Of a DNA stretch of 64,000 bases, positions 1 through 64,000 are shown piece by piece (the first letter of the stretch is position 1; each line of letters begins with the position of its first letter). A program made the position numbers and the translations under genes. Below the pieces are notes generated by a model, which was not told where the DNA came from, ran no database searches, and was given only the letters and a program-made list of their open reading frames with translations. Source of the DNA: an uncultured Gammaproteobacteria bacterium (lineage in GTDB: Bacteria; Patescibacteriota; Microgenomatia; JAMCZE01); contig CAZXMM010000001.1 in assembly GCA_964641255.1 (NCBI GenBank), positions 15,757-79,756 of the forward strand, read 5' to 3'.

Positions 1-34
1 AGCAAGTTGCTAAAATCTATACCCTCCCTACCCC

Positions 35-1102
35 CTAGGGTTGAGCGTCCAAATCCACCAGTTGGACGGTTTTTAAATAGGCGACTCCAACTAACCCTGC
101 GTCAGTTGTCGTCATAATGGTTTGGTGTTGGGGAATTATTTCTAAAACGTGGTGGCGATTCTTCGGATCTAGTTCCGAAAAAATATCATCAAGGAGTAAA
201 ATTGCTTGTGATTGCCCATTGCTCATTGCACATTGTATATTCAGATACTCCAGTTCCCCGAGCTTCATCGCCAGCACCGCCAACCGTTGTTCCCCCCGGC
301 TGCCAAACAAGTGAATATCTCGAGTTTTTCCCTCAAAAGATTCAAACACCTTAAAATCATCACGGTGTGGCCCCACCAGCGTCGCCGCTGCCCCAATTTC
401 CGCTTCTGCATACTTGGCGAGGCGCTCCGTAGAAATGGTGCTGTGGTCATAATGTAGGGCGATAGGAAAAACTGCATTTTGACTCTCGGTCAAAAACTGC
501 AAGTAGTCTTTGCGCCGGCCGTGAATAATTTGGCCATTGGCAATGAGCAGTTCATTCCAATAACTTAGTCGCTCCACAATACTTCTAGCCCCTAGTCCCT
601 GCTCCCTCGCTCCCTTTAAAATCCGGTTTCTTTGCCGCAGAGCCCGCTCATAAATGTGGCTTGCTACCCGATAATCTTTATGGACTTGGGACAGCACGAA
701 ATCTAGGTAACGCCGGCGCACCGCGGGGCCGTTCACAACTAGTTCCAAATCCAAAGGAGAAAACAGCACGGCAAAGACGTTACCGACAAAATCCACTTGT
801 CTTTTTCCCACGCCATTTAGTTTATAGAGTTTTTGAAAACGGCTCCGTTTGTCCCAGGTGATTTCTAGTTCACTCTCCCCGCTTAACTCCCCCGCGATCC
901 TGGCCACACTCTCTTCGTCACGTATCACTTCCTTCTCGGTCTCGGCCCGGAAGCTTTTACCGGTGGCCAGCAGATAAATGGCTTCTAAAATATTAGTTTT
1001 CCCAATAGCATTGGGGCCCACAATCAGCGTAGCAGTGGGAGAGAGCGAAAATTCTCTTTTTTTGTAATTGCGAAAGTTTTGCAGGCTAAGTTTGGCAAGC
1101 AT
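35..1102 (-). CDS. recF: DNA replication/repair protein RecF
   Basis: 355 aa. N-terminal Walker A GPNAIGKTNILEAI is typical of RecF/SMC-like ATPases, and the length fits RecF. Confidence 0.85.
   Translation of the reverse strand: MLAKLSLQNFRNYKKREFSLSPTATLIVGPNAIGKTNILEAIYLLATGKSFRAETEKEVIRDEESVARIAGELSGESELEITWDKRSRFQKLYKLNGVGKRQVDFVGNVFAVLFSPLDLELVVNGPAVRRRYLDFVLSQVHKDYRVASHIYERALRQRNRILKGAREQGLGARSIVERLSYWNELLIANGQIIHGRRKDYLQFLTESQNAVFPIALHYDHSTISTERLAKYAEAEIGAAATLVGPHRDDFKVFESFEGKTRDIHLFGSRGEQRLAVLAMKLGELEYLNIQCAMSNGQSQAILLLDDIFSELDPKNRHHVLEIIPQHQTIMTTTDAGLVGVAYLKTVQLVDLDAQP
1074..1102. repeat. 29-bp direct repeat copy A (aagttttgcaggctaagtttggcaagcat), covering the recF start codon region
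   Basis: Identical 29-mer at 2300-2328, read directly from the sequence. Confidence 0.85.
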
Positions 1103-1116
1103 GAAGGTATTCTAGC

Positions 1117-2328
1117 TCAAACTACGGCCTTTTTGTCACTAAAGTATTTCAGTGTGAGTAACACCCCGATAAGAGTGGTAAGTCCGATGCCCAGAATCCA
1201 TGCGAAGGCATTAGGAGATTGGTTATCAATATACGATCCCATCACAAGGGCCAGAAGTACGTAGGGAATTTTATACAACAGCGCCATCGTGGAAATGGCA
1301 GTGGCCCGGTTTCGTGACCCCACGACCGAGTTAACAACTGAGGATCTTACGTTATTAAAGATCGAGGAACTGGCAATCCGAATTATTATTAGTCCCCCGC
1401 CAATTAATAATCCTACGAAATTCGCCAGCAACAAGCTTCCCACTAGAACAAGACTGGTTCCTACTAACAATCCACTTATTCCATATTTTGTTTTCAAGGT
1501 AGGATACAGTTGGGAAGCAACGGCCGAAAGAATGTACCCCGCTCCAAAGAGAAGTCCTACTTTGAAACTATCGAGCCCATATTGCTTAGCTTGGGAAATG
1601 CCCAGAAAATTCGCGGTAACATAATACCCCATGCTTATGGCGATTAAAGCGAATGACAGAATTATGGTTTGTTGAGAGTGGAATAATTCTTTAAAACCAT
1701 TACCATTTTGTTTAAAGAACGAGACAAAGCTATACTTCACCGAATCTATTCTTGGCTCGATAAGGAAGAGACAGGAAATTGCTGCGGCAACATAAAAAAT
1801 ACCCTGCACAATGTAGGGAGACTGAAACTGCAGACTATAAATAAAGCCCCCCACCACTGCCGATAGTAGTAAAGCAATCCACTCAATGGATCTAAGATTC
1901 GAATTTACTTGGTCATAGTGCTCCTCTTTCCCTTGCTCTTTTAAGGTGTCGTAGACTAATGCCTCAAGACTACCGCTATAAAGCGCGATGCTAATTCCTT
2001 TTACTACCTCTAAAGCGGCAAACATCCAAAAAGCACTCGCTCCCGCTGTAATGAACATGGCAAGAGAATAAAGAACGAATGAAATAAGTACTGACAGCTT
2101 TCGACCTACCATGTCCGCAAAGGCACCGGTTGGGATCTCAAAGATAATAGAAACGATAGTCTGAATAGCAGTGATTGCTGCAACTTGGGTAAAGTCTAAG
2201 AATCTTAGATAAAAGAAAATCCAGACAGTAATGGGAAAATACAGCTCGCTTAAGAAAGTAAGAAGATAGGCCACCTTAATATTGCGATGCTCTTTTTGGA
2301 AGTTTTGCAGGCTAAGTTTGGCAAGCAT
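1117..2328 (-). CDS. MFS-family transporter (about 12 TM helices)
   Basis: Highly hydrophobic 403-aa ORF with an MFS-like motif (GAFADMVGRK). The track ORF extends to 2427, but that extension overlaps the upstream gene. The ATG at 2328-2326 inside the duplicated recF-like segment is the plausible start. Confidence 0.65.
   Translation of the reverse strand: MLAKLSLQNFQKEHRNIKVAYLLTFLSELYFPITVWIFFYLRFLDFTQVAAITAIQTIVSIIFEIPTGAFADMVGRKLSVLISFVLYSLAMFITAGASAFWMFAALEVVKGISIALYSGSLEALVYDTLKEQGKEEHYDQVNSNLRSIEWIALLLSAVVGGFIYSLQFQSPYIVQGIFYVAAAISCLFLIEPRIDSVKYSFVSFFKQNGNGFKELFHSQQTIILSFALIAISMGYYVTANFLGISQAKQYGLDSFKVGLLFGAGYILSAVASQLYPTLKTKYGISGLLVGTSLVLVGSLLLANFVGLLIGGGLIIIRIASSSIFNNVRSSVVNSVVGSRNRATAISTMALLYKIPYVLLALVMGSYIDNQSPNAFAWILGIGLTTLIGVLLTLKYFSDKKAVV
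2300..2328. repeat. 29-bp direct repeat copy B, forming the first 10 codons (MLAKLSLQNF) of the MFS transporter gene
   Basis: Identical to 1074-1102. Both genes begin MLAKLSLQNF. Confidence 0.85.
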
Positions 2329-2336
2329 AGACTCCT

Positions 2337-3212
2337 TTATACTCTTTTCTTCCTCTGTGCCGCAAGAAACTCGTTCTCCCCCCAACCCTTGGCAATTTCT
2401 GGAGTAATTTTTATACCTTGAGCCCACATAATTTCATAAAGAGACATGAGACTTTTTGCAAATGTGGAACTATTAATAATCACCCCCCAATTTTCTCCAT
2501 CTTCAATACAAACAATCCGAATAATGCTTCCGATGACACTGAAACGAACTTTGAAAAAATAATCAGGCCTTTCTAAATAACGTATTTCCCGGCTAACCAA
2601 ATAATCCGGATCAAGCCCATACTGGTAAGTCACCACATGTCTAGTCCAATCATTTAGGGGTACTAGCTCCCTGGATGTATATTTAGAGCTTTTCCGCCGC
2701 CTTGTCTCCTCGAAGACGTCTCGATTAATCTCGGGGCTACTAAATGCATCCGATGGAAATAGGTAATCCCACGAGGCTTCGGGGGCATCAAAACTATCTT
2801 TGCGACTATTAAAATATGCTTGCCTAGCCCCTTCCAATCCCGGAAAAAAACGAAAGTCAGCGTTGACTTCGTCCTTATGAAACTCACCCTTTAGCTCGGG
2901 AAGAATATCCACAACGTTCGCTTCCAAATTAGTCAGATCCGCGCGCTTTTGCCAAATAATTGAACGCAAAACAGACGGATTCTTAGCGCGGATTCGCGTT
3001 TGATGCTTGGTGAACCCATCGCTTTTTTTTAATTCTACTAGACCCTGCAGAGATAAAGTCATGATAATTTCATAGACCGTAGTCCGAGGTATTCCTGTTT
3101 CTCGAGCCAGTTGATAGGGAGTGGCGTCACCATCCTTAACTATCTGCCTATATACTCGAGCCTCATTGGTTGAAAGCCCAAATTTTTCTAATGTCGTTGA
3201 AACAAAATCCAT
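2337..3212 (-). CDS. TrmB-family HTH transcriptional regulator
   Basis: N-terminus LSTNEARVYRQIVKDGDATPYQLARETGIPRTTVYEIIMTLSLQGLV matches the TrmB winged-helix domain pattern. Length 291 aa. Confidence 0.65.
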   Translation of the reverse strand: MDFVSTTLEKFGLSTNEARVYRQIVKDGDATPYQLARETGIPRTTVYEIIMTLSLQGLVELKKSDGFTKHQTRIRAKNPSVLRSIIWQKRADLTNLEANVVDILPELKGEFHKDEVNADFRFFPGLEGARQAYFNSRKDSFDAPEASWDYLFPSDAFSSPEINRDVFEETRRRKSSKYTSRELVPLNDWTRHVVTYQYGLDPDYLVSREIRYLERPDYFFKVRFSVIGSIIRIVCIEDGENWGVIINSSTFAKSLMSLYEIMWAQGIKITPEIAKGWGENEFLAAQRKKRV

Positions 3213-3225
3213 AAAGTGAGTCTAT

Positions 3226-3254
3226 CACTGTCGACACTGTCCGTCAAACTTGAC
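3226..3254. promoter_or_regulatory. Candidate operator cluster in the divergent TrmB/3361 intergenic region
   Basis: Direct repeat CACTGTC x2 (3226-3232, 3235-3241), 8-bp palindrome TGTCGACA (3229-3236), and palindrome GTCAAACTTGAC (3243-3254), all seen directly. Confidence 0.3.
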
Positions 3255-3290
3255 AGTAATAGGTTCCTAAACCATAATCGCAACATAAAC

Positions 3291-3358
3291 GGGGGTGTAG
3301 TTTACGCAAAATTTTCAGCGCAAGTTGAAAGACGAAGGTTCGATCCCTTCCACCTCCA
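3291..3358 (+). other. tRNA-like 3' fragment: acceptor stem plus canonical T-arm, no recognisable D or anticodon arm
   Basis: GGGGGTG...GAAGG-TTCGATC-CCTTC-CACCTCCA. The 7-bp acceptor helix (one G-U pair) and the T-loop TTCGATC are canonical, but the middle 34 nt fold into no cloverleaf. Confidence 0.25.
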
Positions 3359-3360
3359 CT

Positions 3361-4368
3361 ATGGATAGTAGTTCATTTTTAAAGCAGCTAATAGAAACCG
3401 TACCCGACTACGAGGTCTCTCCTGATGAGAAAAAGCGAATCCAATTTGAGGGCATTGAAAAATTCCTTTATGCGAAACTAACTTCATCTAAATTTAAGGC
3501 GGCAGCCCTACCCCAAGAATTCCAACAGAAGGTGAAAGAAAAAATTAGTTATTGCGTCAATAATAGTTTGCCAATCCACATAACTATCCCTTTCGGAGGT
3601 TATAAGAAATGGCAATTGCCTACAGCCCCACTCCCCGACTGGGCTGAGGTTTTTAATTTTGTTCTGGTTAGAGACTACCTAGCTCCGATTGCAAAAATAT
3701 ATAAACACGGTGTTGTTTTGGAATACTTTTCTGACGAAATCTTTATAGCACCGATGAATAATTACCCTCAGAAAGACCTAGATCAATACAACGAACAGTT
3801 TGAAGAACTTATCAGCTATCTAAAGGATTTCCTTCCTCCTAAGTTTGTGGCCAAATGTTCAAAGATTAGAGATTTTATTTCTCAAGAAGAAATATTAAAA
3901 AGATTTGAACAAGCTTACCGAAAGCTCCAGGGCGATTATGAAAGTTTGTCTCCCAAAGAGAAGCAAGTCAAAATGGCGAAGACAGAAAGAAATTATCAAG
4001 GGGACCTGCGTGATTTGTCTGAAAATGAAAGACAAAGAATACTTTTTGGCTCATATTTAATCCACGAAGCGTTCACTAAATACGACTGGGATCTGGATAT
4101 TCCTTGGGCATTTGACAAGGATATGATTGCTTTAGGATTTTGCTACACTGGCTCCTGGGGCATTCATCTTCGCTCCTCAACCTCTTCAACGGTGCAATTT
4201 TGGATCGGCACTGGAACACTACTGAAAAGGGCCGATCGCTTCATCCCCACAATCTTGACTTATGAGCAATATCAAAAATCCCAAAAAGTCTTAAAGCAAG
4301 AGGCGGTTACTCTATTTCCAGAGAAATTTAGTAATCTCCAATCTGTGGCACTTCTTGAGCAGGATTAA
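3361..4368 (+). CDS. hypothetical protein (335 aa)
   Basis: Long ORF with a plausible ATG at 3361, after trimming the upstream tRNA-like segment. No family recognised. Confidence 0.5.
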   Translation: MDSSSFLKQLIETVPDYEVSPDEKKRIQFEGIEKFLYAKLTSSKFKAAALPQEFQQKVKEKISYCVNNSLPIHITIPFGGYKKWQLPTAPLPDWAEVFNFVLVRDYLAPIAKIYKHGVVLEYFSDEIFIAPMNNYPQKDLDQYNEQFEELISYLKDFLPPKFVAKCSKIRDFISQEEILKRFEQAYRKLQGDYESLSPKEKQVKMAKTERNYQGDLRDLSENERQRILFGSYLIHEAFTKYDWDLDIPWAFDKDMIALGFCYTGSWGIHLRSSTSSTVQFWIGTGTLLKRADRFIPTILTYEQYQKSQKVLKQEAVTLFPEKFSNLQSVALLEQD

Positions 4369-5273
4369 GTTTGGCACTTGGAGCAAAAGAACGTTCCTCG
4401 GCCCCCAATTCTCATCATTTTTATTTCCCCGCCGCATCTTGGACAGACGGCGCCTGGCTTGCCGTAAACTACAAAATGTTCCTGCATTTTACCTTTTTCT
4501 CCTAGAGCATTAACAAAGGCTTCGTCACTTGCGGAACTGCCCTGATACTTAATCGCCAGGGTTAAAATTTCCAGGATCCCCTTGTGGAGAGTTTTTATCT
4601 TTTCTGGCTCCTCTTTGGCCACCAACTTAGCCGATTTGTTGGGGTTTATCTTTGCATACCAAAGTGCCTCATTTGCGTAGATATTGCCTATTCCGGCAAT
4701 CTTTCCCTGTTCCATCAAAAGTAGCTTAATGGCCCGACCCCAGCTCTCACAAATCTTTTTAAGATACTCCGGGCTAAACTCCTTAGAAAAGGGCTCGGGG
4801 CCGTGTTTGGCGTGAATTTCTTTCAGTTCTTTTTCATCTACTATCTTCACCCAGCCAAACTGGCGATTATCATTAAAAAACAGTTTGGCTCCATCGGAAA
4901 GAGCAAAAACTACGTGAGTAGTTTTACCTGGTAATTCGAAACCGGCAAAAGGAATCCCCTGGTGAAAACTCACGGTCTCAGCCACATAGTCAATTTCTTC
5001 CCTCTTTCCCGACTGCGCATCTTTAGTTTTTAATTCGCCGTAAACCAGTTGTCCGGTCATTTTCAGGTGCACCGCAATCGCTGAATTGTTGTTCAGTTTA
5101 ATGATAAGAATTTTCGCCCGTCTCTGGACATCCACAATCTTGGCTCCGATGGCCACCTGAGGATCGCCATAAAAGATTTTGGGCAGACGCACCTTAACAT
5201 CCAGGATAGTTTTGCCTACTAACCGGTCCGCTAACTGGGTACGGATAGTTTCAACTTCAGGAAGTTCTGGCAT
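4365..5273 (-). CDS. mutM: formamidopyrimidine-DNA glycosylase (Fpg/MutM)
   Basis: N-terminus MPELPEVE with catalytic Pro2/Glu3, and a C-terminal zinc finger CPRCGG...CSKCQ. Confidence 0.85.
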   Translation of the reverse strand: MPELPEVETIRTQLADRLVGKTILDVKVRLPKIFYGDPQVAIGAKIVDVQRRAKILIIKLNNNSAIAVHLKMTGQLVYGELKTKDAQSGKREEIDYVAETVSFHQGIPFAGFELPGKTTHVVFALSDGAKLFFNDNRQFGWVKIVDEKELKEIHAKHGPEPFSKEFSPEYLKKICESWGRAIKLLLMEQGKIAGIGNIYANEALWYAKINPNKSAKLVAKEEPEKIKTLHKGILEILTLAIKYQGSSASDEAFVNALGEKGKMQEHFVVYGKPGAVCPRCGGEIKMMRIGGRGTFFCSKCQT

Positions 5274-5277
5274 AAGG

Positions 5278-5793
5278 CTATTTTAACATCTTAACTACTT
5301 CTCGATGGGCCCAAAATCCTAATTCAGGTAGATCGTTAAGAGGAAACCACTTAATATCACTATTTTCCGCTTCATCAGTCTTAAGTGGACCGTTTTTGAC
5401 TTGGGCTCGATAGACAATGACAAAGTGCCCCGGTTCCCGAATATCATCAATTGATTGGACAACAGTCATTAAAGAAAGCGTAGTCACATTGAGACCAGTT
5501 TCTTCTTTAACTTCCCGTTTGATGGTCTCTTCTGGGTGTTCCCCAAATTCGACAAAACCCGCCGGAAACATCCACGTTCCGCGATATGGTTCCCGGTTTC
5601 TTTTGACTAGGAGGATTTTTTTATCTTTAATAATTATCGCCGAGGTGGAGGTCACCACATGTGGATAGTAAACCCAGTGGTCTTTTGGACAGATTTTCCG
5701 TTCTTTTTCTCCGTCATGTCGAACTGTCAGTTCCGTCCCGCAAAATGGGCAAAACCTGTAATTTGGTGGGGTTAGTTTAAGCATTGTTGACAA
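5278..5793 (-). CDS. NUDIX hydrolase with N-terminal zinc ribbon
   Basis: CPFCG...CPKDH zinc ribbon followed by the Nudix box GFVEFGEHPEETIKREVKEETGL. Confidence 0.75.
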   Translation of the reverse strand: MSTMLKLTPPNYRFCPFCGTELTVRHDGEKERKICPKDHWVYYPHVVTSTSAIIIKDKKILLVKRNREPYRGTWMFPAGFVEFGEHPEETIKREVKEETGLNVTTLSLMTVVQSIDDIREPGHFVIVYRAQVKNGPLKTDEAENSDIKWFPLNDLPELGFWAHREVVKMLK

Positions 5794-6925
5794 TTTTAGT
5801 CATTTCTGTGACAAATTTCTCCTTAGAAAATTTCTTGGCTTGTTTTTGACTGTTCTCTTTTTTGATGTTAGAAAGTACTGTTTGTTGCATGGCTTCGGAG
5901 AGACCTTCGACACTATATTCCTCAAAAAAAGTGCCTGTTTTCCCTGGAACGATTGTCTCCAAATAGCCTCCTGACTTGTGGGCCACCACTGGGGCACCTG
6001 CCGCCATCGCCTCAATTTGGACAATACCAAAATCAACGTCTTTTTCTGCCACAATAAGCGCCTTACAGGTAGCATACAATTTCCAGAGCTCCTCGTCAGG
6101 TACTCGGCCCAAAAACTCAATATTGTCTGATTTCTGGGCGTCAATTTCTTTTTGTTCCCACATTAGCCCCGCGGATTCGCCGACAATTTTGAGTTTTACT
6201 CCCAACTTATTGGCAGCTTCCATCACCATCGGTAGGCCCTTGCCCCCCACTATCCGTCCCGCCCAGAGATAAAAATCTCCCCGCGAGTCTTTAATCTCTT
6301 TAGTAAAATTAATGATCTTCTCAACGTCAATCGGTGGATAAATTACCACGCTCTCCCGCCGGTAGTTTTTTTCAATCCTGTGGGCGATATTGGTGGAATT
6401 GGCGATAAACTGATCCACCCGCTTGGCCCCAAGGAAGTCATAGAGACGCAGGAAGTGTCCCACCAGATGACCGTACACTTTTACTGGCCAGAAGTATTTT
6501 TGCCACTCCATGGACGTTTGGTAGCCCCAAATAAAGCGTGGCGGGGTGTGGCAATAGCAAATTACTTTAACGTGTTTGGGAATGCGCACGGGTTTGGTCA
6601 AATAGCCACTACTAGATAGGATAACAACGTCAAACTTTGAAAAATCAAATGATTCCCAAATCAGGGGAATTAAAAAGCGTAGTGGAGAGTGTAGATTACC
6701 CCATTTTAGTAGTAAGTTGGCCCAGGAAGTAACAATTTTGGCCCCAGCAAACTCTTTTGCTACGGTCCCAGTGCCAGTGTAAAAGGCCGTATAAATTGGG
6801 GCCTCAGGATACATTTGGTGCAGAGTCAGCAGTACTCTCTCCGCCCCCCCAAATTCTTTTAAATAGTCGTGTACCAAGGCTATTTTCACTTCCCCAGTGT
6901 ACTGGATTCTCGCTGAAAACTCCAT
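5777..6925 (-). CDS. glycosyltransferase family 4 (GT-B, group 1)
   Basis: C-terminal EX7E-like region FLGRVPDEEL...VAEKDVDFGIVQIEAMAAGAPVV is typical of GT4. Confidence 0.75.
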   Translation of the reverse strand: MEFSARIQYTGEVKIALVHDYLKEFGGAERVLLTLHQMYPEAPIYTAFYTGTGTVAKEFAGAKIVTSWANLLLKWGNLHSPLRFLIPLIWESFDFSKFDVVILSSSGYLTKPVRIPKHVKVICYCHTPPRFIWGYQTSMEWQKYFWPVKVYGHLVGHFLRLYDFLGAKRVDQFIANSTNIAHRIEKNYRRESVVIYPPIDVEKIINFTKEIKDSRGDFYLWAGRIVGGKGLPMVMEAANKLGVKLKIVGESAGLMWEQKEIDAQKSDNIEFLGRVPDEELWKLYATCKALIVAEKDVDFGIVQIEAMAAGAPVVAHKSGGYLETIVPGKTGTFFEEYSVEGLSEAMQQTVLSNIKKENSQKQAKKFSKEKFVTEMTKIVNNA

Positions 6926-6944
6926 AATACCCTATAATATAGCC

Positions 6945-7232
6945 ATGGCTGAATTTGACTCATGGGAGCAACAATTCGCAGACACCCTCGTCTATACCCA
7001 TACCCGAAGTGGTTCGGACGTACTAATTGACTATGAAGTCACACGTCAGTCCGTAAACCCCCCCTGCACTGGGGGTGAAAACTGCATAATAAATTTAGCA
7101 CTTAGGGCAGCTATGGCAATTGACCCAAAATTTGATGCGCAAGAGTTCAGTGCCGACAGTGCTAGGTGTCCAGCCTGTAGAATTCCGTGCCAAATCTGGG
7201 GCACACTCCGCATACAGGAGCCAGAAGAGTGA
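6945..7232 (+). CDS. hypothetical small Cys-rich protein
   Basis: 95-aa ORF in a 350-bp intergenic gap (MAEFDSWEQQ...). Contains CPACRIPC and nothing else recognisable. Confidence 0.25.
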   Translation: MAEFDSWEQQFADTLVYTHTRSGSDVLIDYEVTRQSVNPPCTGGENCIINLALRAAMAIDPKFDAQEFSADSARCPACRIPCQIWGTLRIQEPEE

Positions 7233-7273
7233 CCAATTTTAGTGGAGAAACTATTTACTTAGTAACGAACAAA

Positions 7274-8212
7274 CTAGATCAGTTTCATCTGCTCGCTTGG
7301 GTCCAAAGTTACCTCTTTTTTAGCTTTCACTTTCTTGACCTGTCCCTGGCCCAAAATCTCAGTCATAATCCGCTGGGGAAGGCTTTTAAAACCCAGCTTG
7401 GTAATCATATACTCCATACCCCTTGGCCAGTTAATTTTCGCCACTTCCAGCTCCTCAGGGCGTAAGTGAATGGGGACATCGCAGACAATCGTGGCCAATT
7501 TTTTACCCAAGCCCGCATTTTCTGCCCCTTCGGCCAACTTTACGGCGACTCGCTCTGGCAACTGCCCCAGATGCCTATAAAGATTTTCTAGCGTGCCATA
7601 CTGTTTAATTAGCTCAAGGGCAGTTTTGGGGCCAATTCCCGCTACCCCCGGATAGTTATCAGAACTATCACCCTTGAGTGCCTTGACGTCAATCCACTGG
7701 GCGGGTGTTACTCCAAATTCCACTTGCATCAGCTTTAGGTCGTAGGTCTTGGTTTCAGAGAGCCCCTTAATGGGAATAAAGATCTTGACGTGGTTCGTGA
7801 CCAGCTGGAGCATATCTCGGTCTCCGGTCACTATGAAGGTTTCATAGGGGCTCTGGGCGGCTAAGGTGCCCAGACAATCATCGGCTTCAAAAGAGGCGAC
7901 TTCAAAATATTTAATCTCCAAACTATCAAGAAGCTCGTGAATTAGAGGAATCTGGTCGGCTAGATTCCCCGCCATTTCCGGGCGTTTTTTTTGATACTGG
8001 GTATACAGTTGTTGTCTAAAGGTCGGGGTGGGCAAATCAAAAGCGACCGCTAAAAAGTCGGGCTTGAGATCGGCCAGGACTTTTAGGAGCATATTCATAA
8101 ACCCATGGATAGCGTTCACACTCAGTCCACTTGGAGCCGTCAGGGTGGGGGGTAAGGCGTGGAAAGCGCGGTGCAAAATGGCGTGGCCATCAATAAGAAC
8201 GAGTCGTTTCAC
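7274..8212 (-). CDS. stand-alone 5'-3' exonuclease (Pol I N-terminal/FEN-like)
   Basis: LVLIDGHAILHRAFHAL...AVAFD matches the 5'-3' exonuclease/PIN-like motifs. At 312 aa there is no polymerase domain. Confidence 0.75.
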   Translation of the reverse strand: MKRLVLIDGHAILHRAFHALPPTLTAPSGLSVNAIHGFMNMLLKVLADLKPDFLAVAFDLPTPTFRQQLYTQYQKKRPEMAGNLADQIPLIHELLDSLEIKYFEVASFEADDCLGTLAAQSPYETFIVTGDRDMLQLVTNHVKIFIPIKGLSETKTYDLKLMQVEFGVTPAQWIDVKALKGDSSDNYPGVAGIGPKTALELIKQYGTLENLYRHLGQLPERVAVKLAEGAENAGLGKKLATIVCDVPIHLRPEELEVAKINWPRGMEYMITKLGFKSLPQRIMTEILGQGQVKKVKAKKEVTLDPSEQMKLI

Positions 8213-10149
8213 TTTGCTGATTTTTTACTTTTTACCATTTCCTTTTTATTACTATTCACCTTAGCATGACCCATCAGTCTTTCAAACTCGTCTCCTTCCA
8301 TTGTCTCGGTCCGAACTAATTCCAGAGCTAGGGTATCCATAAGTTTGGCGTTTTTAGTCAAAATGGCCTTAGCTAACTCATAACCCTCGTCGATAAAAGC
8401 CTTAACGGCCGCATCAATTCTCCCCATCATTTCATTAGATAAGGGCTGGGCCTCTGAATAGCTCTTACCCATATAGCTGTGCTGTTCGGCTGATAGATTG
8501 ATTGGTCCCAGGCTAGACATCCCGTATTCCATGACCATATCCCGGGCAATTGCGGTGGCTTTGGCAATGTCACTTGAGGCCCCAGTACTAAATTCACTAA
8601 AGACTAACTCCTCTGCTGCTCGTCCCCCCATCATGGCGGCAATTTGCTCCACCAGGTGTGATTTGGTTTCATTTAGCCGGTCACTACTTGGGGGAATCAA
8701 AGTATGACCCAGGGTCATCCCCCGAGACACAATACTGATGCGGTGGACCGGATCCATGTGGGGCAGTTCGTGGGTAACAATAGCGTGACCCAGTTCGTGA
8801 TAAGCCGTAATTTTTTTATCTTCCTCAGACTGGAGGCGTTTTTTTTGTGGTCCCAACTTAACTTTAGTGGCAGCTTCCTCAATGTCCTTCATGGAAATTT
8901 TAGTGCCATTACGCCGCGCCGCCTCAATAGCCGCTTCGTTAAGCATATTTTCTAGATCCGCCCCAGAAAAACCGACCGTTCGCTTGGCCACCTTGTCCCA
9001 ATCAACACCATCCTCAAACGGCTTATTTTTCTTATGCACTTGTAAAATCGCCAGTCGGCCTTCTTTATCGGGTAAATCTAGGGAGACCCGACGATCAAAT
9101 CGGCCAGGACGAAGTAAGGCGGGATCAAGCAAATCTCCCCTGTTAGTTGCGGCCATCACTATCACCGACTCATTGGGTTCAAAACCGTCCATCTCAATGA
9201 GTATTTGATTTAAGGTTTGCTCCCTCTCATCGTGTCCCCCCATCGCCCCCAAGGATCTGGTGCGACCAATCGCGTCAATTTCGTCAATAAAAATGATGGC
9301 GGGCTTACTTTTTTTTGCCTGAGAGAAAAGATCACGGGCTCTGGATGCCCCGACACCTACGAGCATTTCCATAAACTCTGACCCCGCCATGGAAAAAAAT
9401 GGCACCCCGGCTTCACCCGCTACCGCTTTAGCCAGGAGTGTCTTCCCCACTCCACTGGGGCCAAGAAGGAGCACCCCCTTGGGTGTTCTAGCTCCCAAAG
9501 CCGCATATTTCTTGGGATTTTTAAGGAAGTCGACAATTTCCTCTAGCTCTTTTTTAGCCTCATCCACTCCCGCCACGTCTTTAAAAGTAACTTGGGGGCG
9601 ATCGGGATTATGCAGTTTGGCCGGGCTTTGACCAAAAGAAAAGATAGAATTACTGCCGCCCATCTGTCTTCGGTAGAGCCAAACAATGAGGACAAAGAAG
9701 AGTAAAATTGGGCCAAAATTTAAGAGAGCACTCAGTAGCAGGTTTTTAGAAATATCGTCTTTGTTGATAATACTAATCTCTTTGGGGTCTAAACCGAGCT
9801 GGTCCTTAGAGTAAAGGGTTTGAGACAGGTTTTGAGTTGGTTCTTTTTGTGACGTAACACTTGAACCGTTTTTATACTTAACTGTTAAGTCGTTCTCCGA
9901 CACGGTAATGGTTTGAATCTTACCGTCTTTGGCGTCAGTTAAGATTTGCGAGATAGGTTTTTTCTCCAGTGGTTTTTGTGATCCCAGTAAACTACTGATA
10001 GTTAGCAGGATAAAAAAACCAACGACGAGGTAGAGGATGATGTCTCGTATGCCGAAGCGCATCTCCAGTTTAAACCCCCGCGGCCCCTTGCCGTTTTTTT
10101 GGGGAGTCTTGAGATTTTTATTCTGGGTGGGAAATTTTGGTAAATCCAT
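8209..10149 (-). CDS. ftsH: ATP-dependent zinc metalloprotease FtsH
   Basis: N-terminal TM, AAA Walker [19 protein letters not shown], second-region-of-homology motif, and zinc site HELGHAI. Confidence 0.9.
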
Positions 10150-10497
10150 TTAATGTACTACCTCTCCGGGTAAAATCTCCTTATCAAAAGTATAAAGAAC
10201 CGCTTCGTCTGTTCCCGAAGCCAGCAGCATCCCCCGACTTTCATAGCTAACACCGGCAATTTTAAAATGCTTCGGAGCCAAATTTACCACAAATATCAAC
10301 CTTCTACCAACCAGGCTTTCTGGTTCGTACCACTGGCTGATTCCCGAATAGATAGTTTTTTTTGAAGTTTCGCTGCCAAAATCGACGGTGAGTTCTAGAA
10401 GTTTTTCGCTGCCAGGAACGAGACTAGCTTTAATTACCATTCCCACGCGAAGATCCAATTTTTTAAAATCGTCAAGGGAAATTTCCGGTTTTTCCAT
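10150..10497 (-). CDS. tRNA-binding domain protein (CsaA/Myf/EMAP-like OB fold)
   Basis: LDLRVGMVIKASLVPGSEKLLELTVDFGSE resembles the MetRS C-terminal/CsaA tRNA-binding domain. Confidence 0.65.
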   Translation of the reverse strand: MEKPEISLDDFKKLDLRVGMVIKASLVPGSEKLLELTVDFGSETSKKTIYSGISQWYEPESLVGRRLIFVVNLAPKHFKIAGVSYESRGMLLASGTDEAVLYTFDKEILPGEVVH

Positions 10498-10541
10498 CAG
10501 TGGATTCTACCATGTTTGGTCCCTAAGATCTGGGAGAAAAC

Positions 10542-11087
10542 CTAGGCAAAGAAAGATATATCGGGGTCCAGGGGATGGTAACCGAGTATTTCTAGCCCTC
10601 TATAAAGAAGGTTCGCCTTGGTGGGTTCGATTGATTCGGCCAAACTAATTAGCTTGGCTAGGGTCAACCAATAACAGTTAACAATGGTGGGCGAAGAAAA
10701 AGATTTAAGTTGACCACCATCCAGCTCCGCCCCAAAGACCAGATAGTCTTTGCCCAGAGCAAAGCCGTCTCTTTTTGGACGACCCAGCAAATATGGGAGT
10801 CGCTCGTGAAAGAGAAAGCGAATTTTACTCACGTTAAATATCCCCGCTTCTTCCCAAACCTTCCGCCTCACCGCCTCAGTCGCCGTCTCCGCCGGCCGAA
10901 TTCGTCCCTGAACACAATAGTCGTAGCCATAGCGGTCGTGAACCAAGAGAAACTCGGGTTCTTTATTAACGGGGTCATACCGAGCTACCAGACAGACGGC
11001 CACCGGTGAGTAAAGTTTCTCCTGATGGTCTTCCCGAATTATTTCCCCAATCCGGTGGTTTAAAAAGGCTTCTTGGATAGCGGTCAT
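10542..11087 (-). CDS. NUDIX-family hydrolase (degenerate Nudix box)
   Basis: GRIRPAETATEAVRRKVWEEAGI fits GX5EX7R-UXEEXGU with one deviation. Confidence 0.5.
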   Translation of the reverse strand: MTAIQEAFLNHRIGEIIREDHQEKLYSPVAVCLVARYDPVNKEPEFLLVHDRYGYDYCVQGRIRPAETATEAVRRKVWEEAGIFNVSKIRFLFHERLPYLLGRPKRDGFALGKDYLVFGAELDGGQLKSFSSPTIVNCYWLTLAKLISLAESIEPTKANLLYRGLEILGYHPLDPDISFFA

Positions 11088-11201
11088 GGCAACTATTATT
11101 CCTTGCCATCCCTACCACTGCTTGAGGGGAATATGACCAAAAGGTAGCAACGTAAGAACAATTAACTAATCACAACCTGAAGTTTTCTAGTCAGACAGAA
11201 C

Positions 11202-12203
11202 TCAGAAGTGGTAATCCATCTTCATGGCTTGCCGAACTTTTTCCAGAGTTTTTTGGGTTTCCAGGCGAGTTACCCTAGTGCCTTCTTTCAAAATATCTCT
11301 GACTTCATCAAGGTGAGTCTCGTAGTAGCTGCGGCGCTCTCTAATGGGATCAAGAAAAGTGTTCAACACTTTCGCCAGCTTGTCTTTAACTTCGACATCG
11401 CCGACCGTCCCCTTGCGGTAGCGGTCTTTGAGTTCCGCCACCTCCATAGCATCGGGATTAAAGATTTCGTGGTAAATAAAGACAGGGTTTCCTTCTACCC
11501 TGCCCGGGTCAGTAGGGTGGATGCGGTGGGGATCGGTGTACATTTTTTTGACTGTTTCCTTCACTTCTTGTTCGCTAGCGGAGAGCATGATGGTGTTACC
11601 CAGACTTTTGCCCATCTTGGGGTTGCCGTCGGTACCGATGAGTTTACCTATAGACCCCACAAGGGCCTCAGGCCTAACCAAAACTTCACCGTACAAGGAA
11701 TTAAACTTATCCACGATTTCTCGGGTTTGTTCGATATGCGCTACTTGGTCTTTGCCCACCGGGACCAAGTGGGCTCCCACACAGGTAATATCGGCCGCTT
11801 GAAAGATGGGATAATTGACAAATCCCAGAGAGAACTGTTCCCCTAGCCCTTTCATAACAATTTCATCTTTGACTGTAGGATTGCGCATAGCCCTGGCGTG
11901 GGACACGAGCATGGAATAAATTGCGGCTAGTTCATAGATTTCCGGGACTTGTGATTCGACAAAAATGTGCACTTTTTTGGGATCAAGACCCACCGCCAGA
12001 TTATCAATAGCAACCTCGAGTGTGGATTCACGAACTTTATCTGGGTACTCAGACAGGGTCGTAAAGGCGTGCAAATCAGCCAGGATAATAAACTCTTCAT
12101 ATTCATCTTGAAGTTTAACCCGATTTTCCAAAGTTCCCACAAAGTGCCCAACGTGCAATTTGCCCGTAGGGGTGTCGCCAGTGAGAATGCGCTTCTTATT
12201 CAT
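11202..12203 (-). CDS. trpS: tryptophan--tRNA ligase
   Basis: Class I HIGH motif (TGDTPTGKLHVGHFVG) and a KMSKS-like PKMGKSLGN. 333 aa is typical of TrpRS. The upstream T-box carries a UGG specifier. Confidence 0.85.
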   Translation of the reverse strand: MNKKRILTGDTPTGKLHVGHFVGTLENRVKLQDEYEEFIILADLHAFTTLSEYPDKVRESTLEVAIDNLAVGLDPKKVHIFVESQVPEIYELAAIYSMLVSHARAMRNPTVKDEIVMKGLGEQFSLGFVNYPIFQAADITCVGAHLVPVGKDQVAHIEQTREIVDKFNSLYGEVLVRPEALVGSIGKLIGTDGNPKMGKSLGNTIMLSASEQEVKETVKKMYTDPHRIHPTDPGRVEGNPVFIYHEIFNPDAMEVAELKDRYRKGTVGDVEVKDKLAKVLNTFLDPIRERRSYYETHLDEVRDILKEGTRVTRLETQKTLEKVRQAMKMDYHF

Positions 12204-12381
12204 AAAACCATTGTATAGCTAATTAACAAACAAAAAAGCCCTTGGAAAGTCTGAAAACTTCAAACTTTTCAAGGGCCCTCTCGGGGGTGCCACCCTCATC
12301 TGTCAATCCATACGGAATTGACCTTAATTATTTTCTCCCCTCCCCGGTTCCATCCCTCCGGATCAACAGGTTTATTAAGAC
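12204..12381 (-). promoter_or_regulatory. T-box riboswitch leader (Trp specifier UGG) upstream of trpS
   Basis: Minus-strand reading gives TTGCTA-N16-TATAAT (12415-12388), then a specifier hairpin CCGGAGGGAUGGAACCGG with UGG at 12352-12350, then the T-box AGGGUGGCACCCCCGAG (rc of 12288-12304). Confidence 0.6.
12232..12286 (-). terminator. intrinsic terminator of the T-box leader (13-bp stem plus U6)
   Basis: GCCCTTGAAAAGT...ACTTTCCAAGGGC followed by TTTTTTG on the minus strand, directly downstream of the T-box sequence. Confidence 0.6.
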
Positions 12382-12404
12382 GAAATTATTATACTAAAAC
12401 CTGC

Positions 12405-12740
12405 CTATTTAGCAATGAGGTGAAGAAACGAGCTAACTAGGGAGAGAACCAGACTAAAGGCCAGAGCCCACCAAAAATTGGCTACTGTAAATCCGGGAAC
12501 TACACTGCCAACCAGCCACACTACGGCTGCATTGATAACAAAAAGGAAGAGTCCCAGGGTTAAGACGGTGATCGGCAGCGTCAAAATGACTAAGATTGGC
12601 TTTAAAAAAACGTTAACTGCTCCTAAAACAACCGCCACAATAACAGCGGTCATAAAATCCGCCACCCGGACACCCGGAAGCACGTAGGCGGTAATAAACA
12701 CCGCTAGTCCTGACACCAGAAGATTAACAATTAATTTCAT
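12405..12740 (-). CDS. DUF360/YvlD-like 4-TM membrane protein (putative phage-holin-4 family)
   Basis: 111 aa with four hydrophobic helices, matching the holin-family-4 / DUF360 pattern. Confidence 0.45.
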   Translation of the reverse strand: MKLIVNLLVSGLAVFITAYVLPGVRVADFMTAVIVAVVLGAVNVFLKPILVILTLPITVLTLGLFLFVINAAVVWLVGSVVPGFTVANFWWALAFSLVLSLVSSFLHLIAK

Positions 12741-12755
12741 AAATTTAAAAGCACT

Positions 12756-13343
12756 CTAAAAGCTTTTTTGCTCAATTACTCCCCTAACCACTGCCCCCAC
12801 CACTTTACCCGACTGGTCTTTGACCGGAATAATTACCTCTTTATTATCAAAAAGATAGGTATAGTCGTCCCAAGTCAGTCTTTCCACTTTACCCTCTAGT
12901 AAATCTTTAACTTTTTGCTCGGGCTCACCCAATGAGGCCGATCCCATCTCCCCCGACAGACGAAGGTAACCTACTTCCCGCCCCTTCTTACTGCTAAAGA
13001 AAAAGGCCGTCGAGCTCCAGTCAACTAAATCGTGGCTGAGCTCACTGGTAATCCGGTCAGCAAGAGTCTGGTCTTGGTAACAGTCACTGTTGTAATTAAC
13101 GCTATAGTAATTATTATGAAAAGCACAAAAATCATATTGGGCCGAAGCACTGGCTAAAATTGCCAGTAGAGCTGGTCTATTTTTAGCAATATAGGCCTCG
13201 GTTTCAGTAGCGTAGCGTTGGTAGACTCGCTCCTGTCGCTGCTTACTAAGGAGAGTTAACACACCAATGGCCACAGCCAAAAAAAGCGTAAATCCCATTA
13301 ACCACAGTAGCGGTTTGCCAAAATGCAGAGATTTATCCCTCAT
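12756..13343 (-). CDS. hypothetical membrane-anchored protein
   Basis: N-terminal TM helix (LLWLMGFTLFLAVAIGVLTLL) then a soluble domain. No family recognised. Confidence 0.4.
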   Translation of the reverse strand: MRDKSLHFGKPLLWLMGFTLFLAVAIGVLTLLSKQRQERVYQRYATETEAYIAKNRPALLAILASASAQYDFCAFHNNYYSVNYNSDCYQDQTLADRITSELSHDLVDWSSTAFFFSSKKGREVGYLRLSGEMGSASLGEPEQKVKDLLEGKVERLTWDDYTYLFDNKEVIIPVKDQSGKVVGAVVRGVIEQKSF

Positions 13344-13600
13344 TGGTGCTTTTTCTCAGTCAACAAATCAGAATTAATCGCCAGGATACTAAGATTGAGC
13401 ATGATGTTAACTAGCACCGAGGACACAATAATCGTCAGCATCGACACTAGTACAAAACCAAGTACCTTTTCAATATCCGGAGTAAAAATATCCCAACTAA
13501 AAAATTGGTCGGCCATAAACAAAATGGCCCCAATAGTCAAAAAGAGCAGGAGAAACACTGCCAGAGAAGCCGTCAGTCGTTCCAGTTTGCGTCTATCCAT
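13340..13600 (-). CDS. hypothetical small 2-TM membrane protein
   Basis: 86-aa hydrophobic ORF overlapping the downstream gene by 4 nt. Confidence 0.35.
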   Translation of the reverse strand: MDRRKLERLTASLAVFLLLFLTIGAILFMADQFFSWDIFTPDIEKVLGFVLVSMLTIIVSSVLVNIMLNLSILAINSDLLTEKKHQ

Positions 13601-13865
13601 GTAAGTAGCATTATATCAACTGGTTGCAAACCGAGTCCAGATTCTAGATTGGCTCTAGGCTCTCACGATTAAATCCTCTCCCGTTTCGCTACGGGCGATT
13701 GACACTGAGCACAAAAAAAACTAAAATTGCTCATAGCAACGCGGGGTAGTGTAAAGTTGCATGTCAGGCTAGTAGAAGTGGGCCCTATGAGGAGTAATCT
13801 TCATAAGAAAATTTGGCTATATCGGTGGACAACCTCAATGTAAGTTGGGGTCAATACCGAGGGAA

Positions 13866-13885
13866 CCCAAGAAGACATTCTTGGG
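13866..13885. repeat. perfect inverted repeat CCCAAGAA-gaca-TTCTTGGG, candidate att/recombinase site
   Basis: 8-bp perfect arms with no adjacent U-run, about 70 bp from the serine recombinase stop. Confidence 0.45.
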
Positions 13886-13914
13886 ACTCCGTAGAGACTA
13901 AACGCCAAGCTCCC

Positions 13915-13929
13915 GCACTAAGTTAGTGC
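13915..13929. repeat. 15-bp perfect palindrome GCACTAAGTTAGTGC
   Basis: Seen directly, 24 bp downstream of the recombinase stop. Confidence 0.45.
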
Positions 13930-13952
13930 AGGATGATGATATAGTCCTACCC

Positions 13953-15725
13953 TTACAGTAATGTAAGAAGGTGCATAATCTGACGGTCCCAGTGCGATTC
14001 TGGGCCCCGCAACAAAGTAGGAACAGCCGAGACAAACTCGGCTGTTTTTGTTACATCGACGGTCTCCTCATTAGGTACAATCCTTTTCCCAATAATTGGA
14101 ACCTGCTTTTTCATCTCGACAATCTTTTCAAAGTAAAACGGACTGTCAAAATCAACTGTTTTATCTTGGAGGGTTAGGTGCAATCCACTTAACCCAATAA
14201 AGATATCGCGTTTGACTTTCGGATCAGTGGTTATGGCGAATGTCTTGCGAGCCTGGGCAGCAAAAGAAATAACTTTAACAGTTTCGTCATTGGCTTGGAT
14301 CATTCGCTCGTCAATGTTGCCGATTTGTTTTTCCACCACTTTAATTCCCGCTTCAAGTTCGAGCTTTCTTATTTTGAATTCCTCGTCACTTAACAAACTA
14401 CCATCAGTATTGGCTGGTGAGATCTTGAGAGCTACCAAGTTGTCTAGTCGCTTCCTAGAGTCATCGTAGGCTTTCTTAGTGGCATCGATAGTAGTCTCCC
14501 GAAACTGTTTCTCTTCCTCCTGCATTAAGCGAAGTTGGTCAATGGCCCATTCGAGAAAAAGGGGACTAAGCTCTATCTCTGCTAATCGCTGGTCAGTCTG
14601 CCGTTCCAATTCTTTGTCGCTGATGGAAAGCTCTTTGCAAAGTTTGCTTTTCTTGCGGCCACAACGGTTGTAAACGTAGTAGCGCATGGTCGGGTTAGTC
14701 ATGTCCTTAATGAAAGTGTCGCAGTGGGGACAATGATCTTGAACCTTTTTCGTGAGTTGAAATTTAGTCCGACAGTTAGTGCAGACTACTTGCCATTTTC
14801 CGTCTGTTACAACACCGGATGCACAAAAACCACACTTCATAGTGTGGGCATAGGTGTAGTTATGCTTGGTCTTGTACTGACTGACCTTCCCAAGTTTTAT
14901 TTGAACTTGCTCAAATACTTCAGGACTTATAGCCCGTTCAAGAGTAGGATTACTTTCAAACCAGTTGCCGCTTCCCACGGGATATTCAAACTTACCGCTA
15001 TAGAAAGGATTATTAAGAATCATATAAACTTCACTGAGGCAAAGTGGCCTTCCGCCAATCCTTTTCTTTTGTGGAGTAGTGAGGTGCCACTCTTCCTGGC
15101 TAAGCCGAAGGATTTCTGTTACCGGAGTGCCACTCAAAAAGAGCTCGAAGACTTTCTTTACAAACGGGAAGCGTTCCGGATCGAGGTATATCCGGCGTAG
15201 ACCACTCTCCGTGCCTTTGTCGTTAAGGTAACCTAGCGGCGCCCAGCCGGGCCGCCAGCCCTCTCGACATTTTTTCTCTAGTCCTCGTGAGACCACGATA
15301 CTCTTGTCATCACTATCCTTCTTAGAATTAGCAAACTCGACAGAAAGCATCCACTTGTCTTCCGGGGTATTTCGATAAATCCGGCTTGGTGTCCTGATTT
15401 CAATTAGCTTGCCCATATCCATAAGGTTAATGACGTCTCCTCCGTCTGACATGTTTCTTGCCAAGCGGTTGGCGTGCCAAGTGGCTATAGCATTAGCTTT
15501 ACCGGTGTCAATGAGGGAGAGCATTTCGCTAAATTTTTCTCTCTGTCGAGGTATGTGGGCAGATTTGCTTTCCTGAAGAATGTCGATTATTGTAAGTCCT
15601 TGTTTAGATTTTAAGCCCTCAAGAATAAAGAGTTGGTCCGGCAACGAAGCCGCCTGTCTTTCCTTATTATCTTCCGAGCTCTTTCGTGCGTAGCCAATAT
15701 ATTTTAGAGTAACTTGAGTGTCCAT
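13953..15725 (-). CDS. large serine recombinase (resolvase/invertase N-terminal domain, recombinase domain, zinc ribbon)
   Basis: YIGYARKSSEDN catalytic-Ser region, long recombinase domain, CGFC...CTNC...CPHC zinc ribbon, C-terminal coiled coil. ATG at 15725; the track ORF starts further upstream. Confidence 0.8.
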   Translation of the reverse strand: MDTQVTLKYIGYARKSSEDNKERQAASLPDQLFILEGLKSKQGLTIIDILQESKSAHIPRQREKFSEMLSLIDTGKANAIATWHANRLARNMSDGGDVINLMDMGKLIEIRTPSRIYRNTPEDKWMLSVEFANSKKDSDDKSIVVSRGLEKKCREGWRPGWAPLGYLNDKGTESGLRRIYLDPERFPFVKKVFELFLSGTPVTEILRLSQEEWHLTTPQKKRIGGRPLCLSEVYMILNNPFYSGKFEYPVGSGNWFESNPTLERAISPEVFEQVQIKLGKVSQYKTKHNYTYAHTMKCGFCASGVVTDGKWQVVCTNCRTKFQLTKKVQDHCPHCDTFIKDMTNPTMRYYVYNRCGRKKSKLCKELSISDKELERQTDQRLAEIELSPLFLEWAIDQLRLMQEEEKQFRETTIDATKKAYDDSRKRLDNLVALKISPANTDGSLLSDEEFKIRKLELEAGIKVVEKQIGNIDERMIQANDETVKVISFAAQARKTFAITTDPKVKRDIFIGLSGLHLTLQDKTVDFDSPFYFEKIVEMKKQVPIIGKRIVPNEETVDVTKTAEFVSAVPTLLRGPESHWDRQIMHLLTLL

Positions 15726-15843
15726 AATAATGCCCCCGCCGGTTGTAGTCAGAACGGTGAAGTCCTGTCCGACGAGGGCATTAAAAAACTCCACCGAAAG
15801 TTCTGACTACACTTTAATTATTTAGCTGTTCTTTATGATTGTC

Positions 15844-15996
15844 AAATTAAGATTTTTTACCATTACCATAGATTGCTTTAACAATCCAGATAAGCCTTCT
15901 TGAGTATTCGTGAGCTTCTTGTTCGGTCAATATGACTCCATATTCCTCGAAATACAGTTTCTTAAATTTCTCTATAGCTTGTTGAGACAATCGCAT
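15844..15996 (-). CDS. small hypothetical ORF (50 aa), not in the supplied track
   Basis: ATG lies 2 nt after the stop of the upstream gene. Translates MRLSQQAIEKFKKLYFEEYGVILTEQEAHEYSRRLIWIVKAIYGNGKKS. Confidence 0.25.
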
Positions 15997-15998
15997 GT

Positions 15999-16250
15999 CT
16001 AGCCCTCTTCCCTAAAAGCATCAAAAGCCAGCATTAAGTCTTCTTCGGTTTCATACCACCCATCGTTCCAGAAATCTGACATTTCTCCGTAGCTGTCTTC
16101 ATGCTTGCCATAGGAAATCCGCAGATAGACTTTTATTGGCCCATGTTGCCAATTTATCGTGCGTATAATTTTCAAAAAACGGCGCAAAGAACCTGTTCCG
16201 ACCCTAATGACCTCCACATCGTTTTTAATGATTTTTAGTATGTACTTCAT
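15999..16250 (-). CDS. hypothetical protein (83 aa)
   Basis: ORF overlaps the upstream gene by 4 nt, suggesting an operon. No family recognised. Confidence 0.4.
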   Translation of the reverse strand: MKYILKIIKNDVEVIRVGTGSLRRFLKIIRTINWQHGPIKVYLRISYGKHEDSYGEMSDFWNDGWYETEEDLMLAFDAFREEG

Positions 16251-16810
16251 GCCTTGTCGGTTGATTTACTACGATTTTTTCGTCTTCTTGGCTTTCGATG
16301 CCCGATTGCTGAAGTAAAATACTTCGCCGGATTTTCAAATGTTTTCCAACCTCCCGTAGAGCTTTTAAGCATTTCATTCAGAGTTCTATTAATTGCTCGG
16401 GGGTTGTGACGTTGGGCAATATATAACCAATGATTTGGCTTTTCGGGCCAAGGCCATTCCTTGAAGAGTTCACCTAACAGCGCGGCTACTTCCATAGGAG
16501 GGGTAAGGTAATTGCTATTTTTTAGTTTGCTGATAAGTGATAGCTTAGGCTCGGTAAACTCGAAGTTACCTTCTTGTTTACAAGTACCACTAACCAATCC
16601 ACTAACACTTCCATTCTCACTCTCAATCGCTGTGTTAATAGTTTCATAAGGTTTGCTCTTAACTGGGTGAGACTCGGCAATAGCCTCGCAAGCCAGAAGT
16701 TGATCTTCAATGGACAAGCCACAGTCGGGATCATAACGTGCCCCGTAGCTCTCGATTTTGCGGATCAATCTATTTTTGTAGGTATTCTCCCTATCCATAA
16801 GCAATAACAA
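16247..16810 (-). CDS. hypothetical protein with basic C-terminal tail (possibly DNA-binding)
   Basis: 187 aa ending GHRKPRRRKNRSKSTDKA. No family recognised. Confidence 0.4.
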   Translation of the reverse strand: MLLLMDRENTYKNRLIRKIESYGARYDPDCGLSIEDQLLACEAIAESHPVKSKPYETINTAIESENGSVSGLVSGTCKQEGNFEFTEPKLSLISKLKNSNYLTPPMEVAALLGELFKEWPWPEKPNHWLYIAQRHNPRAINRTLNEMLKSSTGGWKTFENPAKYFTSAIGHRKPRRRKNRSKSTDKA

Positions 16811-16856
16811 AAAACCTGCACCGTTGGGAGCCGATGCAGGTTTTGTCTCCCAACGA
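16809..16856. promoter_or_regulatory. two mutually exclusive 8-9-bp hairpins plus a U-run, immediately upstream of the 16810 start (attenuator-like or bidirectional terminator)
   Basis: AACCTGCA...TGCAGGTT with flanking A5/T5, and CGTTGGGAG...CTCCCAACG, sharing sequence. Seen directly. Confidence 0.4.
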
Positions 16857-17015
16857 TAGTTTTGGGATATCCTATCGAAGGAAGTAATTGGTAGGTACTA
16901 GATAATTGGGGTAAACCCCTTGGCTACATTTGCACTGTGCGAATTGTGCTCAGAGATCCTTTGTTAAATTCCAGGAATATCTTTCCATTATCTAGATGCG
17001 GGGACGACGTCCTTA

Positions 17016-17216
17016 TTGATATTATTTGCCAGTCTAGTACTAATCTCCATGACTATTCCACTCTTATCAGCACGAGAATACCGTTTGAAATATGGAATTA
17101 GAAAAAGTACTTTTTATGACAGAGTGAGGAAAAACAAAATTGTGGCTTTCAAAGTCTCGCCGAGAAAACTTTGGTTGTTGCCCCTGTCGTATCGCATTAG
17201 CAGCATAAGTTATTAG
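17016..17216 (+). CDS. excisionase/AlpA-like HTH (HTH_17) small DNA-binding protein
   Basis: LLSAREYRLKYGIRKSTFYDRVRKNKIVAFKVSPRKLWLL aligns with the Xis/AlpA pattern (L-s-e-a-l-gv-sr-T-y-w---G-lp--kig-r-w). The start codon is uncertain. Confidence 0.4.
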   Translation: MILFASLVLISMTIPLLSAREYRLKYGIRKSTFYDRVRKNKIVAFKVSPRKLWLLPLSYRISSISY

Positions 17217-17288
17217 GCCCGATCATGTCTGGACGTCAACTAATCTTTGGATGCCCTCCCCGCCTTGCGGTTGCTCCCGGTACCGGCT

Positions 17289-17501
17289 CTACCTAAAAAG
17301 TTCGCTTACGGAGATTCTTAATGCTTTAGCCAAACTAGATATTTTCTCAAGGGAGGGATTACGCTCGCCCCGTTCGATTGCACCCATGTAGCTTCTCTCA
17401 ATACCAGCAATATGAGCGAGTGCCTCTTGGCTTGGTCCCATCTGCTTTCTTAGTTTTCTGATATTTTCGCCGAAGTTTTTCTGGACTTTCGTATTGGCCA
17501 T
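17289..17501 (-). CDS. XRE-family (Cro/CI-like) HTH transcriptional regulator
   Basis: IRKLRKQMGPSQEALAHIAGIERSYMGAIERGERNPSLEKISSLAKAL is a canonical HTH_3 domain. ATG at 17501; the track ORF begins at a TTG at 17510. Confidence 0.75.
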   Translation of the reverse strand: MANTKVQKNFGENIRKLRKQMGPSQEALAHIAGIERSYMGAIERGERNPSLEKISSLAKALRISVSELFR

Positions 17502-17540
17502 ATTGACCAATTGTCGACACCAGTGCTACTATGAGTCCAC

Positions 17541-17566
17541 GTGATATATCACTCAGTAATGAGTGA
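17541..17566. promoter_or_regulatory. composite palindromic operator candidate between the XRE gene and the divergent operon
   Basis: GTGATATATCAC (12-bp perfect palindrome) overlapping TCACTCA-gtaa-TGAGTGA (7-bp arms). Confidence 0.45.
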
Positions 17567-17604
17567 TTAGCTCGTAACAGGGCTATCTTAGATGGAGATG
17601 TAAT

Positions 17605-17859
17605 ATGAAGAGGTATCTCACCGAAAGTGAGACCAACAAAGACCCGCTTCTTAGAACCCTTGCAAATGTGGAGCCGGTGGTGGGATGGATTGTCTACATC
17701 GGGATTGGTATTTATTTCATCCTCACTTGGAATTTCTATGTCACCGCCGTCACTTTCCTCATCTATACGTTTATCATTTCTCCTCTGCTTGTTGAATTTG
17801 TTTTAGACCGTTTGATGATGGCAATCTACTACTTAATTAGGGGGATGCCAAAAATATAA
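17605..17859 (+). CDS. hypothetical 2-TM membrane protein
   Basis: 84 aa. GGAG Shine-Dalgarno sits 8 nt upstream. The stop overlaps the next start (TAATG). Confidence 0.45.
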   Translation: MKRYLTESETNKDPLLRTLANVEPVVGWIVYIGIGIYFILTWNFYVTAVTFLIYTFIISPLLVEFVLDRLMMAIYYLIRGMPKI

Positions 17860-18479
17860 TGTTTGGCTTTTTTAAATCACCTAAAGACAGCTTTTATGAA
17901 CAATTGAAACGAGCGACGTATGAAGCCGCCATACTGGTCGACAAAAAGGATATAACAGGTAAAGAAAAAAACGTTTTGTACAGTATTATCGCAACCGGAG
18001 GATTATTCCCGACTATTTACTCACAGCCTCTCGATCTTGGTGATGGCAAATTATTAATAAGTGACGCAGATTTTGAATGTACGAGAGACAAAAAGCCCGG
18101 TGCTCTTTTACCAATTTTTTGTGTTTATTGCCTCTTTAACCTAATTGAAGTATCGAAAAACGATAAAGTCTTTGGGGCAAGATTTAACAAAATATTGCCG
18201 GGAGTGAAGACTGTCCTCTCCGAAGTAACGGATCTTGAACCAAAAGGTATTGACACTCTATTAGATCAACTCGAAGAGCGGGAAGGTGAGGATGGCATCG
18301 GGGCCGTTTATCCTCTCATGTACGCCCAGCCATTAGAGCTTATTTTTGGGTCTGACAGAGCAAAATCAATTCTCTTGGAATTATCTAAAAATCCTCTAGG
18401 TTCAACAGGCATTTCCTTGGCAATTCCATCAATGTTCATCGATTTCATCAAGGGTGTAAAGACGGAGCTTGCCGAATAG
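17859..18479 (+). CDS. hypothetical protein (206 aa)
   Basis: Translationally coupled to the upstream ORF. No family recognised. Confidence 0.45.
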   Translation: MFGFFKSPKDSFYEQLKRATYEAAILVDKKDITGKEKNVLYSIIATGGLFPTIYSQPLDLGDGKLLISDADFECTRDKKPGALLPIFCVYCLFNLIEVSKNDKVFGARFNKILPGVKTVLSEVTDLEPKGIDTLLDQLEEREGEDGIGAVYPLMYAQPLELIFGSDRAKSILLELSKNPLGSTGISLAIPSMFIDFIKGVKTELAE

Positions 18480-18574
18480 TTAGTCATGGTCATTCTCTGT
18501 CCAGCTTCGCAGCACTGCTTGTCCCAATAGCCATCCCCCCCCAACTCCCTAAATCTAGTTATAATAATCTCTCT

Positions 18575-19351
18575 ATGAAGTTGGGCGAACTAATCGAAAA
18601 AGTTACAATTCCATCAAAGCCGGTTAGAGTAATTATTCCTGTAAACGGTAAGCACAAGGCACTATTCTTTCTGGGAACAACAGCAGACGGGAGTCTTATG
18701 GTGGATCCTTCAATTGGATGCAGTTTCGATAATTGGCGGTATAGTTTTTGTACCGTTCCCAGGGGAAAAGTGCAAAATATAAGCGTCCCACTAGATCAAA
18801 AATCGATGATAGAATCCGGGAAAATTGGACCTAAAATTACTTATCATAAGAGTGGCTTTGTAAAGGTAGGTAAAACCAAGCTGTTGGAACCAGTTAGTAT
18901 TTGGGCAACCCCCCTGGATATTGCGTTTGGGCACCTGTTTACATATCAGGCTAAGGGTTTCCAGGGATTCAATTCTGTTACTACGCCCAATCCCAAATAC
19001 TCCGACATAATGCCAATAATACCAGCAGGATTAAAAACGCTAAAAATAGTTGCTCATGCGGGGAAATTGGAACACCTTATACCAACAATGGATCAAGTAA
19101 ATATATCGACACTTAGCAGACCAAATAGGATCTTTGAGAAGGACAATGGTAACTTGACAGAGATATCACTTTTCAAAATTAGCATAGCTTCGAGAGATAT
19201 CTGGATAAAATTAACGTATATTCCAAATTTTATCCTGACCCAGAACCCACAACCTAGCATAAATAGTTTGATTGGCTGGGATCAAGATAAAGCCGACGAT
19301 CTCAGAAAACCACTTAAGTTCGTAGCAATAGCAGCGGGGGGCGACTGGTAA
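18575..19351 (+). CDS. hypothetical protein (258 aa)
   Basis: TATAAT box upstream. Followed by conserved 3' motif copy 1. Confidence 0.45.
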   Translation: MKLGELIEKVTIPSKPVRVIIPVNGKHKALFFLGTTADGSLMVDPSIGCSFDNWRYSFCTVPRGKVQNISVPLDQKSMIESGKIGPKITYHKSGFVKVGKTKLLEPVSIWATPLDIAFGHLFTYQAKGFQGFNSVTTPNPKYSDIMPIIPAGLKTLKIVAHAGKLEHLIPTMDQVNISTLSRPNRIFEKDNGNLTEISLFKISIASRDIWIKLTYIPNFILTQNPQPSINSLIGWDQDKADDLRKPLKFVAIAAGGDW

Positions 19352-19388
19352 TTAATTCCCAAAACTAGATATTGGTATTTCGAGGAAC

Positions 19389-19430
19389 AAATTCCTGATT
19401 TCTTCCATTCCCCGCAACACAAAAATACTT
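19389..19430 (+). repeat. conserved 3'-cassette motif copy 1 (AAATTCCTGATTTCTTCCATTCCCCGCAACAC + A-run)
   Basis: One of four related copies, each 0-40 nt after a stop codon. Confidence 0.6.
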
Positions 19431-19438
19431 GGAGCATA

Positions 19439-19467
19439 AAGACGGTCCGTCTTCGTTTCTTCTTCTT
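19439..19467 (+). terminator. intrinsic terminator (GACGG-tc-CGTC plus T-rich tract)
   Basis: Hairpin followed by TTCGTTTCTTCTTCTT. A TGnTACAAT -10-like box follows at 19470-19478. Confidence 0.45.
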
Positions 19468-19484
19468 AATGCTACAATAGTAAC

Positions 19485-20141
19485 GTGCATACAAGAAAAG
19501 GGAATAGCTTAACTGTTATTCTGTTGGCAATTGCCATATCTTCAGTGGGAATAGTAAGCTACTTTTACTGGAAATCAGAAAATGTCCCCCCCGTCATTCA
19601 AATTCAAGAAAAAATAGTAAATCAAGACAACCCTTCGCAGAATAAATTATCAGAAAACTGGAAATTTCATTTTGACAACCGTCTTGCTTTCCAAGTTAAG
19701 ATTCCTCAAGATGCAGAAACTCAAGTTGTGCCCGCTGGCTTTGACAATGAGATGGGATTTGGTCCCGAGGGAATTTCCAGAATGGAATTCTCCAACAAAG
19801 ACTTTCTAATAAAGGTAGAACCCTCCACAAACAGGAGAAACGACCAAACTTTACAACAACTTGGTGAAACAAGAGAATTTAATGGCCTACCAGGTACTTC
19901 TCACCCAAGTCCTTGTTCAAAAGGTGCAGAGAAAGAAGAAATCCAGTTGCGCAGTGGAACTAAAGCATTTCTATGTGATAGCGTTCTTCCAAGCGGGCGA
20001 AAGTTTGGTATGGCCGCCACGATTTTAGGCAAAAAGTATTTTTACAACATAACAACAGGTAGTATTTATTCTCCAAACTTCACTGATAAAGAACAGGAAA
20101 TTTTTATGGAATTTCTTAACACCTTTCAGCCCACTGATTAG
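19485..20141 (+). CDS. hypothetical signal-anchored secreted protein (218 aa)
   Basis: GTG start at 19485. N-terminal TM helix LTVILLAIAISSVGIVSYFYW. Followed by motif copy 2. Confidence 0.45.
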   Translation: MHTRKGNSLTVILLAIAISSVGIVSYFYWKSENVPPVIQIQEKIVNQDNPSQNKLSENWKFHFDNRLAFQVKIPQDAETQVVPAGFDNEMGFGPEGISRMEFSNKDFLIKVEPSTNRRNDQTLQQLGETREFNGLPGTSHPSPCSKGAEKEEIQLRSGTKAFLCDSVLPSGRKFGMAATILGKKYFYNITTGSIYSPNFTDKEQEIFMEFLNTFQPTD

Positions 20142-20158
20142 TATGAGAGTTTTAGAAA

Positions 20159-20193
20159 CCAATTTCTGATTTCTTCCACTCCCCGCAACAAGG
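20159..20193 (+). repeat. conserved 3'-cassette motif copy 2 (CCAATTTCTGATTTCTTCCACTCCCCGCAACAAGG)
   Basis: Differs from copy 1 by a few substitutions. Confidence 0.6.
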
Positions 20194-20201
20194 AAATTCA
20201 A

Positions 20202-20229
20202 GCCGTATCAACGGCCTGTTTTATTTTTT
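20202..20229 (+). terminator. intrinsic terminator (GCCGT-atca-ACGGC plus TTTTATTTTTT)
   Basis: Hairpin and U-run seen directly. Confidence 0.55.
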
Positions 20230-20251
20230 CTGCCATGATACTATTATTTAC

Positions 20252-20497
20252 ATGAGTCTCTTTAAGAAAATCCTCCGTGTCATTACCATAGTGGTAGTAG
20301 CGTTTCTGCTAATAGGAGTTGCTTATTGGGGATTTAAAAGTGTTTTAGCAAGAGTTGCCCCAGAAAATAGCTTGGTTGATTGTCACTATTTTGATAATGA
20401 CTATGATGCGTGTAGTAAGCGACCAGACTGTTTACCAATCACAATTGGGGGAATTGGTAGCAGCCCAGCAGTTCATAGTTGTCAAACAAAGAAATAA
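20252..20497 (+). CDS. hypothetical small signal-anchored Cys-rich protein (81 aa)
   Basis: N-terminal TM helix. Four Cys in the C-terminal 35 aa (CHYFDNDYDACSKRPDC...HSC). Confidence 0.4.
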   Translation: MSLFKKILRVITIVVVAFLLIGVAYWGFKSVLARVAPENSLVDCHYFDNDYDACSKRPDCLPITIGGIGSSPAVHSCQTKK

Positions 20498-20537
20498 TTT
20501 CTGATTTCTTTCACTTTTCGCAACCAAAAAATCAGGA
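20494..20537 (+). repeat. conserved 3'-cassette motif copy 3 (AATAATTTCTGATTTCTTTCACTTTTCGCAACCAAAAAATCAGG)
   Basis: Overlaps the stop codon. CTGATTT...AAATCAG forms a 7-bp stem around the conserved loop. Confidence 0.6.
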
Positions 20538-20653
20538 GCGTGTAAACAGTCCGTTCGGTTATCCAAGATTATTGCTTCACATTTGTTTATTTCTAAACAA
20601 ACCTCGGACCAAACATTTGATACAATTGTGTTAGATAGTCTTGCGCTAAATAC

Positions 20654-21007
20654 ATGAGAAATAAAAAACTTGCAATCACTACCATAATAGTGGGAGGAAT
20701 AGAAGGTTTACTTGCGCTCTTCCTTTCCTCTTCTTTCCTACCAAAAATCATGCAAGTATACGAAGATTTTGGTGTGAATATCCCAATAACTACCAGCCTT
20801 ACCCCCTATATTTTTATATCCCCCGCCTTATTAAGCCTGATTGTGGGGACCTTAATTTTGACTTCCAAAAACAATAGCAAACGCTACAATTCCTGGGCAA
20901 TAATAATCCTGATAGCAACTCTAATTTTTATTTTTCTGGGTTTGCCCCTACTCTTCTCTGTAGGGTTCCTTTTTCCCATGTTCAACTTAGTAAACGTCAT
21001 AGAATAA
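20654..21007 (+). CDS. hypothetical 3-4-TM membrane protein (117 aa)
   Basis: TGaTACAAT box about 30 nt upstream. Followed by motif copy 4. Confidence 0.4.
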   Translation: MRNKKLAITTIIVGGIEGLLALFLSSSFLPKIMQVYEDFGVNIPITTSLTPYIFISPALLSLIVGTLILTSKNNSKRYNSWAIIILIATLIFIFLGLPLLFSVGFLFPMFNLVNVIE

Positions 21008-21045
21008 GTTCCCAAAGCATGAGAAATTCACTGCGAAAATCTACA

Positions 21046-21090
21046 ATAATTTCTGATTTTTTCTATTCCCGCAACCAAAAAAAAGGGGGG
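21046..21090 (+). repeat. conserved 3'-cassette motif copy 4 (AATAATTTCTGATTTTTTCTATTCCCGCAACCAAAAAAAAGGGGGG)
   Basis: Preceded by ATGAGAAAT at 21019-21028, a 10-mer also found at 20653-20662 around the 20654 start. May mark a truncated cassette. Confidence 0.55.
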
Positions 21091-21098
21091 CGACTTCT

Positions 21099-22721
21099 CT
21101 ATTCACACACTAAGTTTTTAGCATCAGCCTCTCCCAGATAAGCCATTATCTTGCCGTCACTTTGTAACACAGTATCAGTCACTTTAAGGCAGGGATACTT
21201 TTCGTCAACATCCCAAACATAAAGAGTTCCCACTTGGAGCTGACGCTCATCGATGTGGTCGAATCGGTAGGTCTCAAGAAGGTTGCCTCCAAAAGCATGA
21301 GCTCCATTCCGGGTTCCTCCTGAGGCCAAATATTTTTCCGGAGAATAGGCCGTATAAAAAAGTGTGTAAATGAGTGGTTCGTTAAGTCCCGGAGACACAA
21401 CCACAAAAGAATAGTTAGTCTTTTCTTGCTCCATTTTTTGCACTAGCTCTTTCATCCCGCTCCCCCAGATTTTGACTGCCGTAGTCGGTCCATGGAAAAA
21501 ATAGTTGTGGATGTACCAAAAACAACTAAGAACTAGTATCCCCCAAATAAGTACCCCTCCCCACTGTCTATAGCGCCAAGACTGTTGACACCACGAAAGG
21601 CACACCAAAACTCCGTAGCCGGCAAAGACTACTAAAGGAAAAGCCGCTAACAGAATGCGGCGATCAAAAACCGGTAGCGCGGTTAGGGCTCCAGGGATTA
21701 GGGCTACTACTAACCAGCCAAAAAGAAGCAAAAACTCTCTCTTTTGTCGACTCAAAGCAACTCCCCCGATGATGATCAGTGGGGCCATCCATAGATACAG
21801 CAATCTAACTTGGGGAATTTGATTATAAATACTTTGGCCAAAAAGGATGTCTGGACTTGATATTTTTAAAAATCCATTAATTACCGACTCGGCGGTAACA
21901 ATGCGCCGGTTGTGGAGTAGCCCTTGCAACAGATCGCCATTTTGTCGATCAAACTGCAGGGTAGCTAGTCCACTAAGCGCCGCCTGTTGATCAAAAAAAA
22001 TACTGACAGTGTAGGGTCGAGACGCCGCTTCATTTGTCCAAAGAGTTGAGAGTAAAAAGGGTAACGTACACACTGCCAATAAGCAGCTACTGATACTTAG
22101 GTGTTTCCAAAAAGCGAAACGCCAGACAAAAATGGTAAGAATGAGCCAGATGATTGGTACCCAAACTTTACTGGAATGGTAAGTGTAGAAATCCACTCCA
22201 AAAACGCCGGCCGCCAGAATAAAAAACAAGGGCTTTTTCCTCCCTAGTAAAAATAGCCAGACACCAAGAAGTGATAAGGAATAGGCCAGTCCAATTTCAA
22301 TTCCCACCCGAGAGTATTGCACTAGCCAAGGTAGAGCAGCCGTTAAAAAACCCACCAGCAGGGCCAGGCGTTTTCGTCTAAATAGTTCAAAACAAATACC
22401 TACACTTAAACCGATCGCAAGGACTCCAGCTAAAAGTGAAGGCAGTCTAACTGCCCACTCAGAAAGTCCCGCGACATAAACGAAAGGAATAAGGAGATAA
22501 ACGTAGATTGGATTTTTATAATCATCAAAAGAACGAAAGGCTAAGGGATAGGCTTGCCCAAACTCATCGCGACCGGTTTTTAAGAGCGAGTAAGCGTTGT
22601 AGCCTAGGGCCGCTTCGTCGGCACTGATACTGTTGGGTATCTTGGCTAAATTGTAGAGCCGCAGCAGTAAACCCAAAAAAAGAATCAATGAAAAAATTAT
22701 GGCGATAAGTCGATATTTCAT
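21099..22721 (-). CDS. GT39/ArnT-like membrane glycosyltransferase (GT-C fold)
   Basis: 540 aa and polytopic. First loop ADEAALGYNAYSLLKTGRDEFG is typical of the PMT/ArnT family. Confidence 0.75.
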   Translation of the reverse strand: MKYRLIAIIFSLILFLGLLLRLYNLAKIPNSISADEAALGYNAYSLLKTGRDEFGQAYPLAFRSFDDYKNPIYVYLLIPFVYVAGLSEWAVRLPSLLAGVLAIGLSVGICFELFRRKRLALLVGFLTAALPWLVQYSRVGIEIGLAYSLSLLGVWLFLLGRKKPLFFILAAGVFGVDFYTYHSSKVWVPIIWLILTIFVWRFAFWKHLSISSCLLAVCTLPFLLSTLWTNEAASRPYTVSIFFDQQAALSGLATLQFDRQNGDLLQGLLHNRRIVTAESVINGFLKISSPDILFGQSIYNQIPQVRLLYLWMAPLIIIGGVALSRQKREFLLLFGWLVVALIPGALTALPVFDRRILLAAFPLVVFAGYGVLVCLSWCQQSWRYRQWGGVLIWGILVLSCFWYIHNYFFHGPTTAVKIWGSGMKELVQKMEQEKTNYSFVVVSPGLNEPLIYTLFYTAYSPEKYLASGGTRNGAHAFGGNLLETYRFDHIDERQLQVGTLYVWDVDEKYPCLKVTDTVLQSDGKIMAYLGEADAKNLVCE

Positions 22722-22790
22722 CCTTTGAACTTATCGCAAATTATCTTTTTTTGCTACAATGAGGCACAAAGTAAGATTAGTCTGGAACAC

Positions 22791-22863
22791 GCCAGGGTAG
22801 CTCAGTGGTAGATGCGTGCGCTTCATAAGCGCAAGGTCGAGGGTCCGATCCCCTCCCCTGGTA
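22791..22863 (+). tRNA. tRNA-Met (anticodon CAU), somewhat degenerate
   Basis: Acceptor GCCAGGG/CCCTGGT with G1-U72 and A73. Anticodon stem TGCGC/GCGCA, loop TTCATAA. T-stem GAGGG/CCCTC. However, the D-stem has only 2 Watson-Crick pairs and the T-loop reads TCCGATC (C at position 55). Upstream promoter TTTGCTACAAT. Confidence 0.55.
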
Positions 22864-23205
22864 CTAAAAGAAAAGGTCTCGCCATTTTTGCCAGTTGGGC
22901 ACCATTGGTGGTGATACTTCCAAAGGAGGCAGCAAGAGCTCGTCAGGAACGATAATTATTTTTTCCCCTGCCCGAGCCAGCCCCAGTTCGTTTCTAGCTA
23001 CTAACTCCACGTAAGCCTCTGACCCTACCTGTTCCTTGCGTTTTATTAGTTCCTGCTGTTGTTTTTGGAGATTTGCCAACCGCTTCTGGCGCTCGATTAA
23101 TTTGTCCCCCGCGCTCCAAAAATCACCAAACGCCCGCACCGTAGTAAAGATCAGGTAAAACCCGATAACTATTACTACGATTCGTAAAATTCGGGACCGA
23201 TTCAT
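22864..23205 (-). CDS. FtsB/DivIC-like septum formation initiator
   Basis: 113 aa. N-terminal TM then a coiled coil (LANLQKQQQELIKRKEQ) and an ELVARNELGLARAGE motif, as in the FtsB/DivIC family. Confidence 0.55.
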   Translation of the reverse strand: MNRSRILRIVVIVIGFYLIFTTVRAFGDFWSAGDKLIERQKRLANLQKQQQELIKRKEQVGSEAYVELVARNELGLARAGEKIIIVPDELLLPPLEVSPPMVPNWQKWRDLFF

Positions 23206-23267
23206 AGTTTTAGCCTCTTCTATGCTTGTGCTTCGTCCTTTCTGGTGGTATTATAGGTTGATAACTT

Positions 23268-24113
23268 ATGGACGATAGTCTTACTCAGTTTGTAGATTAC
23301 CTCAAATCCGCGAAAAAAGCTTCTGCCACCATTATCGCGTATAAAAAGGATATCGACCAGCTTCTCGACTTTGTCAAAAAGCAAGGGCGTAGTACGATTG
23401 GTTCCGTAACCACTGAGGATTTAAATAGCTTTCTAGGGGTACTTCAGGCACAAAATTATACCCCCAAGTCGGTATCTCGCAAGATCAATTCGATTAAGAC
23501 CTTTTACCGTTTTCTTAGCCAAAACAAGCTCATTACTAACAACGTCGCCGCAGCTATTAACCACCCGAAGTTTGACACCAAGGCTCCGCGGATTCTCTCG
23601 CGGCTCGAATACCGCGCCCTGCGTGATGCCTCCCGAGACGATAGTCGCATCGCGGCCATCATCGAGCTCCTACTGCAAACTGGAATGCGAATTGGGGAAT
23701 TAGCAGCCCTGCGAGTAGGCTCGATTGGTGATCACTTTTTAAAGATCCCGCCAGTTGAGGGTCACGCCGAACGTGACGTTCCTCTCAACAAATCCGCCAA
23801 ACTGGCCCTAGATCGCTACCTCGCCTTACGACCCAACGTCGACTCTAACGCTCTCTTTATCACTAAAACCGGCCGCCCATTGTTAATTAGAAACATTCGC
23901 ACTGCTATCGACCGCTACTTTAAACTAGCGGGCATTGCCGGAGCTAAGGTCAACGATCTTAGGCACACCTTTATTGCCCACCACCTGGCGGCAGGCACCT
24001 CCCCAGTGCTCATTAGTAAGTTGGTTGGACACAAAAGAATCAGTACTACTGAAAAATATCTTGAGTTTATCAAGGACCTCCCCACGGAAAAAATGAAGCT
24101 GGAAGAGCTTTAA
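23268..24113 (+). CDS. tyrosine site-specific recombinase, XerC/XerD family
   Basis: SAM-like N-terminal domain. Catalytic R (GMRIGEL), HxxR (LRHTF) and GHKRISTTEKY (His/Tyr). Confidence 0.75.
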   Translation: MDDSLTQFVDYLKSAKKASATIIAYKKDIDQLLDFVKKQGRSTIGSVTTEDLNSFLGVLQAQNYTPKSVSRKINSIKTFYRFLSQNKLITNNVAAAINHPKFDTKAPRILSRLEYRALRDASRDDSRIAAIIELLLQTGMRIGELAALRVGSIGDHFLKIPPVEGHAERDVPLNKSAKLALDRYLALRPNVDSNALFITKTGRPLLIRNIRTAIDRYFKLAGIAGAKVNDLRHTFIAHHLAAGTSPVLISKLVGHKRISTTEKYLEFIKDLPTEKMKLEEL

Positions 24114-25135
24114 CTAGATTGTCGCCGTTTTAGATTAAAAATATATCGTCCAACCACATACAATAGTACCCCAGCAACTACAAATCTCATAAGTTCTGAC
24201 GACCAAGCTTTATCCGCTTCCCGCCTCAACCAGTCCCCACCGGCTTTATAAGTAGCCTCTAAGCCCTTCAAGATCGCCGCTCCCCAGGGGTGCGACCGAA
24301 CACTATCAACTACCCCCGACTGAGATGCCTGACTCTCTCTAGCCTGGGGTGAAGGCGTAGAGCTTCTGGTCGCAGTCACCGTAGAAACCCGAGTAGAAGT
24401 CCTGGTCGGTCTATTAGGAACCTGGCTGGCTGCCTCGGCCCGAGCAGTGGCACCGATTCCCCTGGCTTCCTGCGTGGCTCTCCCACTTGCAGCGGTCTGA
24501 GTAGCTCTTATCCTAGCCACTTGTAGATCTATTACAGCACGGGCTAGCTCCCCCGAATCAGGACTAACCCCTTCTACCTTCCCAAAACAAAGCTTGTAGT
24601 CTCGTAGCGCTAAACTTCCAGCTACTTGTTCGGTAGCTCCCACTGAAGAGACTGTGTGGCTAGTCAGCAGCGAAGGACTAGGGTGTCTGCTATCACCCCA
24701 CCCTCGCGGCATCTCGAGATTGGTTATTTCCAACCACCCCTTAGGACCACCAGGAGGGAGGTTTGTCCTGTCAAGCCGTTGAGCATACTTTAAAACCACC
24801 CCAGGGTTAGTAATTACGAGGTTTCCCCGTCCATCAAGCTGGGTAGTTGACCCAACTAACATGAGGTGGCCACTAACAACTGTTCCATCAAGCCAGCGTG
24901 TGGCAGTACCCCGAGCAAAAACTCTGGGCACCCCTTGGACTAGCTCGGCTGATAGTGGTCGTTGACCGTCGCCCAATGTTCGTCCCGCTGGTCGCCCCCT
25001 GACGCACCGCTCTAGTGGAATAGTAGTGCCAGGGGCAGCTGACGAAGGGATTGGATTCGTTTCTTTTAAGGAAGGAGCCGGGGCACAACTAGCAAAAGCT
25101 AATAATATAGTAGTGCCAACTAACCCAGCCCTCAT
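24110..25135 (-). CDS. hypothetical lipoprotein with low-complexity Ser/Thr/Ala/Arg-rich region and anomalously high GC
   Basis: Lipobox LAFASC and C-terminal hydrophobic helix. About 60% GC counted in the 100-nt window 24361-24460, against about 45% elsewhere. Start taken at an internal Met. Confidence 0.4.
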   Translation of the reverse strand: MRAGLVGTTILLAFASCAPAPSLKETNPIPSSAAPGTTIPLERCVRGRPAGRTLGDGQRPLSAELVQGVPRVFARGTATRWLDGTVVSGHLMLVGSTTQLDGRGNLVITNPGVVLKYAQRLDRTNLPPGGPKGWLEITNLEMPRGWGDSRHPSPSLLTSHTVSSVGATEQVAGSLALRDYKLCFGKVEGVSPDSGELARAVIDLQVARIRATQTAASGRATQEARGIGATARAEAASQVPNRPTRTSTRVSTVTATRSSTPSPQARESQASQSGVVDSVRSHPWGAAILKGLEATYKAGGDWLRREADKAWSSELMRFVVAGVLLYVVGRYIFNLKRRQSS

Positions 25136-25279
25136 TACTTTTTTCAAGCGAAACTGTTCTGTATTTCTTCCCATTGGGGCCAGATTATACCGCCGGCACA
25201 ATATAAAGGCAAAATAAAACACGTGGCTAGCTGGGCAAATTTCGGTGACCAGGGAAATAAATTGCTATAATTTAGCATC

Positions 25280-25351
25280 AGGATCCGTCGTTCAACGGTT
25301 AGGACATGACTCTTATAAAGTCATTACAATGGTTCGACTCCATTCGGATCC
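25280..25351 (+). tRNA. tRNA-Ile (anticodon UAU)
   Basis: Clean cloverleaf: acceptor GGATCCG/CGGATCC plus A73, D-stem GTTC/GGAC, anticodon stem TGACT/AGTCA, loop CTTATAA (T34 A35 T36), T-arm AATGG-TTCGACT-CCATT. Extended -10 promoter TTGCTATAAT about 10 nt upstream. Confidence 0.7.
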
Positions 25352-25364
25352 ACTAGATTTGGGG

Positions 25365-27737
25365 CTAGAAAAGGTGGGACCGAGAGGCGATTTCTGCTTC
25401 CACCTCGCGGATGTCTCGAGCGTATTTGAGAGAAGACAACTCCTTAATCATCTCGGCCACCTTGGGGTTTCTCCCCTGATTGATTTTTTCAAAATCGTGA
25501 TTAATTTCTACACTAAAGACTGGTACCGGCTCGTTTTTAACGAGCGTTTTCATATAACCGTTGTAAGCTTCGACTTTCAGCAGGTCGGATTCGCTAAAGG
25601 TGGGAGAATATTCGTGGGCTAAGAACTGGGCGTCAGCTACCCCGACCCGAAAGGCAATCTTGGTGCCTACGTTACCAAAAATGGCATTTTTGACGTCCTC
25701 TTCGACCTGGGAAATGAACTGATTGGCTACTGTCAGAGCCAGTCCGTACTTGCGAGCCTCGGAGAGGATCACGGCGAAATCAGGAGTGGCAAAATTTTGA
25801 AACTCATCAACATACAGATAGAAAGGTATGCGTTCGGCTTCCGGGATGTCTTGCCGAGAGATAGCTGAGGCTAAAATTTTAGGTACCAACAGGTTGCCAA
25901 TAAAATTACTATTTTCTTCTCCAATTAACCCCTTGGCTAAATTGACAATAATGATCTTGCGCTCATCCATGGCCTTGCGGAAGTCAAAAGCGCTCTTTGA
26001 CTGACCAATAATATTGCGGATCATTTTATTGACCACGAAGCGGCTAAATTTGGAGACGATATAATCTAGGGTCTCAGACTTATGGAACTCAGTAGTAGAG
26101 GCAATTTGCTCGGTCCAAAACCGCTTTACCATCTGGTCACTCACTCTGGGGAGAAGTTCCTGCAGAAATGGCCCACCGGGATCTTGTAGTACGCGCATTA
26201 CTTCAATTAGAGTGCCCTCGGGCATTGCCTCCATGACCGTCAACATGGCATTGCGCACCGAATGTTCGAGACGGGGACCCACAATTCCGGTTTGGTGCGG
26301 GTCGTAGAGCTTATAAAGTAGACCGATAAAGCCCGAGACCACCATGTGACGCTGCATATCACTGTGAGCTTCCATGATATTCCAACCCATTGGTCGGTTT
26401 AAATTTGAGGGATCAAAATAGATTACATCCTCGGCCCGCTCGGGGGGAATCTGTTCCAGAATCTTTTCAAACGTATCGTGAGGATCAATGAAGCACACCC
26501 CTTTACCCTCCCGAATATCTTGCAGGATCATTTGGGACATAAGAAGCGACTTTCCAGTACCAGTGGCACCGATAATATACACGTGGCGCAACCGGTCGGG
26601 ATCAAGCAAATGGACTTCCCGCTCTTGACCCCGAAAAACAGACTTACCCACGAGTAACCCGCCATGATCAGGAACCTGTTGGGGAGCGGGCGCCCGTTTA
26701 GCATTGAGCCAAAAAATACCCGGGGTTTCAATTGATTTATTAGGAAAATGACAAATGGTGGCTAACTCCTCAGCCGATAAAATACTAGGGGTAGCAAATA
26801 ATGGTTGGTAGCGGTAAATAAAGTCGGTCATAAAGTTGTGGGCAATACGGATTTTGTCGCCCGAAAAACCGTTTTGATCCGAAGAAAATTGGGAGAATGA
26901 ACCCTTGAGATTATCTAGTATAGATTTGGCTTGAGCTTTATCGGCGGCACTGACTACAATCCGAATCGAGGTAGAAAAACCCACTTTACTCACTTTATTC
27001 TCAATCGCCTCTAATGTCTTGGCGTCCACGTTAAACTTGGCCTTTTCCGGATCGGCCTCGTTTTTCTTGGTTTTACTAATATACTTTCTTCCCTGACTGC
27101 GCCACTCATTGGGGGCCGGAGCGACAATAAACTGTACCACCGCTCCCTCTCCTTCACTCAGCTTGGCAAGACTGGAAGTGATCTGGGAAAGCGGATCCAC
27201 CGCTAAATCACGAAAGTTCTTAATTGGCATATAATTGGCGGCTTTAAGCTTCAAACTAGCGAAGGCGACCTCTCCTTTTTCCGAAAAAATTGAATGATCT
27301 TCGACTTCCAAAATAGCGGCGCCGTTAAAAGTGGAGTGAATTTGCTTTTCGATCAGATCGCGTTGTTTCTGGGGGACGGACACATAAAACCTGATGTCTC
27401 CGGGCCGACCCACTATCTCAAAAGAGATATGATCCTGAATTCGTAAAAAATCAAAATCAAACCAGCTCGACTTACCACGATAAATCGAATAAAGTGAGGA
27501 AAAAAATTGCTCCATGGCGTCGATCTTGACTTCATTGTCTCTGGGCACCGCTACCTGAAGCAGGACATAATCTAGGGCGTGTTCCTCCCGATTGCGCCAC
27601 TTATAAAACTGGAGGAATAGGTAACCTAACAAGCCCAAGGACACAACCACCAAAGTAATCGTCAGCAGTCCAATAGCTACAATGGCTGTCAGTTCTGGAA
27701 GTTGTAATAAAAAGACGTCAAGGGCAGCGAGATCCAT
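25365..27737 (-). CDS. VirB4/TraC/ConE-like (AAA_10/DUF87-type) membrane-associated P-loop ATPase
   Basis: 790 aa. N-terminal TM helices, Walker A IIGATGTGKS at about residue 395 followed by CFIDPHD, and Walker B YLYVDEFQNF. The architecture matches VirB4-type conjugation/T4SS ATPases. A HerA/FtsK-like ATPase is the alternative. Confidence 0.5.
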   Translation of the reverse strand: MDLAALDVFLLQLPELTAIVAIGLLTITLVVVSLGLLGYLFLQFYKWRNREEHALDYVLLQVAVPRDNEVKIDAMEQFFSSLYSIYRGKSSWFDFDFLRIQDHISFEIVGRPGDIRFYVSVPQKQRDLIEKQIHSTFNGAAILEVEDHSIFSEKGEVAFASLKLKAANYMPIKNFRDLAVDPLSQITSSLAKLSEGEGAVVQFIVAPAPNEWRSQGRKYISKTKKNEADPEKAKFNVDAKTLEAIENKVSKVGFSTSIRIVVSAADKAQAKSILDNLKGSFSQFSSDQNGFSGDKIRIAHNFMTDFIYRYQPLFATPSILSAEELATICHFPNKSIETPGIFWLNAKRAPAPQQVPDHGGLLVGKSVFRGQEREVHLLDPDRLRHVYIIGATGTGKSLLMSQMILQDIREGKGVCFIDPHDTFEKILEQIPPERAEDVIYFDPSNLNRPMGWNIMEAHSDMQRHMVVSGFIGLLYKLYDPHQTGIVGPRLEHSVRNAMLTVMEAMPEGTLIEVMRVLQDPGGPFLQELLPRVSDQMVKRFWTEQIASTTEFHKSETLDYIVSKFSRFVVNKMIRNIIGQSKSAFDFRKAMDERKIIIVNLAKGLIGEENSNFIGNLLVPKILASAISRQDIPEAERIPFYLYVDEFQNFATPDFAVILSEARKYGLALTVANQFISQVEEDVKNAIFGNVGTKIAFRVGVADAQFLAHEYSPTFSESDLLKVEAYNGYMKTLVKNEPVPVFSVEINHDFEKINQGRNPKVAEMIKELSSLKYARDIREVEAEIASRSHLF

Positions 27738-27749
27738 GGAACAATAATA

Positions 27750-28340
27750 TCACTTCTCCACCCCTTTGGACCGCACAATTCTACCGCTGACTTTTTTTAG
27801 GTGGTAGTGCGCTTTGAGAAGTTGATAAATAAACCACTCGGCCAGCCAGCGAAACCCACTGCTGGTGGGTTTTTTAAGCCCGATAGTAACTTGGTCGTCA
27901 GACAGCGAAGTACCACCTACTGAAAACCCGGTGGCGGCTTGCATTGGAGTGTGAACGGTGACCGTGGGACTGATACCCATTTCCCTAGCCACATCTTCTG
28001 GAAGCGTAATCTCACCCGACTCTACTTTCTCAATCCCCCCCAGCTCCGCCACTTCTTTTTCCAGTTCGATCTCCCGAGCGTACTGTTCCCAGTACTCATC
28101 TCCTTCGGCTTTAGCCACCTTATCTGCTTCAGCATAGTTAGGAGTGCTTTTCCCAATAGCTTGATCGGAAAAGTGTGGTACACCTACTTCTTTACTCGGG
28201 CTAGACACGGGACTAGGAGTTGTCGCGGCATTTGCTGGTGCTATGGGGGGCGGACCCGCCGCAGAATCAACGGCCGGATCAACTGGGGTTGGGGAAGAAG
28301 TGGGATTATTATCACTGGGATTTTGAGCAGGATCAGCCAT
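27750..28340 (-). CDS. hypothetical Pro/Ala-rich protein, operonic with the VirB4-like ATPase
   Basis: 196 aa. N-terminal low-complexity PTSSPTPVDPAVDSAAGPPPIAPANAATTPSP. C-terminal hydrophobic segment. Confidence 0.4.
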   Translation of the reverse strand: MADPAQNPSDNNPTSSPTPVDPAVDSAAGPPPIAPANAATTPSPVSSPSKEVGVPHFSDQAIGKSTPNYAEADKVAKAEGDEYWEQYAREIELEKEVAELGGIEKVESGEITLPEDVAREMGISPTVTVHTPMQAATGFSVGGTSLSDDQVTIGLKKPTSSGFRWLAEWFIYQLLKAHYHLKKVSGRIVRSKGVEK

Positions 28341-28370
28341 ATGCTTTCAGCATAGCATATTCTTTACCCG

Positions 28371-29387
28371 CTAATCCCAGTTTAAATCCCCAGCAGTTTT
28401 ATACTCGGTAACTCTGGTTTCGAAGAAATTCTTTTCTTTGCGCAAATCCACGATTTCACTAATCCACGGGAAAGGATTGTCACTACCATAAACTTTCTCC
28501 AGATTAATGCGCTCTAAACGCCGATCAGCAATGTACTGCATATATTCCCTAATTACCTCAGCATTAAGCCCCAAAATTCCCCGTGGTAGTGAATCTTTAG
28601 CGTACAAGCATTCCAGCTCCACACCTTTTTTGATATTGTCGGTAATAATTTTTTTGAATTCCGGCGTCCAAATGGCGGGATTTTCGGCTACGATTTGATT
28701 GATAAGATCTGAGCCAAAAGCCAAATGAACCGATTCGTCGCGAAGAATATATTGAAACTGCTGGCCTACCCCCACCATCCTATTTTGTCTCATAAAAGAC
28801 AACATCATCGCAAAGCCGGCATAAAAGAAGATTCCCTCCATAATGACATAGTAGCCCACTAAGTCGTGGACAAATCGCTGGATATTTTCCACTCCCTGGG
28901 TAGTGAAATTGGGGTCAAAAATCGATTTGGTCATGTTAACCACAAACTCGTCTTTTTCCCTAATCGAGGGGATAGTCATATACATGTTATAGACCTGGTC
29001 GGGATCAAGACCTAAGGAGTCGCAGGAGTAGATAAAAGTTTCGGTGTGAATGGCTTCCTCATAGCCCTGACGCAGTAGATATTGGCGACACTCGGGATTA
29101 GTTATATGGCGATAGATGGCAAGAACAATATTGTTGGCGGTCAAACTCTCAGCTGTTGAAAAAAAACCCAGATTCCACAGTACCATTCGCCTTTCATCAT
29201 CGGTTAGTGCACCGGAGCCCTGTCTCTTCCACAGTTCAATATCATCCTGCATGGGAATTTCTTCCGGCACCCAGTTATTGGCGACACCTTTTTTGTAGTG
29301 CTCTCTGGCCCAAGGATACTTAATTGGCAGTATCTTGTTGGGGTCAGTTTCGGAGTTATTTAAAATTTGTTTAATCGGACTGGACAT
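28371..29387 (-). CDS. nrdB: ribonucleotide reductase class I small subunit (R2)
   Basis: Ferritin-like di-iron ligand motifs EEAIHTETF and RDESVHLAFG. 338 aa. Confidence 0.85.
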   Translation of the reverse strand: MSSPIKQILNNSETDPNKILPIKYPWAREHYKKGVANNWVPEEIPMQDDIELWKRQGSGALTDDERRMVLWNLGFFSTAESLTANNIVLAIYRHITNPECRQYLLRQGYEEAIHTETFIYSCDSLGLDPDQVYNMYMTIPSIREKDEFVVNMTKSIFDPNFTTQGVENIQRFVHDLVGYYVIMEGIFFYAGFAMMLSFMRQNRMVGVGQQFQYILRDESVHLAFGSDLINQIVAENPAIWTPEFKKIITDNIKKGVELECLYAKDSLPRGILGLNAEVIREYMQYIADRRLERINLEKVYGSDNPFPWISEIVDLRKEKNFFETRVTEYKTAGDLNWD

Positions 29388-29392
29388 AGTTA

Positions 29393-29998
29393 TTACTTGC
29401 CTTTATCGAAAAATGTTGCAACTTGGGTTCCTCTTGAGAAACTCTCCCCAAGTATCACTTTTATATCACAACTATAGTTATATTTGGAAGACACCAATCT
29501 TCCCCATAAAGTAAATTCTTCTTCGGTCCATTCAAACTTATGTCCTAGTACTCTAAGTTCCTTTGCTGTCCTCACTCCGCCTACTATCCCCTTTAGGGAT
29601 CGCGGAGTGGTAATGACAATCACCCGAGGATGTAATCGATTAAAAAGCTCTGTTTCTAGGCTCTTCAGGTCTCGTTTGCTAAAATGTTCTATTACTTCGA
29701 TTAGAACGACGGCTTCAATACCAGAGTAATTCTTCAAATCTATAAGTCTGCCCAGAAAAAGAGAGACATTTTTATTTTTCCCAAGATATTTACCTGCCAA
29801 TTTTAATGACTTCTTATCATGGTCAATCCCAATTAGTTTTTTAAATATTTTTTCATTTGATAGTAGCTCTAAAAATTGGCCGTCACCGCAGCCGAAGTCC
29901 AAAACGCTGGTAACTCTTTTTTTCTTTAGAATTTCAAGGACAGTGTTATGCCTCTTGCTATGCGACTTATTTTGCTTATCACTAAAACCAGATCGCAT
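29393..29998 (-). CDS. class I SAM-dependent methyltransferase (possible Hen1-like metal site EVIEH...H)
   Basis: Motif I LDFGCGDGQF. The IEVIEHF...RLHP arrangement resembles the Hen1 metal-binding pattern. This is a tentative call. Confidence 0.65.
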   Translation of the reverse strand: MRSGFSDKQNKSHSKRHNTVLEILKKKRVTSVLDFGCGDGQFLELLSNEKIFKKLIGIDHDKKSLKLAGKYLGKNKNVSLFLGRLIDLKNYSGIEAVVLIEVIEHFSKRDLKSLETELFNRLHPRVIVITTPRSLKGIVGGVRTAKELRVLGHKFEWTEEEFTLWGRLVSSKYNYSCDIKVILGESFSRGTQVATFFDKGK

Positions 29999-30016
29999 AG
30001 TTGTAAACTCACAATC

Positions 30017-30301
30017 CTACTTAGTCAACTTTTGGAACCTGGTAGTTTTTCTGCCCTGTTGGTCCTCGACTGGGGAAAACCATTCCGATAGGGGCCGGTC
30101 CCAGACAAAATCTGCTGGATAATTATCGTAATCTGGATGGTAAAGCACCCCAGGTTCTTCACTTTCCTCTCTCATTGCAATACCCCTTATGGTGTAGAGT
30201 TGGTCCGGTTGTTTGTAGTGAAACCACCGACTTCCCGGAGGGACCAGGGCTACTGCTTCCTGCCATTTTTTGATAATCTCTTCAGCGCTGGTATGAGCCA
30301 T
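30017..30301 (-). CDS. hypothetical protein (94 aa)
   Basis: ORF lying between nrdA and the MTase. No family recognised. Confidence 0.4.
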   Translation of the reverse strand: MAHTSAEEIIKKWQEAVALVPPGSRWFHYKQPDQLYTIRGIAMREESEEPGVLYHPDYDNYPADFVWDRPLSEWFSPVEDQQGRKTTRFQKLTK

Positions 30302-30322
30302 ACAAATCTAATTTTATGATAA

Positions 30323-33300
30323 TTATTGGCAGGCTTCACACTCGGGATCACTAATAAGACAGGCTTTCCCCAGTTTAATTTCCTCCCCCACTTGAATTTT
30401 TACCGTACCGTCAGCCTTTTGTTCCAGTACTGAAACTGTCTTTTCAGAAACAGCTACCGACTCTAAAGGCGCTACACTGACGGTAGCAAAGTGCCCCTGC
30501 CCAAAATCACTGGTATAGTTTTCCTTGCTAACCGTCTTGACAGTATCATTACTAACCATTATCTCTTCGGCGCTATGACCATTACCCTGTTTTTTGAGAT
30601 CCACGGTATTTTTCTCGATACTGGAGGCGGCTAGGGTTCTAAGGTAATACGTCGTTTTTAGTCCCATCTGCCAGGCGTACATGTAAATATCTGACAGTTC
30701 TTTTCCGGAAGAACTGGCAGAAAAAATATTAAGCGATTGGCTCTGATCCATCCACCTACCCCGGTAAGCAGCCTGCTTAATTGACCACCGCGGATCGATC
30801 TCAAAGGCTTCTTTATACTTTTCCTTAAGCGACTGGGGAATCCCCACAATCTTCTGGATACTACCGTCGTGGGCCTTAATTTCCTCAACTAGTTCTGCGG
30901 ACCAGAGACCTAAAGACTTCAGGTCATCTTTAAGAAAATGGTTGTCAACGGTAAACTCCCCGCTCATGTTGGATTTTACATAAAGATTTTTATAAATTGG
31001 CTCGATTCCGGGGAAACACCCGGAAATGTTAGAAATCGTCGCCGTAGGGGCAATCGCCATGGTATTTGAGTTACGCATGCCGTTAACCCTGACCGCCTCT
31101 CTCACTACCGACCAATCCAAGCGTTCATCACGGGGCACATCAATTTTCATTCCCCGCTCTTCCTCAAGAAGAGCTAGAGTGTCTTGGGGGAAGATTCCCC
31201 TGTCCCACTTGGATCCTTTATAGCTTTCGTAGGTTCCACGTTCGGCAGCTAGATTAGAGGAGCCCAGAATGGCATAGTACGCCACCGCCTCCATACTCTC
31301 GTCAGCAAACTTCACCGCAGCCTCTGAAGCGAAAGGGATATTGAGCATAAAGAGTGCGTCCTGAAAGCCCATGATCCCTAGACCTACTGGACGGTGCTTA
31401 AAATTAGAATGCCGCGCCTCCTCGGTCGGGTAGAAATTAATGTCAATGACGTTATCCAGCATCCGCATGGCAATTAGGACAGTTTCCTTAAGCATTTCCA
31501 AATCTAGCTTGCCGTTAACAATGTGTTTGGTTAAGTTCACCGACCCCAAATTACACACCGCCGTCTCACTCGGAGAGGTGTTTAGAGTAATTTCGGTACA
31601 TAAATTAGAACTATGAATTACCCCAACGTGGTCTTGGGGAGAGCGAATATTGCAAGGGTCCTTCCAAGTAATCCAAGGGTGGCCTGTCTCAAACAGACGA
31701 GTAATCATTTTTTTCCACAGGTCCCTCGCTTTAATGGTCTTGAAAAGCTTTATTTCCCCCTGTTTGGCCTTGTCCTCATAGGCAGTATAAGCCTGTTCAA
31801 ACTTTTGGCCATAAATTTCGTGAAGGTCGGGTGTTTCATCGGGAGAAAAGAGAGTCCAGTCTTGATCGGCAGCGACTCTTTTCATAAATAGATCAGGAAT
31901 CCAGTTAGAGGTATTCATGTCATGAGTCCGGCGCCGCTCATCTCCAGTGTTGCGCCGCAGATCGAGGAAATCCTCGATATCCAGATGCCAAGTTTCTAAG
32001 TAAGCGCAGGTGGCTCCGTGACGCTTACCACTGCGGTTAATAGCTACTGTTGTGTCATTGGCGATCCTAAGGAACGGGATTACTCCTTGGCTGGCGACAC
32101 CGGTTTTCTTAATTAGCGCCCCGGTCGCCCGCAAACTACTCCAGTCGTTTCCCAGCCCTCCCGACCACTTAGACAGCTGGGCGTTGTCACTTAGGCACTT
32201 AAAAATATGTACCAGGTCGTCACTAATGGTAGTCAAATAACAAGAAGACAACTGGGGATAGGTAGTGGCAGCCTGAAACAGCGTAGGCGTCGAGGACACG
32301 AACTTTAGGGTAGACAGGTTTTTATAAAACTTAATGGCCCATTTTTCTCTATCTTTCTCTTTAAGAGAGAGTCCGATCGCTACCCGCATCCAAAACGCCT
32401 GGGGCGTCTCCAAGCGACGCTCGCCATTAGCTAAAAAATACCGGTCGTAAAGCGTTTGTAAACCTCGGTATGTAAACAGTGAGTCTTTTTCCATATCCAG
32501 ATGCCTTGAGAGCAAATCAAGATCAAATTCCAGGACTTCGGGAGTGACTTTGCCGATTTCTACTGCGAATTTCAAATTATCAACAAAAGCCTGTTGATAA
32601 ACCTTTACTAGTTCTTCCTGACGGTACTTCTTCCCGATGACCTCTTTATAAAGAGTGGTTAGAAACAACCGCACCGTGACCCGATCGTAGATAGAATTTT
32701 TCTCAATAAAAGATTTAGTCGTTAAATAGCCCAGCCGCGCAATCTCTTGTGAAGAGATACCATCATAAATTGAGGCCACCGCTAACCTAACTAAACTGGT
32801 TAAATCAACAGTGTCTTCAAAACCCTCTACAGCACTTCTCATAAAAGCTTCGAGTTTTTTTTCTTGAAAAGCTTCTTTAGAACCGTCTCGTTTGACTACC
32901 AAAAACGGAGCGGTTTCTACCTTGGCGGAAATACCAGCGGAAGCGGCCAGATCACGCATTTCCGCCCGCTGTTGCCGATAAAGAATGTAGCGCTTAGCGG
33001 CTTCAAATTCCCCCGCTGCCTGAAGTACCATTTCCACCGTGTCTTGAACATTCTCCACGGTCGGGGCCGGATATTTGGCTGCCACAATATTCACTACTTG
33101 AGTAGCTAGTAAAGCCACGGTCACCTCGGGTACTCGACCAAAAGAGTCAAAGCATTTTTGTATGGCGTTTTCAATTCTCGACCGATCAAAAGGCACCGTT
33201 TGACCAGTTCTTTTAATAATCGTCTTAGGCATCACAATACCCGCCTCGGTGATGTATTCCTGGACTTGTAAAATTGGGGTAGCCGCAGCAATTACTTCTT

Positions 33301-33457
33301 CGGTGTGAGAATGACCGTTGGTATTTTTAGCGTCAGCAGTAGCTGTCATAGTGGCTTGAGTATTATTAAATAACTTGGCACCTTTATAAGGTCTACCTGG
33401 TCGAATAATTCTCGGTATCGGTTCGGTTATTGGTGTGGTCGGGTTTGCCTGGGCCAT
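30323..33457 (-). CDS. nrdA: ribonucleotide reductase class I large subunit with ATP-cone and N/C-terminal extensions
   Basis: ATP cone (KRTGQTVPFDRSRIENAI), catalytic NLCTEI, C-terminal CEAC pair. 1044 aa from the ATG at 33457; the track ORF starts at a TTG at 33466. Confidence 0.85.
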   Translation of the reverse strand: MAQANPTTPITEPIPRIIRPGRPYKGAKLFNNTQATMTATADAKNTNGHSHTEEVIAAATPILQVQEYITEAGIVMPKTIIKRTGQTVPFDRSRIENAIQKCFDSFGRVPEVTVALLATQVVNIVAAKYPAPTVENVQDTVEMVLQAAGEFEAAKRYILYRQQRAEMRDLAASAGISAKVETAPFLVVKRDGSKEAFQEKKLEAFMRSAVEGFEDTVDLTSLVRLAVASIYDGISSQEIARLGYLTTKSFIEKNSIYDRVTVRLFLTTLYKEVIGKKYRQEELVKVYQQAFVDNLKFAVEIGKVTPEVLEFDLDLLSRHLDMEKDSLFTYRGLQTLYDRYFLANGERRLETPQAFWMRVAIGLSLKEKDREKWAIKFYKNLSTLKFVSSTPTLFQAATTYPQLSSCYLTTISDDLVHIFKCLSDNAQLSKWSGGLGNDWSSLRATGALIKKTGVASQGVIPFLRIANDTTVAINRSGKRHGATCAYLETWHLDIEDFLDLRRNTGDERRRTHDMNTSNWIPDLFMKRVAADQDWTLFSPDETPDLHEIYGQKFEQAYTAYEDKAKQGEIKLFKTIKARDLWKKMITRLFETGHPWITWKDPCNIRSPQDHVGVIHSSNLCTEITLNTSPSETAVCNLGSVNLTKHIVNGKLDLEMLKETVLIAMRMLDNVIDINFYPTEEARHSNFKHRPVGLGIMGFQDALFMLNIPFASEAAVKFADESMEAVAYYAILGSSNLAAERGTYESYKGSKWDRGIFPQDTLALLEEERGMKIDVPRDERLDWSVVREAVRVNGMRNSNTMAIAPTATISNISGCFPGIEPIYKNLYVKSNMSGEFTVDNHFLKDDLKSLGLWSAELVEEIKAHDGSIQKIVGIPQSLKEKYKEAFEIDPRWSIKQAAYRGRWMDQSQSLNIFSASSSGKELSDIYMYAWQMGLKTTYYLRTLAASSIEKNTVDLKKQGNGHSAEEIMVSNDTVKTVSKENYTSDFGQGHFATVSVAPLESVAVSEKTVSVLEQKADGTVKIQVGEEIKLGKACLISDPECEACQ

Positions 33458-33458
33458 A

Positions 33459-33899
33459 TTAAGCAAGCTTATCGATTAATTTTTCAAAATCTTCTAGACT
33501 TTCAAAATCTAAATAAACACTGGCAAATCTGATATATGCGACTTTGTCAATTTTCTTTAGCCTCTTAAGTACTGCGTTACCAATTGTTTTACTACTAATC
33601 TCGGTGGAATTTTTGTTTCTTAACTCTTGTTCGATTTCCTCCACAATAGTGTCGATAAGCTCAGTGGCAATAGCCCGTTTTTGTGTAGCCTGGACAATGC
33701 CTCGCCTAAGTTTCTCCCGGTCAAATTTCTCCCGTCGATTATCCTTTTTAATCACCGCCAGTTCGACACTTTCTACCCGCTCATAAGTTGTAAATCTCTT
33801 CTCACAGCTACGACATTCTCGGCGCCGCCTGGTAGAACCCTCGCCATCCCGCGTTTCCATTACGTCAGTTTCTTCGCTACCGCAATAAGGACACTTCAC
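33459..33899 (-). CDS. nrdR: transcriptional repressor NrdR
   Basis: GTG start. Zinc ribbon CPYCG...CRSC plus ATP cone. Confidence 0.85.
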   Translation of the reverse strand: MKCPYCGSEETDVMETRDGEGSTRRRRECRSCEKRFTTYERVESVELAVIKKDNRREKFDREKLRRGIVQATQKRAIATELIDTIVEEIEQELRNKNSTEISSKTIGNAVLKRLKKIDKVAYIRFASVYLDFESLEDFEKLIDKLA

Positions 33900-33957
33900 A
33901 AAGTTAAAAGTTTATAAAGTTAAAAGTTATAAAGCACTTTATGACTTTATAAACCCG
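33900..33957. promoter_or_regulatory. AT-rich tandem and inverted repeat cluster directly upstream of nrdR (candidate operator)
   Basis: AAAGTTAAAAGTTTAT x about 2.2 tandem copies, plus an imperfect palindrome (about 20-bp arms) centred on ATAAAG-CA-CTTTAT. Confidence 0.4.
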
Positions 33958-34116
33958 CTAACTTTAGAAACTTGAGTTAACACTACATCTAGTGACGCCT
34001 TTCACGATAAGCCACTAAATAAGGGGTGTCAACTAACAATAACTATGGCAAAGGGGGTCAATTCTTTAATTCGAAGCTAGGCTAATTTTTGGGCCAATAA
34101 TTTTATGACTATAACC

Positions 34117-34701
34117 CTAATTTAACTTGGTCATAAGCAGTTTTCTTACTCGATCGTAGCTTTTTGCATTATCTTGACGAGCTGTTATCAAAGACTTTTC
34201 TCTTCCCTCAGCTTGACCCAAAATCTCTTTATGCTTAGCCGTAGCCACTGTTAGCTTAGCCACGGCATCACTTGCACTTTTACCTGATAAGGTCTCTACT
34301 CCATCAACCGCCGCCGCTAAATGTTCTTCTGCTGTGAGATAGGTTTGGGCTGCCAAAGCAAGATTACGATTTAATTCTAGCTCTCTAGCGGCAGCTAATC
34401 TTTTGTCAGCCAAAAAGAGTAAGTAAAACACCCGATCGGTGGGGTGTTGGATCAACAGGAGCGCTAGTTTGTCACGGGCTACTTTTAGAAAATAAAGCGG
34501 ACTATCGGGCAGTATCCCGGGGTAAGGCAAATTATAATCAAGTGGTTGTGGAGATAGTGTCACTAGTACAGGCGCGGGGGGTACTACGAGTGTTGGTTCT
34601 ACTGCCCCAGTAGGAAGCAGGGTCGCCCCAGCAATAACGATAAAGAAGACTAAAGATAAGCCCATCTTGCGCAGAGAGAAAAATCCTCCTGGTTTCATCA
34701 T
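34117..34701 (-). CDS. hypothetical secreted protein (signal peptide, Ala/Leu-rich helical domain)
   Basis: N-terminal signal/TM helix. No family confidently recognised. Confidence 0.45.
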   Translation of the reverse strand: MMKPGGFFSLRKMGLSLVFFIVIAGATLLPTGAVEPTLVVPPAPVLVTLSPQPLDYNLPYPGILPDSPLYFLKVARDKLALLLIQHPTDRVFYLLFLADKRLAAARELELNRNLALAAQTYLTAEEHLAAAVDGVETLSGKSASDAVAKLTVATAKHKEILGQAEGREKSLITARQDNAKSYDRVRKLLMTKLN

Positions 34702-34782
34702 TTTATTATTGTAACACCTAACACCCCCCTAGACTTTTTGACCAGATATGTTTATATTATTTTCTAGAAAGGGTTTGTTTTT

Positions 34783-34944
34783 ATGCCAATTCTCGATGCC
34801 ATTCCCGTCAACTGGTTTATTGTTGGCACTTCAATCCTCGCCGGAGTGATCCTCTTTTTAATCCTCTGGCAGATTCCTGATGAGGAAGAAACTCCTGAGG
34901 AAAGTGGCGTGGAAAAAGAAGTCCCAAAGAAAAAGAAGAAATGA
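34783..34944 (+). CDS. small 53-aa single-TM peptide with acidic/lysine-rich tail, not in the supplied track
   Basis: MPILDAIPVNWFIVGTSILAGVILFLILWQIPDEEETPEESGVEKEVPKKKKK. Its TGA stop overlaps the ATG of the next ORF (ATGATGG). Confidence 0.3.
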   Translation: MPILDAIPVNWFIVGTSILAGVILFLILWQIPDEEETPEESGVEKEVPKKKKK

Positions 34945-36407
34945 TGGCATCGGCTGCTTCTGGTGAGTTGTTTAGGCCTGATTTCGGGGAAAACCTGGTT
35001 CCCCGTCCCGAGCTAGCGGAAATTACCTTCGTTAACTCAGATTTCCAACTCCCCATTGAGGGTTGGCCCGAACACGGTTATAGGAAAGACTCGTCAACTC
35101 CTCCTCTACCCCCACCACAACAGATCGCTCTCTTAAGGCGTTTTTTTGTGGAAATTTCCCACGAGTCACAGGTAGAAAACACACGACCAGCATATGTCCT
35201 ATCGGGGATGAATCGCGCCGCAATGTTTCCGGGACTTTTTGAATTTAGAAATAGTAGGGGTGGGGTGTTTTTTTCAGTCAACATCAAACCCGTTGGTATC
35301 ACTCAGGCTTTTTGGGAACAAGTACTGCGAACATTTACAGACCTAGAGTCACAAGAATTGCTTAGAACAGTGCAAGACACTCACCCAAAATATTTCATCG
35401 CAGAACAACCCGATCTTGACGAAATTCGCGGTTCAGCAAAATACGATTCTCTTCAAGCTGATGTAGATAATTCTTTACGCTTGAACCGGGGGGGAGCTAG
35501 AGTCACCTTACCACTAGTGCTCATTAGAGCAGCTGTCCCCGAGGAGATACGGGCCAAATTTCCAGACTTGCAAGATAACCAACAGTTTGGATCAGAAGCT
35601 AGGGCACAACGCAATCCCCACAGCATATTGGATCTTTACATTGCAACCTTTGGCTCTCCAGAGGCAACACTCAGCTATGGTGCGGGCAAAGACCCAGACA
35701 AGGCAGATAGAATGATTGCTTTAGCTAAGGTACTTCTTAATAGAGAAGGGATTAAACCTCAGCCTATTGAGAGTGACGCAGACTATTTAAAAACCTTTAT
35801 GGAGGTCTTTGGAAAAGATGTTGTTGGCAGTTTTATCAAGCAACGATATATTTTCCGAAGCTTGGGAGCTAGAGGGGGGTTTGATAGTGGTCACAATGTG
35901 ACATTGGGCATTGAAGCTAAGGACCACGATACGGGACATTTTATTAAGGGAAAAATTAGTGAACGCGATTGGCAAAATTTGATTAATAGTTACTTCATGG
36001 GCATAACCAATTGTGCCATGCTTTATTACGCCGTAAGAGAACATCGGGACGGTTCACTACTGGATCATCCCCGTGACCATGTAGAAGATTTGTTTACTCT
36101 TTACAACTATAATGTCTTAAGCCAGCTTTCGATTGGGGATAGACTGGAGTTTCACAAGAGAATAACTGAACTTATTAACCATTCCTCCACCAAAAATTCT
36201 TCATTAGTCTTGAATATGGGTGGTGAACAACAAGCTCACAACTTGAATGATTTTTTTATCAAGATGCTCAATCGAGGTGGTAGTTCTGAGTGGCGAGGAG
36301 CATTCACCCGCTTTTGGGGGGGTAGCAACAAATTTGACGCTGCTTTTCTAGATAAATTGCCCAGGGTACTTAGTAGTCTTGAAGCGCTACGTCAGTTTAG
36401 AATGTAA
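34941..36407 (+). CDS. hypothetical protein (488 aa), orphan
   Basis: Long ORF translationally coupled to the 53-aa peptide. No family recognised. Confidence 0.5.
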   Translation: MMASAASGELFRPDFGENLVPRPELAEITFVNSDFQLPIEGWPEHGYRKDSSTPPLPPPQQIALLRRFFVEISHESQVENTRPAYVLSGMNRAAMFPGLFEFRNSRGGVFFSVNIKPVGITQAFWEQVLRTFTDLESQELLRTVQDTHPKYFIAEQPDLDEIRGSAKYDSLQADVDNSLRLNRGGARVTLPLVLIRAAVPEEIRAKFPDLQDNQQFGSEARAQRNPHSILDLYIATFGSPEATLSYGAGKDPDKADRMIALAKVLLNREGIKPQPIESDADYLKTFMEVFGKDVVGSFIKQRYIFRSLGARGGFDSGHNVTLGIEAKDHDTGHFIKGKISERDWQNLINSYFMGITNCAMLYYAVREHRDGSLLDHPRDHVEDLFTLYNYNVLSQLSIGDRLEFHKRITELINHSSTKNSSLVLNMGGEQQAHNLNDFFIKMLNRGGSSEWRGAFTRFWGGSNKFDAAFLDKLPRVLSSLEALRQFRM

Positions 36408-36572
36408 ATTCAACAGCAATTTGTTTTGTTCTACAAAACTCAACACAGTAACGGGCACTTTACCGGAGCGTTTGTTGAAAGTTTTTCAGTCTGTGGCAAA
36501 AAATCCAAATCTAAAATAGGCAAAATGGCCTTTCACCAGCCAGTGACAGGGTTTGTAAAGAGCGGCACTTGG

Positions 36573-37673
36573 CTACTTGTCACCAACTAAAACTACCTCT
36601 TCAACTAACCGGTTGGCATAGCCCCACTCATTGTCGTACCAGGCAAAGACCTTCACTAAATCTCCTTTATCACTATTAGGGGTGCTGCCTACCACTTGAG
36701 TAAGGGAGAGATCCACAATGGCCGAGTGGGGATTACCAACAATATCCGAAGACACGATCGGGTCAGTGGTTACTTCCAAGATATGAGAATAACGATCACT
36801 TAAGGCCGCTTCTCTCATCGCTGCATTAACTTCTTCAACACTGACTTCCTTTTTAAGATGAAACGTAAAATCAGAGAGTGAGCCCACAACTACCGGAACT
36901 CGAACTGCCACTCCCGTAAACAGACCCTTAAGTTCCGGCACTGCTTCAGTAGCGGCAATGGCTGCCCCAGTAGAGGTAGGAACAATATTCATGGCGGCCG
37001 CTCTGGCTCGACGATAATCTTTATGACCACCGTCCTGGAGTTCCTGATCGGAAGTATAGGCGTGCATTGTGGTCATCATCGCTTTATTAACCCCGAACTT
37101 AGCCACCATTATCTGAGCAACTGGGGAAATACAATTAGTGGTACAGGAAGCGTTTGATAGCACCCGGTCAGTCGGAGCCACACTGGCGCCGGAAAACGTG
37201 GTAGCCTGCTCCTGTAAATTGACGTCCAAAACGTAAGTTTTAATGGTACTATCCTTAGCTGGTGCTGACAAAATCACTTTTTTAGCTCCAGCCGTTAAGT
37301 GGGGCGTGATTTTTTCCAGCGTAGTAAATTTCCCAGTCGATTCGATGACAACATCGACCTCGTGAGCTTTCCAGGGCAGCAGTGAGGGGTCTTTTTCACT
37401 ATAAAACTGTATCTTTTTACCGTCAACGATTAAGTTACCAACTAATTTGGGTACCTGATTTTCTCCACCGACCGCTTCTTCTGATGACACCTCATGCCCG
37501 ACTAACGACCCGTAAGCCGTGTCGTACTTGAGTAAAAATTCCCAGCCTTTGATGTTTGTCGAACTGCCGCCATTAATAGCCACTAGTTCAATTTGGTCGG
37601 CAAAGCGAGCAAGCATCACCCGGTGAGCCACTCTACCAATCCGCCCGTAACCATTGATGGCAACTTTAATCAT
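36573..37673 (-). CDS. gap: glyceraldehyde-3-phosphate dehydrogenase
   Basis: NAD-binding INGYGRIGR and catalytic SCTTNC. Confidence 0.9.
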   Translation of the reverse strand: MIKVAINGYGRIGRVAHRVMLARFADQIELVAINGGSSTNIKGWEFLLKYDTAYGSLVGHEVSSEEAVGGENQVPKLVGNLIVDGKKIQFYSEKDPSLLPWKAHEVDVVIESTGKFTTLEKITPHLTAGAKKVILSAPAKDSTIKTYVLDVNLQEQATTFSGASVAPTDRVLSNASCTTNCISPVAQIMVAKFGVNKAMMTTMHAYTSDQELQDGGHKDYRRARAAAMNIVPTSTGAAIAATEAVPELKGLFTGVAVRVPVVVGSLSDFTFHLKKEVSVEEVNAAMREAALSDRYSHILEVTTDPIVSSDIVGNPHSAIVDLSLTQVVGSTPNSDKGDLVKVFAWYDNEWGYANRLVEEVVLVGDK

Positions 37674-37692
37674 AGTTAAATTTCTAATGAGC

Positions 37693-38739
37693 CTAATTTT
37701 CCAGAGCCTTCAGCCCCGGAAGTTCTTCCCCGGCCAAAAACTTAAGCATCGAGCCCCCACCAGTTGATATCCAATCAAATTTTTCCTTAAGTCCTAGCTT
37801 ATCAAGAAAAGTAATCGTATCGCCACCCCCAACCACCTTGAAGGCTTTGGTGTTATTAACCATTAGTTCAGCCATGCGTCTTGAACCAAGTTGATAGGTA
37901 TACTCCTCTACTTTGCCCAGCGGACCATTCCAGATAATGGTGGCGGCGTAGGACAGGATAATCTGGCACTGGTCGACCGACTCAAGAGTGGTATCTTTAC
38001 CATCGGGAGTAAGATCTAGATAGAGAATCTTGCCTTTCTTTTCCCCCACTTCGTGCAGGAGCTTACCCCCCACTATGACTCGGTCAGCATAGTTACTCAT
38101 ATTGGCAATTACCGGCAATTTAGTTTCTAATTTAGCCCCCCCAATAATCACAATGATCGGACGGCGAGGAAGATCTAAAATGGTCGTAAACACCTCTACC
38201 TCTTTTAGGAGCCGAAGGCCCGCATAGTGGGGCAATAACTTAGGGAGACCAACTAAGCTGGTATGGGCTCGCTCACAAACCGCAAAGGCTTCGTTGATGT
38301 AGATCTGGGCTAAGTCCGCCAGCTCCCGGGCAAAAATCTCGTCATTAGCTTCTTCCCTTGGATCAAAGCGCAAATTCTCCAGAACCGTAAGTTTGTCATT
38401 AACCGCAAAGCCCTTGATATTGTTTCCCAAGATAACGTCTGATACCTCATTTGGAGCGATTACTTTGTTAGTAAACCATAGCGCTACCAGCTTTGAAGAA
38501 TAAGTTAAATCTTCTTTACCTTCGGGCCTGCCAATGTGGCCAGCAAGAATAATTTTGCAATTTTGTTTAAGAAGGTACTCAATGGTGGGCCAGATGCTTT
38601 GCAATCGGGTGTCGTCCAAAATTCCCGTGGTGGTTTGATGATTTTTGTCTATGACAGGACCATAAGGAACGTCAATATCTCCCCTGACAAAAACGGTCTT
38701 GTTTTTAAGATCGGCAGACTCAATGCTGGGCAGTTGCAT
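37693..38739 (-). CDS. pgk: phosphoglycerate kinase (short form)
   Basis: N-domain VRGDIDVP...GHIGRPEG and a C-terminal nucleotide-binding region. 348 aa. Confidence 0.8.
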   Translation of the reverse strand: MQLPSIESADLKNKTVFVRGDIDVPYGPVIDKNHQTTTGILDDTRLQSIWPTIEYLLKQNCKIILAGHIGRPEGKEDLTYSSKLVALWFTNKVIAPNEVSDVILGNNIKGFAVNDKLTVLENLRFDPREEANDEIFARELADLAQIYINEAFAVCERAHTSLVGLPKLLPHYAGLRLLKEVEVFTTILDLPRRPIIVIIGGAKLETKLPVIANMSNYADRVIVGGKLLHEVGEKKGKILYLDLTPDGKDTTLESVDQCQIILSYAATIIWNGPLGKVEEYTYQLGSRRMAELMVNNTKAFKVVGGGDTITFLDKLGLKEKFDWISTGGGSMLKFLAGEELPGLKALEN

Positions 38740-38760
38740 AGTAAGAATTAGTCTAGCACA

Positions 38761-39735
38761 TCACTTCACTAGATTGAGTGGGGTTTTCCCGGATAATGCA
38801 GCAATGATATTTCCGGCTGCCGTGCGGCTCATGTCATTGCGAGCTTCGGTGGTCGCCGAAGCAATGTGGGGAGTAAGAACTACACTAGGAAGGCTATACA
38901 GTCGTTTTTCCGATTCGCTAATAACGGCCGTCTCATCCTCAAAAACATCGAGTCCTGCCCCAGCAATCCACTTTTGTTCGAGGGCCTGAGCTAGAGCCAT
39001 TTCGTCAATAATGGCCCCCCGAGCGGTATTAATGAGGAGGGCGGTTTTCTTCATTTCTGAAAGTTCTTTTTTTGAGATTAAGTGTCTCGTCTCAGGAGTC
39101 AGGGGCACATGGAGAGAAACCACGTCGCTGACTTGTAGAAGCGTATCCAAATTATCAATAAACTCAGCCTGAAGTATCGGATCAAGTTCATCATTTTTCT
39201 TATGTGAATGATAAACAATCTTCATCCCTAGTCCCAGTTTGGCAATCCGCGCTACAGCAACGCCGATTCGCCCTAAACCCACTACTCCTAAGGTTTTATC
39301 CGAGAGTTCGGTGCCAATGAAAATGTTTGGTTCCCACTGGGTGTATTTTCCAGCTCGAACGTACGTGTCAGCGGGGATGATTTTCCGGGCGACCGCCAGA
39401 AGCAGGGCAATAGTGTGTTCCGCCACTGACATTTCAAAGCCACCCGGAGTATTGGTAACAAAAACGTTTTTTGCTTGGGCTGCAGCCACATCAATGTTGT
39501 CATACCCCACCGCATAATTGGCCACGATTTTTAGCTGCGGACCAGCTGCATCAAGGACCGCTTCAGTAATTTTGTCGGTTAACAAAGAAAGAATGGCATC
39601 AGCCCCAGCGACAAAGTCTTTCAATTCATTCGGGCTCAGAACTCGGTCCTCTTTATTAACCACTAGGTCATAGCCCTGTTGTTGTAAAAGATCAAGCGCT
39701 GGACCAGGAATATCACGAGTAATTACAATTTTCAT
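38761..39735 (-). CDS. D-isomer-specific 2-hydroxyacid dehydrogenase (glycerate dehydrogenase/hydroxypyruvate reductase-like)
   Basis: NAD-binding GVVGLGRIGVAVARIA and catalytic-domain motifs. Confidence 0.8.
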   Translation of the reverse strand: MKIVITRDIPGPALDLLQQQGYDLVVNKEDRVLSPNELKDFVAGADAILSLLTDKITEAVLDAAGPQLKIVANYAVGYDNIDVAAAQAKNVFVTNTPGGFEMSVAEHTIALLLAVARKIIPADTYVRAGKYTQWEPNIFIGTELSDKTLGVVGLGRIGVAVARIAKLGLGMKIVYHSHKKNDELDPILQAEFIDNLDTLLQVSDVVSLHVPLTPETRHLISKKELSEMKKTALLINTARGAIIDEMALAQALEQKWIAGAGLDVFEDETAVISESEKRLYSLPSVVLTPHIASATTEARNDMSRTAAGNIIAALSGKTPLNLVK

Positions 39736-41405
39736 TAACTCTTTTGTAGTAAATATCTCTCACTATACTCCTTAGTAATCCCAATTTTCTTGTTGGGATT
39801 AAAAATGCCACCAGGATCAAAAATCTGTTTTATCTGGGAAAATATTTGGTAGATCTCGTGCCCGAACTGCATCTCTACAAAGGGAGCCCGGACGAGTCCG
39901 TCATTATGCTCTCCAGAGATTGAACCACCATACTTTACGGTGAGGGCAAAGCATTCTTCCCCCACGCTAAAAATCTCGTCTCGTTCTTCTTTTTTACTCA
40001 TGTCCATCAGGGGGAAAATATGGAAGTTCCCATCCCCAATGTGTCCCGCCACTGTAAAGGTCATCTTCGATTTATTAAGAATTTCGTAGAGCGCAGGTAA
40101 AAACTCTGGCAAGAACTGGGGCGATACGGTTAAGTCGTCAATAAATGGGGCGGCGTATTTACCCTGGACTCTTTGGCGAAGCAGGTTAAAGCTCTCGTGT
40201 CTTACTGCCCACCAAATTTCGCGCTCAACAGGTTCTGTAATAATTTTAACTCCGAGGTTTAGTGGCTTAAGAGCATCAGAGAGGCGTTCTACTTTTGTTT
40301 TAACTTCCGCCTCGCTACCCTCTTCAAATTCGACAAGTAGGACAAGCTTGGCGTCCTCAGCTTCCCCAAAGAAGTTCCCAGCGTTATAGTTGTGGACTTC
40401 AGCAGTATAGTGTTTCTTCACTATTTCCAGCAAATCCGGGAAATACTGCACTGCTAACTTTGTGGTGTACTGATCAAAGCATTCAAACTCCGTAGGTTGA
40501 TGAGACAGTACCGTCTGCACCACTCCGGGGATTTGGGCAAAGTCGTCAACACTAATTACCATGAGCTGGTGACTCTGCTTAATTGGAACAAGACCGATCT
40601 TGGCTTGGGTCATTATCCCCAGAGTTCCTTGGGAACCGACAAAGAGTTTGGTCATATCAAAAACTCCATTTTCCACAATGCCCGAGGGCCGCCCCTCTTC
40701 GGTTTTTTGGGCACCTGGGGTCCAAACGTCCCAAATTTGATAGCCAGTAGAATTCTTCGAGACGGACGGTCGGTGAGCCTGAATTAAGTTGTAGTTAGTA
40801 GACAGTAGTGCGTAGACTTCGCGATATATTTGTCCTTCCAAATCTTGCTGGGCCATTTTTAGTTTCAGTCCATCTTCACGCATTTTAGTAAAGCCGTATT
40901 CTTTTCCGTCCCTAAGAATAACCATCACTTCTTCAACATATTTGACCGTTTTACCGTAGGATAGAGACTTTTCCCCTCCCGCATTATTATTAATAATCCC
41001 CCCAATCGCACACAGATTTTTAGAAGCGGGGAATGAGGGAAAAATTAAACCTTTTTCCAGTGTTGCTTTTTCAAAGTCACGGTAAAACACTCCCGGCTCA
41101 ACTGTGGCGAAGCTTTCGCCGATCTCAAGAATGCGACTTAGATGTTCAGTTAAAGAAATACAAATAGATTCAGTGAGCGAGCCGCCACTCATATCAGTTC
41201 CCGCTGCCCGGGCAACTAGGGATAATCCAGGATTAGCGTTGACAAAAGTTACCAGGGCGGAGATATCAGCGGCGTCCCAAGGACAGACAACAACTCTGGG
41301 AGTCATGGTAAACACACTGGCATCACGGCTGTGTTTTGCTAGGGTTTCCGCATCAGTGTAGACTTCCCCTTTAACAATCTTGCTAAGTTCTTCGGGCAGA
41401 TCCAT
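39735..41405 (-). CDS. FAD-linked oxidase (GlcD / D-lactate dehydrogenase-like)
   Basis: N-terminal FAD-binding PCMH domain (ARAAGTDMSGGS) and a C-terminal FAD-oxidase domain. 556 aa. Confidence 0.75.
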   Translation of the reverse strand: MDLPEELSKIVKGEVYTDAETLAKHSRDASVFTMTPRVVVCPWDAADISALVTFVNANPGLSLVARAAGTDMSGGSLTESICISLTEHLSRILEIGESFATVEPGVFYRDFEKATLEKGLIFPSFPASKNLCAIGGIINNNAGGEKSLSYGKTVKYVEEVMVILRDGKEYGFTKMREDGLKLKMAQQDLEGQIYREVYALLSTNYNLIQAHRPSVSKNSTGYQIWDVWTPGAQKTEEGRPSGIVENGVFDMTKLFVGSQGTLGIMTQAKIGLVPIKQSHQLMVISVDDFAQIPGVVQTVLSHQPTEFECFDQYTTKLAVQYFPDLLEIVKKHYTAEVHNYNAGNFFGEAEDAKLVLLVEFEEGSEAEVKTKVERLSDALKPLNLGVKIITEPVEREIWWAVRHESFNLLRQRVQGKYAAPFIDDLTVSPQFLPEFLPALYEILNKSKMTFTVAGHIGDGNFHIFPLMDMSKKEERDEIFSVGEECFALTVKYGGSISGEHNDGLVRAPFVEMQFGHEIYQIFSQIKQIFDPGGIFNPNKKIGITKEYSERYLLQKS

Positions 41406-41461
41406 GTGTAACTAGATTACAAGATTTTCACGAAATTGACTAGCTATCTGGGGCAGGGTAT

Positions 41462-42307
41462 TTGCTAGTATTAAATACTATGATAAAAGTAAAACGTGAG
41501 GCGGCGGGTGTTAGGGCAAGGGCGGTGGGCACCAGTGGCGAAAAAGAAACTGGTCGAGACACGTTGCTTACAGTAGCGGAGGCTCTAAAGCTTGATAAAC
41601 AGGTTTCCGGTGGAAAAGCGCCACGCCTTTTTTTTGATAATCTTCCTGTCTGGCAAGCAATCCAAAGGGGCTTCCAAATGACCTTGAAAAATTATTTTGA
41701 GGGCAGTGAGTTTCCTGCCGCCGCTCACACTGTGACCATGATTAGCAAGCTCCGAAGAGACCTGCCCCCAGCTTCGCCTTTACCAATTGTCCTTGAACCC
41801 TTTGGGGGAACTGGTCTGGCCACACAGGTGTTCACACGGGGGGGCTACTATGTCCTGGCCACCGAACTCAATGAAACGACCCACCACGTCGCGGTGCACA
41901 ACCTGACACTGGCTCGCGCCAACAATTACGAACGAATTCTCGGAGACGGAGTGGCACTGCTTAAAAAACGAGCCGCCAATCAAGAACAGGTAGACGTTGT
42001 CTTTCTCGACCCACCCTGGAATGGTAAGTATAAGTACGACCTGGCCGGAGATTTTGAGTTGTCAAATATGGAACCGGATGGAAGGTTTTTAGTCGAGACT
42101 GCTTTAAAAGTTGCTCCAATAGTCGCCATTAAAACGCCCCAGAATATTTCAGTTAGCCATATGTTTCAACTGGCTAAAGAGCTTGGAGTGGGGGTGAGAG
42201 TGGAACGGCAAAATATCAAAAACTACCCCCCAGAGTTTTGTCCTGCCACGGTATATTTTATCCGAGGGTCAACACTGCAAGAGGCAGAAAAAGTGACTGT
42301 TTGGTAG
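41462..42307 (+). CDS. Tgs1-like (RNA cap guanine-N2 MTase family) class I SAM methyltransferase
   Basis: LEPFGGTGLATQ motif I and VVFLDPPWNG (the DPPW motif). Confidence 0.55.
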   Translation: MLVLNTMIKVKREAAGVRARAVGTSGEKETGRDTLLTVAEALKLDKQVSGGKAPRLFFDNLPVWQAIQRGFQMTLKNYFEGSEFPAAAHTVTMISKLRRDLPPASPLPIVLEPFGGTGLATQVFTRGGYYVLATELNETTHHVAVHNLTLARANNYERILGDGVALLKKRAANQEQVDVVFLDPPWNGKYKYDLAGDFELSNMEPDGRFLVETALKVAPIVAIKTPQNISVSHMFQLAKELGVGVRVERQNIKNYPPEFCPATVYFIRGSTLQEAEKVTVW

Positions 42308-42310
42308 GAA

Positions 42311-43549
42311 TTAGTTACGAAGTACAACGATCAAATCAGCCACATTACTGGGCAGTCTTCCCGTTTGTATTCCATCCCCCACCTTTTCAAAGAAATGGAA
42401 ACTGTCGTTGCTGGTTAGCATTGCCAAGCTATCAAGACCCATTTCTCGGGATTTTTTAATCGTTTCAATATCGCCTATTGCCCCTCCGTTACTGGTGTTG
42501 TCCCAACCATCTGAAGCTACTGAACAAATAACAAGTTTGTCTCCTAAGCTTTGATCCCAATCTGTCAGAGCTCCCAAGACTACCTCCTGATTTCTCCCCC
42601 CTTCGCCTTGGCCTTTAGCGGTTACACTGGTCTCCCCACCGTAAAGCTGAACGGTTTTTTCTTTTATCTCTTTAACTATTTTTCTCCCTACCTCTCGTGC
42701 CTCTCCCTCAATTTTGTCCGTGACAATATCTACACTAAAACCTAAGGAAGTAGCTGTTACTTCCATTGCTTCCAGGGCAGTTATATTGGAAAGAAGAAGT
42801 AGGTTTTGCACATTGTGAAAGAATTTTTCGTCTTTAGGGGTTTCCTTGAGGTCCTCTTTTTTTAGTGGCAATCTATATTTCTCCGCAAGACTCCACGCCT
42901 CTTCTACTGTGGTGTCATCTTTAACCAGCGGTCCTGAGGCAATGGTGGACAGGTCATTACCTGGAACGTCTGAAAAGATGAAGGAAACAATCTGGGCGGG
43001 ATACAAAAGCTTAGCCAGTCCCCCACCTTTAACTGCGTCTAACTTCTTTCGGACGGCATTCATTTCCGTAATATTGGCCCCGGAATGAAGTAGAGTCCTG
43101 TTGGTTTCCAGTACCTGTTCTAAAGACGTGTGGGGCAAAGTAAAGAGGGCTGATCCCCCGCCACAAACCACGACTAACACCAGGTCTTTTTCGGTAAGGT
43201 TGGTTAGTCTGGCCAGAGCATTTTTGGTAAAGTTTGCATTTATTTGCGACGGAAGCGGATGGGTTCCCACCGTAAAAGTTATCTTGTCAGAACTCTCTGA
43301 GACAAGATCAATAACTTCCCCACTGACAAATTTGTCACCTACTTTTTTTTCAATTAGTTTCGACAGTCCCGCCGATCCTTTACCAAAGCCCAAGAGAAAA
43401 ACGCGGTCAAAGTTTTCCAGATGAAGATCAGGAAAGTGTTTATTAATTACTTGATCTGGCTGAATAGCTTCCAGTCCGGCCTCAACGATCTGAAGCGTAA
43501 TCTTTCTTGGTTCACTGCTGGCCAGCTGATCAAAATTATGAATTAACAT
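42311..43549 (-). CDS. glycerate kinase, MOFRL family
   Basis: DUF4147-like N-terminal half and C-terminal MOFRL motifs (SVASDGWDNTSNGGAIGD). Confidence 0.8.
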   Translation of the reverse strand: MLIHNFDQLASSEPRKITLQIVEAGLEAIQPDQVINKHFPDLHLENFDRVFLLGFGKGSAGLSKLIEKKVGDKFVSGEVIDLVSESSDKITFTVGTHPLPSQINANFTKNALARLTNLTEKDLVLVVVCGGGSALFTLPHTSLEQVLETNRTLLHSGANITEMNAVRKKLDAVKGGGLAKLLYPAQIVSFIFSDVPGNDLSTIASGPLVKDDTTVEEAWSLAEKYRLPLKKEDLKETPKDEKFFHNVQNLLLLSNITALEAMEVTATSLGFSVDIVTDKIEGEAREVGRKIVKEIKEKTVQLYGGETSVTAKGQGEGGRNQEVVLGALTDWDQSLGDKLVICSVASDGWDNTSNGGAIGDIETIKKSREMGLDSLAMLTSNDSFHFFEKVGDGIQTGRLPSNVADLIVVLRN

Positions 43550-43971
43550 TACAGTCCCAGATTAAAACTAAGTATCAATTTAAAAACTAACCACCCGGCC
43601 ACTCCGGCGATTCCCCACAAGGGAAGAGAAAGTAAACTGGTGTAGCCACCTATTGAATAGACATGGTAAGTCCAGAGGCGCTGGCCCATAAACTTATCGT
43701 AAGTGTAGCCAAGCAAACCCTCCATGATTGTTCCAGAAATTGCAAAGACTAAAAATAGAAGAAGAAGGGAAAAATTAGCGATGGAACTGTAAAGGGTGAC
43801 AATCGCCAGGGGAAACAAGATAAAACTAAGAAATTTCGAAAAAGAATAGTGGTGAATTTTGTAATGTTTTTTTGTAAACACAAAATACAATTTTTCAACC
43901 AGGGATTGAATCGACAAGCTAAATACAAGCAGGCAGATAAAGAAGACTAGCTGGAATTGAGAGTCTGTCAT
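43549..43971 (-). CDS. hypothetical 4-TM membrane protein
   Basis: 140-aa hydrophobic ORF overlapping its neighbours by 1-4 nt. Confidence 0.4.
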   Translation of the reverse strand: MTDSQFQLVFFICLLVFSLSIQSLVEKLYFVFTKKHYKIHHYSFSKFLSFILFPLAIVTLYSSIANFSLLLLFLVFAISGTIMEGLLGYTYDKFMGQRLWTYHVYSIGGYTSLLSLPLWGIAGVAGWLVFKLILSFNLGL

Positions 43972-44849
43972 AATTTCCCAGCTGACCCAAAAAGTTTAAT
44001 CTTGGATTCAACAATCACTCTCATCTCATCAATGGCAGCGGGCATGATTTTGTAGATGGCGACTTCGTCTCCCTCTCCCCCGTTGATGATTTCTTTAAGT
44101 TTGTCGTGGAAGGCCACTCTTAGTTCTGAGTTAACGTTGACTTTAACAATCCCTACCCCAATTGCCGCTGACACGTCATTATCAGGAATGCCCGATCCCC
44201 CATGAAGGGATAAGAAAGTTGTTCCAAGTTTGGCTCTTATCATACGCAGAAGTTCTAAATCAATATTCTTGGGGCCCGAATATAATCCGTGAACATTACC
44301 AACAAAGGAAGCAAAAGTGTCGACCTTGGTAGCCCCGACAAAGGCTAGGGCCTTGTCTGGGTCAGTGTAGTACTTTTCGTCTCGAACACTATTGACATCA
44401 TCTTTCCGATGATCAGCGCTGCTTGCCCCCATGATGTTAATGTTGTCAATTTCTCCCTCTACTAGCACGTCCTTGGTGTGGGCGTAATCTACTAGCTGCT
44501 TTGCAAGTTTAGTATTCTCTTCGAGGGGCAATTTGGAACCATCCAAATGGACGTAGTCAAAGCCCAAGTCAATAGCTTCCAGACAAGACTCTAAGTTTGG
44601 GGCGTGATCAAGATTCAGAATAATGGGGACGCTGTAGCTTTGTTCCATGGCCCGGACCACCCCAACTAATTCTCTCGCACCAAAATATTCCACTTCCCCA
44701 CTCGACGCCTCAATCATGACGGGAGAACTAAGATTCTTAGCCGCCGTAATGATGGCTTTGAGTGGTTCGATTGAAGCGGCATTGAAAGCCCCAATGGCGA
44801 ACTTTTCTTTTTGCGCTTTTTCAAACCAATACTGTGCTTTGCTCATCAT
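43968..44849 (-). CDS. fba: class II fructose-bisphosphate aldolase
   Basis: NLDHAPN, HLDGSKLP and SLHGGSG metal/substrate motifs. Confidence 0.85.
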   Translation of the reverse strand: MMSKAQYWFEKAQKEKFAIGAFNAASIEPLKAIITAAKNLSSPVMIEASSGEVEYFGARELVGVVRAMEQSYSVPIILNLDHAPNLESCLEAIDLGFDYVHLDGSKLPLEENTKLAKQLVDYAHTKDVLVEGEIDNINIMGASSADHRKDDVNSVRDEKYYTDPDKALAFVGATKVDTFASFVGNVHGLYSGPKNIDLELLRMIRAKLGTTFLSLHGGSGIPDNDVSAAIGVGIVKVNVNSELRVAFHDKLKEIINGGEGDEVAIYKIMPAAIDEMRVIVESKIKLFGSAGKL

Positions 44850-44909
44850 AGTATTTAGTATCTAGTATTTTGTATGTAGTATAAAGGGCTCTGGGCTACC
44901 AAGTACCGG

Positions 44910-45899
44910 CTACAGCTCCACGGGCTGTAAATCAGTATGCTTATTTAGCTCCTGGGTGATTTGGTCGAATGTGAGTAGTCCAGTTTGCGGCCCAATCTTT
45001 TGTACCACAGCTGCGGAGTTCAGTGTCCCCCACCGCATGGCCTCGGGGATGGTTAATCCTTTAATAATCGCCGCCATAAAACCTGAGGCGTAAGCATCTC
45101 CTGCTCCGGTAGTTGAAACGGTCTCTACCTTAAGAATGGGTAAAAAATAATACTTTGTTCCATCAAAAACAAAGGAGCCTTTAGACCCATCAGTAATAAC
45201 CACGGTTTTTGGCCCTAAAGCGCGGAGCTGGCCAAGGAGTTTTTTGATCTGCTCCGAACTGGTTATGGGGGCGCTATAACCGGTCATTTTGGCGGCCTCC
45301 TCTTTATTGACAAAGACAATTTCCGCCCGGGAGGTCAGCATCTGGTAGGTTTGGGGAGACTTAGCCAGTTGAGCGGTGCCCGGCGCAAAAGCAAGTTTAG
45401 TTTGGTGCTTCACTACCGAGGTGGCCACCTCATTATAAAAATCTTGATAATTACTGCCGACCGAGGAAACGTAGATCCACGGGACAGTCAGTTCTTCGGA
45501 GGGCAGGTGATAGTTCCTGGGTACTTGATACTCCAGGGCGGTCTTTTGGTCTTTAAAATTAATGATAGTGGAATAGCGAGTTTCGCTACCCGCCTCGATA
45601 ACACAGAGACTATGGTCCACACCCTCTCTATCCAGATGTTGGGTAACTCTTTCCCCAATTTGATCGTCTCCATAAACACTAAGAAGCCCCGCTTTAATTC
45701 CCAACCGCGTGAGTCCTACGGCGTTATTAGCAGCGTTACCGCCCACCGCCCGGTCGATTTTATCTACCAAAATCTTCTCGCCGTAGCGCAGACACAGCTC
45801 ACAGGCCTCGTTGTCTGTCCGACAATGCAGAGCCGCATCGTGCAGCGTCAGATAGACATCAAAAACCACATCGCCAATGGAAACTACTGTAAAGTTCAT
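44910..45899 (-). CDS. PfkB-family carbohydrate kinase
   Basis: Ribokinase-like signature TTGAGDAYASGF near the C-terminus. Confidence 0.8.
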   Translation of the reverse strand: MNFTVVSIGDVVFDVYLTLHDAALHCRTDNEACELCLRYGEKILVDKIDRAVGGNAANNAVGLTRLGIKAGLLSVYGDDQIGERVTQHLDREGVDHSLCVIEAGSETRYSTIINFKDQKTALEYQVPRNYHLPSEELTVPWIYVSSVGSNYQDFYNEVATSVVKHQTKLAFAPGTAQLAKSPQTYQMLTSRAEIVFVNKEEAAKMTGYSAPITSSEQIKKLLGQLRALGPKTVVITDGSKGSFVFDGTKYYFLPILKVETVSTTGAGDAYASGFMAAIIKGLTIPEAMRWGTLNSAAVVQKIGPQTGLLTFDQITQELNKHTDLQPVEL

Positions 45900-46909
45900 T
45901 TCTCCTCCCCTTTCAGTTTGGCTATCTTGCGAACGTACACATCTATTGCGGCATTTTTAATATGTTGCACACTCATGCCGTACTTTGTTAACAGCTCTTC
46001 CGGCTTTCCCGATTCCCCAAAGGTATTGGACATTCCGACCGCCTCAATTGGGGTGGGATAATTTTGGCCTAAACACTCACTAATGGCCCCATTTAGTCCC
46101 CCGATTATTTGATGCTCTTCGACAGTAACTACTGCACCGGTCTTCCTGGCGGACAGCATAATGGTAGCTGTGTCTAGGGGTTTTAAGGTGTGAACATTGA
46201 CAACTTCACAGCTCAAAGTTGATTTAACGGCGTCGTTTCCGGAAGTCTCAGCAAGTTCCTCGGCTGCCTGGAGAGCTTTATAGACCAGGGGTCCACAAGC
46301 AAAGATGGTCAGATCAGTCCCCTCTCTTAAGACGTTGGCCCTACCCATAACAAACGGGGTTTCGTCCGTGGTAAAAACCTCAGTCTTTTCTCGGCCAAAA
46401 CGAATATACACCGGCCCTTGGTGGGCAGTGGCGGCCCGCACCATTTTCTTGGCTTCTGTAAAGTCACAGGGAGTCATGACCACTAAATTAGGAAGTACCC
46501 TGGTTATAGCGAGGTCTTCTAAGGCCTGATGGGTCGCCCCATCGGCTCCTACGGAAATACCGGCATGGGCGCCTATGATTTTGACGTTAGTATTAGAATA
46601 ACAAACCGACACTCTTAATTGATCCCAATTTCTTCCCGGAGAAAAGGTGGCGTAGGAAGTAACAAACGGAACCTTGCCTGAAAGAGCTAGTCCCGCGGCA
46701 ATGCCCATCATATTTTGTTCAGCAACTCCCACGTCGATAAAACGATCGGGGAATTTTTTGGCAAAAGCCTCGACTCTGGTTGACTCAGCTAGGTCTGCGG
46801 TTAGCACCACGATTTCTAAAACGACACTTCCCAACTCAACGAGAGCTTCGCCAAATCCCTCTCGGCATCCCTTCATTTCCGTAGATGGAAACACGATATC
46901 AGCCTTCAT
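45896..46909 (-). CDS. transketolase, C-terminal subunit
   Basis: Pyrimidine-binding and C-terminal transketolase domains. Overlaps the N-terminal subunit gene. Confidence 0.85.
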   Translation of the reverse strand: MKADIVFPSTEMKGCREGFGEALVELGSVVLEIVVLTADLAESTRVEAFAKKFPDRFIDVGVAEQNMMGIAAGLALSGKVPFVTSYATFSPGRNWDQLRVSVCYSNTNVKIIGAHAGISVGADGATHQALEDLAITRVLPNLVVMTPCDFTEAKKMVRAATAHQGPVYIRFGREKTEVFTTDETPFVMGRANVLREGTDLTIFACGPLVYKALQAAEELAETSGNDAVKSTLSCEVVNVHTLKPLDTATIMLSARKTGAVVTVEEHQIIGGLNGAISECLGQNYPTPIEAVGMSNTFGESGKPEELLTKYGMSVQHIKNAAIDVYVRKIAKLKGEEK

Positions 46910-47804
46910 GAGTAATCCTCCCTGCTAGTGTTCTTAAGCTCCTCAGAGCCAACTCTGCTTGCTCATCTTTAGGAGGTTCGCCAGCAAGATTGCTAGCCCC
47001 AGGGGGGGCTCCGTGCCAAATGTAGTCACCCTCCATGTAGTCAATTCCTTTCCCGGGAATGGTGTAACACACAATGGCCGTGGGTCTATCCCTTTCCTCC
47101 CACGACGCTTTGACGGCGGCTATAATTTGCTCAAAAGAGTGACCATCGACTTCTAAAACATTAAGGTTAAACGCTTTGAGTTTGTCGGCGACTTTACCCA
47201 GGGGCATAACATGTTCGGTATAGCCATCAATTTGAATATTATTGCGGTCCACAAAGTAAATGAGATCCGATAGTTTATACTTGACCGCACACATCAGGGC
47301 CTCCCAGACTTGACCTTCGTTCATTTCTCCATCGGAGCCAATCACATAAGTGCGGTAGGGCCGCTTATCCATTTTTGCAGCGAGAGCCATGCCTACAGCC
47401 ACCGAGATTCCCTGTCCTAGTGGCCCGGCAGAGTTTTCTACCCCGGGAGTATTTTCGTGATAGAAAGGTTTATCTTTGTAGACTTGTTCATGATGAGGAT
47501 GGCCCTGCAAACGAGTCTCTAATTTTCTCAGAGTTAAAAGTTCCTCCGCTTTTAAAAAGCCGGCGTGAATTAGAGTAGTGTAAAGGATAGGGCAGGTATG
47601 ACCACAAGAAAGCACTAATCTATCCCGGTCTTCCCAAGTAGGATTGTTAGCGTCATATTTTAAGAGGCCTCCAAAGTATAAAGCAGTAAAAAGATCAGCC
47701 AAATCAAGGGGCCCGGCACTATGCCCCGAGCCAGCAGCCACCAGCATCTTAATCAGATCCTGGCGGATTTCGTTAGCTTTAAGTTCTAGTTCTAAGGTAG
47801 TCAT
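46899..47804 (-). CDS. transketolase, N-terminal (TPP-binding) subunit
   Basis: GHSAGPLDLADLF... and GSDGEMNEG TPP motifs. Confidence 0.85.
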   Translation of the reverse strand: MTTLELELKANEIRQDLIKMLVAAGSGHSAGPLDLADLFTALYFGGLLKYDANNPTWEDRDRLVLSCGHTCPILYTTLIHAGFLKAEELLTLRKLETRLQGHPHHEQVYKDKPFYHENTPGVENSAGPLGQGISVAVGMALAAKMDKRPYRTYVIGSDGEMNEGQVWEALMCAVKYKLSDLIYFVDRNNIQIDGYTEHVMPLGKVADKLKAFNLNVLEVDGHSFEQIIAAVKASWEERDRPTAIVCYTIPGKGIDYMEGDYIWHGAPPGASNLAGEPPKDEQAELALRSLRTLAGRITHEG

Positions 47805-48375
47805 GGGCAGAACTGGCCTGAAGAGCCTTAATTTTAAGTAACACTTCTTGGGGACTAGTCACAATATGATAGACCTTAAGCTCCTCGGGCCGAAGACGCA
47901 GATTCTTTCCAATGGCTTCAATAATTTCGTGCCAATAGCTACCAAAGAGAATCAGGGGCTTATGATGGCCAAAATGAATTCTAGCTAACCCCCAAGCCAT
48001 TCCTAGTTCCGAAATTGTTCCGGTTCCTCCATTAAACACTACATAGACGTCACCCGTATCCATAATTTTAAGCGTTCGTTCGACATAAGTTGAGGTGCGG
48101 ATTTCTTCATCAAAATTATTGGCTGGAGTAGTCGATTCAAAAAATGCCGGATGAGTAGGATCATTTTTGTCCCAGTAGTAAGTAACTCCGATCGCTTTTC
48201 CTCCCCCCGCGTGAGCTCCAAGAGTGGCAGCGAGCATCACTCCCGGCCCGCCACCATTAATAATAGTAAAGTTATTTTCGGCAAGTAATTTGGCGGTAGC
48301 AAAAGCGGCATCATACTCAGCATCCCCCACTTTTGAATCAGCGTAACCAAGAAAGGCAACTTTTTTAATTTCCAT
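47779..48375 (-). CDS. LOG-family (TIGR00730) Rossmann-fold protein
   Basis: GGGPGVM...GGG and PGGTGT-like motifs (VFNGGTGTISE). Confidence 0.75.
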   Translation of the reverse strand: MEIKKVAFLGYADSKVGDAEYDAAFATAKLLAENNFTIINGGGPGVMLAATLGAHAGGGKAIGVTYYWDKNDPTHPAFFESTTPANNFDEEIRTSTYVERTLKIMDTGDVYVVFNGGTGTISELGMAWGLARIHFGHHKPLILFGSYWHEIIEAIGKNLRLRPEELKVYHIVTSPQEVLLKIKALQASSAHDYLRTRT

Positions 48376-48389
48376 AATAGTATGTAGTC

Positions 48390-49034
48390 TTAACTAGGCA
48401 GCATGGTAACAAGCTGTTCATAAACCTCTTGGGGATTCTCAGCCTTTTTGAAATAGCCACCAACAACAATTGCATCAGGATTAACTTCGATGGCTTTTTT
48501 GATAGTGTTTGGGTCAATGCCACCGTCAATTTCAATCCCACCGAGAAATCCTCCATCTCTCAATTCTTTAACTTTTTCTAGTTGAGTAGGAAGAAATGGT
48601 TGTCCTTGTCTACCGGTCTCGACTGTCATAACAGTTATGAAACTCACTAGATCTAAAAAGGGTTCCGCATCGACTGCCGGAGTCTTGGGGCCAAGAGCCA
48701 TTCCTAGTACTAGATCAAATTTAGCTCCCTCTTCTAAGACCAGTCTCAGATCATCTTCCATTTCAAATTGGACGATGGCCCGACGAAACCCCGCTTTCAC
48801 CACTTGTTCAAAAGCCTCTTGGGGGCGAGCGAACATTAGATGGGCTTCCAATAAAATATCACTCGAATAGACCTGAGTCAGTGAAATGACTTCAGACAGC
48901 GGGGCTGTCTTAAAGTTCTCAAACGAACCATCATTAAAGTCGATGTGAATGGCTGGAGCAAATAGAGCATAACTACTTAGCAGTGAACCATAGTCGGTAG
49001 GATGGGACTCTTCAATGGCGGGAACAATTTGCAT
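48390..49034 (-). CDS. rpe: ribulose-phosphate 3-epimerase
   Basis: TIM barrel. IHIDFNDGSF (metal-binding) and C-terminal GGIDPNT...VVGG. Confidence 0.7.
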   Translation of the reverse strand: MQIVPAIEESHPTDYGSLLSSYALFAPAIHIDFNDGSFENFKTAPLSEVISLTQVYSSDILLEAHLMFARPQEAFEQVVKAGFRRAIVQFEMEDDLRLVLEEGAKFDLVLGMALGPKTPAVDAEPFLDLVSFITVMTVETGRQGQPFLPTQLEKVKELRDGGFLGGIEIDGGIDPNTIKKAIEVNPDAIVVGGYFKKAENPQEVYEQLVTMLPS

Positions 49035-49067
49035 TAGACGAAGAATAGCTAATTTTAGTAAGGAAAT

Positions 49068-49514
49068 CTAGCTTGGCAGTGCCTTAAGGCTTGCCAGGCG
49101 GCTAAGGTAGGGCTCAGTATTACTAAAGCCCGTGCTGATAAAGCTACTAACTAGGGAAATAACTTCGGCCGTACTAAAGTAGTCAGCAGCAATAGAGAGA
49201 ACGTTGACGTTGTCGTCGTTTCTAGCCGCTTTGATTTGGTTGTCATTAATAGCCAGACAAGAACGGATGTGCCCATGCCGATTGGCGACAACGTCTACCA
49301 TGACTCCAGAGCCACAAAAAAAGATACCCAAATCCGGTGAGTCAGCTCTAATCAGCTGACAGGCTCTAAGCACAAAATCTCCGGCATTATCGCCAAGATC
49401 CAGGTGATCATTACCGCAATCAGCGACTTCTAATTTAACACCGTCCAAGAACTTTTTGATTTCGTCCTTTTTCAGAAGTCCCCGATGATCGGCTGCAAGA
49501 TAAATCATCATCAT
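49068..49514 (-). CDS. rpiB: ribose-5-phosphate isomerase B
   Basis: 148 aa. RpiB/LacAB fold motifs (FFCGSGVMVDVVANRHGHIRS). Confidence 0.8.
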   Translation of the reverse strand: MMMIYLAADHRGLLKKDEIKKFLDGVKLEVADCGNDHLDLGDNAGDFVLRACQLIRADSPDLGIFFCGSGVMVDVVANRHGHIRSCLAINDNQIKAARNDDNVNVLSIAADYFSTAEVISLVSSFISTGFSNTEPYLSRLASLKALPS

Positions 49515-49524
49515 CTATAATAGC

Positions 49525-51777
49525 ATGGTGCTAAGCAGAGACTTTTTTGTCTATCACCTAAACAAGATTAAGCGGCAAAAAAATAGCGGCACCCATTCGC
49601 TCCTGCGCCAGCTCTTGCTACCTTTAATTGGTGTACTCATCGCTATCTTGGTTCCAGTCTTGGTTTTTTTGATTGTTATTATCCAAGGGTTACCTACACC
49701 AGCCGACCTAACTAATCACCCGGTGGAGCAAAGTAGTAAGATTTTGGATCGCCACGGCGAACTACTATATAGCATCTACGCCACCGAAAACCGAACCGTA
49801 GTTCCTCTAAAAGATATTCCCTTATCAGTTCGCCAGGCCACCATTGCTGTTGAGGATAAAGATTTTTATCGGCATGGTGGGATTAACTTTGTAGGGGGGA
49901 TCTTGCGGGCTGCCCGCGATTCCATCCTCAACCAAAGGCTGGAGGGAGGATCCACAATCACTCAACAACTCATTAAGATGGCGCTTCTTAGCCCAGAACA
50001 GACTATTACCCGAAAGATACGCGAGGCGATACTCGCTTCTTGGACGGAGCGGATCTACTCCAAAGATGAAATCTTGGCTTTCTATCTTAACCGAGCCCCC
50101 TATGGTGGTACGGCCTATGGTATCGAAGAGGCTTCACTAATCTATTTTAACAAGCACGCGAAAAATCTTACCTTGGCAGAAGCGGCCCTTCTGGCAGGAC
50201 TACCCCAGGCCCCGACCTACTATTCCCCATTTGGCATCGACCCAAACCGTGCCCTCATCCGCCAACACGAGGTGTTAAAACGAATGCAGGAAGATGGCTA
50301 TATTACACACTCACAAGCTGAAGCGGCTAAAAAGGAACCGTTAGTTTTTGCCTCCGACTCAGGAGAAATCAAGGCTCCCCACTTTGTTGCTTACGTTAAA
50401 GAGCAACTGGTCCAAAAATATGGAGAGGATGTGGTCCAAAAAGGTGGACTGCAAGTGACTACCACCCTAGATTTAGCTCTTCAAGAAACAGCTCAAGCCA
50501 GCCTGTCAGCCCAAGTCGAAAAGCAAAAAAACCTTAAAGTGGGCAACGGGGCCGCTCTGGTCACTAAGCCCCCCACCGGAGAAATTTTAGTGATGATTGG
50601 TAGCAAAGACTACAGTGCCACTGACGGTGGCAATGTCAACGTGACCCTCGCTCACCGCAGTCCCGGATCCTCGATTAAACCACTTAATGTCGCCCTGGGT
50701 TTTCTAAAAGGCAATGCTACCCCAGCGACTCCCTGGATTGACGCACGCTATTGTTTTCCCCCCTTTGCTGGTAAAAGCTATTGTCCAGGTAATTATGATG
50801 GTAAATTTCATGGGGTAGTTCAAACCCGCTTTGCTCTCGGTAATTCCTATAACATTCCTGCTGTCAAACAACTGGCTCTTAACACCGTCGCCGACTTTAT
50901 CGCTACTGCCAGCGCTATGGGGCTAACCACCCTAAGTGACGATCCCAGTCGTTATGGCTATTCCCTGGCTCTAGGGGGAGGCGAGGTAAGAATGGTGGAT
51001 ATGGCGACCGCCTTTGGGGTTTTTGCCAACCAGGGTAAAAGAGTGGATTTAACCTCCCTCATTAAAGTAGTTGATAGCCAAGGTACGATCCTTGAAGACC
51101 ACAGCGAAGAGTTTAAAAACCCCGATATTCGGCCGCGAACTTGGCAAGCGACTGCTCCTTTTATCCCCAGAAACAATTACGTACTACCCGCTGAAGTCAC
51201 TTACCTCATCTCTCATATCCTGCTGGATGACGGAGCCAGACAGGCCACCTTTGGACCGAGTTCCGTTCTCAACATAAAGGGCTTTCCAGTGAGTGTTAAA
51301 ACTGGAACAGCTGAAGACAAACGAGATAACTGGACCATTGGTTATACCCCCTCATTCCTCACTGCGGTTTGGGTAGGCAATAATGACAATTCGCCGATGA
51401 GCCCCTACCTAGAGTCTGGCAACACTGGAGCGGCGCCAATTTGGAATAGTATTATGACCGAGGTGCTAAAAAATAGCACTCCCGACTGGCCACCCAAACC
51501 AGAAAATGTTATTTTTACTGAAGTCTGTTCACTGTCTGGACTATTACCCAATCCCGATCATGATTGTCCCAAACGCGGGGAATATTTTATAAAAGGTTTA
51601 GAGCCGAAAGATAAAGACGGGGTTTGGGATCAAAAGAGAAAGATTTTGGTCTACAAGGACAGCCATAAACAGCCCGGCCCCAATGAAAAGCCTAGCCCTG
51701 ATCAATTAATTGAAGAGGAACATATTGTTATTTCCGACCCACTGCAGAAAGACTTTTGTGTTGATTGTGTCCAATAA
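49525..51777 (+). CDS. class A penicillin-binding protein (GT51 transglycosylase plus transpeptidase)
   Basis: GT51 motifs EDKDFYRHGGIN, GGSTITQQ and RKxxE. Transpeptidase SxxK (SSIKP), SYN, KTGT. Confidence 0.85.
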   Translation: MVLSRDFFVYHLNKIKRQKNSGTHSLLRQLLLPLIGVLIAILVPVLVFLIVIIQGLPTPADLTNHPVEQSSKILDRHGELLYSIYATENRTVVPLKDIPLSVRQATIAVEDKDFYRHGGINFVGGILRAARDSILNQRLEGGSTITQQLIKMALLSPEQTITRKIREAILASWTERIYSKDEILAFYLNRAPYGGTAYGIEEASLIYFNKHAKNLTLAEAALLAGLPQAPTYYSPFGIDPNRALIRQHEVLKRMQEDGYITHSQAEAAKKEPLVFASDSGEIKAPHFVAYVKEQLVQKYGEDVVQKGGLQVTTTLDLALQETAQASLSAQVEKQKNLKVGNGAALVTKPPTGEILVMIGSKDYSATDGGNVNVTLAHRSPGSSIKPLNVALGFLKGNATPATPWIDARYCFPPFAGKSYCPGNYDGKFHGVVQTRFALGNSYNIPAVKQLALNTVADFIATASAMGLTTLSDDPSRYGYSLALGGGEVRMVDMATAFGVFANQGKRVDLTSLIKVVDSQGTILEDHSEEFKNPDIRPRTWQATAPFIPRNNYVLPAEVTYLISHILLDDGARQATFGPSSVLNIKGFPVSVKTGTAEDKRDNWTIGYTPSFLTAVWVGNNDNSPMSPYLESGNTGAAPIWNSIMTEVLKNSTPDWPPKPENVIFTEVCSLSGLLPNPDHDCPKRGEYFIKGLEPKDKDGVWDQKRKILVYKDSHKQPGPNEKPSPDQLIEEEHIVISDPLQKDFCVDCVQ

Positions 51778-52897
51778 TCCCTACTCCAATTAGAAGCCAA
51801 AAAAGTGCGTATTCGGCAGTCGAGGTAACATTTATTTGCATTCGCAGTACTAAAACTAAAAAAGCCAATAAAAACACCGGGTGGCTTTTTAAAGCAAAGA
51901 GTGTGCGAGTTACAATCGCTCCCCAAATAACTAGTCCCACCAGTCCCCCTCCCAAAGCCACCTCTAAGATTTCATTATGGGCCTTATCGACTAGAACTTC
52001 GCCGGTTTTTGTCAAAGGCATAGGATAAACAATGTTTTTTACTGCTAGTTCATAGTTTTCCAGGCCGTACCCCATAGTCGGACTTTTCAAAACGGCCATT
52101 ACCCCCCGAGTATAAATCCGCTGTCGGCTTTGCGCTGCCAGTGGATCGAAACGGGACACTCTCCAGCTTTCGCTGTACCAGAGGAAAAAAACTCCCATAC
52201 TCAGTAAGAGAATAGCTAATTTCCAGCCCCCTTTAAAAAGGGCCGCTCCCATTATCACTGCCATTACCGCCCCCCGAGAACTAGTAAGCAGTAGAGTTAG
52301 TGACCCGAGAGCTAAAATAACCAATCGTTTCCACAGAGAGCGAAAGTACCAGGCAAACGGCAGGGTGGTTGCCACAAAGCCGGCTAAGAAATTGGGATTA
52401 CCAAAACTCCCCACCGGTCTTTCTAAGTAGAGATAAAGTGGAAAATCAAAAAACTCTTTGCCCAAAATGCCGATAAAGAGCCACACACCGGCAACAACAC
52501 CAAGGAACCCAACGGTCTTACCCAAAAAGGGCAAGTCTTTTTTTTCAAAGATTACCGGAATAATAATTGCGAGGGTTAGATAGTGAGCCAACATCAGTAG
52601 TCCTTGTCCTCGCCAAAAAAGTCCATAAAACGAGGTGGTAAAGTCCACTCCATAGAAACTGGCCAGCACATTCCACAAAAAATAGCTCACCAGTAAAAGT
52701 ACTGGCCAAAACGGTAAATCTTGTTTCTCCTGGGGAAAAATCATGCGCACTAGCGTGACTAACAGTAGTAGTTCCACCCAGCGTTGAAAGAAAAAAACTT
52801 TGGGACCCTCGTAGCCATTGACTGTTCCGGTCAAATGAATTAGACCGATGAAAATTATTCCTGTGAAAAAAATGACCCTTGACAGTTTGGTTAACAT
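51728..52897 (-). CDS. O-antigen ligase (Wzy_C)-like polytopic membrane protein
   Basis: 389 aa with multiple TM helices and a large periplasmic loop with the KAHNEILEV motif. Confidence 0.65.
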   Translation of the reverse strand: MLTKLSRVIFFTGIIFIGLIHLTGTVNGYEGPKVFFFQRWVELLLLVTLVRMIFPQEKQDLPFWPVLLLVSYFLWNVLASFYGVDFTTSFYGLFWRGQGLLMLAHYLTLAIIIPVIFEKKDLPFLGKTVGFLGVVAGVWLFIGILGKEFFDFPLYLYLERPVGSFGNPNFLAGFVATTLPFAWYFRSLWKRLVILALGSLTLLLTSSRGAVMAVIMGAALFKGGWKLAILLLSMGVFFLWYSESWRVSRFDPLAAQSRQRIYTRGVMAVLKSPTMGYGLENYELAVKNIVYPMPLTKTGEVLVDKAHNEILEVALGGGLVGLVIWGAIVTRTLFALKSHPVFLLAFLVLVLRMQINVTSTAEYALFWLLIGVGIIGHNQHKSLSAVGRK

Positions 52898-52917
52898 CCT
52901 TCTATTCTAGTTTATAG

Positions 52918-54339
52918 ATGTTTAAATCACGCGGTTTCGCTGCCATAGTACCCCTGCTACTTCTGGGAATTGGTTTAGTTGTGGCAGTCGCATTGGTTGG
53001 CACCCAAACAGGTTTTTTTAACCGCGCCAGTGGATTCCCAGAAACCGGCACTAATCCCTCACCCTGGGGAAAAGCAATGCAACTCAATGGTCAAAACTAT
53101 GCCAGTCCCTCCGCTCGAATTTATCCCAAGCTTGGCTTTACTGTTGAAATGTGGGCTAGACCGAATTCGGCTGTCTTTAACGGTTATCTAGTCTCCGAAT
53201 TAGGCCAACAGACTTTTGGCAATAAGGTTGGTACCATGTCCCTATCTTGGGCCAGCACCCCCGACAACAATGGAAAATATGTTAATAACTATAATTTTAG
53301 CACCACTAACGCGGGCGCCAATTGCGCAGGCACTCAAATAGGATATCAGGAGCTTCCCCAAGATGCCAGTGAAGTAACTTCGTGGCATCATCTGGCTGTG
53401 GTCTTTGGTCTTGATGGTAAAATTAGACTGTTCCTCAATGGTCAGCTGATGATCGCTTCAGAAGCGATTACAGGGGTTTGTCCACCAGTGGATGACATCT
53501 ACTTGGGCAGGGGTAGATCGACGGACACCAGTCCAGAACAATATTTTCCCGGACAACTTGACGAAGTTCGGATTTCTACTGTCGCTCGTTACCTACAAAA
53601 CTTTACACCCCCAACCACCCCCTTTATGTCTGACGCTGACACCATAGCTCTTTATCATTTCGACGGACCAATAATATGCCAAGGACCCTCCAATAACTGC
53701 TTTACGGCAGACTCCTCCAACTTTCACCGCAACGCTCTACTTATTAGAAATCCCCAATTCGTCCTAAGCACCATTCCACATTCTGTTTCACCTAATGATT
53801 ATGTCAAAAACGGTTCGTTTGAACTGGTTAAAGATAATGGTAAACCTGCCGAGTGGAAAAGTGGGTCCCTTAAAGACAATGACAAGGTGGTTACCACCGA
53901 GTATTTCGAAGGGACAAAATCATTCCGTTTTACTGGTAAAAATACAACTGGAAGAGAGGCCCTTGGACAGTTAGTGACAGTTAATGGATCGGCTAACGAT
54001 ATAGTCACACTAACAGTCCGAAATAAAAGTACCGGTGCCGCTGCCACTGGCGGCTTGGCCGGAATGGCGGCAATCATTACTTATAATGATGGTAAGGTAG
54101 ATGCTGGCTACTATACCTTTCCCAAGTCCGTTCATGACTGGAGACTGAAAAAGGCCATTTTAGTCCCCGATGAGCCGTACAAAAGCATCGTTATCACCCT
54201 TCTCAACCAAAATGGAGCCGCCAACTATTTTGTAGACGACGTAAAACTTACTATTGAGCCTGGCCAAGAGTCTGACCAATCTAAGGCTACCCCCAGTGAG
54301 CTCCCGATCGCAGAAGTTAAGAAACTGATAGTTCAATAA
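52918..54339 (+). CDS. secreted LamG/concanavalin-A-like domain protein with C-terminal beta-sandwich (CBM-like) domain
   Basis: Signal peptide. FPGQLDEVRIS is a hallmark of Laminin_G_3-type jellyrolls. Confidence 0.55.
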   Translation: MFKSRGFAAIVPLLLLGIGLVVAVALVGTQTGFFNRASGFPETGTNPSPWGKAMQLNGQNYASPSARIYPKLGFTVEMWARPNSAVFNGYLVSELGQQTFGNKVGTMSLSWASTPDNNGKYVNNYNFSTTNAGANCAGTQIGYQELPQDASEVTSWHHLAVVFGLDGKIRLFLNGQLMIASEAITGVCPPVDDIYLGRGRSTDTSPEQYFPGQLDEVRISTVARYLQNFTPPTTPFMSDADTIALYHFDGPIICQGPSNNCFTADSSNFHRNALLIRNPQFVLSTIPHSVSPNDYVKNGSFELVKDNGKPAEWKSGSLKDNDKVVTTEYFEGTKSFRFTGKNTTGREALGQLVTVNGSANDIVTLTVRNKSTGAAATGGLAGMAAIITYNDGKVDAGYYTFPKSVHDWRLKKAILVPDEPYKSIVITLLNQNGAANYFVDDVKLTIEPGQESDQSKATPSELPIAEVKKLIVQ

Positions 54340-54441
54340 TCGGCCAACGTTTCCTTCTTGCCAATCTAGCTACGATCGCCGATAATAACTCTAGGCCTTG
54401 GGAAGCATACTGTCACTTGTAATTGATGCCTATATAACAGT

Positions 54442-56961
54442 ATGCCCAGGAAGAAACAGTCGCCACCCAGTATTGGTACCCGTATTGTCCGTCTCGGCGG
54501 AGAGTTTTTGGTGACCCTGGGTACTCCCTCTCTGTTCATTTTTAAAATTCTTTTTTGGTGCTTTGTCTGGCTAGGCAAAATTACTGTCGAATCAGTCAAG
54601 TCTCTCCCCACTCTTGGCCGCCAAACTACCCGGTGGCTGCAAACCAGACGTAAGCTAGTAGCAAGGGCCACAAAGCGGTTGGCTGCCAACTTAGTTAAGA
54701 GGGGTCGCCATACCCAAATTGCACTCCTAGCCCACAAGAAAAAATTGGACTTACTAATCGCTAAGGCTATAGGACTAAAGGCCAAACTAGGACAATACTT
54801 TACCCAGTTAAACCTTAGACTTAGGATGGAGAGGATTGGCACTAAAACTAAACACCTCTGGAGTCCGATCAAATTCGCTTATCAAGCTCTAACAACTCTA
54901 GCCAATCGTCGCCCTTCTAGTCGCAAGCCTAGTTTGCCCTTGGCCAACGGCTCTTCTCTTCGCACCCGACTAGTCTATCTGGGGATTGGGGCACTAATCT
55001 GTTTTACGTTTGTCTTTATTCCTTTTTGGGTTAAGAGCACTCTGAGTGAACTGCCGAGTCCCCTTGCTCTTACGGCCAGAGAGATTCCAATCGCTACCAA
55101 AATCTATGACCGAAGTGGAATCTTGCTCTATCAGTTTTATGCCGACGAAAACCGGACCCTAGTGGCTCTAGACTCTCTCCCCAACTACGTTGTCAACGCT
55201 ACTGTAGCCATTGAAGACCGCAACTTTTACCGCCACGTTGGCTTTGATCCCCAGGGAATTGTCAGGGCAGCAATAGCTAATAGTAGTGGCGGCCAGATTG
55301 TTCAGGGGGGTTCAACTATTACTCAGCAGTTAATTAAGTCAGCCCTCCTGACCCCCAAACAAAGCATTGATCGCAAACTAAAAGAGGTGTTTTTATCGGT
55401 TTGGACCGAGCGGGTTTATACTAAAAAGCAGATACTGGAGATGTATTTTAACCAGGTAGCCTACGGTGGCACCGCTTACGGTATTAAATCCGCCGCCCAG
55501 ATTTACTTTAATAAAGAACCCAAGGACCTTACTCTTGCCGAAGCCGCTCTTCTAGCCGGACTACCCAGCTCACCCTCAAACTATTCACCCTTTGGCCCCC
55601 ACCCAGAGCTCTCTAAAGAGAGGCAACTACAGGTCTTAAATGCAATGGTGAATCAAGGATACATCACACTGGATCAAGCCAAGGTCGCTCAAAATGAACC
55701 CCTGAATTTTGTTAGCCCGGAAACCTCGATTAAGGCGCCACACTTTGTCATGTATGTAAAAGACTATTTAACCCAAAAGTACGGAAATCGCTTGGTCGAG
55801 CGGGGGGGGCTAGAAGTTACCACCTCGCTTGATTACCCTCTCTACGAGAAGGTCAGTAAAATCATCAAAGAAGGGGTAGAAAAACAGGGTTATCTTAATG
55901 TGGGCAATGCCGCTTCCTTAGTCACCATCCCACAAACTGGAGAAGTTTTAGCTATGGTTGGATCACGCGACTTTTTTGACATCAGCCGCGATGGTAATGT
56001 CAATGTCACCCTCTCTCCGCGCAGTCCCGGATCATCGATCAAACCCCTAACCTTTGCCCTCGCCCTGGAAAAAGGAATCTATACTCCGTCAAGTATCATT
56101 AGCGATACTCCAACTGCTTTCCGCATACCCGGCAGCGCCCCCTACACTCCCAGAAACTATGACGGCAAGACCAGTGGCAACGTCACGATCCGCTCGGCTC
56201 TAGCCCGGTCTCTCAACATTCCCGCTGTTAAGGTGCTCGAGAAAGTCGGCGTTCCTGCTTTTATCGAGTTTGCACAAAAGCTGGGCATTACCACTTTCAA
56301 CGACCCCAATCGCTTCGGTCTCTCGCTCACCCTAGGCGGTGGAGAGGTACTAATGACTGATATGGCCACTGCTTATAGTGCATTCGCAAGTGGTGGGGAA
56401 AAGGTAGAGCTGAAACCGGTTTTGCTAGTCAAAGACTATCGCGGGAACACCTTAGAAGATAATCGTCAAAATAGTAAAAAAACTCGAGTGCTCAGTTCTC
56501 AAACCGCTTTTCTAATCAGTGATATTTTGTCCGATGACAGCGCTCGGGCTGCCACCTTTGGTAGAGGCAGTATTTTAAACATTCCCAACCAAACCGTGGC
56601 AGTCAAAACCGGGACTACCGACGATAAGCGCGACAACTGGACTATTGGTTATACCCCCTCATATTTAGCGGTGGTTTGGGTCGGTAATAATGACAATAGT
56701 CGCATGAGCCAGTCGCTTGAATCGGGTAATACCGGAGCAGCAGCAATTTGGAATCCAATTTTTACTACACTTCTTAAAGATAAGCCCAATCAGGGGTTTG
56801 CTAGACCGGAGAATATTGTTGCCGTCTCGGTCTGTGCTCTAAACGGTCTACTGCCCTGTAGTAACTGTCCACTAGTGCGAACTGAGTATTTCCAAAAAGG
56901 TACCGAGCCGACCAAAGCGTGTAATATTAGTAAAGAGGACCTAGACAAGCCAACGAATTAG
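54442..56961 (+). CDS. class A penicillin-binding protein, second paralog, with about 200-aa basic N-terminal extension
   Basis: Same GT51 and transpeptidase motifs (EDRNFYRHVGFD, GGSTITQQ, SSIKP, KTGT). Confidence 0.85.
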   Translation: MPRKKQSPPSIGTRIVRLGGEFLVTLGTPSLFIFKILFWCFVWLGKITVESVKSLPTLGRQTTRWLQTRRKLVARATKRLAANLVKRGRHTQIALLAHKKKLDLLIAKAIGLKAKLGQYFTQLNLRLRMERIGTKTKHLWSPIKFAYQALTTLANRRPSSRKPSLPLANGSSLRTRLVYLGIGALICFTFVFIPFWVKSTLSELPSPLALTAREIPIATKIYDRSGILLYQFYADENRTLVALDSLPNYVVNATVAIEDRNFYRHVGFDPQGIVRAAIANSSGGQIVQGGSTITQQLIKSALLTPKQSIDRKLKEVFLSVWTERVYTKKQILEMYFNQVAYGGTAYGIKSAAQIYFNKEPKDLTLAEAALLAGLPSSPSNYSPFGPHPELSKERQLQVLNAMVNQGYITLDQAKVAQNEPLNFVSPETSIKAPHFVMYVKDYLTQKYGNRLVERGGLEVTTSLDYPLYEKVSKIIKEGVEKQGYLNVGNAASLVTIPQTGEVLAMVGSRDFFDISRDGNVNVTLSPRSPGSSIKPLTFALALEKGIYTPSSIISDTPTAFRIPGSAPYTPRNYDGKTSGNVTIRSALARSLNIPAVKVLEKVGVPAFIEFAQKLGITTFNDPNRFGLSLTLGGGEVLMTDMATAYSAFASGGEKVELKPVLLVKDYRGNTLEDNRQNSKKTRVLSSQTAFLISDILSDDSARAATFGRGSILNIPNQTVAVKTGTTDDKRDNWTIGYTPSYLAVVWVGNNDNSRMSQSLESGNTGAAAIWNPIFTTLLKDKPNQGFARPENIVAVSVCALNGLLPCSNCPLVRTEYFQKGTEPTKACNISKEDLDKPTN

Positions 56962-56968
56962 CTTAAAT

Positions 56969-57535
56969 ATGCCTGTCCACAAACTGACCACTGAAGAATT
57001 GGTAGCTAAGAAGCCTCCAATCAAGAATTTTCGAGCCAAAAAGCGGCGGCCAATTGTTTTTATTCTCCACAACCTTCGCTCACTTGAAAATGTAGGACTC
57101 TTTTTTCGTCTCGCTGATGCTTTTTTGGTGGAGAAAATTTATTTAACAGGCTATACCGGTTACCCCAGACTTAAATCTGATTCCCGTGAGGAAAGAATTA
57201 TTAGTCACGCGGAAAAAGAAATTAATAAGACTGCTATCAAGCTAGTACCCTACGTTCCCTGGGAACATAGAAATAGTGGTATGGACGTTGTTACCGAGCT
57301 TAAAGAGCGAGGCTACCAAATCCTCAGCGTTGAACAGACTACAACCAGCATTGACTACCAATCACCCATCTACCACCCCCCATTAGCCCTTATATTTGGC
57401 CACGAGAGAACTGGAGTGGAAGAAGATTTATTGTTAGCTTCGGATGCTATAGTTAATATTCCCATGCTGGGCATGGGTAATTCCCACAACGTAGCTATGG
57501 CCGGCGCTATAATTATTAGTCACCTCATCCACTAA
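56969..57535 (+). CDS. SpoU/TrmH-family RNA 2'-O-methyltransferase
   Basis: SPOUT motifs LIFGHERTGV and the IPMLG...NSHNVAMA region. Confidence 0.75.
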   Translation: MPVHKLTTEELVAKKPPIKNFRAKKRRPIVFILHNLRSLENVGLFFRLADAFLVEKIYLTGYTGYPRLKSDSREERIISHAEKEINKTAIKLVPYVPWEHRNSGMDVVTELKERGYQILSVEQTTTSIDYQSPIYHPPLALIFGHERTGVEEDLLLASDAIVNIPMLGMGNSHNVAMAGAIIISHLIH

Positions 57536-57569
57536 GTATGGTAGGATGCTAAGTACCCATAAATAAGCT

Positions 57570-58547
57570 ATGAATAAATCCTATTTTGCGTTTATCTTCG
57601 GATTGTTAGTCATAATTATCGCGATTGTGGCCTTTGCTTATAGTAAAAGTGGTCCCACTCCGGCCAAGCAGACACTCCCACCCCCTACTATTCTAGAAGC
57701 CAGCCCCGCTACCTCCAGCGCTTCTACTAACCAAAATGCTATACCGCTAATTATTAAATCTCCTAAAGATAAGGCCGAAGTAAAATCCAGCTTTCTGTCA
57801 GTCGAGGGTATCACTGTCCCCAACGCCGACGTGTCTGTTAATAGTAAAGATCTACTTTCTGATGCTGACGGAAAATTTAAGACCACTATTATTTTAGACA
57901 TCGGAGAGAACCCGTTGATTGTCTTTGCGTCCGACACTCTGGGTAACACGGCAGTTTGGGAAGGAACTGTAGATTACGAATCTGACACTACCGACTTTGC
58001 CGACCCGACTCCCGAAGCTACTCCTACTACTCTGGTCACCCCACTGACAATAGCTAAGGTGCGAGGAATATTAGAGTCTAGCTCGGCCGGGCAACTGATT
58101 ATGCAGGCTGAAAACAATTTCTACACCATTAATCTAGCCGGCAGCACCCGGCTGGTCAAACGCTTTGGAGGTAAAATTTTAGTCAGTGACCTTAACCCTG
58201 GAGACGAATTGTATGTTGTAGGGACCTTTGTGGGAGTAGAAAAAAATACTGTTAATGCCCTTTTGGTCCGTAATCTTAGTAATAAAACACGGCTGACTCA
58301 TTTTTTAACCAGTATCGAAAAGATTACCCCAACCCAAACTTTTCTACTAGCTACTGGCCAGACTGTTAGTATTACTAGTACTACCACTCTAACCAATCGG
58401 CTAGGCGAACCCTTGAGCCTTAGCCATTTCCGGCCTCAAGATAAAATTAAGATCTGGGGGGACTTTAACCCCGTTAACCAGCGGGTGGGAAAGATAAGCA
58501 TGATTGCTAACTTAGTATTACCACTAACTTCTTTAGAGAATCGTTAA
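57570..58547 (+). CDS. hypothetical signal-anchored secreted protein
   Basis: N-terminal TM helix and Thr/Ser-rich linkers. No family recognised. Confidence 0.4.
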   Translation: MNKSYFAFIFGLLVIIIAIVAFAYSKSGPTPAKQTLPPPTILEASPATSSASTNQNAIPLIIKSPKDKAEVKSSFLSVEGITVPNADVSVNSKDLLSDADGKFKTTIILDIGENPLIVFASDTLGNTAVWEGTVDYESDTTDFADPTPEATPTTLVTPLTIAKVRGILESSSAGQLIMQAENNFYTINLAGSTRLVKRFGGKILVSDLNPGDELYVVGTFVGVEKNTVNALLVRNLSNKTRLTHFLTSIEKITPTQTFLLATGQTVSITSTTTLTNRLGEPLSLSHFRPQDKIKIWGDFNPVNQRVGKISMIANLVLPLTSLENR

Positions 58548-58772
58548 GGCTAAGAAGAAAAGAAACACCACAACCAGGATATGCAAAATTGCAATTAAGC
58601 GGATAAATGGAGAAACGCTACTATTGAGAGTCTGGGACATGAGGGACGACTCGCGGTAAACGACTAGAGCAAAAATGAAGTAAAAAAACACTAACACCAG
58701 GATAAAAATCTTAAACAAGACGGCTACTTGGAATAAAGTAAGTACCAGGTTAATAATTTCTTCAACGGACAT
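58533..58772 (-). CDS. hypothetical small 2-TM membrane protein
   Basis: 79-aa hydrophobic ORF. Confidence 0.3.
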   Translation of the reverse strand: MSVEEIINLVLTLFQVAVLFKIFILVLVFFYFIFALVVYRESSLMSQTLNSSVSPFIRLIAILHILVVVFLFFLALTIL

Positions 58773-58773
58773 A

Positions 58774-59505
58774 TTAATTCTCCATTTCTTCTTCTTGGAT
58801 CTGCATTAATTCCTGCAGTTTTCTAACTACCAAATCTGGGTGGGCAATATTGTCAAACTCTACGTTACGTTCTTCCCCTGCTGTTTGGGCATAAACGGTG
58901 CCGTAATCGAATAACCCCTGCAAAACACCGTGCCGCACTGATTTAACATCTTCCAGCTTAGAAATTCTGGTATTCGTTACGTCGTGGCTAGTGAGAGTGA
59001 TCCAGTCAACGTCAACAATTCTTTCGTTTGTAATAATACCAACGTTAAAGTACCAAAAAAGGATTTTTAAAAATGAGTAGGAAAACAGTCCCATATACCA
59101 AAATAAGGTAAGAAAGAAAACAAAGTTGACAAATCCAAACGGAACTAAACCAGTAAGACTGACCAGGGGAATAACTACGAACGGGAGTAGGGATCCTAAA
59201 ACTGTTAGAAGCAACCAAGGAACATTGGTGATTAGGTGAGCCCGAAGCACCAGAACAATATCCTCTCCCGGTAACTCTCCAGCAAAATGAATATTTTTAG
59301 GAAAAGCTAAAAACGTCGACATTGGGGTCTTACCAGAAATATGGCGCAGGTCCTCGTCGGTTGTAGATTCCTCGGGAAATCTGGGGTCACGTTTAATTTT
59401 AAGCTCAGTTGGGGAGGGTCCCGAGCTAACCGCAGGTTCTATAGTTACTTCTGAAACCTTGGGGTCTGGCTCCTTACTATCAACACTAATTCTGGTTCGG
59501 GGCAT
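58774..59505 (-). CDS. membrane protein with bacterial PH-like (YdbS/YdbT, DUF304) domain
   Basis: TM hairpin followed by a GTVYAQTAGEERNVEFDNIAHP region, as in bPH_2 domains. Confidence 0.45.
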   Translation of the reverse strand: MPRTRISVDSKEPDPKVSEVTIEPAVSSGPSPTELKIKRDPRFPEESTTDEDLRHISGKTPMSTFLAFPKNIHFAGELPGEDIVLVLRAHLITNVPWLLLTVLGSLLPFVVIPLVSLTGLVPFGFVNFVFFLTLFWYMGLFSYSFLKILFWYFNVGIITNERIVDVDWITLTSHDVTNTRISKLEDVKSVRHGVLQGLFDYGTVYAQTAGEERNVEFDNIAHPDLVVRKLQELMQIQEEEMEN

Positions 59506-59526
59506 AACAATAGTATAGCAGAGTTT

Positions 59527-61227
59527 TTACTTTTTCATGATATCAAATAATGAGCTGGGCAAGTAAATCTCTCCTGGCGCCCGAATATTAAAAACCTCAC
59601 GAAAGTCGCTGCCATTTAGCGCATGACCATTAATGATTACTGAGCTAGTGTAGCCTCCAGTACTATAGGAAACGCTGACACTGGAGACTTCAGAAATAGC
59701 ATCCCCACCCAAACGACTTCGTACCTCATCTCGACTCCAGGTATCAGGGTTGGCTTTATCGGTTTGCCCCAAATGCGACAGATTGCCACGGTCTTTGATA
59801 TAGAGTAGGGTTGCATTAATAATGTCTACAAACTCCTCTTTGGTCAGCCAGGGATGAGACCGCGAACCACTGCCTCCCCGAGGCTTGTACCAGGCTTTGT
59901 AAAACCAGGGAGAGCCAGCAATTTTTTCATAGGCGTCACCAGTCCAGCACGACTGGTTACCACACTTAGTGTCCCAGCCTCCAGGAGTGTTATAACCACC
60001 GGAAGAGGCTGCGTAGTAGGCAGAGTGGGGATTACCGCCCGAAACGAGAACTTTGCCGCTCGTATCATTAACCGCCCGCTCCCAATTTCCCCCTTTGGCA
60101 TTAGGCTGAAAAACCTGACAAGACTCGGTAGCACAAATGGGCTTTGATCCATTGTTAGTATAGGCCAGGGCGTAGGACCTAGCGGCCACCGCTTGGGCCT
60201 TGAGCGCTTCGTAGCCCCCACTATCTCCCCAGGAATTTGGGACCTCATAAATCCGCTTTACGTAATCCTCAATGGCATAGTCACCGTAGCCAGAAACTGT
60301 AATTCTGACTTCTCTTAAGTGATCAGATTTTAATTCTGTTCCCGGATAATAAGCGGCTAAGATCTGTTCGTAATTCTGGCCCTCTTTGGCTCGACCGTAG
60401 GCTCCGTACTGACTCATACCTTTGCGATGGGGTGCTCCAAAAGAAAAAGCGGCAAAAGCCGGAGAAAACCCAGGGTTAAAATCGGGCCGGCTCGCCGGAT
60501 CGTCAGTTTGGGGAACATCTCCGACACTAGTGGAAAAATTGCCGGTTTTTTCAGCCAGTAATTGCTTCTGTCTAGCCGATAGTGTCCCCACCGTATTGGT
60601 TAGTTGGGTCTGGTAGGATTTGGCACTACTAACTAGAGTTCTAATTGGAGCCAGCACAGTTTGTAAGCTTGCCCGCTTATCACTTAGCCACCTCTGGGTC
60701 TCTTCTAGCTGTTTTTTAGCTTTGGCCAAGTCACTTATTTCAATAACCAGTGTTGTAATCAACTGCTTTTGTTGATTAATCAAACTTTGGCGGTAGCCAA
60801 GGACTTGAATCGAGTCCCCAACGTTACTACCAGCCAATATCCCGCTTAGCCACATGTCAAAAGGAGACTGGTAATCTTTTTTGTAGTGATCTCTTACCTG
60901 AGTTTCCAACAGCTTGTGACGAAGCCCTAACTTTTGTTCGTTAGTAGCTATTTCGGTCTGTTTTTTAGTGATTTGGGTGGTCAGGGTTTGAACATTAGCA
61001 TCGATAATTGCAATGTCTCGTTCCAGATCCTTGAGTTTTTCTTCATGGGGCTTGGTCGCATTTACTGAGGTAGAAATGAGCTTTTGGCACTCCTCAATTT
61101 TTGACTGCAGCGTCTTGTCATCATCTCCATCTTTTGGCCCACTGCATTCAGCGGCAAGAACCAAGCCAGGGATTACTAGTGAGGTAAACAGAATAAGGAC
61201 GGCGGCAGCAATGAGCAGGTGACGCAT
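59527..61227 (-). CDS. SpoIID/LytB-domain protein with N-terminal coiled coil
   Basis: Signal peptide and long heptad region. C-terminal AYYAASSGGYNTPGG resembles the SpoIID consensus. Confidence 0.55.
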   Translation of the reverse strand: MRHLLIAAAVLILFTSLVIPGLVLAAECSGPKDGDDDKTLQSKIEECQKLISTSVNATKPHEEKLKDLERDIAIIDANVQTLTTQITKKQTEIATNEQKLGLRHKLLETQVRDHYKKDYQSPFDMWLSGILAGSNVGDSIQVLGYRQSLINQQKQLITTLVIEISDLAKAKKQLEETQRWLSDKRASLQTVLAPIRTLVSSAKSYQTQLTNTVGTLSARQKQLLAEKTGNFSTSVGDVPQTDDPASRPDFNPGFSPAFAAFSFGAPHRKGMSQYGAYGRAKEGQNYEQILAAYYPGTELKSDHLREVRITVSGYGDYAIEDYVKRIYEVPNSWGDSGGYEALKAQAVAARSYALAYTNNGSKPICATESCQVFQPNAKGGNWERAVNDTSGKVLVSGGNPHSAYYAASSGGYNTPGGWDTKCGNQSCWTGDAYEKIAGSPWFYKAWYKPRGGSGSRSHPWLTKEEFVDIINATLLYIKDRGNLSHLGQTDKANPDTWSRDEVRSRLGGDAISEVSSVSVSYSTGGYTSSVIINGHALNGSDFREVFNIRAPGEIYLPSSLFDIMKK

Positions 61228-61238
61228 ATGTAGGCTCG

Positions 61239-63059
61239 CTAGTTACTCGAAATCTTCCCTAGTTTTTTTGCTAGTGCTTCAATTTCACTGACTGCTTGGT
61301 CAATTTCGCCCAATCCTTTATCCCAAAACGCTTCATCGGTTATATCGACTCCCATTCTGGCAAAAATATTCTTTGGCGAGTCAGAAATACCCGCGGCCAA
61401 AAATTCTTTGACTTTACTAATAAATGTGGGGTCTGTTTTAACCGAGGTTTGCAGTGCCTTAGAGATGAGACTGCCAGAGGCATAGGAATAGACGTAAAAG
61501 AAGTTGCGAATATGACTCCAATACACCCACCAATTTTCCGATCCCTCCGATAGCTCAACAAAATCTCCCAGATACTCAGCCATATATTTTTTGAAGAGCG
61601 CTCCAATTTCTTTATGGGATAAATAGCCCTTTTCCCGAACGCTTTTGTGCGCCGCTTGCTCAAACCGATAACAAGCCACCTGTCTAAAAGTTGAAGCGAT
61701 TTCTTCGTCCAGAGTACTCAGAAGCAGCGAAAGTCGCATTTCATCGTCAGCTTCTTTCATCAGTTCCCTTAAAACGAAGTCTTCCATAAAGGTACTAGCC
61801 ACCTCGGCCGTAGCTAAAGAAAGCGCAAAGTTTAGAGCGTTTTGCTTTTCTTTGATGAGTTCATAATTGATGGCGTGTCCGAATTCGTGGGCCAGTGTGG
61901 TAACGTCTCTTAGCCTCTCACTGTGGTTAAGAAGAACATAGGTTGGGGAGCCGATCAGATCGTGAGAACAAAACGCCCCACTTTCTTTGCCTTTCTTGGG
62001 GAAAACGTCTACACAGCCATTTTCGTGAGCGGTCATTAAAATTTTTGCAAACTGCGGGTCTAGTCCCTCAAAGACTCGGCGCACCAATTCCAGCGATTGC
62101 TCATAGGGATACTTTACCTTGACACTTCCGTAGGTTGCTCCTCTTTCGTAATACTTAAGCTTGTCTTGTCCCAGAATCTTTGCTTTGATACCAAAGTAGC
62201 GGTGAGCAATGGCGTTGTTTTTGGTCACTGCAGCGACTAATACGTCCACCACGCTACTCTCAAGGTCGTCTGACAAATGTCGCGCGAGGTCCGGTCGGTC
62301 TCTACCTCTTAGTTCATCCTCGATCTTCCAATTATTGATAATAGCGTTGTACTCGGCTTCCGTAACTTTGACCTGTCTCTTAAGAATTGTGTTGACAGCT
62401 TTGCCGGCACTATCACGAACCGCCTTGTCAGGGCTATTAACCAGTTTCAAAAGCTTACTAAAGGGAAGTTTTTCTTTTTTTCCTTCTTCAGTAAGTGCCA
62501 CTTCTTCTTCATCAGCAATAAAACCGCTAACCATATCCACCCAATTACTGTGAGAGGTGGCCCACTTTAGGTTAATAATCTTTTCCTCGGGGTCGGAGAG
62601 AAGATATTTTCCTTGCAGAAAAAGTTTTTCCAGATAGTGTTTATAGGGACTAAGCAGTGGGGAAGCAAGGAACTTGGCTTGAGACTCTTTATCCACCTTT
62701 CCCAGCTTAAGAGTAAAAAATTGAATAGCATTAGAAATTGTGTTGCCGAGATCGTTAGCCTTTTGCAGTCTGGCTTTTAACCCAGCATTGACCTGGTCGA
62801 GCTCCTTTTTTAAACCGTAGTAGTGTCCTAAGTTTCCGTTAACTCCCGATACTTTTACCCAATACTCATATTCATCCAGCGCTTCTCTTAGTACCCGCTC
62901 ATCGGTCAAATAGTCCTCTCTGTCTTTCCACTTGTTAATGAATTGGTGGCTTTCTTCTTCGACCCGCTTTTTTTCTGCCTCAAAGGTTGCATCGCTATCA
63001 TTTTGCAAAAGTGGAGTTAAATCCCATTGGGTTTTAATAGATGTCTGGGGCTTTTTCAT
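61239..63059 (-). CDS. pepF: oligoendopeptidase F (M3 family)
   Basis: HEFGH zinc motif in the expected position. 606 aa. Confidence 0.85.
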   Translation of the reverse strand: MKKPQTSIKTQWDLTPLLQNDSDATFEAEKKRVEEESHQFINKWKDREDYLTDERVLREALDEYEYWVKVSGVNGNLGHYYGLKKELDQVNAGLKARLQKANDLGNTISNAIQFFTLKLGKVDKESQAKFLASPLLSPYKHYLEKLFLQGKYLLSDPEEKIINLKWATSHSNWVDMVSGFIADEEEVALTEEGKKEKLPFSKLLKLVNSPDKAVRDSAGKAVNTILKRQVKVTEAEYNAIINNWKIEDELRGRDRPDLARHLSDDLESSVVDVLVAAVTKNNAIAHRYFGIKAKILGQDKLKYYERGATYGSVKVKYPYEQSLELVRRVFEGLDPQFAKILMTAHENGCVDVFPKKGKESGAFCSHDLIGSPTYVLLNHSERLRDVTTLAHEFGHAINYELIKEKQNALNFALSLATAEVASTFMEDFVLRELMKEADDEMRLSLLLSTLDEEIASTFRQVACYRFEQAAHKSVREKGYLSHKEIGALFKKYMAEYLGDFVELSEGSENWWVYWSHIRNFFYVYSYASGSLISKALQTSVKTDPTFISKVKEFLAAGISDSPKNIFARMGVDITDEAFWDKGLGEIDQAVSEIEALAKKLGKISSN

Positions 63060-63078
63060 TTAGTTATTTTAACACTTT

Positions 63079-63987
63079 TTACCTCGCTGTTTTGAGCCGG
63101 CTGGCGAACCGTTGCATTACAACTAAAGAAAGATCGGTCGGATGAAAAAAAGCGTAGCCTAAGGCAAAGCGCTCATTGGTGATCTTAGAATTCATGTACC
63201 ACCTTTGGGCGATAAAGGTAAGCAGCTCAAAAGGCAGGCCAGCAATAGTCCAAAAGGAGGCACGATAGGTGCTAAGTGGTTTTGCTCTTTTGGCCAATAG
63301 CCATAACTGTTGGTACTTTCGGGGCAAAAAAACTTTAGTCCAAGCGTTGACCTTTAGCCACTGTTTGTTAATGCTCCGTTTATCAATAAGACATTTAGCC
63401 TGTAGGACTTCGTGGGCGGTGTAAATATTTTTCTGGCCAATACTTAGATGGTTACTGTCTAAATAAATGTTGGTGCAGAATTTATTTTTAGTCACCACAT
63501 CGCTGCGATAAAGCTTGGCCAATTTTAAGATCACCACTACTATCAACCTGGTCAACCACACGGTGTGGGGCACGGTCACAATCATTAGATCAATATCGGC
63601 CTCTTCTTTAGCATTTCCTACTGCCACCGAGCCGGTAAGAAAAATAGCTAGGACAGATGGGAGGCGCCCAAGGGCCAGAGCTACAGTTTGGGCGAGTAGG
63701 AATTTTTTTTGGGAAATAGCTGCTCTCTCCTTACGCCACTGCGAAAGTTTTTCTCGGCCAATTAGTGTCAGATGCCCATTTTTCAGCACTACTCTTTTGT
63801 CGCCCTTGGGTTGCTTCCCTTCATTATCAGTTGTAATCGCCCATAGCTTAGCTTCTGCTCTGGTGAGGGAAAAAGAGAATAAATCCGCGTAGACCACTGC
63901 CAAAAACTCATTGTAACTCAGCTTCATTGGCGCTATTATACTAGGGCCTATGCTTAAATCACTTAGTAAACTGCCAGAATGGCGCAT
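63079..63987 (-). CDS. nucleotidyltransferase-domain (Pol beta superfamily) protein
   Basis: GSVAVGNAKEEADIDLMIV fits the GS-X9-13-DxD motif. Confidence 0.55.
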   Translation of the reverse strand: MRHSGSLLSDLSIGPSIIAPMKLSYNEFLAVVYADLFSFSLTRAEAKLWAITTDNEGKQPKGDKRVVLKNGHLTLIGREKLSQWRKERAAISQKKFLLAQTVALALGRLPSVLAIFLTGSVAVGNAKEEADIDLMIVTVPHTVWLTRLIVVVILKLAKLYRSDVVTKNKFCTNIYLDSNHLSIGQKNIYTAHEVLQAKCLIDKRSINKQWLKVNAWTKVFLPRKYQQLWLLAKRAKPLSTYRASFWTIAGLPFELLTFIAQRWYMNSKITNERFALGYAFFHPTDLSLVVMQRFASRLKTAR

Positions 63988-64000
63988 CCTGGGGTTTATG

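Follow-up and report, generated by a model that had tools for sequence, protein, structure and literature searches.

The 64-kb window, i.e., the whole stretch of DNA that was analysed (64,000 nucleotides), encodes a tRNA-Ile with the anticodon UAU. We interpret it as a functional, vertically inherited gene and, with reasonable although not high confidence, as the main and probably the sole decoder of AUA codons in this CPR (Patescibacteria) bacterium of the Microgenomates group and its relatives, where it would have supplanted the lysidine system. The most likely job of this tRNA, and almost certainly the right one, is to decode AUA as isoleucine; that it is the only AUA decoder, with both tilS and tRNA-Ile2(CAU) lost, we regard as probable. 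In the mechanism proposed here, the gene would be transcribed from its own -10-type promoter and its product would be charged with isoleucine by IleRS, recognition depending mainly on A35, U36, A37 (presumably t6A), A38 and A73. AUA would be read by a U34-A Watson-Crick pair, and the tRNA would take over from tRNA-Ile2(CAU) and TilS, as in Mycoplasma mobile. Misreading of AUG might be avoided by an adapted IleRS, an adapted ribosome or a modification of U34.

Structure and predicted promoter of the tRNA-Ile(UAU) gene

The gene and the putative promoter element in front of it occupy the following positions of the window:

25281..25352, plus strand: tRNA-Ile(UAU) (ARAGORN; Rfam RF00005, 62.2 bits; covariation in 43 homologues)
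25263..25271, plus strand: extended -10-like element TGcTATAAT, inferred tRNA promoter (sequence reading and conservation)

ARAGORN, which called three tRNAs in the window, assigned 25281-25353 to tRNA-Ile with the anticodon tat, and the Rfam model RF00005 matched end to end over 25281-25352 with the score given above (E = 4.3e-11, gathering score 29). The gene thus starts and ends one base higher than the 25280-25351 of the preliminary description, whose assignment of UAU to positions 34-36 is borne out by both programs. The anticodon TAT is located at 25314-25316 within the loop CUUAUAA (DNA CTTATAA, 25312-25318), and the cloverleaf with T-A-T at positions 34-36, as in a tRNA of the M. mobile type, is likewise recovered from covariation. 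The gene is 72 nt long, is present in a single copy in the window and is uninterrupted, with no intron of the eukaryotic type. Its acceptor stem reads GGAUCCG/CGGAUCC, the discriminator A73 lies at 25352 and CCA is not encoded. The characterization of this cloverleaf as a textbook one holds for the four stems, which are all paired with a G-U pair at one place (U12-G23), but not for the 4-nt variable loop and the C at position 9. The isoleucine identity elements A35, U36, A37, A38 and A73 are all present in the sequence, and judging from its anticodon the tRNA should read AUA.

The element TGcTATAAT ends 9 nt before the 5' end of the tRNA. In 51/67 loci, the 25 nt preceding the tRNA contain a hexamer resembling TATAAT or TAAAAT (at least 5/6 matches), which in most cases ends 7-14 nt from the 5' end of the tRNA and often has a TG upstream. 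A generic two-hexamer sigma-70 scan did not flag 25263-25271, where no -35 box occurs at 16-18 nt spacing. Transcription of the tRNA-Ile(UAU) gene from a -10 box of its own is backed by evidence at the level of consensus, short of proof of expression.

Conservation of the gene and its occurrence in a second CPR class

The gene adjacent to the tRNA was used as the anchor for synteny:

25365..27737, minus strand: VirD4/TraD-like type IV coupling-protein ATPase, synteny anchor (Pfam, NCBIfam, homologues, literature)

A tRNA-Ile(UAU) was called by ARAGORN 3-3953 nt downstream of this ATPase gene in 66 of 80 species loci, which span Gottesman-, Beckwith-, Ames-, Shapiro-, Levy-, Curtiss- and Woesebacteria. 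Where the tRNA is lacking, the locus in most cases ends directly past the ATPase gene. The synteny is not absolute, as five or six of the 80 loci extend well beyond the ATPase gene with no UAU tRNA within 10 kb (L002, L016, L020, L033, L036 and partly L025), and in L020 a tRNA-Glu(UUC) occupies the syntenic site. Altogether, the relatives yielded 66 distinct homologous UAU tRNAs. RNAalifold analysis of 43 distinct homologues recovered the cloverleaf, with compensatory double changes in 18 of 21 pairs, and the segment C32-U33-U34-A35-U36-A37 was invariant throughout this alignment. Over its full length the loop has two variants, CUUAUAA (50 copies) and CUUAUAC (17 copies), position 38 being A or C, while A37 and A73 occur in every homologue among those listed. 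By the measure of these alignments, the tRNA and its anticodon are genuine and subject to strong selection, and the tRNA-Ile(UAU) gene is evidently a vertically inherited core chromosomal gene of the class. The UAU anticodon, described earlier as rare, is indeed so among characterised bacteria (19 species with TAT in tRNADB-CE 2014, PMC4013482; TilS in 98.18% of 1093 bacteria, Diwan and Agashe, PMC6063277), but in this lineage it is the rule.

Metagenome contigs were scanned with a degenerate pattern combining the D arm, the anticodon loop and the T arm, which returned 32 loci. The Microgenomates arrangement was present in three of them. About 20 loci, on low-GC contigs (0.30-0.39), carry ftsH, tRNA-Ile(UAU) and tRNA-Val(GAC) in tandem, and the FtsH proteins of this group have close homologues named Pacebacteria, Paceibacterota and Minisyncoccia. 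The tandem group has genes for S1-domain proteins, PNPase or hypothetical proteins upstream of ftsH, and not for TilS or Hpt. Among the remaining matches are contigs with high GC and others whose taxon is unknown. A conserved tRNA-Ile(UAU) is therefore a feature of at least two major CPR classes, Microgenomatia and Paceibacteria, in which it occupies different conserved contexts.

CAU tRNAs and the search for tilS and ileS

Two tRNA genes with the anticodon CAU are present in the window:

22791..22863, plus strand: elongator tRNA-Met(CAU) with C3-G70 (ARAGORN; Rfam, 55.3 bits)
13740..14013, plus strand: initiator-type tRNA-fMet(CAU) with a group I intron (ARAGORN with introns allowed; Rfam RF00028)

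According to Silva et al. 2006 (PMC1635315), C3-G70 is a criterion for Met, which makes the tRNA at 22791 an elongator tRNA-Met and not an Ile2(CAU). The tRNA-fMet(CAU) bears the initiator marks C1xA72 and the anticodon stem A29G30G31/U39C40U41, and its anticodon loop is split by a 203-nt group I intron at 13771-13973 (RF00028, 77.4 bits over 13761-13968); its orthologues comprise intron-less ones of 71 nt and two further intron-containing ones (L025 and L043). The 52 CAU tRNAs of the related loci fell into the fMet and Met classes only, and those of the elongator class (n=32) have C at position 3 in 29 cases and never G or A. With an Ile2(CAU) acceptor defined by G3, A3, C70 or T70, often together with C4-G69 and C5-G68, no Ile2(CAU)-like tRNA was detected in the 64-kb window or among these 52. 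A CAT gene with an Ile2-type acceptor, as used by the lysidine system, was thus not among them; the window tRNA encodes T34, and the tRNA at 22791 is of the Met type.

For tilS, Pfam analysis of the 64-kb window revealed no PF01171 or other TilS-like ORF. TilS sequences of E. coli, Geobacillus and Aquifex (PDB) used as phmmer queries, together with a scan for the SGGxDS PP-loop motif, gave no match in the window and 81 related loci (1.37 Mb), a result that is weakly informative at best, nor in the 32 metagenome loci (0.2 Mb). This 1.57 Mb of related DNA is centred on two neighbourhoods; if tilS were placed at random, about 1.7 copies would be expected in it, which makes this a weak negative. 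In many bacteria tilS is located directly upstream of ftsH or hpt-ftsH. Upstream of the ftsH gene of the window are genes for a tRNA-binding-domain protein, a NUDIX protein and TrpRS, and no tilS was seen upstream of ftsH in either CPR class. The hallmark of an IleRS of the M. mobile type is Arg or Lys at the position of E. coli W905, or else an IleRS of the eukaryotic type; a search for ileS by the KMSKS motif and ORF length in the window and related loci returned only TrpRS/TyrRS-type and ValRS-like ORFs and GyrA.

The preliminary description had left a choice between loss of tilS and a dual system, and the evidence tilts towards loss; in our estimate, tilS has probably been lost. In a dual system, tilS and tRNA-Ile2(CAU) would lie outside the window and the UAU tRNA would be a redundant or auxiliary decoder of AUA, comparable to the transition state proposed for Lactobacillus casei, Cyanothece and Ferrimonas. 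Such a state would agree with the near-universal and evolutionarily stable occurrence of TilS (PMC6063277) and with the documented carriers of both systems (PMC3575796), and the window represents <10% of the genome (64 kb of a contig of roughly 950 kb). Moreover, the metagenome contig L102, of unknown taxon, harbors a UAU tRNA and an Ile2-like CAU tRNA (G3-C70) only 0.9 kb apart, which indicates that dual systems occur in nature. Against it stand the lack of any TilS-like ORF or Ile2-like CAU tRNA in either the window or the related CPR DNA (1.57 Mb) and the ftsH genes without an upstream tilS in both CPR classes. In known carriers, furthermore, the UAU gene is sporadic, whereas here it has a fixed position and an invariant anticodon throughout a radiation at the level of a class with very small genomes. 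Genomes of 0.6-1 Mb would hardly retain a redundant tRNA without exception, which argues for a sole decoder. We therefore consider a dual system possible but rather unlikely, and prefer the replacement of the lysidine system by tRNA-Ile(UAU).

Usage and meaning of AUA codons

The comparison of AUA codon usage suggested by the preliminary description found this codon in routine use. It accounts for 181 of the 19,502 codons in 57 ORFs of the window (9.3 per 1000; 14% of all codons for Ile) and is found in 50 of these ORFs, among them ftsH and the genes for ribonucleotide reductase; its frequency in E. coli is 4.9 per 1000 (quoted in a TilS study, PMC12514573). When 1,174 orthologue AUA codons from 80 loci were compared with the aligned residues of the window proteins, 50% corresponded to I, 17% to V, 9.5% to L and 2.2% to M, a profile indistinguishable from those of AUU and AUC. 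In the opposite direction, 47 ATA sites of the window had orthologue columns, and at most of them I, V or L predominates in the orthologues (e.g., I in 8/8 at FtsH 316, in 16/16 at PBP 331 and in 73/80 at ATPase 108); none of these 47 sites had mainly E or M. On this comparison AUA is a normal Ile codon here, that is, a used sense codon meaning isoleucine, as in the M. mobile type.

These alignments also bear on decoding fidelity. An unmodified U34 might read both AUA and AUG, with a low level of isoleucine at Met codons being tolerated as a statistical proteome; such misreading would be compatible with either a sole UAU decoder or a dual system. U-G wobble is expected of an unmodified U34, the same concern was raised by Silva et al. 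2006 (PMC1635315), and the tRNA-Ile(UAU) of M. mobile cannot discriminate AUA from AUG on E. coli ribosomes, although the ribosome of M. mobile itself rejects AUG (PMC3575796). In the present lineage, AUG codons align mainly with Met (28-36%) and AUA codons only in 2-3% of cases, which indicates that both codons have been kept apart over evolutionary time. Tolerated misreading of AUG seems improbable.

Identity of the tRNA

In the subgroup to which the window belongs, the body of tRNA-Ile(UAU) looks somewhat tRNA-Glu-like in its D arm and 4-nt variable loop. Its isoleucine identity consequently rests on the anticodon, A37, A38 and A73 and on the codon evidence, and not on an isotype model. A crude comparison with E. 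coli and B. subtilis reference tRNAs gave identities of 0.5-0.8 throughout, which are uninformative. The gene might on this account be a pseudogene, a tRNA-like regulatory element or a tRNA of other identity, e.g., a Glu-type body with a mutated anticodon, that does not decode isoleucine codons, and the tRNA-Glu(UUC) at the syntenic site of L020 could be taken in the same sense. Yet the pairs change in a compensatory manner, the UAU loop is invariant in 66 species, Glu is not favoured over Met/Ile in the crude comparison (0.69 against 0.69), and the testable ATA sites are mostly occupied by I, V or L and nowhere mainly by E. This possibility is very unlikely, and we retain the assignment to tRNA-Ile.

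Genomic neighbourhood of the tRNA-Ile(UAU) gene

Pfam scans of essentially all long ORFs of the window revealed the content of a cellular chromosome. The encoded proteins include RecF, FtsH, TrpRS/TyrRS, DivIC, NrdR, both ribonucleotide reductase subunits, GAPDH and PGK, as well as a split transketolase, two class A penicillin-binding proteins and DUF5667. At ~14-21 kb of the window, ~4-11 kb from tRNA-Ile(UAU), there is what is probably an integrated element, with a large serine recombinase.

The ATPase encoded next to the tRNA, which the preliminary description had called VirB4-like, instead resembles VirD4/TraD coupling proteins (Pfam, NCBIfam). It consists of 790 amino acid residues and matches the domains DUF8128, HerA/DUF87, TraG-D_C and TrwB. 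Its 5825 homologues bear names including Patescibacteria, Microgenomates, Gottesmanbacteria and Beckwithbacteria, which places the window in a CPR bacterium of the Microgenomates group; the identical protein is encoded on a 950-kb NCBI contig and on a 150-kb Logan contig. An alignment-based scan with one genome per species identified relatives in at least 579 genomes (56-74% identity). Homologues of VirD4-type coupling proteins have been reported in 2,918 of 3,035 CPR genomes, mostly apart from virB4 and possibly exapted (bioRxiv 10.1101/2025.01.22.634366). The coupling-protein ATPase is a core CPR gene and not a mobile-element gene. On the other side of the tRNA lies a recombinase gene:

23268..24113, plus strand: Xer-like tyrosine recombinase of the XerC/XerD/XerA family, 281 amino acid residues (Pfam, NCBIfam, tblastn)

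Its NCBIfam matches to XerC (2e-47) and XerD (3e-44) are both below the equivalog cut-offs, and it is kept nearby in 41/80 loci with a median identity of 55% (tblastn). The GC content around tRNA-Ile(UAU) is flat (0.44-0.49), no att-like repeat of its 3' end was found within the window, and a search of viral contigs with its sequence gave no match. Patchiness, att repeats, an integrase of the element type and deviating composition, by which the cargo of a phage or integrative element would be recognized, are thus not seen here.

The supposition that the tRNA arrived recently as cargo of a mobile element carrying a tyrosine recombinase and a type IV secretion ATPase draws on its position between two such genes and on the proximity of the element with the serine recombinase, but is contradicted by the synteny of tRNA and Xer-like gene (66/80 and 41/80 species, respectively) at 55-60% protein identity, the near-universal occurrence of the ATPase family in CPR genomes, the housekeeping flanks (DivIC, NrdR, ribonucleotide reductase) and the lack of deviating GC, att-like repeat and viral match, and is rejected. 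For the window, tRNA-Ile(UAU) is an ordinary core gene of the lineage with no sign of horizontal transfer.

Comparison with known AUA-decoding systems

M. mobile has neither tRNA-Ile(CAT) nor tilS and uses tRNA-Ile(TAT) (Silva et al. 2006, PMC1635315); U34 of this tRNA is unmodified, Arg865 of IleRS confers recognition of UAU and the ribosome rejects AUG (Taniguchi et al. 2013, PMC3575796). The present case shares with it a genomic UAU anticodon in a bacterium, AUA meaning isoleucine and regularly used, a small genome, an intron-less gene and A37 together with A38, and within the examined DNA neither Ile2(CAU) nor tilS is seen nearby. M. mobile is a single species in a tilS-positive class, whereas the CPR gene is fixed across a class and present in a second one. 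The absence of tilS, the unmodified U34, Arg865 and the rejection of AUG have been demonstrated for M. mobile and are at most candidate features here.

Bacteria without tilS comprise nine species in three clades, and a few species possess both systems (PMC3575796). Like M. mobile, Bifidobacterium and Neorickettsia do without tilS and use tRNA-Ile(UAU) (PMC3575796). The swap of the lysidine system for a UAU tRNA at the level of a lineage (genus) resembles the present case, and in those bacteria it is explained by a horizontally acquired IleRS of the eukaryotic type (PMC3575796). L. casei, Cyanothece PCC 7424 and Ferrimonas balearica also have a chromosomal tRNA-Ile(TAT) gene (PMC3575796), but they keep tilS and their UAU tRNA is sporadic, whereas here the gene is clade-wide, with tilS and Ile2(CAU) unseen in the examined DNA. 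That a UAU tRNA-Ile can sustain the decoding of AUA without lysidine is known from a suppressor of tilS deletion in B. subtilis, tRNA-Ile1 with G34U (Fabret 2011; Kohrer 2014, PMC3919564). This suppressor is a laboratory mutation of a GAU gene, whereas the genes of the CPR tRNAs are natural and ancient; most of these tRNAs, in a crude comparison, have a body nearer to the Ile2/Met type.

In the canonical system, tRNA-Ile2(CAU) and TilS (with lysidine, or ava2C) equally ensure that AUA and not AUG is read as isoleucine. There, C34 is encoded in the gene and requires post-transcriptional conversion to lysidine, whereas the window tRNA encodes T34, in which TilS would therefore have no substrate. 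The eukaryotic tRNA-Ile(UAU) is likewise a dedicated AUA decoder with the anticodon UAU, but its intron is needed for pseudouridine at positions 34 and 36, whereas the window gene is intron-less and bacterial. Finally, the archaeal tRNA-Ile2, a further dedicated AUA decoder, uses C34 and TiaS (agmatidine), unlike the T34 of the window tRNA.

Significance for the CPR bacteria

To our knowledge, TilS and lysidine are regarded as essential and almost universal among bacteria, the known exceptions being a handful of species. TilS is also discussed as a bacteria-specific drug target. A literature search found no paper joining CPR or Patescibacteria with lysidine, tilS or tRNA-Ile(UAU). Bacterial tRNA-Ile(UAU) as such is already known; what seems to be unreported is the scale, i.e., a trait fixed across whole CPR classes. 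The broader proposition, that large parts of the CPR (at least Microgenomatia and Paceibacteria) have lost TilS and tRNA-Ile2(CAU) and read AUA with an ancient tRNA-Ile(UAU), has in our estimate an even chance of being correct.

If it is, the CPR, to which a large part of bacterial diversity belongs, would be the largest group of bacteria lacking lysidine by a wide margin, and lineage-wide guards against the misreading of AUG would be implied, be it a changed anticodon-binding site of IleRS, a property of the ribosome or a new modification of U34. The IleRS and ribosomes of these bacteria would then be natural test cases for the suppression of U34-G wobble. In practical terms, tilS (TIGR02432) would be unfit as a marker of completeness or phylogeny for CPR genomes, and annotation pipelines would have to expect tRNA-Ile(TAT) in them. 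What has passed as a rare exception would become a major alternative answer to the problem of discriminating AUA from AUG.

Genomic neighbourhood of ftsH

Among the metagenome contig loci carrying the UAU tRNA pattern (L083-L114), the contigs of Paceibacteria type share a conserved tandem of ftsH, tRNA-Ile(UAU) and tRNA-Val(GAC), exemplified by two loci:

L089, 2602-4602: ftsH / tRNA-Ile(UAU) / tRNA-Val(GAC) tandem
L098, 1678-3703: ftsH / tRNA-Ile(UAU) / tRNA-Val(GAC) tandem

In other bacteria the usual neighbour of ftsH is tilS, so that the predicted AUA decoder adjoins, in this conserved arrangement, a gene next to which tilS is found elsewhere. The position upstream of ftsH is occupied in many other bacteria by tilS and hpt; immediately upstream of the window ftsH lies the following gene, whose product resembles CsaA or the MetRS C-terminal domain:

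Window 10150-10497, minus strand: stand-alone tRNA-binding domain protein, 115 aa

Some of the Paceibacteria FtsH homologues recovered by protein search (P0168, P0189, P0190 and P0208) are long proteins of approximately 1030-1055 aa harbouring intein and LAGLIDADG domains (PF14890 and PF14528), and are therefore intein-containing FtsH.

Candidate dual system and variation at the tRNA-Ile(UAU) site

Two tRNA genes located 0.9 kb apart on L102, a metagenome contig of unknown taxon with a GC content of 0.50, make this locus a candidate natural dual system, the CAU tRNA possessing the G3-C70 pair that is the signature of Ile2(CAU):

L102, 1582-1658: tRNA-Ile(UAU)
L102, 2471-2546: CAU tRNA

In one Amesbacteria genome (L020), the position directly after the ATPase gene is occupied by a tRNA-Glu(UUC) (12345-12419) rather than by tRNA-Ile(UAU). 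The D arm, the T loop and the variable loop of 4 nt in this tRNA-Glu are like those of the UAU tRNA subgroup to which the window's copy belongs; either the anticodon may have shifted or the gene may have been replaced. Two further relatives, L010 and L024, contain truncated tRNA copies that consist of a 5' half extending into the anticodon loop (e.g., CTCAGTGGTAGAGCACCACTCTTATAA) and that appear to be left over from duplication or recombination at the tRNA site:

L010, upstream of 12850: truncated 5'-half copies that immediately precede the intact tRNA-Ile(UAU)
L024, upstream of 12450: truncated 5'-half copies that immediately precede the intact tRNA-Ile(UAU)

Split initiator tRNA gene and adjoining probable integrated element

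Discussion of group I introns in CPR bacteria usually centres on rRNA genes. In the window, a 203-nt group I intron interrupts the anticodon loop of the initiator tRNA gene; most relatives possess an intronless tRNA-fMet of 71 nt, and an intron is also present in two others (L025 and L043):

Window 13740-14013, plus strand: initiator-type tRNA-fMet(CAU) with group I intron (77 bits to Rfam RF00028)
L025, 13510-13815: intron-containing tRNA-fMet(CAU)
L043, 20236-20509: intron-containing tRNA-fMet(CAU)

Adjoining the tRNA-fMet gene of the window, the region at approximately 13950-21000 is a probable integrated element of lower GC content (0.41-0.42), separate from the tRNA-Ile locus. It encodes a large serine recombinase of 613 aa, the 3' end of whose gene overlaps, on the opposite strand, the last 21 nt of the intron, together with an HTH protein, and contains numerous small ORFs that match no Pfam family. 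ATA codons are unusually frequent in several of its ORFs (13 in 18575-19351 and 9 in 20654-21007).

Irregular tRNA genes and T loops

The window also harbours an odd tRNA-like gene that overlaps the ORF at 3325-4368 where that ORF is predicted to start. Its acceptor stem and T arm are good, its D and anticodon arms are irregular, and it has no anticodon assignable by ARAGORN ('ca', Cys or Leu):

Window 3291-3359, plus strand: tRNA-like gene (Rfam tRNA, 40.9 bits)

The canonical T54-U55-C56 of the T loop is missing from many of these CPR tRNAs, including the window tRNA-Met (22791-22863; UCCGAUC) and tRNA-fMet (UGCGAUU) and UAU tRNAs of the related loci L002-L081. The T loop starts with TTC in 42 of 67 UAU tRNAs, with TCC in 17, ATC in seven and CTC in one. 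These T-loop sequences suggest that neither pseudouridine 55 (TruB) nor the T54-A58 pair is universal in this lineage.

Follow-up and report, generated by a model that had tools for sequence, protein, structure and literature searches.

A large part of bacterial diversity belongs to the Patescibacteria, which cannot make nucleotides and depend on a T4SS-like machine. In the 64-kb window studied here (the whole stretch of DNA that was analysed, 64,000 nt) the genes for a 790-aa ATPase and a 196-aa proline-rich partner follow nrdB, and the question raised by this locus is what kind of machine the pair belongs to. The features of the locus are:

22791-22864, tRNA-Met (ARAGORN)
22864..23205, minus strand, DivIC, downstream of the ATPase gene and beside Xer (Pfam)
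23268..24113, plus strand, Xer-type tyrosine recombinase, downstream of the ATPase gene (Pfam)
25281..25353, plus strand, tRNA-Ile(UAU), convergent, the unit's 3' boundary (ARAGORN)
25365..27737, minus strand, gene for the DUF8128-type, T4CP-like ATPase, 790 aa, stop included (ORF and Pfam)
27750..28340, minus strand, partner gene, 196 aa (ORF call)
28371..29387, minus strand, nrdB (Ribonuc_red_sm, E 1.5e-85)
28371..33899, minus strand, the upstream operon genes nrdR, nrdA, DUF1653, SAM-methyltransferase and nrdB (Pfam and translations)
33980-33995, minus strand, NrdR-box-like palindrome upstream of nrdR (consensus match only, ACACWATATATWGTGT, ≤3 mismatches)
34032-34004, minus strand, promoter-like site upstream of nrdR (consensus match only, 10/12 positions)

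The genes are real and not chance ORFs, because a protein identical to the ATPase (P0001) has been recorded from a 950,062-bp contig and over 5,800 homologues were scored. Their placement is exactly as originally described, on the same strand as nrdB with gaps of 30 bp (nrdB/partner) and 12 bp (partner/ATPase); the full series of intergenic gaps from nrdR to the ATPase gene is -8, 21, 18, 5, 30 and 12 bp. No minus-strand terminator-like site was found in the intergenic gaps of the nrd operon down to the ATPase stop. The palindrome is the sole ACACWATATATWGTGT match in the window at ≤3 mismatches, and it has three, a level at which about 0.64 matches per window are expected by chance. The two genes are probably co-transcribed with the nrd genes as the distal part of an NrdR-type operon. 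A Pfam scan of the approximately 55 ORFs of the 64-kb window revealed no other T4SS component, as had been claimed, and no relaxase or pilin, and this lack of T4SS partners counts against a T4CP-type motor.

The ATPase itself can be divided as follows:

27603..27731, minus strand, N-terminal membrane anchor, aa ~3-45 (Kyte-Doolittle and AF2)
26670..27605, minus strand, DUF8128 N-terminal domain, aa 45-356 (VirB4-NTD-like predicted fold)
25368..26669, minus strand, RecA-like motor domain with an all-alpha insertion, aa 357-790 (Foldseek, AF2)
26547..26570, minus strand, Walker A GATGTGKS, aa 390-397 (motif search)
25800..25820, minus strand, Walker B region YLYVDEF, aa 640-646 (motif search)

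The Walker A, DPHD and DEF motifs noted previously could thus all be located, DPHD at aa 418-421. In an alignment of 43 sequences G390, G393, G395, K396 and S397 of Walker A are invariant, as are Y642 to A650 at Walker B and about 190 further columns. The anchor is the sole strongly hydrophobic segment (peak Kyte-Doolittle 2.73) and is modelled by AF2 as one long helix (aa 3-47). It is directly followed by KWRNRE, which by the positive-inside rule suggests that the rest of the protein is cytoplasmic.

Protein P0001 matches PF26449 (DUF8128), a match common to all 120 top homologues and also annotated at the related loci L001-L004; these PF26449.1 matches are precomputed annotations over the N-terminal domain. 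With Pfam, the ATPase scored above the cut-offs of the T4CP models TraG-D_C (33.0 vs 22 bits), TrwB_AAD_bind (30.8 vs 20.5) and T4SS-DNA_transf (25.3 vs 20.1), and above that of DUF87 (30.6). The VirB4 models gave the opposite picture, with AAA_10 (18.2 vs 27.5), P-loop_TraG (12.6 vs 25.8) and TIGR00929 (29 bits vs 643) below cut-off and no CagE_TrbE_VirB match at all. Of the families named beforehand, DUF87 and T4SS-DNA_transf were therefore recovered and AAA_10 and CagE_TrbE_VirB were not, and the description of the protein as an AAA_10-type VirB4/TraC ATPase was not supported. The best NCBIfam matches are TraD/VirD4-type, yet they fall far below their cut-offs (SXT_TraD 46 vs 366, conj_TOL_TraD 38.6 vs 648, CD1115 VirD4-like 38 vs 250, TraD_Ftype 17 vs 521), so none of the characterised T4CPs is an orthologue of the ATPase. 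That every NCBIfam T4CP model lies far below its curated cut-off also counts against a T4CP-type motor. Relatives with DUF8128 carry database names such as "type IV secretion system DNA-binding domain-containing", "TraM recognition domain-containing" and "conjugative DNA transfer family protein". Among reference proteins, a profile of the CPR motor domain scored TcpB (E 2.4e-6), TcpA (1.6e-4), TraD, FtsK (2e-3) and PcfC above TraC, TcpF and PrgJ (0.03-0.33).

The fold was predicted with AF2 for the whole ATPase (pLDDT 82) and for the DUF8128 domain (pLDDT 80.6, pTM 0.82). When the N-terminal domain was searched against the PDB with Foldseek, the top 14 matches were all TrwK/VirB4 of R388 (E 1.4e-8 to 1.9e-5, TMq 0.45-0.51); no other P-loop ATPase was among the matches, the next ones being unrelated with E>6e-4. 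TrwK/VirB4 was also the best match of the whole chain (E 2.9e-16), so in two-domain build and N-domain fold the resemblance to VirB4 that had been suspected is present in the model. For the C-terminal half the matches were TrwB, on which it superposes with TMt 0.55-0.64, then HerA (E 1e-11) and Cag-beta; this half has a helical insertion (aa 460-577) between Walker A and B.

Like the T4CPs (VirD4/TrwB/TraD), the ATPase is anchored in the membrane at its N-terminus and has a RecA-like motor bearing Walker A and B, into which an all-alpha domain is inserted; the Pfam matches and the TrwB-like C-terminal half are further points in common. Unlike them it has a VirB4-like domain of about 310 aa between anchor and motor, a single hydrophobic segment where two TM helices are usual, and a small partner dedicated to it; its gene belongs to the chromosomal core, with neither relaxase nor T4SS in the 64-kb window. 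The VirB4-like N-domain and single TM segment are not the canonical build of a T4CP and count against a T4CP-type motor.

The partner has no Pfam or NCBIfam match. It consists of a proline-rich disordered N-terminus (25% Pro and 64% P+S+A+T in the first 55 residues), an acidic middle part and a basic, Trp-rich amphipathic C-terminal helix. We found 104 homologues, in which conservation covers the last ~125 aa at the C-terminus. The most C-terminal conserved segment is:

27753..27890, minus strand, aa 151-196, ...SSGFRWLAEWFIYQLLKAHYHLKKVSGRIVR... (charge and moment computed)

This segment has a net charge of +8 and a maximum hydrophobic moment of 0.58, and its RWL.EW motif is common to L001, L004 and others. 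A same-strand ORF of at least 90 aa lies upstream of the ATPase gene in 63 of 75 related loci, and the partner is profile-detectable in 31 of the related loci. The Trp-rich basic C-terminal helix motif was seen in 40/65 compared with 9.4% of control ORFs (p=6e-25). The original view of a membrane-anchored ATPase of the T4SS superfamily (VirB4/VirD4 clade), with a conserved small partner and appended to an nrd operon, is supported.

The ATPase is 55-80% identical across Microgenomates families, and its identity to L004 (74%) is similar to that of FtsH (71%), GAPDH (72%) and Xer (74%). Its family matches at least 596 GTDB species, and the DUF8128 N-domain forms 2,247 clusters of 50% identity at E≤1e-3. 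The region is collinear with that of other Microgenomates, the pair keeping its position among housekeeping genes. Xer and DivIC are the commonest neighbours (37 and 32 loci); among 46 close loci Xer is found on the opposite strand within 4 kb in 25 and DivIC in 22, with Xer a median of 793 bp downstream. As judged from these sequence comparisons, the pair is a vertically inherited core module of ultra-small Patescibacteria and not a mobile-element leftover. The DUF8128 family is already catalogued and functionally uncharacterised, and our literature search on DUF8128 found no published assignment for it. It is here re-classified from VirB4/TraC to T4CP-like, with no evidence yet of a new mechanism.

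Plasmids of Bacillus, haloarchaea and Sulfolobus encode full-length homologues of ~25% identity, N-domain included, for which the CPR N-domain profile gives E 1e-32 to 3e-14. They include ~880-913-aa "DUF87" proteins of Bacillus/Shouchella plasmids and haloarchaeal and Sulfolobus "TraG-like" proteins, and phage relatives are Bacillus phage G gp156 and SPO1 gp27.4 (PHROG 5156, E 5.8e-88; BFVD Foldseek E 1.8e-43 and 3.3e-39, TMq up to 0.69). Plasmid and phage relatives are homologous over their full length, DUF8128-like N-domain included (CPR profile E 1e-60 to 5e-35), at an identity of only ~20-27%. In contrast to the chromosomal ATPase they are borne by mobile elements, those inspected have no N-terminal TM helix, and a Replic_Relax (PD-(D/E)XK-like) gene comes after them, while the ATPase is preceded by its proline-rich partner. 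On a Shouchella clausii plasmid the homologue occupies the T4CP position beside Replic_Relax; TcpC/D/E-like genes lie downstream of it, as does a large ATP-binding protein, which stands where TcpF does in pCW3.

Taken together, we regard the pair as a Patescibacteria (CPR) "orphan" T4CP-like motor with a small accessory protein, kept as a vertically inherited core module, and put the probability of this reading at roughly 55%. Of the three options first considered, a CPR-specific apparatus fits best. Most likely it is the orphan T4CP-type motor that a published survey has already counted in this group: among 5,713 VirD4-type T4CP homologues from 2,918 Patescibacteria genomes, only 148 were near virB4 and most were without relaxases, and VirB4 of Patescibacteria forms a clade within MPF-FATA (PMC12102498). 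The ATPase would be held in the membrane by its single N-terminal helix, followed by the DUF8128 domain and the RecA-type motor, and by analogy with T4CPs, FtsK and VirB4 would most likely form a hexameric ring at the cytoplasmic membrane face. Such a ring might spend ATP on moving a polymer, either nucleic acid or unfolded protein, through a membrane channel in one direction or the other. This channel is probably a monoderm-type (MPF-FATA-like) T4SS, encoded elsewhere in most Patescibacteria genomes, onto which the ATPase may dock with its VirB4-like N-domain. For the partner we predict attachment to the membrane or to the motor by way of the basic amphipathic C-terminal helix, and it could present its acidic, disordered and fast-evolving N-terminal part as an adaptor or regulator.

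Could the first proposal hold instead, with a divergent VirB4/TraC serving as the assembly ATPase of the T4SS? The two-domain architecture of VirB4-like length, the best whole-chain Foldseek matches and an N-domain fold that matches VirB4 alone in the PDB would all fit, but the sub-threshold VirB4 models and the profile E-values of 0.03-0.33 against TraC, TcpF and PrgJ make this very unlikely. The ATPase also carries its own TM anchor, whereas VirB4 depends on VirB3 for membrane anchoring. Furthermore, two related Microgenomates loci (L040 and L038) have a separate pair of TrsD-like and PrgJ-like VirB4 genes 7-9 kb from the DUF8128 ATPase, and this highly conserved VirB4 (about 585-588 aa) has the AAA_10, CagE_TrbE_VirB and P-loop_TraG domains, which makes the DUF8128 ATPases a distinct paralogous family. 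Of 81 related loci, just 2 have VirB4 within 10 kb of the DUF8128 ATPase. A degenerate conjugative or integrative element, or an anti-phage component of HerA or MADS type, is more improbable still and largely refuted. The nearby tRNA and recombinase that had suggested an element are present, with tRNA-Ile, tRNA-Met and the tyrosine recombinase within 3 kb and a serine recombinase 10 kb away, and phage and plasmid homologues exist. Yet the recombinase is the conserved Xer beside DivIC, and together with the FtsH- and GAPDH-level conservation and the collinear housekeeping block this speaks against a conjugative remnant; neither att-like or tRNA-derived direct repeats flanking the two genes nor a marked composition shift were found, and all catalytic motifs are intact. 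For defence, DUF87, the Foldseek match to HerA and PADLOC mad8 (71 bits) indicate some likeness, but the PADLOC matches are generic to the ATPase core, those to HerA spanning only ~50 residues around Walker A, and the HerA equivalog models score far too low (helicase_HerA 18.5 vs 970, HerA_antiphage_2 16.3 vs 850). The protein has no HAS-barrel N-domain, and no NurA, Sir2, DUF4297 or other MADS or defence partner was found in the window.

An FtsK-like translocase for chromosome segregation or dimer resolution, working with Xer and DivIC at the division site, is also improbable. The ATPase is a membrane-anchored member of the FtsK/HerA superfamily with housekeeping-level conservation, its CPR motor profile scores the FtsK-like TcpB/TcpA best, and its gene adjoins Xer and DivIC. 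No FtsK was found in 1.46 Mb of CPR sequence, where about 1-2 would be expected, a weak argument for that reason. However, the FtsK_SpoIIIE model is below cut-off (16.6 vs 24, aa 367-405 only), there is no Ftsk_gamma match (Pfam), and both the gamma (KOPS/XerD-binding) domain and the 4-TM N-terminal domain of FtsK/SpoIIIE are missing. The N-domain is VirB4-like, homologues from plasmids and phages stand beside relaxase-like genes, and Xer, convergent or opposite, is not co-transcribed; its linkage falls to 2/9 among distant members. FtsK expression has been reported from at least one Saccharibacterium (TM7x). The location of the genes raises another alternative, that a T4CP-like ATPase was exapted to pull host-derived RNA or DNA inward through the T4SS or another channel, with NrdR-RNR co-expression matching import to dNTP demand. 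T4CP and FtsK relatives are nucleic-acid translocases, though no T4CP is known to work in the direction of import. A 2026 preprint reports a Patescibacterium that takes up RNA of its host, has T4SS-like tubes and lacks a known importer. The distal position in a tightly packed operon, the promoter-like site and the window's only NrdR-box-like palindrome would suit such a role, and RNR lies upstream on the same strand in 19 of 43 close relatives whatever its class (class I here, class II with a PduO-type adenosyltransferase in other relatives). The palindrome is, however, a single three-mismatch match of the kind expected by chance, and RNR linkage drops to 0/11 in more distant members, so that with the whole region collinear among Microgenomates the adjacency may be inherited gene order and not functional coupling. 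We therefore consider import unlikely, and slightly less likely again its specific form in Microgenomates, in which ATPase and partner would draw host RNA or DNA through a T4SS-like apparatus under joint NrdR control with dNTP synthesis.

If true, this specific form would supply the missing importer for the reported lifestyle of feeding on host RNA, and a T4CP-type motor would for the first time have been shown to serve uptake as a housekeeping function. For the orphan T4CP-like motor, the DUF8128 family is an obvious candidate for handling substrates, since it is near-universal in Patescibacteria, conserved at the level of FtsH and encoded away from the T4SS genes. Its fold, partner, nrd position and relaxase-paired relatives could be tested in the genetically tractable Saccharibacteria, provided that they have a true orthologue. 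In Southlakia epibionticum a T4CP homologue was reported to be non-essential and the T4SS genes essential, which would count against the T4CP-like motor if the homologue belongs to the same family. Finally, the fusion of a VirB4-like fold with a T4CP-like motor may bear on the divergence of the VirB4 and VirD4 ATPases.

The open reading frames for the ATPase and its proline-rich partner follow nrdB on the minus strand; 30 bp separate nrdB from the partner, and 12 bp the partner from the ATPase. The original prediction had placed the pair exactly; we recovered the same coordinates and gaps.

25365..27737, minus strand, ATPase ORF, 790 aa
27750..28340, minus strand, partner ORF, 196 aa
28371..29387, minus strand, nrdB (Pfam Ribonuc_red_sm, E 1.5e-85)

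Upstream of nrdB on the same strand lie genes for a SAM-methyltransferase and a DUF1653 protein, then nrdA and nrdR, with successive gaps of 5, 18, 21 and -8 bp. The DUF1653 and SAM-dependent methyltransferase genes are inserted in the nrd operon between nrdA and nrdB (29393-30301, minus strand). The ATPase has one hydrophobic segment at its N-terminus (aa ~3-45) and carries a Walker A motif (GATGTGKS, aa 390-397), DPHD (aa 418-421) and YLYVDEF (aa 640-646). A Pfam scan of ~55 ORFs in the window revealed no further components of a type IV secretion system (T4SS), as had been claimed, and the tRNAs and tyrosine recombinase said to lie nearby are both there.

The ATPase had been described as an AAA_10-type VirB4/TraC protein. 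At the sequence level this family assignment did not hold: AAA_10 stayed below the Pfam cut-off (18.2 vs 27.5), as did P-loop_TraG and FtsK_SpoIIIE, and CagE_TrbE_VirB gave no match in the Pfam scan. The models above gathering score were TraG-D_C (33 bits), TrwB_AAD_bind (30.8), DUF87 (30.6) and T4SS-DNA_transf (25.3). NCBIfam ranked TraD/VirD4-type coupling proteins at the top and VirB4_CagE lower, all far under the curated cut-offs.

A protein identical to the ATPase is already known from a 950,062-bp contig. Of more than 5,800 homologues scored, the best 120 (61-80% identity, 745-805 aa, Patescibacteria/Microgenomates) all have a precomputed Pfam match to PF26449 (DUF8128). Their sources name the homologues "type IV secretion system DNA-binding domain-containing" or "TraM recognition domain-containing" proteins. 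A phmmer search with the N-domain alone (aa 45-356) against 1.84 billion representatives returned 2,247 clusters at E<=1e-3. By pattern scan, at least 596 GTDB species genomes encode the ATPase (596 of 600 candidates confirmed); among the matches listed are Microgenomates lineages, Dojkabacteria, WWE3, Berkelbacteria and records titled Saccharibacteria. Many of the related contigs L005-L084, plainly Patescibacteria, are titled "uncultured Gammaproteobacteria", "Pseudomonadales", "Bathyarchaeia archaeon" or "Limisphaerales", and in these MAG records the taxon labels are not to be trusted. Searching the literature for DUF8128 found no paper, and no experimental work on any family member is known.

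Since a PDB sequence search with the family profile gave only weak P-loop matches (DotL, TrwB, RecA), a comparison of folds was needed. The AlphaFold2 model of the ATPase (pLDDT 82) has a long N-terminal helix, an alpha/beta domain (aa ~55-330), a RecA-like domain and a helical insertion (aa 460-577). Foldseek matched this model best to TrwK/VirB4 of R388 over the entire chain (E 2.9e-16), next to TrwB on the C-terminal half (TMt 0.55-0.64), and then to HerA and Cag-beta in the PDB. With a separate model of aa 45-356 (pLDDT 80.6, pTM 0.82) the top 14 matches were all TrwK/VirB4 (E 1.4e-8 to 1.9e-5, TMq 0.45-0.51); unrelated structures followed (E>6e-4). As the N-domain model matches TrwK and no other P-loop ATPase, it must be the VirB4-specific N-domain that is matched, and in this predicted fold the protein does resemble VirB4.

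A profile of the family from CPR (Patescibacteria) was also scored against references from F, pCF10, pCW3 and E. coli FtsK. The N-domain profile found nothing in TraC, PrgJ or TcpF; the results for the motor profile are listed here.

Matches of the motor profile of the CPR ATPase family to reference proteins
TcpB, E 2.4e-6
TcpA, E 1.6e-4
TraD, E 2.8e-4
FtsK, E 2e-3
PcfC, E 2.4e-3
TraC, E 0.03
TcpF and PrgJ, E 0.33 each

Taken together, the modelled N-domain fold and the placement by sequence models indicate that the ATPase combines a VirB4-like N-domain with a motor on the side of FtsK and the type IV coupling proteins (T4CPs). The most fitting description is a T4CP-like motor that carries a VirB4-like N-domain and is accompanied by a conserved small partner; it belongs to a catalogued but uncharacterised Patescibacteria family. 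The original interpretation was partly right: a T4SS-superfamily ATPase with a conserved partner is retained, and the AAA_10 family call and the element remnant are not.

That the ATPase is itself a true VirB4, as its N-domain fold might suggest, is very unlikely. A tblastn search with PrgJ across 84 related loci found a true VirB4 (E 6e-39) in two Roizmanbacteria-type genomes, 7-9 kb from the DUF8128 ATPase. In one (L040) a 217-aa TrsD-like ORF is followed by a 588-aa PrgJ-like VirB4 (454-2866), and the counterpart in the other (L038) lies at ~11500-13200. This VirB4 family has the domains AAA_10, P-loop_TraG and DUF87, with CagE_TrbE_VirB in many members, and is named "type IV secretory pathway VirB4 component" by some sources. 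It is extremely conserved; with the Roizmanbacteria protein as query the best 120 matches were all at least 83% identical and from Roizmanbacteria relatives. The DUF8128 ATPase and VirB4 thus represent different paralogous families, which co-occur.

In line with this, a survey found VirB4 in 2,417 of 3,035 Patescibacteria genomes, as a clade nested within the monoderm MPF-FATA class, and 5,713 VirD4-type T4CP homologues in 2,918 genomes, just 148 of them near virB4 and most without relaxases; the authors raise the possibility that the T4CP was exapted (Quinonero-Coronel et al., 2025; PMC12102498). Being near-universal, and having two paralogues per locus in some lineages, the DUF8128 family is likely the source of these T4CP counts. 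Two DUF8128-ATPase paralogues lie close together in the distant lineages L080-L084, a Berkelbacteria record and records titled Saccharibacteria (e.g., L084 9741-12113 and 13972-17193), the second mostly with a disordered, charged C-terminal extension of 200-300 aa. Orphan T4CP homologues in CPR genomes are no surprise to specialists. The T4CP homologue of Southlakia is reported to be non-essential, a point against the motor role proposed below.

The family has relatives outside CPR. The ATPase matches PHROG 5156 (E 5.8e-88), to which PHROG assigns no function. By tblastn, homologues that are full-length including the N-domain (20-23% identity) are found in Bacillus phage G (gp156, E 1e-36) and SPO1 (gp27.4), and likewise in SP8, CampHawk, 0305phi8-36 and Microcystis phages; Foldseek against BFVD agrees (gp156 E 1.8e-43; phage JL TMq 0.69). 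Plasmid records with homologues number 418, including ~880-913-aa "DUF87" proteins of Bacillus and Shouchella, haloarchaeal "TraM recognition domain" proteins, Sulfolobus "T4SS DNA-binding domain" proteins and many Streptomyces records. Downstream of the homologue on a Shouchella clausii plasmid come a Replic_Relax gene, then TcpC/D/E-like genes and then a gene for a large ATP-binding protein in the position of TcpF on pCW3, an order that puts the DUF8128 homologue in the coupling-protein slot. In SPO1, gp27.4 is followed by the Replic_Relax protein gp27.3 (L085 3743-7280), and in phage G the VirB4-like gp155 precedes gp156 (L086 2243-6385). Unlike the CPR ATPase, the phage and plasmid homologues inspected have no N-terminal TM helix. 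As these relatives are uncharacterised, they support the classification of the ATPase and not a mechanism.

The partner has no match in Pfam, NCBIfam, PADLOC or PHROG. We could detect 104 homologues, which share the C-terminal ~125 residues. Its N-terminus is rich in Pro, Ser, Ala and Thr (net charge -4; 25% proline in the first 55 residues), the middle is strongly acidic (-13), and the C-terminal segment is basic (+8) and contains an amphipathic helix (...GFRWLAEWFIYQLLKAHYHLKK...). These features suggest a membrane- or motor-docking helix bearing a disordered, fast-evolving acidic arm. A same-strand ORF of at least 90 aa abuts the ATPase upstream in 63 of the 75 loci with enough upstream sequence, and in 31 the partner is detectable by profile. 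A Trp-containing basic amphipathic C-terminal motif is found in 40/65 upstream ORFs vs 9.4% of control ORFs (p=6e-25). In L001 the partner stop and ATPase start overlap. In the close relative L004 (GCA_023380635) the partner is inverted relative to the ATPase (9340-9978, minus strand, vs 10001-12364, plus strand; start codons 22 bp apart); the cause is a local inversion or else an error of assembly. A third conserved gene between the ribonucleotide reductase (RNR) module and the partner was rejected, the genes at that position being heterogeneous.

The pair had further been proposed to be the remnant of a conjugative element, with the recombinase as a sign of it, or a HerA-like ATPase of a defence system. 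Across tens of kb the window and other Microgenomates genomes share the gene order PfkB, FBP aldolase, 2-hydroxyacid dehydrogenase, PGK, GAPDH, DUF5667, RNR, partner, ATPase, Xer, DivIC, TrpRS, tRNA-binding protein, FtsH, 5'-3' exonuclease and glycosyltransferase. Identity of the ATPase to its relatives is at least that of its housekeeping neighbours: 74% to L004 (FtsH 71, GAPDH 72, Xer 74) and 59% to L025 and L021 (FtsH 56-58). A 43-sequence alignment has a mean column identity of 72% and invariant catalytic motifs. No att-like tRNA-derived direct repeats flank the pair and there is no composition break, and a mobile-element remnant was rejected on these grounds. The recombinase is of the Xer type and sits beside DivIC; these are the commonest neighbours of the ATPase (37/81 and 32/81 loci, respectively). 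PADLOC matched only the ATPase core (mad8 71 bits; HerA across ~50 residues) and gave no hits to defence partners, and the defence reading was rejected on this ground. We consider an element remnant or defence component extremely improbable.

The same neighbours might speak for an FtsK-like partner of Xer/DivIC. Neither the E. coli FtsK motor nor TcpA had a tblastn match in 1.46 Mb of CPR DNA, where no more than ~1-2 would be expected; FtsK has been reported in TM7x. Xer linkage falls from 25/46 close loci to 2/9 distant members, and we regard such a role as quite unlikely. A host nucleic-acid importer co-regulated with RNR is an attractive idea given a 2026 preprint on host RNA uptake. From nrdR to the ATPase stop no gap contains a terminator-like site, the minus-strand matches lying only within nrdA and the methyltransferase gene; upstream of nrdR are a promoter-like site (34032-34004) and the only NrdR-box-like palindrome in the window (33980-33995, 3 mismatches). 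Co-transcription from nrdR to the ATPase is plausible. A tandem 16-nt repeat (33895-33926) overlaps the nrdR start. In 19/43 close relatives an RNR is encoded upstream of the ATPase on its strand, across classes (class I here, class II with PduO-type adenosyltransferase elsewhere), and in 0/11 more distant members. Given this drop, the RNR and Xer associations may simply be gene order inherited within Microgenomates; they are leads and no evidence of function, and the importer seems unlikely to us.

We favour, with a probability of roughly 0.55, a hexameric, membrane-tethered, ATP-driven translocation and coupling motor, which would work with a putative FATA-type T4SS encoded elsewhere in the genome. 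In this proposal the VirB4-like N-domain might serve for docking, and the partner might act as an adaptor or regulator. The remaining probability goes to functions outside this motor and its four rivals. Concrete, testable handles on what the essential CPR T4SS moves, and how, come from the architecture and the partner, from conservation at housekeeping level and from the relatives in phages and plasmids.

Several minor features were observed nearby. A tRNA-Ile with anticodon UAU (25281-25353, plus strand) is convergent with the ATPase gene, 11 bp past its stop. Most bacteria decode AUA with a CAU tRNA carrying lysidine, and a UAU tRNA-Ile is uncommon. Between this tRNA and Xer, a 370-aa ORF (24110-25222, minus strand; local GC 0.49) has no match in Pfam, NCBIfam, PADLOC or PHROGs, nor by tblastn in the 84 related loci; its N-terminus is lipobox-like (LAFASC), part of it is low-complexity Ser/Thr/Ala/Arg sequence, and a hydrophobic helix lies at the C-terminus. 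An ARAGORN tRNA call of undetermined type (3291-3359, plus strand), which has the 2-base "anticodon" ca and overlaps the beginning of ORF 3325-4368, is probably either spurious or a degenerate tRNA. A ~10-kb block (12750-21050) breaks synteny on the way from TrpRS to the DivIC side, the L004 interval being just ~1.5 kb. The block contains a large serine recombinase (13953-15794, Resolvase+Recombinase), several ORFs without Pfam or PHROG match and four copies of the intergenic repeat AATTTCTGATTTCTTCCACTCCCCGCAAC (at 19390, 20161, 20496 and 21048), and could represent either an integrated element or an island specific to this lineage.
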